A DNA stretch of 24,000 bases, taken from assembly GCA_963790025.1 (NCBI GenBank), contig CAWBMP010000005.1, positions 271,508 through 295,507 on the forward strand, given 5' to 3'. This document shows positions 1 through 24,000 of this stretch, piece after piece. The translations under genes and the position numbers were made by a program. The DNA comes from Nitrospirota bacterium. GTDB lineage: Bacteria; Nitrospirota; Thermodesulfovibrionia; Thermodesulfovibrionales; Dissulfurispiraceae. The stretch's first letter is position 1. Each line of letters starts with the position of its first letter. The notes below the pieces were generated by a model, which did not search any database, had not been told where the DNA came from, and saw only the letters and a list, made by a program, of their open reading frames with translations.

Positions 1-1169
1 CCTTCCCTGTCAATGGCCCATTCAATATCCTGAGGTTGCCGGAAATAGTTTTCAATTTCCGAGGCCTGTCTCGCAAGTTCCGATACCTGTTCCGAAGATA
101 ATGAACTTTCATCAACCATCCCGGCAGGGACCCCCGTTATGGTTGTACCACCCTGGTTGCCGCCCACGACCATCGAGGTCTTTTTACCCGGTCTTTTATC
201 TATTATTTCAGGGAACAAACCTTTTCTTACAACGTAAAAGTCCGCATCTGTCCGGCCTTCAACTACTGACGTGCCCAGTCCCCATGTTGAATTTACAATG
301 ATCGTACCTTCATCCCCATTCGGGTTCGTCGAATAAATAACCCCGCTCACAGCCGCATCGACCATGACCATGCAACCAACCGCCATCTTTATGCTTCCTA
401 TCTCACTTCCCAGTTGCTGAAGATATGCAGCGGCTTTATCCGAAAACAGGCTTGCGATGACGCGCTTATACGCGTCCTGTACTGCACTGCCGTCCAAAGG
501 CACATTCAGGACAGTTTCAAACTGTCCGGCAAACGAAAATTCGCCGTCCTCCAGCTGACCGCTGCTCCTGACAGCAAGAAAACATGTATTTCCGTGGGTC
601 GCCCTGAGCACTGACAGGGCACTATCAAGAACGTGTTCAAGGACAGGCGGAAAACTGCCGTTAATGATCGAAGTGTATATTTCATTTAATAACGGCGCAG
701 GCGTGTCGCTTCCGCCCAATGCCGAAATCTTTTTGTCGATGCCATTATGCCTTATAAACTCATTGTAAGCGGAGCATGTTATGGCAAAGGCATCAGGGAT
801 GTTGAGGGAAGTATTATTTTTCAGTTCAGCGAGATTGGCATTTTTGCCGCCGACCTCATGCGCCATGCTATGGGCAAGCTCACTATAAGGCAGCACCAAT
901 TCCCTTCTCAAGACTTCCTCATCGTAAACATGCAGCCTGATTTCTTTATCGATGGCACTCAATACATTTTTGAGATGAGGATACTTATTCTGTGTGAGGG
1001 CATTGAAGCTTGAGAGAGAATCCGAGAGCTTATCATACAGCAAGGAGTAGGTGTCCCTTATATAAATCACATCGAATATGTAGTCGCCCCCGAGTTTGTC
1101 GCCCATATCAGCGATAATCTCAATCGCCTTATTATGGGATTCGAGGACCTGCCGGAAACGGTCGAACAT
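1..1169 (-). CDS. PEP-utilising enzyme family protein (PEP synthase / pyruvate phosphate dikinase-like, N-terminal ATP-grasp PPDK_N domain). It is partial: the C-terminal part lies beyond the left edge of the window.
   Basis: It is absent from the ORF track because no stop codon falls inside the window. My manual reverse translation is open in one frame from 1277 down to base 1. It reads ...AHSMAHEVGGKNANLAELKNN..., ...VRSSGQLEDGEFSFAGQFETVLNV... and ...FRQPQDIEWAIDREG. These match the hallmark motifs of the PEP synthase/PPDK nucleotide-binding domain (GGKxAxLxE; VRSSxxxED...SFAGQxxTxLNV; DIEWA). In-frame ATGs lie at 1169 and 1277, with an in-frame TAA at 1278-1280. I could not decide between the two starts. 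Confidence 0.75.
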   Translation of the reverse strand, partial: MFDRFRQVLESHNKAIEIIADMGDKLGGDYIFDVIYIRDTYSLLYDKLSDSLSSFNALTQNKYPHLKNVLSAIDKEIRLHVYDEEVLRRELVLPYSELAHSMAHEVGGKNANLAELKNNTSLNIPDAFAITCSAYNEFIRHNGIDKKISALGGSDTPAPLLNEIYTSIINGSFPPVLEHVLDSALSVLRATHGNTCFLAVRSSGQLEDGEFSFAGQFETVLNVPLDGSAVQDAYKRVIASLFSDKAAAYLQQLGSEIGSIKMAVGCMVMVDAAVSGVIYSTNPNGDEGTIIVNSTWGLGTSVVEGRTDADFYVVRKGLFPEIIDKRPGKKTSMVVGGNQGGTTITGVPAGMVDESSLSSEQVSELARQASEIENYFRQPQDIEWAIDRE

Positions 1170-1273
1170 GACCTTGAACGGGATAGGGCGGGCGGGGAAT
1201 AGTTTCCGTAGTGAATCTGTAAATGAGTGTATTAGCGAATGAGTTAACTTCAGGTCAGCGTTTTGTTTCTCAC

Positions 1274-1330
1274 TCATTTACCCGTTCACCCATTTACCCG
1301 TTCACCCATTTACCCATTCACTCATTAACT
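1274..1330. repeat. Tandem direct repeat with a 16-bp period and about 3.5 units (plus-strand unit CATTTACCCGTTCACC).
   Basis: Read directly from the sequence: tcatttacccgttcac / ccatttacccgttcac / ccatttacccattcac / tcattaactcatc. It lies between the stop of the receiver gene (1333) and the PEP-utilising gene. Confidence 0.85.
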
Positions 1331-1332
1331 CA

Positions 1333-1695
1333 TCAGCTCAGGGCGCGCTGTATCGATGCCTTCAGTTCTTTTATCTTTACCGGCTTTGGGAAAAAATCGT
1401 GGACGTCTCCCCTCAATGCCTCTATGGCGGTATCAAGGTTTGCAAATGCAGTAATCATTATAACCTTAATGTCAGGGTAAAGACGTTTTATGGTCCTCAG
1501 AATTTCCATACCGTCTATCCCCTTCATTTTAAAGTCGGTAACTACCACATCGAACTTCTGTTCGCCTAATCGCGCCAGTGCCGGCTCTCCATTTAAAAAA
1601 GTCTCGACTGTATAGCCTTCCTGTTCAAGAGAGAGCTTCGCCATGTCGCCAACAATTTTCTCGTCATCGATAATCATGATTCTGTGATTGCTCAT
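1333..1695 (-). CDS. Stand-alone response regulator receiver protein (CheY-like, no output domain).
   Basis: 120 aa ORF. Receiver signature residues are present: IIDDE, VVVTDFKMKGIDG (phospho-acceptor Asp), MITAF and FPKPV (conserved Lys). A GAGGAGG Shine-Dalgarno site sits 5 nt upstream of the ATG. Confidence 0.92.
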   Translation of the reverse strand: MSNHRIMIIDDEKIVGDMAKLSLEQEGYTVETFLNGEPALARLGEQKFDVVVTDFKMKGIDGMEILRTIKRLYPDIKVIMITAFANLDTAIEALRGDVHDFFPKPVKIKELKASIQRALS

Positions 1696-1711
1696 TTGGT
1701 CCTCCTCTAAT

Positions 1712-1784
1712 GCGTCGAGCGTTGTGCTGAGAGCATCAAACGACTTTCGACGGCAGTTGGCGCTTAACGCTCAGCGCTCGACGC
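1712..1784 (-). promoter_or_regulatory. Long-range intercistronic stem between the 3' end of the kinase gene and the receiver ribosome-binding site.
   Basis: gcgtcgagcg (1712-1721) is the exact reverse complement of cgctcgacgc (1775-1784). ctgag (1727-1731) pairs with ctcag (1770-1774). That gives 10+5 bp with a small bulge. On the mRNA the 3' arm ends 4 nt before the receiver SD (1701-1707). Confidence 0.4.
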
Positions 1785-3182
1785 CTGACACTCTTTATGT
1801 ACAGGCAATTCTATAGTAAAGGTGGTGCCTACTCCAACTTTGCTTTCCACCCTGATATCTCCCTGATGGTTCTTGATGATTCCGTAGCTGACCGAGAGCC
1901 CGAGGCCTGTTCCGCCTTCTCCTTTTGTGCTGAAAAAAGGGTCGAATATATGAAGCAGAAATTCGGAAGGTATGCCTTTTCCGGTATCCATCACCGTAAT
2001 CTCCACGGACCCTCCGGCGCTTCCGCATCTGGTCGACATAAAAAGCTTCCCGCCATCATGCATGGCCTGGACTGCATTGGTCACAAGATTTACCAGCACC
2101 TGCTGTATCTGGTACTGATCAATAAATACATGTGGAAGGTCCTCGGCAAGGGTCAGTTTTGTCTCGATGTTTGAGATGTCGAGCATATTTTGCACAAGTT
2201 TGAGCGTTTTTTGAACAACTTTATTGATGTCGCTCTCTTTCAGGTTCGCCTCTTTGGGTTTTGAGAAATCGAGGAGGTTTTTTATGATCTCTTTTATCCT
2301 TTCGGTTTCATTCTCCACCTTGGCCATGAATTCAATCCTCTGAGTCTCATCCAGACTATCGTAAAGTTCCATATAGGTCTGTGCTATCATGGAAATGTTA
2401 TTCACCGGATTAGTCAATTCGTGTGCCACCCCGGCGGTCAGGATGCCCAGGGATGCAAGCTTTTTTGCCTGGATCAGCGCTTCTTCACGGTTCTGCAGTT
2501 CGTAAGACATGGCATTTATTGCAGCCATAACCAGACCGAATTCATCATCGGGAAGCGCACTCTCGATTCTGCTGAAATTCCCGTCGGATATCGATTTTGC
2601 GATTTTCTCGATTTCTCTTAGTGAGACGCGAATTTGCCGCGATATAAAATGGCTCACAAAAACAGCGCCTATAAGCACCGCGCAAAAAGAGAAAATAAGT
2701 ATGCTCTTCGATTTCGATATGATTTTGTTTACGCCTTCCCGCTCAAGGCGGGTAGTGGCGCTCGAAAATTCCCGCAGCCTCTGGCCTTCCGCCCTGAATT
2801 TTGCGTCAAGAGAGGTATCGCCATGAGGGTTTTTTTCCTCTTCTTCCACAAGATCGGAATAATTTTTCAGGTCTGATTTAAGCTTTGCAAAGTTCTCTGC
2901 CCCGATAGCACGGATGATATCCGGCCTCTCACTCTCCAGAAGCAGCCCGGCGCTCTCTATTTTTTCTTTAATGTCGAGAAGAAAACTTTCTTTATGATAA
3001 AGGAAATAGTTTTTTTCGGAAAGGCGCATTTCGAGAAAAGATGCATTCAGATCGTCCGCTATCTCAACAAATCTCAGCTTCGTCAAAATGAGATTGAGGT
3101 TCTGCAAGGCAAAAAGACCGATCCCTAAAATCAGCCCGAAAATGAATATATTGGTAAGTATGTTTTTATTTTTTATCTTCAT
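1764..3182 (-). CDS. Membrane sensor histidine kinase: 2 TM helices with a roughly 130 aa extracytoplasmic domain, then HAMP, HisKA and HATPase_c.
   Basis: 472 aa ORF. Hydrophobic segments are NIFIFGLILGIGLFAL and ILIFSFCAVLIGAVFV. The H-box is GVAHELTNPVNNI, the N-box VNLVTNAVQAM, G1 MDTGKGI, F FDPFFSTK and G2 GTGLGLSVS. Confidence 0.92.
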   Translation of the reverse strand: MKIKNKNILTNIFIFGLILGIGLFALQNLNLILTKLRFVEIADDLNASFLEMRLSEKNYFLYHKESFLLDIKEKIESAGLLLESERPDIIRAIGAENFAKLKSDLKNYSDLVEEEEKNPHGDTSLDAKFRAEGQRLREFSSATTRLEREGVNKIISKSKSILIFSFCAVLIGAVFVSHFISRQIRVSLREIEKIAKSISDGNFSRIESALPDDEFGLVMAAINAMSYELQNREEALIQAKKLASLGILTAGVAHELTNPVNNISMIAQTYMELYDSLDETQRIEFMAKVENETERIKEIIKNLLDFSKPKEANLKESDINKVVQKTLKLVQNMLDISNIETKLTLAEDLPHVFIDQYQIQQVLVNLVTNAVQAMHDGGKLFMSTRCGSAGGSVEITVMDTGKGIPSEFLLHIFDPFFSTKGEGGTGLGLSVSYGIIKNHQGDIRVESKVGVGTTFTIELPVHKECQASSAER

Positions 3183-3236
3183 ATCTTCGAAAAACCTCTA
3201 TCTTTCCCTCTGCCTGTCTTATCTCTTTTACCTGTC

Positions 3237-4442
3237 TTATTGTGGTACAGGGCAGCGTGGGATTTCTGCCTGCTCCTTTCTTACCGGCATATACCACAGC
3301 CAGCCGTCCACTATCATCAGTATACCTGCAGCAATTAAAAAAGCGTCGATGGCTGTCAGAATGCTGAAGCCGAAATAGTGCATGAGACCCAACCCCAGGC
3401 TGGCAAAGGAAACTCCGGTCCTGATAAAGGCGAGTCCGGTCCTCGCCCTGGCATATAAAGTACGATAGCATGCGGCAACTGTACGTTGTGCGGCCAGAAC
3501 GTTTCTTTCCCGCGCAAGATGGGTCCGTTCCCTGCTGGAAGGCGACGGATACAAAATAGTGCAGTGATCCGCAAGAAAATCGCCGAGACGGGCAAGCATA
3601 GTCTGCCCTGCCGGCAGATGAGTTCCGGGTTGGTCAATAAAATGATAGTTCTCAAGAAACTGGATCGTTGCCGCCGTTACTTCGACAAGCGTCTGGTCTC
3701 CGGGCGGCTTCATCCTTGACTTCCTTATTTTCAAATAACCGGTCAACCCGAAAAGAGCAAGAAAAAACCCTCCGGCCATAACACCATATAAATAAAAAAC
3801 ACGACTCGATTTAAAAGAACGAATCAGTATATCAGATACAGCAATAAGCCGCAATCCCCATCTGAGGAAAGAAAAGTCAGTCCTGGCCATTGCCAGGTCG
3901 GTCCTGTAGCACGCCAGCCGCGTCCTCCATTGCGCCATAGTATTGCGCCAAAATGCAAGTCCTGTCCTTTCGGTCCCGATAAGATAACCTGGTTTTTCAT
4001 GCAGAAAGTCCTGGATGAACCATTGTATGTCCTCTCCAAGCGCCACCCAGAATTCATATTTTTCAGCTTTAATAAACTTTTTTACCTCATCATGCACTGT
4101 GGGGTCTGACGGATTATTCGCAGCCACAACCACCGTATTGCCGTCTCTAATGATCGGAAACCACTGATTTATCGACAGTCGTTCACCATCCAAACCTGCG
4201 AGCAGTTCCGGCGGTATCGGCATTCGCTCATCATATTCCACAAAAGGGCACTGGTAATAATTTGAAAGTGCCTGCAGCAGAATATGCTTTGGGATGCGAT
4301 ACTCCGCGATAAGTACACTTTCCAGATCGATACCTCTGGCGGAAGCGGCACGCTCGGCTTCACAAAGTCTGTCCCGGGTCAGTACGCCCCAACTGATCAG
4401 GTCATTAAACTTATTGGAAGCGATACTATCAACGCTCATCAT
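3237..4442 (-). CDS. Membrane protein, paralogue 3: GspE-N/MshEN-like N-terminal domain plus 2 DUF202-type units.
   Basis: The ORF track gives 3237..4514. The other two paralogues begin MLxNKFERL, which aligns with MMSVDSIASNKFNDL, so I prefer the ATG at 4442 (or 4439). That start gives a 14-nt overlap with the stop of the upstream gene (ATGATGAGCGTTGA). Motifs: ...YYQCPFVEYDE..., ...WFPII..NNPSDPTV..., and two RT-heptad plus two-TM units (ERTGLAFWRNTMAQWRTRLACYRT...; ERTHLARERNVLAAQRTVAACYRTLYARARTGLAFIRTG...DGWLWYMPVRK). Confidence 0.8.
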   Translation of the reverse strand: MMSVDSIASNKFNDLISWGVLTRDRLCEAERAASARGIDLESVLIAEYRIPKHILLQALSNYYQCPFVEYDERMPIPPELLAGLDGERLSINQWFPIIRDGNTVVVAANNPSDPTVHDEVKKFIKAEKYEFWVALGEDIQWFIQDFLHEKPGYLIGTERTGLAFWRNTMAQWRTRLACYRTDLAMARTDFSFLRWGLRLIAVSDILIRSFKSSRVFYLYGVMAGGFFLALFGLTGYLKIRKSRMKPPGDQTLVEVTAATIQFLENYHFIDQPGTHLPAGQTMLARLGDFLADHCTILYPSPSSRERTHLARERNVLAAQRTVAACYRTLYARARTGLAFIRTGVSFASLGLGLMHYFGFSILTAIDAFLIAAGILMIVDGWLWYMPVRKEQAEIPRCPVPQ

Positions 4443-6135
4443 TACTGAAGACCACCTTTTTCCACGAACGGGCCGGTATGCCGTAATCAGGGATAATAAG
4501 CTCCATCTGTCCATAACAATACGGGTACTGCTTTCTTATTTTTTCTGCCGGAAAATGCCAGTAAAACCCATCGGCAATCAGTGTCAATCCAACCACTATC
4601 AGCAACATGTTAAATATAGACCATGCAGCATTGCCCGCACCAAAGAAAACCATGAGTTCCATGCCGACGGCAGTTATGCCTACTCCTGTTCTGATAAAAG
4701 CCAGTCCGGTCCTTGACCGTGCCATTACTGTCCGCAGTCGCGCCATCACATTTCTCCGGTCGGCGAGCATGGTCCTTTCGAGAGCAAGCCCTGTAGTAGC
4801 CCATATACCCGGTGCATGGGACGGCCTGACAGGCGGAACACACTTGTAATCCGAAGCGGGATGTTTTAACGCCGGAGGAAAAACAAAATCCCAAATAGTC
4901 TGTTTAGTCTGCGTATTCCTGACTGCATTAAAACTTATAGAACCGGCACGGCGGCCCGGGAGATACCAGTAAAAACCCTCTGCAGCCATGGCAATACCGC
5001 TAATAATAAGAGCGACATCAAAGAAAGTCCACGGTCCTGGACGGAACTGACGCAATAACCCAATACCGAATCCTATAAAGGCAACACCTGTCCTCGAAAA
5101 AGCCAATCCGGTGCGCGCCCTTGCCATTTTTGTTCTGTAGCATGCCAGCACAGTCCTCTCCTCGGCAAAGTCCGTTCTATCGCTGGCAAGGAACCTGCGT
5201 CTCATAACCGGGGAGAGGTTGTTCCAGTACGAACGCAGGACTGCCGCATCTTGCACATAGCCGGTACGTTCAAAGAGAGGATTGTCACCAGGATTCACGA
5301 CTTTAAGAACAGTGGTCCCCCATGTCGCTTCAGTACCTCCGAAATCATATAATTTTCTCCCTGATTTTCGGGTAGGGATATACCACCGCAGGCCGTCGAC
5401 GGTCATAACCACGCCTGAAATGAACAGTGCCGCTTCAAATACCGTTAATAGCCCTATACCTAAAATTCTGAAAAGCACGATAGCGACCGCCATAAAAGAT
5501 ATCCCGGTCCGGAGAAAGGCCAGTCCGGTCCTTCCTTTTGCCAGGGACGTTCTGGTACATGCCAGCAAAGAGCGCCTGTCCGCCAGAAATGTTCTCACTT
5601 TTGCAAGGGGCGTCCTGCCTGCCGCTGGGGGGAAATGAGGATTGACATCAAAGTTGTGTTCTATGATCCTTACAACGTCTGAAGGCAGAGCAATAACGAA
5701 ATGGATATTCTCAACTCGAAGTTTATCTTTAATGTCCTGAATTACATCAGGGTCGGAAGGATCATATACAATCACTTCGGCCTGCATTCCCCCGACGTAA
5801 TAGGGAAACCAGAGTTTGCGTTTCAGGTCCTCCATATTCAGACGCATGGTAATAAAATAGGAAGACAAGCCGCTCTCATCATATTCTATAAAAGGGAAAT
5901 CGAGATGCCTGGTGAATGCCATCCGGGAAGGTATCACAGTCTCGTCGTATTCGACAAAAGGACACATGTAAAATTCGGAAAGGCAGAACAATATCTCGTG
6001 TTTGGGAACTCCCTTTTCAATCAAACATTCCTCAGGATACTTTCCCGCAGCAAATGAATCCCTTATGCAGTTATCCAGTTCATTTTCGGTGAGGATGCCT
6101 CTTCTTATAAGCCGTTCAAATTTATTGTTTAACAT
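4429..6135 (-). CDS. Membrane protein, paralogue 2: GspE-N/MshEN-like N-terminal domain plus 3 DUF202-type units.
   Basis: 568 aa ORF. N-terminal motifs are KFERLIRRGILTENELD, GVPKHEILFCLSEFYMCPFVEYDE, WFP, DPSDPDV and ALPSDVVRIIEHNF. It then has three repeats of an (x-R-T-x-L-A-x)n ladder, each followed by two hydrophobic helices ending DGLRWYIPTRK / EGFYWYLPGRR / DGFYWHFPAEK. Confidence 0.87.
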   Translation of the reverse strand: MLNNKFERLIRRGILTENELDNCIRDSFAAGKYPEECLIEKGVPKHEILFCLSEFYMCPFVEYDETVIPSRMAFTRHLDFPFIEYDESGLSSYFITMRLNMEDLKRKLWFPYYVGGMQAEVIVYDPSDPDVIQDIKDKLRVENIHFVIALPSDVVRIIEHNFDVNPHFPPAAGRTPLAKVRTFLADRRSLLACTRTSLAKGRTGLAFLRTGISFMAVAIVLFRILGIGLLTVFEAALFISGVVMTVDGLRWYIPTRKSGRKLYDFGGTEATWGTTVLKVVNPGDNPLFERTGYVQDAAVLRSYWNNLSPVMRRRFLASDRTDFAEERTVLACYRTKMARARTGLAFSRTGVAFIGFGIGLLRQFRPGPWTFFDVALIISGIAMAAEGFYWYLPGRRAGSISFNAVRNTQTKQTIWDFVFPPALKHPASDYKCVPPVRPSHAPGIWATTGLALERTMLADRRNVMARLRTVMARSRTGLAFIRTGVGITAVGMELMVFFGAGNAAWSIFNMLLIVVGLTLIADGFYWHFPAEKIRKQYPYCYGQMELIIPDYGIPARSWKKVVFSNDER

Positions 6136-6223
6136 AGTATATAAAGCCCAGAAACTTCATTATTATAAATTATAGCCATATTAATAATAAAATTTTTTCT
6201 CTTCCGGGCAAGGCTCCATATTT

Positions 6224-7867
6224 TTAGCCGCTCTCATCGGTCCTGAACACCACCTTTTTCCATAAACGGGCCGGTTTGCCATAATCAGGTATTATAAGTT
6301 CCATGTCTCCATAGCAGTAGGGGTACTGCTTTCTTATTTTCTCGGCTGGGATGTGCCAATAGAAACCATCAGCAATAAGAGCCAATCCAACCACTATCAA
6401 TAATATGTTGAATATCGTCCACGCGATATTGCCGGCACCGAAATAAACAAGGAGTTCCGTTCCTACCGCAGATACGCCTACCCCGGTTCTGACCAGCGCC
6501 AGACCGGTCCTTGACCGGGTCATTACCGTTCGCAGCCTTAACATTACGTTTCTCCTGTCGGCAAGCATAGTCCTCTCAAGAGCAAGGCCCGTAGTAGCCC
6601 AGATCCCCGGCTCACTGGACGGCCTGACGTTCAGAACGCACTTGTAGTCAGAACCTGGTTGCTTTAGCGCATGAGGAAAGGCAAGGTCCCATATATTCTG
6701 TTTACCCTCTGATTTGCGGACCGACTTGAAGCTCATCGAACCGGCACGGCGGCCCGGAAAATACCAGTAAAAGCCCTCTGCCGCCATTGCGAGGCCCACA
6801 GCGACAAGCGCTGCATCAAAAAAAGTCCAGGGACCGGGACGGAACTGGCGTAATAGCGCAATGCCGAACCCGATAAAGACAATTCCAGTCCTTGCAAATG
6901 CCAACCCTGTGCGCGCCCTCGCCATTGTTGTCCATAAGCACACGTGCGTCGTCCTTTCCTCGGCAAAATCGGTCCTGTCGCTCGAAAAAAACCTGCGCCG
7001 CATTACCGGAGACAGATTGTTCCATCGGGAACGCAACAACGCCGCACCTTCCACGTGACCTGTTCGTGTAAAAAGAGGGTCGTCACCGGGGTCCGTCATT
7101 TTAAGGACAGTAGTTCCCCAAGTCGGTTCAGTTGCAGTAAAATCAAAAACTCTTCTCCCTGTTTTTCGTGCGGGGATATACCATAAAAGGCCGTCATAAA
7201 TCATGAGTATGCCCGAAATGAACAATGCCCCTTCAAAAAAAACCGAAAGCCCCATACCGAAAACCCTGAAAAGAACAACCGCGATGGCCATAAAAGCCAT
7301 ACCGGTGCGTATAAAGGCCAGTCCGGTCCTCCCTTTTGCCAGGGACGTCCTGGTACAAGTCATCAAAGAGCGCCTGTCAGCCAGAAATGTCCTCACTTTC
7401 GCCAGAGGCGTCCTGCCGGCTGAGAATGGGAAATGAGGATTCACATCAAAGTTGTGTTCGATAATCCGAATAAGGTCCGAAGGCAGAGCAACAATAAAAT
7501 TGACCTCCCGAACTCCAAGTGTGGCTTCGACATCCTCCATGACATCAGGGTCGAAAGGATGACACGCAATAACCTCGGCACGGCCTTTGCTGACGGCGAG
7601 AGGAAACCAGAGATTTCGTTTGAGTTTCTCCATATTGAGACGCCTGGTGAGAAAAAAAGAGGCGATGACGCTCTCATCATATTCGACAAAAGGACAACTA
7701 TAGAACTCAGTCAGCGAGAACAATATCTCGTGTTTCGGGACACCCCTTTCAATCAGCCATTCTTCAAGAAGCCTACCTGCCGCTGCGGACTCTCTGATAT
7801 TTTCATCCAATTCCTTTTCGGTGAGAATACCATTTTTTAAAAGTCTCTCGAATTTGTTTTTTAACAT
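6224..7867 (-). CDS. Membrane protein, paralogue 1: GspE-N/MshEN-like N-terminal domain plus 3 DUF202-type units.
   Basis: 547 aa ORF, collinear with and highly similar to paralogue 2 along its whole length. It has the same N-terminal motifs, the same three RT-ladder/two-TM units, and the same C-terminal tail KIRKQYPYCYGxMELIIPDYG. Confidence 0.87.
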   Translation of the reverse strand: MLKNKFERLLKNGILTEKELDENIRESAAAGRLLEEWLIERGVPKHEILFSLTEFYSCPFVEYDESVIASFFLTRRLNMEKLKRNLWFPLAVSKGRAEVIACHPFDPDVMEDVEATLGVREVNFIVALPSDLIRIIEHNFDVNPHFPFSAGRTPLAKVRTFLADRRSLMTCTRTSLAKGRTGLAFIRTGMAFMAIAVVLFRVFGMGLSVFFEGALFISGILMIYDGLLWYIPARKTGRRVFDFTATEPTWGTTVLKMTDPGDDPLFTRTGHVEGAALLRSRWNNLSPVMRRRFFSSDRTDFAEERTTHVCLWTTMARARTGLAFARTGIVFIGFGIALLRQFRPGPWTFFDAALVAVGLAMAAEGFYWYFPGRRAGSMSFKSVRKSEGKQNIWDLAFPHALKQPGSDYKCVLNVRPSSEPGIWATTGLALERTMLADRRNVMLRLRTVMTRSRTGLALVRTGVGVSAVGTELLVYFGAGNIAWTIFNILLIVVGLALIADGFYWHIPAEKIRKQYPYCYGDMELIIPDYGKPARLWKKVVFRTDESG

Positions 7868-7901
7868 AATAATTAATGATTAATGATAATTAATGCGTCA
7901 G

Positions 7902-7929
7902 GCAGCGCGCGTTGAATGTCGCGCGCTGC
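7902..7929. other. GC-rich perfect hairpin (10-bp stem, 8-nt loop) in the divergent intergenic region upstream of paralogue 1.
   Basis: gcagcgcgcg (7902-7911), loop ttgaatgt, then cgcgcgctgc (7920-7929). It is flanked on the gene side by AT-rich ATTAATGA-type repeats (7871-7895). Confidence 0.6.
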
Positions 7930-7996
7930 GGTACTTGACAACAACCTGTAATATGTTTTATACAAATTATATAGTTTAAGAGCTTAATAAAGAAAA

Positions 7997-8404
7997 TTGA
8001 TATATATGGATTTTAGCAAAAAACGTATTTTTTGTCTGCTTTTCCTCGCCTGCTTCATTATTTATGCGTTATCAACCGCTGTCTGTTATATTTACAGCGG
8101 CAAGACCGTTGTACCTGTTCCCCTTCCCTGCAGTTTTGCCAGGAAGTTTGTCGGCCATGGGACCGTCAATCCGTTTGAAAAAAACAACCGCGGCGTTGAC
8201 ATTATTGTGCACATTGTGCGAACTCTTGTTCCGGAAGACAGCATTGCAAAATTATCGTATTTAAAAAAGACACCTGTGTCCAAAAGCTGTTTTTCGATGC
8301 GTTCAATGCAGTCTTCTTTTTATTCTGGAATTTCACCATTTGGGAAAGTCCCGGCCACCGGTTTCCGGTTCTTATGTTCGGGACTCTCTCCTCCATCAGT
8401 TTAG
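7997..8404 (+). CDS. Hypothetical small protein with an N-terminal hydrophobic segment. This is a weak call.
   Basis: It is the only ORF over 100 aa in the 7868-8562 gap. It has an N-terminal hydrophobic stretch (IFCLLFLACFIIYALSTAV). I recognise no motif and see no clear SD. A TTGACA (7935-7940) lies upstream. Confidence 0.25.
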   Translation: MIYMDFSKKRIFCLLFLACFIIYALSTAVCYIYSGKTVVPVPLPCSFARKFVGHGTVNPFEKNNRGVDIIVHIVRTLVPEDSIAKLSYLKKTPVSKSCFSMRSMQSSFYSGISPFGKVPATGFRFLCSGLSPPSV

Positions 8405-8562
8405 TTTTCCTTTCGAAAACATTTATGCCTGCATAGTCTGATCCCCGAACGGAGTGGGATCGGTCTTTGCTCTTTCAGCGTTGAAAAAACGACAATCCGT
8501 GTCCTTGTTGAAAGAAATGACACTGTCCGACTTTTCACATGGGCACTTAAAGAGGAGGTAAT

Positions 8563-10026
8563 ATGTGCAGATCAAAAAAAGATATGACTAAGATGTGTCC
8601 GACTGTGCTTGTCGTATGGGCGACCGTTGCGGCGGTCCTGTGTTTTCAGGTGAATACATACGCGGACGGACCGGCAATATCGCGGCAATCCATTGACTTG
8701 CTTTCGAGAGAGAGCCATGCCAGGGCGGAAGTGGCCGCTGCCGTGAAGCCCGCAGTTGTGAATGTCTCGACTACGAAGACCGTGAAATCGGGGCAGACGA
8801 TCAATCCTTTTCTGAACGACCCATTCTTCAGACAGTTCTTCGGCAACGGGCCTTTCGAGCATCCAAAGGAGCACAAGCAGGCGAGTCTCGGCTCGGGCGT
8901 CATTGTGGATGCCGACGGATATATATTGACGAATAATCATGTGATAAAGGACGCTGACCAGATAAAAATAAAACTTGCGGATAAGCGGGAATTCAACGGC
9001 AGGGTCATAGGGACTGACCCTAAAACCGACCTTGCCGTGGTCAAGATTAATGCGACGCATCTTCCTTTCCTGAAGTGGGGTGACTCGGACAAACTGGAGG
9101 TTGGCGATACCGTACTGGCAGTCGGCAATCCTTACGGTCTGAACCAGACGGTAACGTCCGGGATTGTCAGCGCGACGGGCAGGGCCAATGTCGGCATAGC
9201 TGATTACGAAGACTTCATACAGACAGACGCGCCTATTAATCCCGGGAATTCAGGGGGCGCTCTGGTCAATGTGAGGGGCGAACTCGTCGGGATCAACACC
9301 GCCATATTCAGTACATCCGGCGGCTACCAGGGGATTGGATTTGCGATCCCGGGAAGCATGGCAAAAGTAGTGATGAGAGGTCTGATCAGGAACGGAAAGA
9401 TTGTCAGGGGATGGTTGGGTGTCTCCATTCAGGCTGTTACCCCTGAACTGGCCGGGCAGTTCGGACTTAAGGATGAAAAAGGCGCGCTCGTAGCTGATAT
9501 TGCAGAGAAAAGCCCGGCAGAAATGGCTGGAATTAAGCGGGCGGACTTGATCATTAAATATGACGGGAAAGAGGTGAGCGACCCGTCGAACCTGAGAAAT
9601 ATGGTTGCAAGCACTCCCCCGAACAAAGACGTTGCGATACAGCTTATCCGGGCAGGCAAGGTCCTGACGGTGAGGGCCGTGATTCTTGAGATGCCGGCTG
9701 AGATGCAAAAACCCTTGCAGTCATCCTCTGCTGCGTCCAATAACGTTTTCAAAGGAGTCCAGGTACAGGATATCACGCCTGAATTAAGGAAGGAGCTTAA
9801 TATCCCGAACCGGATAACCGGCGTAATCGTCTCGGACGCGCAAGAAGGAAGCCTTGCGGGAAATGTCCTGATGCGCAAAGATATCATCCTTGAAATCAAC
9901 AGGAACAGGATAGAGAGCGTCAGGGATTACGAGGCAATGGCATCGAAGATCGAACACGGCCGGAATGTTCTCTTACTGGTTTACAGGAACGGGTCAACTT
10001 TTTATGTTGCCTTGCCTGCAAAATAA
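8563..10026 (+). CDS. htrA: Periplasmic serine endoprotease of the HtrA/DegP/DegQ family (trypsin-like domain plus two PDZ domains).
   Basis: 487 aa ORF with a signal-like N-terminus. The catalytic triad contexts are TNNHVI, DLAVVKI and GNSGGALVN. Two PDZ-like regions follow (GWLGVSIQ...; GVQVQDITPEL...). AGGAGG lies 6 nt upstream of the ATG at 8563. Confidence 0.94.
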   Translation: MCRSKKDMTKMCPTVLVVWATVAAVLCFQVNTYADGPAISRQSIDLLSRESHARAEVAAAVKPAVVNVSTTKTVKSGQTINPFLNDPFFRQFFGNGPFEHPKEHKQASLGSGVIVDADGYILTNNHVIKDADQIKIKLADKREFNGRVIGTDPKTDLAVVKINATHLPFLKWGDSDKLEVGDTVLAVGNPYGLNQTVTSGIVSATGRANVGIADYEDFIQTDAPINPGNSGGALVNVRGELVGINTAIFSTSGGYQGIGFAIPGSMAKVVMRGLIRNGKIVRGWLGVSIQAVTPELAGQFGLKDEKGALVADIAEKSPAEMAGIKRADLIIKYDGKEVSDPSNLRNMVASTPPNKDVAIQLIRAGKVLTVRAVILEMPAEMQKPLQSSSAASNNVFKGVQVQDITPELRKELNIPNRITGVIVSDAQEGSLAGNVLMRKDIILEINRNRIESVRDYEAMASKIEHGRNVLLLVYRNGSTFYVALPAK

Positions 10027-10068
10027 CATAGGATATTGCAGCACTTATCGTGTTTACGGCCCAAATCC

Positions 10069-10104
10069 TCCTCGCTCCTTTCCTCATTTAAGGGGGAGCG
10101 AGGA
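10069..10104 (+). terminator. Hairpin downstream of htrA. It is a candidate terminator but lacks an adjacent U-tract.
   Basis: tcctcgctcc (10069-10078) pairs with ggagcgagga (10095-10104), giving a 10-bp stem and a 16-nt loop. The nearest T-run starts about 20 nt further downstream, so this is not a canonical intrinsic terminator. Confidence 0.35.
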
Positions 10105-10197
10105 TGGGTTGTGGATGAAGTTTTTTAAAAAGCGCGGTAAAATATATTAAGAAGTTGCGAATATTTGAAACGTATATATGTTTGAGGCTGCAAGATA

Positions 10198-11751
10198 ATG
10201 AAAGATAACTTTAGTTTTTTGCGGGCAAATCTTTCCTCAAGTCCGAACTTGAAATGGTTCATTTTATCAACCGTCCTGATGGGCGCTGCCATGTCGGCCC
10301 TGGATGTAAGCATCGTTAACATAGCAATGCCCACCCTGAAAACCACTTTTAACGTATCAATGGCGGTAATAGAGTGGATAGCTATCGCTTACACGCTTGC
10401 GCTGACTGTTTTCCTGCCTCTGTTTGGCAGGCTGGCTGACATGTTCGGCAGGTCAAAACTCTATAACATCGGTTTTGTAGTCTTTTCAGCTGGTTCTTTA
10501 CTCTGCGGAATGTCACCCACCGCGAGCTTTATGATAGCATCCCGGGTCATCCAGGCAATAGGGGCAGGACTTCTACAGGCCAACTCTGTTGCACTTATCA
10601 CGCATGCCTTTCCAGCCTACGAGCGGGGCAGGGCAATCGGCATTCAGGGAGCTGTTCAGGCAATTTCAATGGCTTTGGGTCCGTTTGTAGGGGGCATTCT
10701 GATAGCAACAGTGGGCTGGCGCGCCATTTTCTATATAAATATTCCGATTGGTTTGCTTGGTACCATGGCGGCCCTACTGGTCTTGCCTGCTGACCAGCCG
10801 ATCAAAGAGAAGCAGAAGATAGATTATCCGGGGGCCGTTTTTTTTGCCTCCGGGCTTGCTCTGCTGATGCTGGCTCTCAACGAGGCCGTCAGACTTGGCT
10901 GGACCTCGCACACTATTATTACATACTTCTTTTCCGGCATCATTTTATTTTTCCTTTTCGTCATTACTGAGTTGAAGGTTGAGCAGCCGCTGATCAATCT
11001 CGGTCTCTTCAGGCATCCCACTTTTCTCATAGGGAACCTGACAGGCATGCTGTCCTATTTCGTATTGTTCACCGTTTTGTTCCTGATGCCCTTTTATTTG
11101 GAAAAGGTATTGGGTTTCAACGCCGTTCTCACCGGCAGTCTGCTAACCCCTATTCCGCTTGCCATGATGGTGGTGGCCCCATTCTCCGGTCATATTTCCG
11201 ATAAATATGGGCCGAGGATAATGACTACAACGGGGATGTTCATATCGGCCCTTGCCTGCCTGTCGCTTGTATTCACCGGGCAATCGGTCAGCATGCCTCT
11301 GCTGATAGCCGAATTGATATGCCTCGGAATCGGAATAGGATTGTTCACGCCGTCGAACAACAGCGCCATAATGAGCTCGGCCCCTAAAGATAAATGGGGT
11401 GTGGCCGGCGGTCTTCTGAACATGATGCGCTCCCTGGGACTTATCCTGGGAGTGAACATCTCCGGTCTCATATTTACCTCAATGGAGCACCGCTATCTGG
11501 CAGAAAAAGGATACCCTAACGTGCAGCACGTGTTCAGCAATAGCAGCATTCCTTTGCTGATTAAAGACAATGCCTTCATGCACGGTTTCATCTTCGTCAT
11601 GGTAGTTCTTCTTCTCCTCAATCTCTTTTCGCTCTTCTTTGCGGCGACTAACAAGAACTGGGTTGTGCTCGTTCGGAAGCGGGCTGTGTTGCAAAGTAAA
11701 AGGGATAAGTGGAGGAGACATAAAACAGGCCGACCCGACATAGAGGAATAG
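10198..11751 (+). CDS. MFS transporter, DHA2 (EmrB/QacA-like, 14-TMS) drug:H+ antiporter family.
   Basis: 517 aa ORF that is hydrophobic throughout, with many predicted TM helices. MFS motif A is present (GRLADMFGRSK). The layout is typical of DHA2, including ALDVSIVNIAMPT near the N-terminus. Confidence 0.9.
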   Translation: MKDNFSFLRANLSSSPNLKWFILSTVLMGAAMSALDVSIVNIAMPTLKTTFNVSMAVIEWIAIAYTLALTVFLPLFGRLADMFGRSKLYNIGFVVFSAGSLLCGMSPTASFMIASRVIQAIGAGLLQANSVALITHAFPAYERGRAIGIQGAVQAISMALGPFVGGILIATVGWRAIFYINIPIGLLGTMAALLVLPADQPIKEKQKIDYPGAVFFASGLALLMLALNEAVRLGWTSHTIITYFFSGIILFFLFVITELKVEQPLINLGLFRHPTFLIGNLTGMLSYFVLFTVLFLMPFYLEKVLGFNAVLTGSLLTPIPLAMMVVAPFSGHISDKYGPRIMTTTGMFISALACLSLVFTGQSVSMPLLIAELICLGIGIGLFTPSNNSAIMSSAPKDKWGVAGGLLNMMRSLGLILGVNISGLIFTSMEHRYLAEKGYPNVQHVFSNSSIPLLIKDNAFMHGFIFVMVVLLLLNLFSLFFAATNKNWVVLVRKRAVLQSKRDKWRRHKTGRPDIEE

Positions 11752-11789
11752 CCGGAAGAAAAGGCGCAGGCGTTCCGGTCCCGGAAAAA

Positions 11790-11817
11790 TGAAAAGACGC
11801 AAGCGGTGTGGTAGAAT
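11790..11817 (+). promoter_or_regulatory. Candidate sigma70-type promoter with an extended -10 element, upstream of the PP2C-copA gene string.
   Basis: TGgTAGAAT lies at 11809-11817 (extended -10). A weak -35-like TGAAAA at 11790-11795 gives a 16-nt spacer. This rests on sequence pattern only. Confidence 0.3.
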
Positions 11818-11867
11818 GATCTGACACACCGGCAACTTTACACGGACACTTGAGTTTTAGGAATGCC

Positions 11868-12587
11868 ATGAAGATAGCATGCAGAACAGATAAAGGCAGA
11901 AAGCGCGAGATGAACCAGGATATGGTATTGGCAGACACGGAAAGAGGGCTGGTCCTTCTTGCCGACGGTATAGGGGGTTGCCATATTGGAGGTGAGGTGG
12001 CCAGTGAACTTGCAGTAAAAGAGGCCTATGCCTATCTCGAAGACAAGGTTGATCATACTCCATGTGAGACTGCAGACCCTGTGCTTCTTTCTGAAGCAGT
12101 TGTCCATGCACACAAGATTATACGGGAAAAAGCCCGGTCGGAAAAGGAATGCGCAGGCATGGGGACAACTCTTGTCATCCTGCTGATGAGGGGCAGAACG
12201 GCATACATCTGCCACGTCGGCGACAGCCGCGCTTATGTTATACGACAAAAAATATGTCAGATTACGGAGGACCAGACCTTCCAGAATTCCATTGATGAGG
12301 ACCCGATAATCCGCAGTCTGTTCTTCCGGAAAAAGGCCCGTACACTTATGCAGGCAGTGGGGATATCGGGAGATCTGACTCCGGAATCGGTCCAGGTGGA
12401 ACTCAAGTGTGGAGCTGTTCTTCTTCTCTGTTCCGACGGGCTTACGGATATGCTCTCCGATCAGGAGATTTTGGGGATCATTCACAGCAACAACTTTGAT
12501 CCCGACGCATCCGCGGACGCTCTTGTCTCTGAAGCAAATGAAAAGGGCGGTATTGACAACATCACCGTTGCACTGGTCTCGCTATAG
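11868..12587 (+). CDS. PP2C-family Ser/Thr protein phosphatase (Stp/PrpC-like).
   Basis: Motifs: RTDKGRKREMNQD, LLADGIGG, LLLCSDGLTD and GGIDNITV. The ORF track starts at a TTG (11850). I prefer the ATG at 11868, which has AGGA 6 nt upstream. Confidence 0.88.
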   Translation: MKIACRTDKGRKREMNQDMVLADTERGLVLLADGIGGCHIGGEVASELAVKEAYAYLEDKVDHTPCETADPVLLSEAVVHAHKIIREKARSEKECAGMGTTLVILLMRGRTAYICHVGDSRAYVIRQKICQITEDQTFQNSIDEDPIIRSLFFRKKARTLMQAVGISGDLTPESVQVELKCGAVLLLCSDGLTDMLSDQEILGIIHSNNFDPDASADALVSEANEKGGIDNITVALVSL

Positions 12588-12598
12588 GACAAGGTTGA

Positions 12599-15049
12599 AT
12601 GACTGATAAAATAGATATTCCTGTAACCGGCATGACCTGTGCTGCCTGTGCCGCTGCTATAGAAAGGACCTTGCCTCGCATCAACGGTGTAAAAACAGCG
12701 GCTGTAAATTTTCCGGCCGAAAGGGCCACTGTTGAATTTACCGACCAAAAGGAACCCGTTCCTCTGCAGGTCATCATTGAAGCCATAAAGGGCGAAGGAT
12801 ATGGGGTTGCGTCGGTAAAAATGAATTTCGCAGTCAGGGGAATGACCTGTGCTGCATGCGTCGGAGCCGTTGAAAGCGCACTGAAGGCACTTTACGGCGT
12901 TTTGAATGTTTCGGTAAACCTTGCGGCTGAAAAGGCTGCTGTTGAATATATACCTACTATCGTCGGGTTCGAGGAATTTAAACGTGTTGTCAAAGAAGCG
13001 GGATATGCTGCAGAACAGCTGACCGATGAGTTTGTCGACACTGAACGCGAGCGCAGGGAAAGGGAATACCTGACGCTGCGCAAGCAATTTATTATCAGCG
13101 CTGCAATGACCGTACCTATTTTCATCGGCAATATGCTGTCTGTTCCATTGCTTTCAAGCTGGTATCTGCTCTTTGCTCTTGCAACGCCGGTCCAATTCTG
13201 GAGCGGCATGCGCTTCCACCGTGCGGCCTTGTCTGCCCTAAAACACGGCACGACAAATATGAATACACTTATCAGTGTCGGGACCAATGCCGCATTTATT
13301 TACAGCTCAGTGGCAACCTTTGCACCGGGATTGTTTATTGCAGGAGGCGTAGCCCCACAGGTATATTTTGATACCTCCGCTGCCATAATAACGCTGATCC
13401 TTCTCGGCAGGCTGCTCGAAGCAAGGGCAAAAGGGAAGACCTCGGAGGCCATAAGGAAACTAATGGGACTTCAGGCAAAGACCGCTGCTGTTGTGCGTGA
13501 CGGTGAGGAGGTCGAGATTTTGATCGAGGAACTGGCAGCCGGCGACATAGTGGTGGTCAGACCGGGTGGCAGGATACCGGTGGATGGGACAGTGGTAAGC
13601 GGCTATTCGACAGTTGATGAATCCATGCTTACCGGGGAAAGCCTGCCCGTAGATAAAATAGAGGGAGACAACGTATTCAGCGGTACAGTGAACAAGGCAG
13701 GCAGTTTCAGGCTCCGGGCGCTGAAAATAGGCAAGGAGACGATGCTTGCGCAGATTATAAGGCTCGTGGAAGCTGCGCAGGGGAGCAAGGCGCCGATCCA
13801 GCGGCTCGCAGACAAGATTGCTTCGATCTTTGTCCCCGTTGTTATCAGCATCGCTGCCCTTACTTTCATAATATGGCTTATTGCGGGACCGGCCCCGTCA
13901 TTTACGCTTGCCTTGATGAATTTCATAGCGGTGCTGATTATCGCGTGCCCCTGCTCGTTGGGACTTGCTACGCCTACGGCAATCATGGTCGGTACAGGCA
14001 AAGGGGCTGAAAACGGCATACTGATAAGGGACGCCCAGGCATTGGAATTGTCCCATAAAATCGGGGTCGTTATAATGGATAAAACTGGTACTATCACAAA
14101 AGGAGAGCCTGAAGTACTGGATATTGCTGCTGCGGTAGGCATGTCGCCTGATGCTGTCCTCAAGATTGCCGCAGCGGCGGAAAAACTGTCTGAACATCCT
14201 CTCGGCAAGGCAATAGTAAAGAAGGCTGTTGAAAAGGGTTTGGTTATGGCCGCTCCCCTGGATTTTACGGCCTCGCCTGGTGGCGGCATAAGGGCAAAAG
14301 TCCTGGATGACGGAAGGGAAAAAGAGGTTTTTATCGGCAATGAGAGAATGCTCCGTAATGAGGGCATCGACTTAAGTCCTGTTATGGATATGGCCCGTCA
14401 TACTGCATCCGGGGGCAGGACTCCGGTTTTCATTGCTGCTGATAAAAATGTGATTGGCGTTATCTCAATAGCCGATGCGATTAAGGAAGGGTCGTCAGAT
14501 GCCATAAAGGATTTACAGTCTATGCGTATAGAGGTTATAATGATAACTGGCGATCATCTGGGCACGGCAGAAGCAATAGCAAAGGAAGTCGGGATTAAAA
14601 CATTCTTTGCCGATGTGCTGCCGGGGGAGAAAGTCGAAATCGTAAAGAGAATAAAGTCCGGTGGAAAAGTAACAGCTATGGTCGGAGACGGGATTAATGA
14701 TGCACCTGCGCTGGCTGAAGCCGATGTTGGTATTGCTATAGGCACCGGCACTGATATCGCAATCGAAGCCTCCGGTCTGACCCTGATTAAAGGGGACCTG
14801 AAAAGCGTAGCGGACGCCATAAGGTTGAGCAAACTTACCATCAGGACCATAAAGCAGAACCTTTTCTGGGCTTTTTTTTACAATGCCGTCGGCATTCCAA
14901 TTGCCGCAGGGGTGCTCTACCCGTTTGGAGGCCCGTTGCTTAATCCTATGTTTGCATCAGCAGCAATGGCGTTCAGTTCTGTTTCCGTAGTAAGCAACTC
15001 TTTGCGGCTGCGGGGAAAGAATCTGCAGAAAAGTTTTCCGGAGGACTGA
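12599..15049 (+). CDS. copA: Copper-translocating P1B-type ATPase with two N-terminal heavy-metal-associated domains.
   Basis: 816 aa ORF. It has two GMTCAAC metal-binding motifs, TGES, the transmembrane CPC motif ([11 protein letters not shown]), DKTGTIT, SEHP, MITGD and [10 protein letters not shown]. Confidence 0.96.
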
Positions 15050-16167
15050 TGCAGAGAAAAGTATATGTTGCTGATGATGTCTCTATAAATATAGAGCTTG
15101 TAGAGTCCGTTTTCAGAAATGATCCCGACCTTTTGATAAGAAAGGCCGAGAACGGACAGGAACTCATGGCATGTATTGAAAGCCACGGCTTTCCCGACCT
15201 CCTCATCCTCGATCTGATGATGCCGGTAATGGACGGCTTCGATGTGCTAAGGAATTTGAAGAAGGCGAGGGAGGCGAGATACTTTCCTGTTATAGTCCTT
15301 TCCGCGCTGTCCGACAAGCAGAGCATTGTCAAGGCCCTGTCCATGGGGGCGGACGACTATGTTACCAAACCGTTCTTTGTCGAGGAACTAAAGGCGCGGG
15401 TCAGCAATATGCTGAAGCTGAAGGAGAGGGATGAATATTTAAATACGTCGCTTGATGTAATGGAATCAAATCTCATCGAGAAGTTGCAGATGCTCGAGAG
15501 CACCCAATTGGAAGTTATTATCAAATTGGGCACGGCTGCTGAATTCAGGGATGATGAGACCGGAAGGCATATTGAGCGTATTGCTGCTTACGTTGACTTA
15601 ATAAGCGATAAAATGAGCGTGAACCGCGAACTGCGTATCATGATGCAATACGCCGCTCCCATGCATGATGTCGGCAAAATAGGCATTCCGGACGCGGTGC
15701 TCATGAAGCCGGGGAAACTCACCAGCGAGGAATTTAACATAATAAAGCTCCATACGCTGATCGGCGGCAAAATTTTGAGCGGAACAAACCTTCCGCTGCT
15801 TGAACTTGCGAAGGAAATAGCCATTACCCATCACGAACGTTGGGACGGGTCCGGCTATCCTTTGGGTCTTAAAGGTAATGATATACCTGTATCGGGCAGG
15901 GTGGTTGCCGTCACGGATGTTTTTGACGCGATTACCTCGGAAAGGGTGTACAAATCAGCATGGCCTATTGAAAGGGCGCTGGAATATATAAATGATATGA
16001 GGGGTAAACAGTTCGATCCCGATGTCATCGATGCCTTTTTTGCAATAGAGACTGAAATAATAGAGGTGAGAAAGGTAAAAAAAGATCTGCCTGTGGCCAA
16101 ACCTATGATTCATCAAATTATAGATGGCGATATCAGTTTTGAACAACTGATTCAGCAATGGAGATAA
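15049..16167 (+). CDS. Response regulator with a receiver domain and an HD-GYP domain (RpfG-type predicted c-di-GMP phosphodiesterase).
   Basis: Receiver residues: VADD, LLILDLMMP, LSALS and TKPF. HD-GYP motifs: MHDVGKIGIPD and HHERWDGSGYP. Its start overlaps the copA stop (TGATG), and GGAGGA lies just upstream. Confidence 0.93.
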   Translation: MQRKVYVADDVSINIELVESVFRNDPDLLIRKAENGQELMACIESHGFPDLLILDLMMPVMDGFDVLRNLKKAREARYFPVIVLSALSDKQSIVKALSMGADDYVTKPFFVEELKARVSNMLKLKERDEYLNTSLDVMESNLIEKLQMLESTQLEVIIKLGTAAEFRDDETGRHIERIAAYVDLISDKMSVNRELRIMMQYAAPMHDVGKIGIPDAVLMKPGKLTSEEFNIIKLHTLIGGKILSGTNLPLLELAKEIAITHHERWDGSGYPLGLKGNDIPVSGRVVAVTDVFDAITSERVYKSAWPIERALEYINDMRGKQFDPDVIDAFFAIETEIIEVRKVKKDLPVAKPMIHQIIDGDISFEQLIQQWR

Positions 16168-17880
16168 TTGACGTTGACCGTGAACTCTGAAGTTTTGGCT
16201 GTAAACGGAGAACGGTCAGCGACGGACCATGGTTCCCTCCTTGTCATCCCCCTGGGCGGCCTTGAAGAGATAGGCCTCAATATGACGGTTTTTCAATATG
16301 CCGGTGAACTTATAATTGTGGACGCCGGTCTTATGTTTCCGGAAGAGGACATGCTGGGTGTGGATTTCGTCATCCCTGATTTCTCATACGTTATGGAGAA
16401 CAGGGAGAAATTAAAGGGGATAGTCATTACCCATGGCCATGAAGACCACACCGGCGCCTTGCCTTTCCTGTTGAAGGAATTCAATGTACCCGTATACGGG
16501 ACTCCCCTTACACTTGCGCTCCTGAGAGAGAAACTGGTGGAGCATGGGCTGGATGACGTTACGCTCATATCGGTAAGGCCTAGAGACATTATCACACTCG
16601 GCTGTTTTTCCGTGGAATTTATCCGGGTCACTCATAGCATAGTGGATGGTGTCGGCCTCGCGATAAAGACCCCTCTCGGCACCATTATCCATACCGGGGA
16701 TTTCAAGCTCGATCCCACACCTGTCGATGGGGAACTGATGGATTTTCTCAGGTTTTCAGAGTACGGCGAAAAGGGGACTCTGCTTTTGCTTTCGGACAGC
16801 ACCAATGCGGAAAAGGGGGGCTTCACCTTTTCCGAAAAGGAAGTCAGCAGGGCCTTTGAGGACATTTTTTCGAAGGTGAAAGGCAGAATCATTATCGCGA
16901 CTTTTGCATCGAATATACATAGGATCCAGCAAGTGATAGATGTTGCGGTACAGCACGGCAGGCGGGTCATCATGTGCGGAAAAAGCATTGTCTCAAACGC
17001 ACAGATAGCCCTTGATCTCGGCTATTTGAAGATGCCCGGAGATACATGGGTCAAGCTGGAAAATCTGAAGGACCTTGCCGACGAGGAGGTCGTTATCATT
17101 ACTACCGGCAGCCAGGGCGAGCCTATGAGCGTGCTGTCGCGCATTGCCATGGATGAACACAAGCATATCAAGGTCAAGGATGGGGACACGGTTATTTTAT
17201 CGGCAAAGATGATCCCGGGCAACGAGCGCTCGATAGGCAAAATCATAAACCACCTCATGAGCAGGGGTGCGGACGTGAAGTATGAGAAGGTGTCGGAAAT
17301 ACATGTTTCGGGACACGCGTCAAAGGAAGAGCTTAAACTGATGATGAATCTGGTGCGGCCAAAGTATTTCATTCCCATTCACGGCGAATACCGTCACCTT
17401 AAATATCATGCCAGGCTGGCTGAAAAGTCGGCGATAGGAAAGGACAACACGTTTATACTCGGTGACGGCGATGTATTTGAAATTACGGAGGCGGGCGCCG
17501 CCAGGGCAGGGAAAGTGAACTCGGGGAGGATTTTTATCGACGGCAGAGGTGCAGCCGGCGTTGAAGACATAGTACTGAGAGACAGGAGGACGTTGGCCCA
17601 CGACGGTATCGTCATTGTTCTTATAGGTATTGAGAAAACTACGAAGAAAATAGTATCGGGTCCCGAGATCATATCCAGGGGCTTCGTTTTCGAGGATGCT
17701 TCACAGGATATTATCAATGAAGTGAGGGATCTTATGGCCGAAACGCTTGCCGGCCTGCAGGATGACATTATTGCTGATATATCTTTGATACAGGCAAAAC
17801 TTCGTTCGACGCTCAAGAAATATCTCAGAAACACCATGGATAGGCGACCGATGATCATGCCGGTCATAATGGAGGTATAA
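16168..17880 (+). CDS. rnj: Ribonuclease J (metallo-beta-lactamase / beta-CASP RNase).
   Basis: 570 aa ORF. Motifs: IPLGGLEEIGLNM, IIVDAG, HGHEDHTG, a beta-CASP region and HVSGHAS. There is no in-frame ATG near the N-terminus. The track start is a TTG at 16168, directly after the preceding TAA. A TTG at 16174 or a GTG at 16180 are also possible. Confidence 0.92.
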   Translation: MTLTVNSEVLAVNGERSATDHGSLLVIPLGGLEEIGLNMTVFQYAGELIIVDAGLMFPEEDMLGVDFVIPDFSYVMENREKLKGIVITHGHEDHTGALPFLLKEFNVPVYGTPLTLALLREKLVEHGLDDVTLISVRPRDIITLGCFSVEFIRVTHSIVDGVGLAIKTPLGTIIHTGDFKLDPTPVDGELMDFLRFSEYGEKGTLLLLSDSTNAEKGGFTFSEKEVSRAFEDIFSKVKGRIIIATFASNIHRIQQVIDVAVQHGRRVIMCGKSIVSNAQIALDLGYLKMPGDTWVKLENLKDLADEEVVIITTGSQGEPMSVLSRIAMDEHKHIKVKDGDTVILSAKMIPGNERSIGKIINHLMSRGADVKYEKVSEIHVSGHASKEELKLMMNLVRPKYFIPIHGEYRHLKYHARLAEKSAIGKDNTFILGDGDVFEITEAGAARAGKVNSGRIFIDGRGAAGVEDIVLRDRRTLAHDGIVIVLIGIEKTTKKIVSGPEIISRGFVFEDASQDIINEVRDLMAETLAGLQDDIIADISLIQAKLRSTLKKYLRNTMDRRPMIMPVIMEV

Positions 17881-17973
17881 CTTCTGACGGAAACTTCCTA
17901 TCCAAAAGCAGCGTCGGCATCTCCCGACAGTATCAACAGGCGGCTGGAAGAGATCAAAGGAGTTGCTGCCGTT

Positions 17974-19974
17974 TTGGGCGGCCTTTACCTGGCCCTGGCC
18001 CTTTTCAGTTACAACAAATGGGAACGGTCGCTTTTCACTTTCTCGCAGACCCCGTCCGGAAACTACGGTGGCATCGCAGGCTCCTATATTTCTGATGCTG
18101 TAGTATCACTTCTGGGACTTGCAGGTTACCTGGTGCCGCTTTTACTGCTGGTCTACGGGTTAAGGAGGATACTGAGAAAAGAAAAGAGTATCCTGCATGC
18201 ATTGGGCGTGGTCATTTTCTTCTTTTCCCTGTGTATGCTGGCGCAGCTATTGTCCGAGACCATCCGCCTTATCGTTGAGCCTGCCGGCGGACTGGTCGGG
18301 CTTTTTTCGGCAAACTTTTTTGAAGGGTTGCTCTCGCGAACCGGGACATATATATTGGGTAGCGCCCTTGTCATCATTGCGTTGGTCCTTCTGAGCCCAG
18401 TGTCCATTTTTTCATTCTTGAGAGGGGGGAAGAAAGACGAATTCCAGCGTAAGGGGCCTGCAGTTATTGTCCCGGAATCTCCGTTGTACCCCATGGAGAA
18501 TGAAGAAATACTTATAGAAAGAAAACCGCCTGCAAAAGCCCCACTGAAAGTAAGGACAGGCCTTGAAGTAAAGAGCGATAACGGCTATTCTCTCCCCTCG
18601 CTGGACTTTCTGAAAGAGGGCGAAGAAGTATCGGGACCCGGCAAGGATGAATTGAATACCATCGCGTCCGGTCTGGAACGAAAACTCGCGGACTTCGGTG
18701 TAACTGGAAAGATAAAAGGGGCCCATCCCGGGCCGGTGGTCACGATGTATGAGTTCGAGCCGGCCGCCGGAGTCAAGATCAACAGAATCGTGTCCCTGTC
18801 CGAGGACCTGGCCCTTGCTCTCCGAGCGGCGAGCATACGCGTGTATCCCATTGCAGGCAAAGCTACCATTGGTATTGAAGTGCCGAACAGGCAAAGGGCA
18901 ACGGTTGCCCTCAGGGAGATTATCGCTGCCGAAAACTTTCAGCACAGCACTTCTTTCCTGACACTCGCTCTCGGCAAGGACATTTTTGGTAATCCTGTTG
19001 TGACCGATCTGGGAAAGATGCCGCATCTCATGGTTGCGGGAGCAACCGGCTCAGGCAAGAGCGTCTCCATCAATGCGATGATCATCAGTCTGCTGTATAA
19101 GGCGGCCCCCGAAGAGGTCAAGATGCTGATGATAGACCCGAAACTGCTGGAGCTTTCCGCCTATTCCGGTATTCCCCATCTGATATCGCCGGTGATAACC
19201 AGCCCGAAGGAGGCTTCTGAAGCCCTGAAGAAAATGGTATACGAGATGGAAAGGCGATACAGGCTTCTTGCTGAAAAGGGCGCGCGGAACATAGATGCAT
19301 ACAACCGGCATGCTTCCCAGGGCGAAAAAATGCCTTATATAGTAGTTTTTATAGACGAGCTGGCTGATTTGATGTTTACAGCGCAGGGCGATGTTGAGAA
19401 TGCCATAACCCGGCTCGCCCAGATGGCGAGGGCGTCCGGCATCCATCTGATCCTTGCGACACAGCGGCCCTCTGTCGATGTCATTACCGGTCTGATCAAG
19501 GCAAACTTCCCGGCAAGGATATCGTTTCAGGTCACATCGAGAATTGATTCGAGGACTATCCTCGACAGTCAGGGAGCTGAGCAGCTGCTGGGCATGGGAG
19601 ATATGCTTCTTATGATCCCCGGCGTCAAGATTGTAAGAATTCATGGCGCCTATGTCAGCGAAACAGAGATCAAAACTGTAGCGGAATTCGTCAAGTCGCA
19701 GGGAACACCCGACTACACGTCCTTTGAAAATATTGTAGTGCCCGACTTGCAGGAGAAGGGAATTGATGGGACGGGCGAAAGGGACGAAATGTATCAGAAG
19801 GTGCTCGGTTTTGCCGAGTCTGCCGGAGAGGTTTCTATATCATCAATACAACGGAGATTCAAAATAGGATATAACAGGGCGGCGAGTATCATGGAGCTTT
19901 TTGAAGAGGACGGCCTGGTCGGGCCGCCGAGAGGGGCTGGAAAACCGAGAGACTTTCTGGGGAGGAGAGGATAA
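17974..19974 (+). CDS. ftsK: DNA translocase FtsK/SpoIIIE (N-terminal TM domain, motor domain, gamma winged-helix domain).
   Basis: Walker A is AGATGSGKS and Walker B is VFIDELADL. The C-terminal gamma-domain-like segment is SISSIQRRFKIGYNRAASIMELFEEDGLVGP. The listed start is a TTG. The true start is probably upstream, possibly a CTG at 17884 (see findings). Confidence 0.93.
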   Translation: MGGLYLALALFSYNKWERSLFTFSQTPSGNYGGIAGSYISDAVVSLLGLAGYLVPLLLLVYGLRRILRKEKSILHALGVVIFFFSLCMLAQLLSETIRLIVEPAGGLVGLFSANFFEGLLSRTGTYILGSALVIIALVLLSPVSIFSFLRGGKKDEFQRKGPAVIVPESPLYPMENEEILIERKPPAKAPLKVRTGLEVKSDNGYSLPSLDFLKEGEEVSGPGKDELNTIASGLERKLADFGVTGKIKGAHPGPVVTMYEFEPAAGVKINRIVSLSEDLALALRAASIRVYPIAGKATIGIEVPNRQRATVALREIIAAENFQHSTSFLTLALGKDIFGNPVVTDLGKMPHLMVAGATGSGKSVSINAMIISLLYKAAPEEVKMLMIDPKLLELSAYSGIPHLISPVITSPKEASEALKKMVYEMERRYRLLAEKGARNIDAYNRHASQGEKMPYIVVFIDELADLMFTAQGDVENAITRLAQMARASGIHLILATQRPSVDVITGLIKANFPARISFQVTSRIDSRTILDSQGAEQLLGMGDMLLMIPGVKIVRIHGAYVSETEIKTVAEFVKSQGTPDYTSFENIVVPDLQEKGIDGTGERDEMYQKVLGFAESAGEVSISSIQRRFKIGYNRAASIMELFEEDGLVGPPRGAGKPRDFLGRRG

Positions 19975-20720
19975 TGAAGGCAAAAGGCAACAAAAGGCAA
20001 AGGGCGAAGGGCGAAGGGCTAAAGGCAGAGGCAAGAACACAAAACAGAGAACAAGAGACAAAAAATAAAAATGGGAAGTCTGTTTTCTGTTGTTTTTCGT
20101 TTTTTGTTTTTAGTTTTTTGTTTTTAACCTTCAGTCTTTTGCCTTTAGCCATTTGCCCTTTGTCTTTTGCCGGCGACGAGGTTGCGAGGATTCAAAAGGC
20201 CTACGAGAATATAAAAGACATTAAGGGGAATTTTGTCCAGAAAAGTTACATTAAGGATTTAAAGAGAACGGATACTTACAGCGGTCAATTTTTTATAAAG
20301 CCGCCTAAAATAAAATGGGAATTCAGGGGAGACAGGCCGCAGGCGATTTATATGAATGGTGAAGAGCTGCTTATTTATCAAAAGAAGGAAAAGCAGGTCT
20401 TCAAGACAAAATTCGATAAGGCCGCTTACGGCCAGATACCTATTGCGCTGCTTGGCGGTTTTGGTGATATCAATAAAGAATTTGATGCCTCCATGAAAGC
20501 AGGGAAGTTGATACTTAAACCCAGAAAGAGGATGGGCACTATTGTCCGGATAGAGCTCACCTTGGCGGATGCGGTGTTTCCAATCGAAGCGCTTACCGTT
20601 CTGGACACGGCTTCTAATAGAATTGATATTACCCTGAAAGATGTCAAAATTAATACCGGGCTCGACGAAAGAACCTTCGAGTTCACGCCCCCTGAAGGCG
20701 TCGCTGTTATTCAACAGTGA
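19974..20720 (+). CDS. lolA: LolA-family outer-membrane lipoprotein carrier protein with an unusually long charged N-terminal extension.
   Basis: The LolA-like core reads GNFVQKSYIKDLKRTDTYSGQFFIKPPKIKWEF...LLIYQKKEKQV. The ftsK-lolA adjacency is the classical synteny. The ATG overlaps the ftsK stop (TAATG) and has GGAGGAGAGG upstream. The hydrophobic signal-like segment only begins about 37 aa in. Confidence 0.8.
   Translation: MKAKGNKRQRAKGEGLKAEARTQNREQETKNKNGKSVFCCFSFFVFSFLFLTFSLLPLAICPLSFAGDEVARIQKAYENIKDIKGNFVQKSYIKDLKRTDTYSGQFFIKPPKIKWEFRGDRPQAIYMNGEELLIYQKKEKQVFKTKFDKAAYGQIPIALLGGFGDINKEFDASMKAGKLILKPRKRMGTIVRIELTLADAVFPIEALTVLDTASNRIDITLKDVKINTGLDERTFEFTPPEGVAVIQQ
19979..20171. repeat. 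Imperfect long inverted repeat: a purine-rich left arm and a pyrimidine-rich right arm.
   Basis: The complementary blocks are correctly nested. ggcaaaag (19979-19986) pairs with cttttgcc (20164-20171). aaagggc (19999-20005) pairs with gcccttt (20155-20161). ggctaaaggca (20017-20027) pairs with tgcctttagcc (20140-20150). acaaaaaataaaaa (about 20058-20071) pairs with tttttagttttttgt (about 20107-20121). Confidence 0.55.
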
Positions 20721-20738
20721 AGTCGTGGAAGGGTAATT

Positions 20739-20769
20739 GAAGGCGGCAAGGAGTGCCGATGCCGCCTTC
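20739..20769. terminator. Hairpin between the convergent genes lolA and the Tat-protein gene. It is a candidate bidirectional terminator.
   Basis: gaaggcggca (20739-20748) pairs with tgccgccttc (20760-20769), giving a perfect 10-bp stem and an 11-nt loop. It sits in the 67-nt gap between two convergent stop codons. There is no clear U-tract on either side. Confidence 0.5.
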
Positions 20770-20787
20770 ATACCGTAAGAAATCGTC

Positions 20788-21204
20788 TCAGGAGCTGTAG
20801 TATCTGCCGTTGACTTCGTCAGCTATGATGGCAAAATTGGCCTTTGAGGTTTCAAGAGGATCGGATTTCCACGAAAAGCCAATAGAAGGCACCTCAACCT
20901 TGGCCTCAAGCTGAGCGATGGCCTTGAAGCCCTCCACACGACATTGTTTCTGCGGATCATTGAAAAATATCTTCTCGTTGGTGGCTTTCCAGACTATCAG
21001 GATATCCATCACGGCAGGAGTTGCCGGCGCCATGAACTGGGGCCATTTGGGCTGGTCAATTATGCTTAACCCCTTCATCCGAAGGGTTGCTGTCCGCCCG
21101 TCATCGCTGAACGTTAGGCCCCCCTGTGGAACGGGCGCCACCCAGTAAAGGCCACACGGCCCGACCGGGGGGTGAAAATCATGGACCTGATTCGCGGGGT
21201 CCAA
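20788..21204 (-). CDS. Hypothetical protein. It is most likely the C-terminal part of the Tat-exported protein encoded upstream, in the same frame across a TGA.
   Basis: 138 aa ORF that starts at a TTG according to the track. Its frame is identical to that of ORF 21226..21630. Only one TGA and 7 sense codons separate them. I recognise no domain. Confidence 0.55.
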   Translation of the reverse strand: MDPANQVHDFHPPVGPCGLYWVAPVPQGGLTFSDDGRTATLRMKGLSIIDQPKWPQFMAPATPAVMDILIVWKATNEKIFFNDPQKQCRVEGFKAIAQLEAKVEVPSIGFSWKSDPLETSKANFAIIADEVNGRYYSS

Positions 21205-21225
21205 CTGACCCTTAAAGAGGGTTAG

Positions 21226-21630
21226 TCATAAATGTGTAAAGGTCCCATTATGGGCTGTTCGCCCCGTGAAATATTCGCCCTGCATAAAAGAGTTATCGGT
21301 TGTTGGGTTTCCGAAGGCAAGCCGGTTCCCCTTGTTGTCTGTCCCCATGCCCGAAAAATCCGCGCAGCGGGCTATCTTACCTTTGAAATGGTAGATGTGC
21401 GATGGTTCCTTATCGAGGCCTGCCGGCTGATTGTGGCTGCCGTTCTTGTCGAGCCAGGGTATGGGAAAGGGGTACGTGCTATTGTCATAGACAAAAGGAT
21501 TCGATTCGGCAGGATTGGCTTCGGCGTTAGCCAGTCCAGGGAGAGCAGAGGCCGCCGCAAGCGCCACCCCTGACGTTAGAAAGCGCCTTCTGCTGAAGCC
21601 ACGATTAAATAATGGAATCTCCTCATTCAT
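21226..21630 (-). CDS. Tat-signal exported protein of unknown function. It is the N-terminal part and ends at an in-frame TGA.
   Basis: 134 aa ORF. The twin-arginine signal is FSRRRFLTSGVALAAASALPGLANA. GGAGGA lies 6 nt upstream of the ATG at 21630. Confidence 0.75.
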   Translation of the reverse strand: MNEEIPLFNRGFSRRRFLTSGVALAAASALPGLANAEANPAESNPFVYDNSTYPFPIPWLDKNGSHNQPAGLDKEPSHIYHFKGKIARCADFSGMGTDNKGNRLAFGNPTTDNSFMQGEYFTGRTAHNGTFTHL

Positions 21631-21795
21631 ATGTTTTCCTCCTTCTTGGATTTACACTCAAGAGGAGCGCTGAAAGCGCTCTTAATTACAATGTTAGCAC
21701 CTGATTAGAAGGCGGTCAATCGAATGGCAACGTCGCACTGATACTCATCAGGGGCTATTTTGTTTTAAAAAGGAGCGGCTGAATAGCAGCTCACA

Positions 21796-22656
21796 TCATT
21801 CGCCCACTTCAGGCACGACAGGCTTTCCCGAAAGCCAGTCGGTGATCGCGTTGACAGCCTTATCCTCGATACCAATATATCCGTGATGCGACATCGCCTT
21901 GCACGGATCTACAATCATCTTCGTGTGCTTGCCGGAGACCTTGGGGCCGTCTTCGGGAGACGAGCCGCCGTAGACCTCGATGAAGTCAACTTTAGGACTC
22001 CCTTTCAAGCGCCTTTTCAGATCAAAGGCTTCCCCGATAGGTGTCGCTGAGCACCCGTCGTCGCGGTGATGCATTAAAAGTACGGGTATCGATATCTTCT
22101 CCAGAGGCAACCCTCCAACATACTGACCTCCCATGGTCGATGTCAGGACGACCCCTTTCAGCTCTTCATCTTTCAGAACAGTGGCAAGATACGCAACGGA
22201 AATAGTACCTCTGCTCGTCCCGACAAGATAAAAGTGATCAAGCTTCTTTTCCTTTAAGAATTCGATGATCTTTTTGATGTCCTGCGCGTGCTCGGGCGAT
22301 CTTCGGAAATTATCGGACATGCCGTCTTCATGGTCCGAAGGCACATCTATGATCGCAACCGCGAATCCCTTCCGGACGAATACCGGAGATGTCCTAACCA
22401 GAAAGTTTGCGCCGAGAGTTATCTGTCCGTTATGTACTGAAAAATGTCCTTCTCCGTGGCTCCCGGGGAAAAGGAGAAGAGTCCCTTTCGATGCTGTGTC
22501 CGGTATATTAAGCAGAAACTGGATAGTCGCACCAGGCCGGGTTTCAATTTTTTGAATGCTCTGCTCAGCCTCGGCCTGATCTTTTACCATGAATGCACTC
22601 GTGACTGCAAATGCCAGTAGGAATAGAAACCGCATGGTCGATTTATTTTTCTTCAT
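21796..22656 (-). CDS. Secreted alpha/beta-fold hydrolase (dienelactone hydrolase / esterase-like).
   Basis: Signal peptide MKKNKSTMRFLFLLAFAVTSAFM. The nucleophile elbow is LVGTSRGT (G-x-S-x-G). Overall length and pattern fit an alpha/beta hydrolase. The track start is a GTG at 22665. The ATG at 22656 has GGGGTGA 5 nt upstream, so I prefer it. Confidence 0.8.
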   Translation of the reverse strand: MKKNKSTMRFLFLLAFAVTSAFMVKDQAEAEQSIQKIETRPGATIQFLLNIPDTASKGTLLLFPGSHGEGHFSVHNGQITLGANFLVRTSPVFVRKGFAVAIIDVPSDHEDGMSDNFRRSPEHAQDIKKIIEFLKEKKLDHFYLVGTSRGTISVAYLATVLKDEELKGVVLTSTMGGQYVGGLPLEKISIPVLLMHHRDDGCSATPIGEAFDLKRRLKGSPKVDFIEVYGGSSPEDGPKVSGKHTKMIVDPCKAMSHHGYIGIEDKAVNAITDWLSGKPVVPEVGE

Positions 22657-22838
22657 ACTTGTCACCCCGCCAAATTATTTCCCGGAACAATCATTCCGGG
22701 CCATCTGTTCATTCAAATCGATTTGAGGTATATATATTTTTTCAAAACAATCAACCTGTCATAAAACAATGCGAGATTAAATATATCACATTCCTTACTA
22801 TCCAGTTACCGGCTTTATTCTCTTTGGACAGCTGTCGC

Positions 22839-22869
22839 TTGACCTCTATCCGATAACTACACATATAAT
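22839..22869 (+). promoter_or_regulatory. Candidate sigma70-type promoter for the FGE-domain gene.
   Basis: TTGACC lies at 22839-22844 and TATAAT at 22864-22869. That spacer is 19 nt, slightly long. CATATA at 22862-22867 would give 17 nt. The site lies in an AT-rich divergent intergenic region about 25 nt upstream of the AAAGGGG SD and the ATG at 22892. Confidence 0.35.
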
Positions 22870-22891
22870 AAACATATTAAAGGGGACCCAT

Positions 22892-23713
22892 ATGAGTGTG
22901 AATGCACATATTTTGCGAAATGGGCTTTGGGCGTGCTTGCTTCTCTTATCATTTGTGTCCTTCCTGCATGCCGCCGACGAAATGGCAGCGATTGGTACTA
23001 AACCACAGACAGGAGGGGCCACATACCGGGATTCCAGTACCGGCATGGAGTTCGTTTATGTCAAGGGTGGATGTTATCAGATGAAGTATGTGATGGGCAA
23101 TAGCAAATTGTCGCAAGAAAAGTCTGTTGATGAAGTCTGCGTGGACGATTTTTACATGGGGAAATATCCCGTGACGCAGGGACAATGGAAAGCAGTCATG
23201 GGAAATAATCCTTCATACTTTAATGACTGCGGGGACAATTGTCCTGTTGAGCAGGTCAGTTGGAATGACGCACAGGAATTCATATGTAAACTGAATAGTC
23301 GTTCAGGGGAGAACAAATATCGTCTGCCAACAGAAGCAGAATGGGAATATGCGGCAAGAAACGGTGGAAAAAACGAGCAATATGCAGAAGGCAAAGATGT
23401 TGAGAGTGTCGCGTGGTACGCTTCTAACTCCGGCAGAAAAGAAACGCATCCTGTAGGAAGCAGGACGGCAAACGGGCTTGGCTTGTATGACATGCATGGC
23501 AATATTTATGAATGGTTGCAGGACAGGAGTTACGGCAGTTACTACACCAATAGTCTGAGAAAGAATTCTGATGGCCCAGTTTCCAGCGGTGGCCGCGTTG
23601 TTCGGGGCAGCAGTTGGGGCCACGGACCCGGTTACTCGCGGACTTCCCCCTCCTTCTACCTCCCGGTCAATCGTAACTACCTTATTGGGTTTCGTCTTCT
23701 GCGGACTCAATAG
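22892..23713 (+). CDS. Secreted formylglycine-generating-enzyme (FGE/SUMF1) domain protein.
   Basis: 273 aa ORF with an N-terminal signal peptide (LWACLLLLSFVSFLHA). FGE-sulfatase family motifs are present: YPVTQGQW, YRLPTEAEWEYAARNGG, GLYDMHGNIYEWLQD and VVRGSSWG. Confidence 0.9.
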   Translation: MSVNAHILRNGLWACLLLLSFVSFLHAADEMAAIGTKPQTGGATYRDSSTGMEFVYVKGGCYQMKYVMGNSKLSQEKSVDEVCVDDFYMGKYPVTQGQWKAVMGNNPSYFNDCGDNCPVEQVSWNDAQEFICKLNSRSGENKYRLPTEAEWEYAARNGGKNEQYAEGKDVESVAWYASNSGRKETHPVGSRTANGLGLYDMHGNIYEWLQDRSYGSYYTNSLRKNSDGPVSSGGRVVRGSSWGHGPGYSRTSPSFYLPVNRNYLIGFRLLRTQ

Positions 23714-24000
23714 TTTAACTTTCAAAGGGAATCTTCCATAAAGAGGGGCTGAACAAGTTCTGCCTGAAGAAGAAAGAGTGAGAACGGGCCGGATCAAATC
23801 GTAAACTGTTTCTTTTCGAAAGAAACCTTGCGGTTTGCTGAGCGAAACGATAGTCTATACTACCAGAAAAAGGAAACGACGGTTCTTGCGTGCCGATATT
23901 GCGTATTATAAGCAGTAGTGTGCAAGGACAAAATAACTCTTTTTTTGTTTGGCTGGAAGTTATTTTTTTTTGCGGGCCCGAAGTATCCTAATTTGTTATA

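Follow-up and report, generated by a model that had tools for sequence, protein, structure and literature searches.

The yeast VTC complex (Vtc1/Vtc3/Vtc4; PDB entries 7ytj and 8i6v) is a polyphosphate polymerase/translocase, a polyphosphate channel that matches Pfam family DUF202 in its membrane domain. It is a 3:1:1 pentamer in which K24 and R31 of Vtc1 are basic pore-lining residues, with R31 at the constriction (PMC9911596). Bacteria also have single-module DUF202 proteins, such as Escherichia coli YidH, an unconfirmed candidate from an overexpression screen (PMC10299036), and our literature searches found no experimental data on any bacterial DUF202 protein. Two further families are relevant here: the GSPII domains of MshE, PilB and PilF, which are ATPases of type II secretion and of type IV pili, and the "X, water dikinases" (PEP synthase, PPDK and rifampin phosphotransferase), which combine an ATP-grasp domain with a swivel phosphohistidine in a T-S-H motif. 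In a 24,000-nt stretch of Nitrospirota DNA (the window), we describe a previously undescribed operon whose products are related to all of these.

An operon conserved across Nitrospirota

Working from ORF coordinates, we reproduced the six minus-strand genes of the initial annotation in the same order and with every junction length (Table 1): 88 nt between par1 and par2, a 14-nt overlap of par2 with par3, 54 nt between par3 and the kinase gene, 68 nt between the kinase and receiver genes, and 55 or 163 nt between the receiver and dikinase genes for a dikinase start at 1277 or 1169, respectively. The start at 1277 is the better one because the N-terminal extension it provides aligns with homologues and because the database protein P0241, which is 100% identical to the query from contig L001 across its 811 residues, starts there. 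The longest ORF for par3 begins at 4514, and the 401-aa start is favored since its N-terminus matches those of par1 and par2 and since the gene is called with this start on contig L001. The receiver gene has a GAGGAGG located six bases ahead of its ATG. The minus-strand terminator-like sites all lie within coding sequence and none in a junction, in agreement with the earlier statement that no convincing terminator separates the genes. In relatives, the receiver-dikinase junction is shorter than the repeat-filled one of the window.

Table 1. Features of the cluster and its surroundings (window coordinates).
Feature	Position	Strand	Basis or remark
Dikinase-type phosphotransferase, first 425 codons of 866 aa	1..1277 (start 1277 or 1169)	-	runs off the window's left edge
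Tandem 8-nt repeat TGRGTRAA (coding strand), ~7-8 copies	1270..1333		fills the receiver-dikinase junction
Receiver-only response regulator	1333-1695	-	120 aa
Sensor histidine kinase	1764-3182	-	472 aa
par3 (short membrane protein)	3237-4442	-	401 aa ORF
par2 (long membrane protein)	4429-6135	-	568 aa ORF
par1 (long membrane protein)	6224-7867	-	547 aa ORF
par1 DUF202 module 3	6326..6592 (aa 426-514)	-	conserved columns, AF2 model
par1 DUF202 module 2	6707..7009 (aa 287-387)	-	conserved columns, AF2 model
par1 DUF202 module 1	7157..7414 (aa 152-237)	-	conserved columns in 80 sequences; AF2 helices; Pfam
Upstream non-coding region of the cluster	7868..7996		repeats (see text)
DHA2-family MFS efflux permease	10198..11751	+	TIGR00711, 285 bits vs cut-off 230

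We then compared gene order in the 53 Nitrospirota genomes having at least 5.5 kb of sequence downstream of the short paralogue. Kinase, receiver and dikinase genes follow the short paralogue in the same order and on the same strand in 44 of them, and two more carry a degraded kinase, giving 44 to 46 genomes with the order long, short, kinase, receiver, dikinase. In the others, either the dikinase alone is missing (2/53) or all three downstream genes are (5/53). The long paralogues of these genomes are 52-83% identical to those of the window, and the successive junctions of 46 complete loci have medians of -14, +18.5, -4 and about -17 nt, with the long-to-short junction reaching a maximum of 31 nt. 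An operon-like unit had been proposed earlier, to be abandoned if related genomes did not keep its gene order. From its co-directionality, short junctions and retained order we read it as a single operon, which Nitrospirota conserve in Thermodesulfovibrionia and Dissulfurispiraceae.

Having three membrane paralogues is true of this locus but lineage-specific: the ancestral state is one three-module and one two-module gene, and par1 is a lineage-specific duplicate of par2. The long genes of other genomes find their best match in par2 for 64 ORFs and in par1 for 19, which places par2 nearer to the single long gene found elsewhere.

The upstream boundary first described as a divergent, AT-rich, promoter-like region stands in part. 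The stretch at 7868-8562 is the most AT-rich nearby (GC 0.43) and faces divergent genes, but promoter-like hits are no commoner in it than in shuffled sequence. Immediately upstream of the cluster, TAATGAT occurs three times (7867-7887) and 7902-7911 pairs perfectly with 7920-7929 as a 10-bp GC inverted repeat; neither a sigma-54 element nor an Rfam match was found in the upstream non-coding region. The MFS permease is a recurrent neighbor, which in about 12 other loci adjoins the cluster or separates the short paralogue from the kinase. PPK, PPX and TTM/CYTH genes are absent among the recurrent neighbors. The window also encodes a receiver-HD-type protein at 15049-16167.

DUF202 modules and the arginine ladder

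Pfam assigns the paralogues an N-terminal MshEN domain followed by DUF202 (44.3 and 35.2 bits in par1, both over their cut-offs; DUF202 reaches 56.5 bits in par2 against a cut-off of 23.4). The initial annotation had overlooked this DUF202 identity of the membrane domain, a family to which the VTC pore subunit gives a match as well. In par1, an MshEN/GSPII-like domain (aa 1-145) precedes three DUF202 modules of two membrane helices each, with Pfam DUF202 positions 1-53 aligning to aa 173-221 in module 1; the AF2 model has a pLDDT of 82.5. The same architecture is found in par2, in which a 22-aa insertion duplicates the motif CPFVEYDE, while par3 has the N-terminal domain and two modules. The module count is three in 79/79 long proteins and two in 77/77 short ones, and 69 loci have the combination (3,2).

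At the start of every module stands a row of five or six RTxLAxx heptads, a feature absent from the initial annotation. The ladder of par1 module 1 (R152, R159, R166, R173, R180, R187; six heptads) runs straight into membrane helix A, which carries R201, and helix B bears E212 and D225; these three residues and their counterparts in the other modules are conserved charges within membrane helices. The ladder positions are R291, R298, R305, 312, R319 and R326 in module 2, with W in place of arginine at 312 in par1 and its P0003 orthologue, and R432, R439, R446, R453 and R460 in module 3. Across 80 sequences the ladder arginines, spaced by seven, are invariant or nearly so, and a threonine follows almost every one of them and is invariant at several positions. 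In the AF2 model of par1, each ladder runs without a break into the first membrane helix of its module, the two making a single helix of 51-55 residues (pLDDT ~90 for module 1). The module 1 helices span 152-203 and 208-237.

Vtc1 (PDB entry 8i6v) matches the DUF202 model with E = 1.9e-17, its aa 24-85 falling on positions 1-67, and in this shared register R173 and R180 of par1 fall on K24 and R31 of Vtc1. Comparison with Vtc1 by hhalign returned the same register in a weak match (E = 0.04, probability 1.3%). The top 50 Foldseek matches of the whole par1 model are all MshEN-type folds with no VTC chain, and no VTC chain came up when PDB sequences were searched with a profile of the module. The ladders could also lie on the membrane surface, binding anionic lipids, rather than line a pore.

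The resemblance to VTC extends from the basic residues seven apart on a pore-lining first helix to the organization of the system: five membrane units per assembly, if a long and a short protein combine as 3+2 where yeast splits them 3:1:1; a channel beside an ATP-dependent phosphoryl-transfer enzyme; and alternative subunits, Vtc2 or Vtc3 in yeast and par1 or par2 here. Unlike VTC, the cluster has neither a TTM/CYTH polymerase domain nor an SPX domain, and any link to polyphosphate is putative; its modules have two membrane helices where a VTC subunit has three, and they are concatenated in two chains; its ladder is longer, with five or six arginines, and extends ~35 residues into the cytoplasm; its phosphohistidine enzyme belongs to the PPDK/PEP synthase type; and its regulation is two-component, as opposed to the inositol pyrophosphates of VTC. 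YidH, from which the JGI label of the homologues is taken ("uncharacterized membrane protein YidH (DUF202 family)"), is of the same Pfam family but is a single module of ~115 aa lacking a cytoplasmic domain, whereas the paralogues have 2-3 modules, the GSPII fusion and the extended ladder.

A mechanistic analogy, with no sequence relationship detected or claimed, is offered by the CorA-type pentameric funnel channels, in which each of five units has two membrane helices and a stalk helix continuous with the pore helix, preceded by a cytoplasmic alpha/beta domain. The charge is opposite, with arginine rings in the paralogues and a cation channel in CorA.

Kinase, receiver and dikinase

The kinase consists of a membrane segment, a putatively extracytoplasmic helical region of ~130 aa, a second membrane segment and the Pfam domains HAMP, HisKA (with H254) and HATPase_c. 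Since its two hydrophobic segments, read from the sequence, enclose ~130 residues, it may plausibly sense in the periplasm. Its sensor region, with the motif EKNYFLY, aligns with that of the kinase in an unrelated operon, L084. The receiver has Response_reg as its sole domain (Pfam, 101.6 bits), and retains D10, D11, D54, T82 and K104. No other protein of the cluster is nearly as conserved: its median identity is 84% in 46 loci versus 52-65% for the other four proteins.

The last gene, assigned at first to a swivel-domain phosphotransfer family, does contain the Pfam PPDK_N and PEP-utilisers mobile domains. The full-length gene, whose recovery had been suggested, includes swivel and C-terminal domains that lie outside the window's edge. 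The 866-aa product comprises a four-helix N-terminal extension (aa 1-120), the PPDK_N ATP-grasp domain, the swivel domain with His525 and a C-terminal domain (aa 575-866). The ATP-grasp and swivel domains are intact, His525 is invariant, and the T-S-H motif and domain order are those of PEP synthase. Unlike PEP synthase and PPDK, however, the dikinase has the N-terminal extension and, in place of the PEP/pyruvate TIM barrel (PF02896, not found in it), a C-terminal domain of ~290 residues with a mixed alpha/beta fold. No Pfam or PDB sequence match was found for this domain, in which many basic residues and a set of His, Asp and Cys are invariant, and which is present in 1304 representative clusters. 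PEP synthase models cover just 4-472 of their 798 positions and, at a score of 317, stay below the cut-off of 598. In Foldseek, the similarity to PEP synthase, rifampin phosphotransferase and PPDK is confined to the ATP-grasp and swivel domains. On this domain analysis, we rejected an identity as an ordinary ppsA.

Some relatives of the dikinase carry a fused receiver or lectin-like domain. In P0406, P0390 and P0420, a receiver is fused at the C-terminus, following the new C-terminal domain, and the fused receivers of the family are 37-40% identical to that of the window, which ties the receiver to the dikinase. The earlier suggestion that the receiver, having no DNA-binding output, acts through protein contact is thereby supported, with the dikinase as a candidate partner. 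The dikinase family also occurs without DUF202 proteins: L084 encodes, in order, an orthologous kinase (34% identical, sensor region included), TauE, Alph_Pro_TM, a dikinase-receiver fusion and a further receiver; L083 has Usp, TauE, a kinase and a sigma-54 regulator; and L082 has neither TauE nor Alph_Pro_TM. The arrangement in L084 indicates that the trio also accompanies different membrane proteins, one of them of the TauE/SafE anion-exporter family.

A proposed mechanism and its alternatives

We propose that the dikinase is under two-component control and works together with a VTC-like pore that conducts anions, a reading that we consider evenly balanced between right and wrong. The three-module and two-module proteins, made from overlapping genes, would form a five-module pore like that of the five VTC subunits, with each module contributing one long helix of cytoplasmic RTxLAxx heptads followed by the pore-lining membrane helix. 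The joined helices would make a long, strongly positive conduit fit for an anion or a linear polyanion, and the MshEN/GSPII-like domains would be cytoplasmic docking or gating domains. The kinase would perceive an extracytoplasmic cue and phosphorylate the receiver, which would govern the dikinase through direct contact.

The strongest alternative is that two independent modules lie side by side, the kinase, receiver and dikinase being a self-contained stress or metabolic circuit and the DUF202 pair acting on its own as a channel for small solutes or ions, tied to the enzyme neither physically nor through a substrate. The pair stands alone in five genomes and with kinase and receiver but no dikinase in two; together with the dikinases of L082, L083 and L084, these 7/53 genomes indicate that the coupling is not obligatory. 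In some loci, the short paralogue and the kinase are also separated by an MFS gene or a small membrane gene. However, 83-87% of genomes keep the order even though protein identity is as low as 52-83%, the gap at that same junction is short (see the medians above), and the trio adjoins membrane proteins in other lineages too, so that a membrane partner looks to be part of its logic. We regard independence as improbable, but as a serious competitor.

Quite unlikely, in our judgment, is that the dikinase phosphorylates a protein, either the receiver aspartate, for which it would be an alternative phosphodonor driven by ATP, or the RT-heptad threonines, whose phosphorylation would neutralize the ladder and gate the pore. 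Receivers are fused right after the C-terminal domain in relatives, L084 has a second, free receiver, threonines accompany the ladder, and enzymes of the PPDK/PEP synthase family phosphorylate hydroxyls of varied acceptors, e.g., rifampin. Against this, we know of no protein-phosphorylating member of that family, and the receiver already has a dedicated histidine kinase. The threonine of the ERT motif is shared with Vtc1 (E30-R31-T32), so it may simply be structural.

The initial annotation's own version, in which MshEN binds a second messenger and gates transport or polymer export, we consider very improbable in the form of c-di-GMP gating. The fold is indeed MshEN/GSPII by both Pfam, over the cut-off in all three paralogues, and Foldseek (best matches 8pdk, 5htl and 7lkm; target-normalized TM-scores 0.62-0.75), the best matches being c-di-GMP-bound PilF GSPII-B and MshE, and the receiver-HD-type protein noted above is encoded in the same window. 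In the 80 family members examined, however, each of the two 24-residue c-di-GMP motifs (as defined in PMC12002112 and PMC5013675) has other residues at R1, G3 and Q24, the motifs reading K/N-K-F...S and Y-P-E...Y. The paralogue motifs fail even the relaxed pattern of PMC5013675, and the score for the NCBIfam c-di-GMP motif model, 17.8, is below its cut-off of 38. Much smaller deviations abolish binding in PilF GSPII-A, for which the position-3 glycine is stressed (PMC12002112). Judging from these residues, the domains have probably lost c-di-GMP binding. Although they share fold and Pfam family with the secretion and pilus ATPases, they are fused to a membrane domain rather than to a secretion ATPase, and they are nearer to the non-binding PilF GSPII-A or to partner-binding N-domains (PilB-PilZ, GspE-GspL) than to a nucleotide receptor.

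That the last gene is an ordinary ppsA in a chance housekeeping neighborhood is hardly credible given its conserved neighbors, partial model match and distinct C-terminal domain, even though homologues are labeled at source as "phosphoenolpyruvate synthase" or as "pyruvate, water dikinase" and PEP synthase models are its best NCBIfam matches.

Returning to the coupled dikinase and pore, the enzyme would move phosphate from ATP to the swivel histidine and on to an acceptor held by the basic C-terminal domain, and this acceptor would be connected to whatever the pore conducts. The substrate is possibly polyphosphate, and the transport, polymer export or envelope remodeling suggested at the outset is a reasonable direction for the putative function of this operon.

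A conserved gene cluster and its surroundings

ORF calling recovered all six minus-strand ORFs where the initial annotation had placed them, and Pfam bore out the domain assignments. The junctions it gave were also reproduced, namely 88 nt between the two long paralogues (par1 and par2), a 14-nt overlap between par2 and the short paralogue (par3), 54 nt to the histidine kinase, 68 nt to the receiver, and 55 nt to the gene of the PPDK-type dikinase, or 163 nt if the second ATG of that gene is used. The start giving the 55-nt junction is the better of the two, because the N-terminal extension aligns with homologues and the full-length database protein of this dikinase (P0241) uses the same start. 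Terminator-like matches were found, none of them in any junction, in agreement with the claim that the genes are not separated by terminators. The cluster thus has the co-directional genes, short junctions and lack of internal terminators expected of an operon, and the six genes are predicted to form a single operon-like unit read as a single transcript.

Positions of the six genes in the window and of the arginine ladders in par1 (residue numbers)
Feature	Position	Strand	Basis
par1	6224-7867	minus	ORF
par2	4429-6135	minus	ORF
par3	3237-4442	minus	ORF
kinase	1764-3182	minus	ORF
receiver	1333-1695	minus	ORF
dikinase (PPDK-type)	from 1277 off window edge	minus	ORF
par1 module 1 ladder	R152, R159, R166, R173, R180, R187		RTxLAxx heptads
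par1 module 2 ladder	R291, R298, R305, (312), R319, R326		RTxLAxx heptads
par1 module 3 ladder	R432, R439, R446, R453, R460		RTxLAxx heptads

A promoter scan gave results no better than shuffled sequence, a search for a sigma-54 promoter upstream of par1 found none, and window positions 1-10300 had no Rfam match with an E-value of 1 or less. Two repeat features lie immediately upstream of par1: a triple TAATGAT (7867-7887) and a perfect GC-only inverted repeat with 10-bp arms (7902-7911 and 7920-7929) and an 8-nt loop. The inverted repeat may serve as an operator or form a hairpin in the 5' UTR. Positions 7997-8404 contain a divergent ORF of 135 aa that starts with TTG and has no match in Pfam; its sole relative among the 80 loci described below is 43% identical and has the same position in locus L003. 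The interval between the receiver stop and dikinase start codons (1270-1333) consists of about 7-8 tandem copies of an 8-nt unit, written TGRGTRAA for the coding strand (TRF period 8/16, 92% matches), and the same junction is shorter in relatives.

One genome per species was scanned for relatives of the paralogues, which yielded 80 loci in which ORFs were called and compared with the window proteins. Nearly all are from Nitrospirota (Thermodesulfovibrionales, Dissulfurispiraceae, and "Ca. Sulfobium"); a few bear the label Deltaproteobacteria or Desulfocapsaceae. A long gene is followed directly by a short gene in every one of the 80. Downstream order was scored only in the 53 loci where downstream sequence extends for 5.5 kb or more, and the kinase, receiver and dikinase come next in the same order and on the same strand in 44 of these; a further two have a degraded kinase, two lack the dikinase alone, and five lack all three genes. 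Across the 46 loci that are complete, the successive junctions of the cluster have medians of -14, +18.5, -4 and about -17 nt. The initial annotation had named loss of gene order in relatives as evidence against its proposal, and because order and strand are kept in 44/53 loci, with short median junctions, that objection falls away. The cluster is real, conserved and undescribed. The interpretation placed on it is supported in part, in that its gene layout stands and its readings of the paralogue number and of the paralogues' N-terminal domain do not. Median identity to the window proteins is 58% for the long protein, 65% for the short protein, 65% for the kinase, 84% for the receiver and 52% for the dikinase, and the receiver appears to be under unusually strong constraint.

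Beyond the cluster itself, most Nitrospirota carry a co-directional block about 4 kb upstream of the long paralogue (L008-L081), consisting of an NtrC-type kinase and regulator, F9 (a 166-aa family without a Pfam match), TauE/SafE, Alph_Pro_TM, tandem Usp and single Usp genes; this block is absent from the window. A DHA2-family MFS efflux permease gene, at 10198-11751 in the window, recurs beside or within the cluster in about 12 loci, and in some of these it separates the short paralogue from the kinase. Often it precedes a gene for a small membrane protein (about 190 aa) without a Pfam match. The plus-strand genes at 11850-20720 encode a PP2C phosphatase, a P-type ATPase with two HMA domains, a receiver-HD (HD_5) protein, RNase J, FtsK and LolA; they have only scattered weak matches (24-49% identity) near other clusters and are not conserved neighbours.

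Three loci outside the clade have dikinase-family genes without DUF202. In L084, a kinase orthologous to the window kinase, sensor region included, is followed by TauE, Alph_Pro_TM, a dikinase fused to a receiver, and a further receiver. In L083, a distant dikinase is found among Usp, TauE, a 4HB kinase, a sigma-54 regulator and a receiver, and in L082 none of these neighbours is present. Given the contexts in L084 and L083, the kinase-receiver-dikinase trio is an older unit, one that moves together with membrane proteins; in Nitrospirota, its partner is the DUF202 pair.

Membrane proteins with arginine ladders and the comparison with VTC

par1 shares 74% identity with par2 and 34% with par3, which has no third repeat. 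An HMM of the repeat, a DUF202 module that opens with heptad-spaced arginines, found three modules in 79/79 long proteins and two in 77/77 short ones. By locus, the count is (3,2) in 69 loci and (3,3,2) only in the closest relatives of the window; therefore the presence of three paralogues is not the ancestral state and reflects a duplication that the long gene underwent recently. Of the two long copies, par2 is the one that more closely resembles the lone long gene elsewhere, and in par1 a ladder arginine has been replaced (R312W). Residues 66-87 of par2 form a 22-residue insertion in which the conserved motif CPFVEYDE is repeated as FPFIEYDE, an internal micro-duplication absent from par1 and par3.

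The ladder arginines are invariant or nearly so across 80 sequences, and par3 has six in each of its two modules. In the AlphaFold model of par1 (pLDDT 82.5, pTM 0.75), the ladder and the first membrane helix of each module form one continuous helix of 51-55 residues, which is followed by the second membrane helix. Because each module has two membrane helices in the model, all linkers and the N-terminal domain of par1 are predicted to be cytoplasmic. Conserved charges lie inside the membrane helices (R201, E212, D225 and their equivalents). The cytoplasmic C-terminal tail (par1 residues 515-547, window 6227-6323), a region of low model confidence, is also conserved, with P516, Y517, C518, E523, P527, Y529, G530, W536 and F541 invariant in the long proteins and P516, C518 and P527 common to the par3 C-terminus; the tail could be a docking motif.

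All three paralogues begin with a domain scoring above the Pfam threshold of 23.1 bits for MshEN (PF05157), at 44.3, 31.2 and 44.2 bits, and its GSPII fold matched 8pdk and 5htl with a Foldseek probability of 1.00. The initial annotation had proposed a nucleotide-second-messenger domain here. MshEN receptors of c-di-GMP carry two 24-residue motifs, RLGxx(L/V/I)(L/V/I)xxG(L/V/I)(L/V/I)xxxxLxxxLxxQ (PMC12002112, PMC5013675). In the paralogues, motif I has K/N-K-F where R-L-G is expected and S where Q is expected, and motif II has Y-P-E and Y at the same places; across 80 members, R1, G3 and Q24 are replaced in both motifs and the hydrophobic scaffold is kept. Both motifs fail the relaxed c-di-GMP pattern of PMC5013675, and the NCBIfam c-di-GMP motif model scores 17.8 against a cut-off of 38. 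We therefore rejected a canonical c-di-GMP receptor: the MshEN fold is present, and canonical binding is unlikely because the contact residues are replaced in both motifs. By analogy with the PilB-PilZ complex, a role in docking or gating is more plausible. An MshEN match should not be read as c-di-GMP binding unless the motifs have been checked.

For DUF202 (PF02656, gathering threshold 23.4 bits), par1 and par2 score 35.2 and 56.5 bits; par3, at 20.9 bits, is just under the threshold, although both its modules can be aligned to the par1 and par2 modules. DUF202 proteins are expected to have an (E/D)RT motif at the start of the first membrane helix and then a second membrane helix, and every module has RT motifs and two helices. 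The Vtc subunits of the yeast polyphosphate polymerase/translocase VTC have also been assigned to DUF202 (PMC7283521, PMC12388464). The Pfam model aligns through its positions 1-67 to residues 24-85 of yeast Vtc1 (sequence from PDB 8i6v; E = 1.9e-17) and through its positions 1-53 to par1 residues 173-221. In this shared register, par1 R173 and R180 correspond to Vtc1 K24 and R31, and the RT motif to Vtc1 E30-R31-T32. In the cryo-EM structure, K24 and R31 are basic channel-lining residues, R31 being at the narrowest point, and VTC is a 3:1:1 pentamer whose pore is built from five first helices (PMC9911596). An hhalign comparison of the module profile with Vtc1 gave the same register, weakly and not significantly. 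Foldseek with the whole par1 model against the PDB retrieved only MshEN-type folds followed by poor matches to ABC transporters, the top 50 including no VTC chain, and a single-module DUF202 profile found no VTC match among PDB sequences. The putative VTC link is thus one of common Pfam membership and register, not of structure comparison. The constant total of 3+2 = 5 modules and the overlapping long and short genes would fit a pseudo-pentamer. VTC differs in having a TTM/CYTH tunnel domain (Vtc4), which is found in none of the six proteins, the rest of the window or the recurrent neighbours, and an SPX inositol-pyrophosphate sensor domain, for which there is no match in the cluster proteins or the rest of the window.

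A dikinase branch and its proposed coupling to a two-component pair

The dikinase, which runs off the left edge of the window, was completed with a 5.9-kb contig (L001, from the kinase look-up) and P0241. An exact look-up of the receiver protein gave nothing on record, and the 389-aa dikinase fragment returned only truncated proteins as a query, so an 811-aa query was used instead. The complete protein has 866 residues, comprising a four-helix N-terminal extension, an ATP-grasp PPDK_N domain (PF01326, 258.6 bits), the mobile swivel domain of the dikinase superfamily (PF00391, 58.6 bits) and a C-terminal domain of about 290 residues. The swivel motif S524-H525-M526 is invariant in 68 sequences. 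The identity that the initial annotation had set down as counting against its proposal, a housekeeping ppsA, was rejected on the full-length gene, because the C-terminal PEP/pyruvate TIM barrel (PF02896) is absent and the PEP synthase models TIGR01418 and NF005057 match P0241 only over their first 472 positions and below cut-off (311 vs 740 and 317 vs 598, respectively). The predicted secondary structure of residues 575-866 is unlike a (beta/alpha)8 barrel. This C-terminal domain has no Pfam match, a profile search of PDB sequences gave no meaningful match, and Foldseek with the full dikinase model matched N-terminal domains only. The C-terminal domain is rich in invariant Arg and Lys and also has invariant His, Asp and Cys.

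Searching 1.84 billion representatives with a profile retrieved 1304 clusters, nearly all of the same architecture of about 850 residues. The dikinase stands for a large branch of the PEP synthase/PPDK superfamily that lacks annotation and numbers about 1300 clusters (at 50% identity). Its members have a new, putative acceptor domain and now and then a fused receiver, and databases misname them PEP synthase. Tandem dikinase paralogues, 46-47% and 32-33% identical to the window enzyme, occur in L028 (15191-20474) and L065 (4944-10227), with another kinase after them.

The kinase has HisKA and HATPase_c domains by Pfam, with H254 within AHELTNP, and the receiver has D10/D11, D54, T82 and K104 as read from its sequence, the features expected of a two-component pair. 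Phosphotransfer from this kinase to this receiver is predicted from their adjacency, the median junction between them being -4 nt in 46 loci. Several dikinase relatives carry a receiver fused at the C-terminus (P0406, P0390, P0420 and the L084 gene at 3119-6082), and the receivers of the first three are 37-40% identical to the window receiver; the fusions support direct receiver-dikinase coupling in the cluster. Two other relatives (P0452 and P0488) have a lectin-like C-terminal domain instead.

Proposed mechanism and significance

From the observed anatomy, conservation, register, motif loss and fusions, we infer the assembly, conduction, control and substrate as follows. The kinase would sense an extracytoplasmic cue and phosphorylate the receiver, which would switch the dikinase. 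The dikinase would then transfer ATP-derived phosphate through His525 to an acceptor, which its basic C-terminal domain would bind, and the arginine-lined, five-module DUF202 pore would conduct a related anion.

A more specific and, in our estimation, improbable version is a bacterial machine for synthesis and translocation of polyphosphate (or another phospho-polyanion), independent in origin from PPK and the VTC catalytic subunit. The receiver-activated dikinase would form phosphoanhydride bonds through its phosphohistidine and feed the growing chain to the pseudo-pentameric pore, where about 29 heptad-spaced arginines would guide it across the cytoplasmic membrane. PPDK-type chemistry can form phosphoanhydride bonds, as it makes PPi from Pi, and this version is attractive because of that chemistry and the VTC homology. 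PPK, PPX and TTM genes were not found among the recurrent neighbours of the cluster. If it were true, the VTC channel domain would be an ancient polyanion conduit common to bacteria and eukaryotes.

DUF202/VTC-type pores and PPDK-type dikinases are known kinds of protein, and their combination is new. Our literature searches found no demonstrated function for the widespread bacterial DUF202 proteins, no confirmed function for YidH, and no paper with MshEN and DUF202 together, other "DUF202" matches being prefixes of DUF2023 and similar names. Experiments on the system are feasible because, going by source names, Dissulfurispira thermophila, a relative in culture, encodes both a long-paralogue homologue and a dikinase homologue. 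Among DUF202 proteins, only the one that forms the pore of the eukaryotic VTC polyphosphate channel is understood. The operon provides a concrete conserved context for bacterial DUF202, with a fixed number of modules (3+2), an extended arginine ladder that appears to be in VTC register, and a dedicated ATP-dependent phosphotransferase probably under two-component control, and this context turns an "unknown membrane protein" into a testable hypothesis of anion or polyanion transport.

Follow-up and report, generated by a model that had tools for sequence, protein, structure and literature searches.

The DUF202 domain (PF02656) defines a large family of bacterial membrane proteins whose function has not been established; the eukaryotic VTC polyphosphate channel is the one reference for its structure and function. 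VTC is a 3:1:1 pentamer whose pore is lined by five TM1 helices; its two basic rings, formed by K24 and R31 of Vtc1, are needed for polyphosphate translocation (PMC9911596; bioRxiv 10.1101/2023.01.27.525886). TM3 contributes to the subunit interfaces (bioRxiv 10.1101/2023.01.27.525886). The architecture SPX-VTC-DUF202 has been described (PMC12388464). Escherichia coli YidH and other single-domain DUF202 proteins share the motif R-x6-ERT-x4-RT, which corresponds to three heptad rungs, and are likewise uncharacterised; YidH has 115 aa, one unit and no soluble domain. In what we take to be the YidH sequence (71 bits on PF02656), R13, R20 and R27 occupy positions 1, 8 and 15 of the DUF202 profile.

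MshEN/GSPII domains (PF05157) are found in the MshE, PilF, PilB and GspE/XpsE ATPases. In GspE/PilB-type ATPases, the domain is followed by a T2SSE AAA+ domain. MshEN receptors that bind c-di-GMP carry R, L, G and Q contacts on a 24+5+24 scaffold of hydrophobic and Gly positions. GSPII domains are also known protein-docking modules; the N-terminal domain of PilB1 binds regulators.

The window is a stretch of 24,000 nucleotides from a Nitrospirota genome. The elements considered here are given below, with the evidence in brackets.

6224..7867, minus strand: gA, long-form MshEN-3xDUF202 protein, 547 aa (ORF, Pfam MshEN and DUF202, homologues, AF2 model).
7445..7867, minus strand: MshEN/GSPII-like domain of gA, aa 1-141 (Pfam for aa 56-141, NCBIfam, Foldseek, motif test).
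7148..7435, minus strand: unit L1 of gA, aa 145-240; Arg ladder R152-R187, TM1, short loop, TM2, DGLLWYIPARK (Pfam, hydropathy, AF2).
6731..7018, minus strand: unit L2 of gA, aa 284-379 (hydropathy, AF2, alignment).
6329..6616, minus strand: unit L3 of gA, aa 418-513 (AF2, alignment).
6227-6328, minus strand: conserved C-terminal tail of gA after L3, PYCxGxMEIxxPDYGxPxRxWxKVxF.
4429..6135, minus strand: gB, second long-form paralogue, 568 aa (ORF, Pfam).
5647-6135, minus strand: MshEN-like domain of gB, with a 22-aa tandem insertion at 5866-5931.
5350-5637, 4933-5220 and 4531-4818, minus strand: DUF202 units of gB.
3237..4442, minus strand: gC, short-form MshEN-2xDUF202 protein, 401 aa (ORF, Pfam, homologue N-termini, AF2 model).
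3999-4418, minus strand: MshEN-like domain of gC.
3705-3989, minus strand: unit S1 of gC.
3264-3548, minus strand: unit S2 of gC.
1764..3182, minus strand: sensor histidine kinase with two TM helices, HAMP, HisKA and HATPase_c (Pfam; conserved directly downstream of the pair by synteny).
1333..1695, minus strand: receiver-only response regulator, 120 aa (Pfam; conserved after the kinase by synteny).
3..1277, minus strand: PEP-synthase-like protein, N-terminal 425 aa (PPDK_N ATP-grasp); the gene leaves the window at its edge.

gA, gB and gC are uncharacterised inner-membrane proteins. The first-pass annotation had described three minus-strand genes of 547, 568 and about 401 aa, and these ORFs are present. 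The longest ORF for gC has 425 aa (3237-4514); its true start is the MMSVDS start at 4442, which gives 401 aa and agrees with the N-terminus of about 75 homologues. This start overlaps the gB stop by 14 nt. gB is 74% identical to gA, and more than 1000 homologues of gA of about 547 aa have the same two domains. No publication and no curated family describing an MshEN-DUF202 fusion was found, in line with its earlier designation as undescribed. None of the three proteins, nor the PEP-synthase-like protein, matches a family among the PADLOC anti-phage defence models.

The N-terminal domain had been attributed to the secretion-ATPase type, and the searches bear this out. PF05157 is matched above its gathering score by gA, gB and gC (E-values 1.8e-11, 2.2e-7 and 2.1e-11; 44.3, 31.2 and 44.1 bits for a cut-off of 23.1). 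A PDB profile search matches the N-domains of PilF, PilB and MshE. With AF2 models, Foldseek gives a TMt of 0.76 (gA) and 0.70 (gC) to MshE (5htl_B). TM-scores to the PilF GSPII domains are 0.62-0.68; 8pdk, 9g1w, XpsE-N (2d28), the PilB-N/PilZ complex (7lko) and PilF GSPII-B are also matched. By sequence and predicted fold, the domain is thus assigned to MshEN/GSPII; in the gA model, it consists of a four-helix bundle followed by an alpha/beta subdomain. The family version differs from that of the ATPases by its fusion to a polytopic membrane protein. As had been noticed, no ATPase domain follows it: gA, gB and gC match no ATPase family in Pfam or NCBIfam, and TIGR02538 is matched over its first 137 positions only.

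These relationships bear on two readings of the proteins. In the first, they would be membrane-bound receptors or effectors in which MshEN binds c-di-GMP and regulates the membrane part. The fold and the 24+5+24 spacing of MshEN_N are kept, the fold matches are c-di-GMP-bound structures and the NCBIfam c-di-GMP motif NF053729 gives a weak match (E 0.002), but its score is 17.8 bits for a cut-off of 38. Neither the strict c-di-GMP motif nor the relaxed one of PMC5013675 matches any of the 77 long or 75 short forms. Where the motif has R-L-G...Q (positions 1-3 and 24), the first half-site of the family reads K/N-K-F...S and the second Y-P-E...Y; the contact residues of gA are replaced by NKF...S and LLE...Y. 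Both half-sites lack R, L, G and Q in 152/152 members, and the four-helix bundle is absent altogether from distant members. For these two reasons, c-di-GMP binding in the MshE mode is unlikely. The absence of RLG had been seen in the first-pass annotation, which left ligand binding open; the loss of both half-sites now tips that question towards the negative. An HD-GYP response regulator is encoded 7 kb away in the window and could be cited for c-di-GMP signalling, but is not syntenic in relatives. A role as c-di-GMP receptor is therefore considered highly unlikely.

In the second reading, the proteins would be the platform or anchor part of a type II secretion or type IV pilus-like machine. 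Their nearest MshEN relatives are in the GAF-MshEN-GspE ATPases P0192 and P0206, with which they share the motifs KF(D/E)RL and CPF(V/L)E(Y/F)DE, and source annotations include 'type II secretion protein'. However, such names derive from the PF05157 match alone. No GspE/F/L/M, PilB/C/M/N/O or pilin gene was found in the Pfam-annotated neighbourhoods of eight loci, and the conserved partners are a histidine kinase, a response regulator and a PEP-synthase-like enzyme. Little credence is given to a secretion or pilus function.

The membrane part of gA, gB and gC contains three, three and two DUF202 hairpin units, respectively, as first counted. In Pfam, the DUF202 family also includes yeast Vtc1 and E. 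coli YidH. One PF05157 and two or three PF02656 matches had been predicted per protein. PF05157 was found in all three; PF02656 was found in two stretches of gA (35.2 bits) and three of gB (56.5 bits), whereas gC falls just below the cut-off (20.9 for 23.4). Scanned unit by unit, L1, L2 and S2 pass (28.7, 26.7 and 26.5 bits), L3 is below (18.8) and S1 alone gives no match. The prediction held only in part, the sequences of L3 and S1 having diverged beyond the reach of the Pfam model. All five unit types (L1, L2, L3, S1, S2) nevertheless align in register. Identity is 65-78% within a type vs 22-44% between types, which fits five fixed, non-equivalent positions.

Hydropathy and the AF2 models of gA and gC agree on two TM helices per unit, as proposed. 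In the gA model (pLDDT 81.6, pTM 0.74), the helix pairs are 152-203/209-237, 287-341/348-388 and 427-476/481-514. In both models, each ladder is predicted as one helix running unbroken into TM1, and the hairpins of the monomers pack into closed helical bundles. Foldseek matches of the membrane part are insignificant (ABC-exporter TMDs, designed four-helix bundles, and ExbB with E ~0.7).

The period-7 arginine ladder is exact. In gA, it comprises R152/159/166/173/180/187 (L1), R291/298/305/319/326 with W at 312 (L2) and R432/439/446/453/460 (L3). Across 77 long and 75 short homologues, each of the five unit types has 96-100% Arg at the ladder positions, of which there are 29 per long+short pair; this conservation is far beyond chance. 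R, T, L/M and A account for 83%, 66%, 72% and 79% of positions 0, 1, 3 and 4 of the heptad, and a 21-nt periodicity is visible in the DNA of the genes. Such an a/d/e stripe is typical of helices touching two neighbours in a barrel. R173, R180 and R187 of gA occupy DUF202 profile positions 1, 8 and 15, i.e. those of Vtc1 K24, R31 and N38. The Arg/Thr heptads are an extension of the canonical DUF202 motif. Inside the membrane, the ladder face carries small residues (S/A/G) at +4, +7 and +11. R or H is found at +14 in 4/5 units. An R at this position is accompanied by E or D at +25 in TM2, which hints at a salt bridge inside the hairpin and not at a pore ring at this height.

Such a stripe could also belong to proteins that tether or organise a cytoplasmic polyanion (polyphosphate granules, nucleic acid) at the inner membrane, the hairpins serving as anchors and an outward Arg/Thr stripe as binding surface. 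The stripe is basic and unbroken over 5-6 rungs (about 25 in relatives) with a spacing of about 1 nm along the helix, and the family is tied to the polyphosphate-handling VTC. However, each Arg is flanked by conserved Leu and Ala, which indicates a packing stripe and not an exposed one. Neither granule-associated nor nucleoid genes were seen in the annotated neighbourhoods, and tethering would leave the five non-equivalent units unexplained. It is judged improbable.

The proteins had been presented as a tandem triplet. The triplet is real at this locus, but lineage-specific: gA and gB result from a recent duplication that is limited to the window and the relatives nearest to it (L005, L006, L008, L009). 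The conserved unit is the pair of a long (three-unit) and a short (two-unit) gene, followed by a two-component system. The short gene directly follows the long one in every one of the 80 species-level genome loci where the contig permits judging, and the two are also adjacent in cultured Desulfomicrobium salsuginis and Desulfovibrio sp. X2. The long stop and the short start overlap in 62/77 loci, most commonly by 14 nt. Each pair thus provides 3 + 2 = 5 DUF202 units.

The kinase and regulator genes lie downstream of the pair in two phyla, Nitrospirota and Desulfobacterota, with gene overlaps in L085 and L086. A PEP-synthase-like gene follows the regulator in about 57 of about 83 loci (the 80 species-level genome loci plus three metagenome contigs) and is usual in Nitrospirota. 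Its full-length relatives have about 860 aa, with PPDK_N and a phosphohistidine swivel domain and without the PEP/pyruvate TIM barrel. A receiver-less sigma-54 activator is encoded in the clusters of L001 and L004. The annotated neighbourhoods showed neither ppk nor ppx, nor any other gene for polyanion synthesis.

Another reading, less likely than not but close behind the one preferred below, has the pair serve the histidine kinase as a membrane co-sensor or signalling accessory, without transport. The hairpins would act as anchors and as sensors of membrane state, charge or envelope stress, with the Arg/Thr heptads as a rigid signalling stalk and the MshEN-like domains in contact with the kinase or a downstream partner. 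The regulator would act elsewhere, e.g. on the sigma-54 activator of some genomes or the PEP-synthase-like enzyme, either of which could be its target. Conservation of the two-component genes in two phyla, the sigma-54 activator and the closed bundles of the AF2 monomers are consistent with such a role. So are uncharacterised single-hairpin proteins without MshEN or tandem units: the ladder-only P0205 and P0226 and the ladder-DUF202-receiver fusions P0179 and P0198. These four share the xRTxLAx heptad followed by an RTGLAF...FRYFG...W..FD two-TM hairpin. The fusions, which are independent proteins, parallel the operon's link of the pair to a receiver-only regulator. Among single-hairpin relatives, the ladder can have anything from 5 to 25 heptads, a variability that a stalk would be expected to show, and the 15-25 heptads of these four suit a stalk better than a vestibule. 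However, an invariant Arg at every heptad of five units is not normal for signalling coiled coils, and the aligned residues of VTC line a pore. A pure sensor would have no evident need for a constant five units or for strict 3+2 pairing. Moreover, the pair occurs without an adjoining kinase and regulator in L003 and about 15 other loci, several of which are cut by contig ends.

The tentatively preferred reading is that the long and short proteins form a 3+2 pseudo-pentameric, VTC-like anion pore or vestibule under two-component control. The constant pairing and overlap of the genes, the five distinct unit types, the conserved ladder with its alignment to VTC, and the link to two-component genes, receiver fusions included, speak for it. 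Made together from overlapping genes, they would assemble into an inner-membrane heteromer with five non-equivalent hairpins. In each hairpin, the first helix would pass through the cytoplasm for about 35 residues as a ladder of RTxLAxx heptads and enter TM1 without a break. If VTC is taken as the model, five such helices would surround a pseudo-pentameric pore, their roughly 29 arginines facing inwards and lining a long cytoplasmic vestibule. The pore would bind or conduct an anionic solute, probably phosphate-rich or polymeric. The two MshEN/GSPII-like domains would serve for docking or gating on the cytoplasmic side; their most plausible partner would be the receiver-only regulator, in its phosphorylated form, of the two-component system co-transcribed with the pair. 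Docking-type structures (7lko, 2d28) are among the fold matches of the N-domain; against such docking, CheY-type receivers did not bind PilB1 in one study.

The link to VTC rests on the shared Pfam model, to which the membrane units of both belong; a VTC-like pentameric assembly and polyphosphate transport by the pair are proposals. Both systems have five DUF202 units (three Vtc1, Vtc3 and Vtc4 in VTC), heptad-spaced basic residues at the cytoplasmic start of TM1 (K24/R31 corresponding to gA R173/R180) and cytoplasmic N-terminal soluble domains. However, VTC consists of five separate subunits, whereas the units are here concatenated in two polypeptides. Units of VTC and YidH have three TM helices, those of the family two; VTC has two basic rungs, the family ladder 5-6, and YidH lacks the tandem units, longer ladders and MshEN domain. 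VTC carries SPX and TTM polymerase domains, in place of which MshEN-like domains and a two-component system are found here; gA, gB and gC have no Pfam match to SPX or VTC domains. The ionic lock E30-R83 of VTC is not conserved, the E30 position being G179, A318 and S452 in gA. A search of PDB sequences with the unit profile did not find the VTC chains, and hhalign with what we take to be the Vtc1 sequence gave a probability of only 6%.

CorA and ExbB are pentameric channels with two or three TM helices per protomer and a pore helix prolonged as a long cytoplasmic helix. This analogy is functional only: they have no sequence or significant fold kinship to the family, and their lining chemistry differs.

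A more specific version of the pore proposal, regarded as distinctly improbable, makes the pair a bacterial counterpart of the VTC translocon. Polyphosphate, or a different polymer of phosphate or sulfur oxyanions, would be threaded through the 29-Arg vestibule to cross the inner membrane. The PEP-synthase-like ATP-grasp/phosphohistidine enzyme of Nitrospirota would supply the polymer as a new polymerase or phosphotransferase, and docking of the receiver-only regulator on the degenerate MshEN would open the channel.

The MshEN/GSPII fold is reused here as a membrane-tethered module for which c-di-GMP binding is unlikely, and this bears on genome-wide counts of c-di-GMP receptors based on PF05157. 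For DUF202, the family offers a compact bacterial case. Its genes, always paired, apparently fix the stoichiometry at 3+2 units, the basic rings presumed to line the pore are enlarged to an invariant ladder of 5-6 rungs, the dedicated two-component system provides a regulatory handle and cultured carriers (D. salsuginis and Desulfovibrio sp. X2) are available for genetics. If the pentamer reading is true, the pair would offer a tractable model for the selection and movement of polyanions by DUF202 channels, and would indicate that sulfur-cycling anaerobes export polyanions.

Three consecutive minus-strand ORFs make up the cluster. gA and gB are long-form proteins (MshEN-like N-terminal domain followed by three DUF202 units, L1, L2 and L3). 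gC is the short form (MshEN-like domain followed by two units, S1 and S2). Coordinates are as follows.

6224-7867, minus strand: gA, ORF of 547 aa.
4429-6135, minus strand: gB, ORF of 568 aa.
3237-4514, minus strand: gC, longest ORF; the start is most likely at 4442, giving 401 aa.
3-1277, minus strand: ORF encoding a PEP-synthase-like protein, running off the window edge.

The gC start at 4442 (MMSVDS...) agrees with the N-terminus of ~75 homologues; the first 14 nt of gC then coincide with the 3' end of gB, stop codon included: ATGATGAGCGTTGA. gA is 74% identical to gB and 34% identical to gC, which has neither the third repeat nor the C-terminal tail of gA. MshEN (PF05157) is matched in gA, gB and gC with E-values of 1.8e-11, 2.2e-7 and 2.1e-11, respectively; no ATPase domain is found after it in any of the three (Pfam, NCBIfam). 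DUF202 (PF02656) was expected by the first-pass annotation in each protein: it scores above the gathering score in gA and gB and just below it in gC. In a unit-by-unit scan, L1, L2 and S2 reach the threshold, L3 falls short of it and S1 gives no hit; all five unit types, L3 and S1 included, are aligned in exact register. The architecture described in the first pass, an ATPase-less MshEN domain fused to DUF202 units, is thus correct. In gB, aa 69-90 (5866-5931) are a 22-aa tandem insertion in which CPFVEYDE is repeated as FPFIEYDE. It sits in the linker joining the two MshEN subdomains, its DNA copies are 66 nt apart (repeat family D9), and it is common to the 568-569-aa gB orthologues of the closest relatives.

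The AlphaFold2 models, made from family alignments, are of reasonable confidence (gA: pLDDT 81.6, pTM 0.74; gC: pLDDT 77.8, pTM 0.59). Over the first ~140 residues they fit the c-di-GMP-bound MshE-N structure (5htl; TM-score 0.76 for gA, 0.70 for gC), and also PilF GSPII-A and GSPII-B, XpsE-N and the PilB-N/PilZ complex. The same PDB chains are recovered by sequence with the family profile. Pfam, fold and profile search therefore agree with the earlier assignment of this domain to the secretion-ATPase N-terminal type. Binding of c-di-GMP, previously left open, is unlikely in the MshE mode, since the contact residues are replaced. The MshEN scaffold is retained (hydrophobic core, turn Gly, 24+5+24 spacing); the ligand-contacting positions are changed to (K/N)-K-F...S in motif 1 and Y-P-E...Y in motif 2. 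Even the relaxed motif given for genome searches by the authors of the MshEN motif (PMC5013675) matches 0/77 long and 0/75 short forms. The NCBIfam model of the c-di-GMP motif scores 17.8 bits (cut-off, 38), and the four-helix bundle is wholly absent from the most divergent long forms.

The nearest MshEN relatives are GAF-MshEN-GspE ATPases (P0192, P0206), which have KF(D/E)RL and CPF(V/L)E(Y/F)DE in common with the family and are a plausible source of the N-domain. P0192 and P0206, too, have no RLG in their first motif (TKFDRL and TKFDLL) and may represent a second MshEN group that does not bind c-di-GMP. The gene at 15049-16167 (plus strand), 7 kb from the cluster, encodes a response regulator whose HD domain is of the HD-GYP type, the type of c-di-GMP phosphodiesterases; it does not belong to the synteny conserved in relatives.

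In the AlphaFold2 predictions, each membrane unit (~96 residues) starts with a very long helix, after which comes a second one, in line with the two hydrophobic helices per unit proposed earlier. The helix pairs are as follows.

gA: 152-203/209-237, 287-341/348-388 and 427-476/481-514.
gC: 157-209/213-243 and 306-357/363-391.

RTxLAxx heptads occupy the first ~35 residues of the long helix, and TM1 the remainder. The predicted periplasmic loops have 4-6 residues; the longer soluble segments all have a high Arg/Lys content and should therefore be cytoplasmic (hydropathy, AlphaFold2). The period-7 Arg/Thr ladder seen in the first pass (rung: one heptad-spaced Arg leading into TM1) is a family-wide feature. 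In 77 long and 75 short sequences, each of the five unit types has Arg at offsets -35 to 0 with a frequency of 96-100%, the sole exception being Thr at -35 in L3. This amounts to 29 near-invariant arginines per long+short pair. Heptad positions 0, 1, 3 and 4 are R (83%), T (66%), L/M (72%) and A (79%). Within the membrane, the ladder face carries on as small residues, S, A or G, at +4, +7 and +11. Four of the five unit types then have R or H at +14, E or D being usual at +25 in TM2 where the basic residue is present. Identity is 65-78% within a unit type and 22-44% between types. Fold searches with the membrane parts returned only non-significant matches: ABC-exporter TMDs (TM-score ~0.14) for gA; designed four-helix bundles and ExbB for gC. 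In uncharacterised relatives with a single two-TM DUF202 hairpin (P0205, P0226, P0229, P0243, P0262), the hairpin is preceded by 15-25 consecutive xRTxLAx heptads, so the ladder is a module of variable length. A helix of that many heptads could reach ~25 nm.

The ladder was placed on known DUF202 proteins using sequences that we take to be those of Vtc1 and YidH (strong PF02656 hits of 63.9 and 71 bits). In profile coordinates, and with these sequences, DUF202 positions 1, 8 and 15 correspond to K24/R31/N38 of Vtc1, R13/R20/R27 of YidH and R173/R180/R187 of gA. On this alignment, the ladder is the canonical DUF202 motif with two or three extra N-terminal rungs. A profile of 28 units did not find any VTC chain in the PDB, and hhalign against the presumed Vtc1 sequence gave a probability of only 6%; the link to VTC thus rests on the shared Pfam model PF02656. 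An SPX-VTC-DUF202 architecture has been described (PMC12388464). By cryo-EM, VTC is a 3:1:1 pentamer of three-TM subunits whose pore is lined by five TM1 helices; K24 and R31 of Vtc1, with their Vtc3 and Vtc4 equivalents, form two basic rings required for polyphosphate accumulation (PMC9911596; 10.1101/2023.01.27.525886). The canonical DUF202 rungs of the ladder thus correspond to pore rings in VTC.

Each form, long or short, is represented by ~1000 or more clusters at 90% identity; at 50% identity, only ~15 full-length clusters exist. A relative is present in 260 of 185,579 species-level genomes, nearly all from Nitrospirota (class Thermodesulfovibrionia), with some Desulfobacterota. Cultured carriers are Desulfomicrobium salsuginis and Desulfovibrio sp. 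X2; one carrier MAG is labelled Gammaproteobacteria. The carriers are almost all anaerobes of sulfur-cycling lineages (Thermodesulfovibrionales, Dissulfurispiraceae, Ca. Sulfobium, Dissulfurimicrobium, Desulfocapsaceae, Desulfomicrobium and Desulfovibrio sp. X2). The short gene directly follows the long gene at every locus that can be judged (80 genome loci, where the contig allows). Its start overlaps the long-gene stop in 62 of 77 loci, 14 nt being the commonest overlap; in 14 others the two are no more than 13 nt apart. The long-gene duplication (gA and gB) is restricted to the window and its closest relatives. Among the homologues listed, the longest of which has ~590 aa, none is a natural five-unit fusion.

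In most loci the pair is followed by genes for a HAMP histidine kinase (HK, ~470 aa) and a receiver-only response regulator (RR, ~120 aa); in Desulfovibrionales the long, short, HK and RR genes all overlap. In Nitrospirota, a PEP-synthase-like gene (L001:16571-19153 in one relative's locus) comes next after RR in ~57 of ~83 loci tallied; it is absent from the Desulfovibrionales loci. Its product has a PPDK_N ATP-grasp domain and a phosphohistidine swivel domain and lacks the PEP/pyruvate TIM barrel; its ends (N-terminal ~130 aa, C-terminal ~310 aa) have no Pfam match with an E-value of 5 or below. A sigma-54 activator devoid of receiver (AAA+ and HTH_8, 331 aa) follows this gene at L001:19204-20199 and L004:15559-16554; taken with the receiver-only RR, it resembles an NtrC-type regulator split in two. 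Many Nitrospirota loci carry a second HK and an NtrC-type RR a few kb upstream, with TauE and Usp also there in L002. gA is separated from a divergent DegP-like protease gene by 695 bp (7868-8562), in which a 135-aa TTG-start ORF lies at 7997-8404. No sigma-54 promoter is matched upstream of gA (minus strand, 7868-8562), the window-wide count being at chance; scans for sigma-70 promoters and for terminators gave no useful signal, promoter-like sites being at shuffle level. Rfam gave no RNA family anywhere in the window, and PADLOC no defence-system match.

The long and short genes are strictly paired with translational coupling, the five units are non-equivalent, and the ladder includes rungs equivalent to VTC pore rings. 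These features suggest that the long and short proteins could form a 1:1 heteromer with five DUF202 hairpins. The hairpins would assemble, as in VTC, into a pseudo-pentamer, and the arginines would line its extended vestibule on the cytoplasmic side, suited to bind or conduct an anionic, possibly polymeric, solute. This channel is proposed tentatively. Several features go against it: the AlphaFold2 monomers bundle their own hairpins; each unit has two TM helices, whereas VTC subunits have three; the VTC ionic lock is absent; and the +14/+25 charge pair looks like a within-hairpin contact. Furthermore, some relatives have very long ladders, more suggestive of a stalk than of a vestibule. A stalk would be expected if the pair transported nothing and served the kinase as a co-sensor or scaffold, a reading only slightly less probable than the channel. 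Roles as a polyanion tether, a c-di-GMP receptor or a secretion platform are far less probable than either.

In the channel proposal, two-component signalling would act on the complex, as suggested by the conserved HK and receiver-only RR and by independent single-chain fusions (P0179, P0198) in which a receiver domain follows the ladder and DUF202 hairpin at the C-terminus. The degenerate MshEN/GSPII domains would be the obvious RR docking sites, this fold being known as a protein-interaction module. In one study, PATAN domains bind PilB1-NTD and CheY-type receivers do not; the RR-MshEN contact is thus one that we infer.

Both domains were already known; their fusion is not described in the papers found. 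No paper on a DUF202+MshEN fusion, or on PF02656 together with PF05157, was found in the searchable literature, and the YidH and DUF202 papers found hold no functional data on bacterial DUF202. No curated NCBIfam or PADLOC model covers the fusion, and the proteins carry automatic names in the databases ('hypothetical', 'DUF202 domain-containing', 'YidH family', 'type II secretion protein'). With its built-in 3+2 arrangement and invariant ladder, this family is an unusually informative entry to bacterial DUF202 function.
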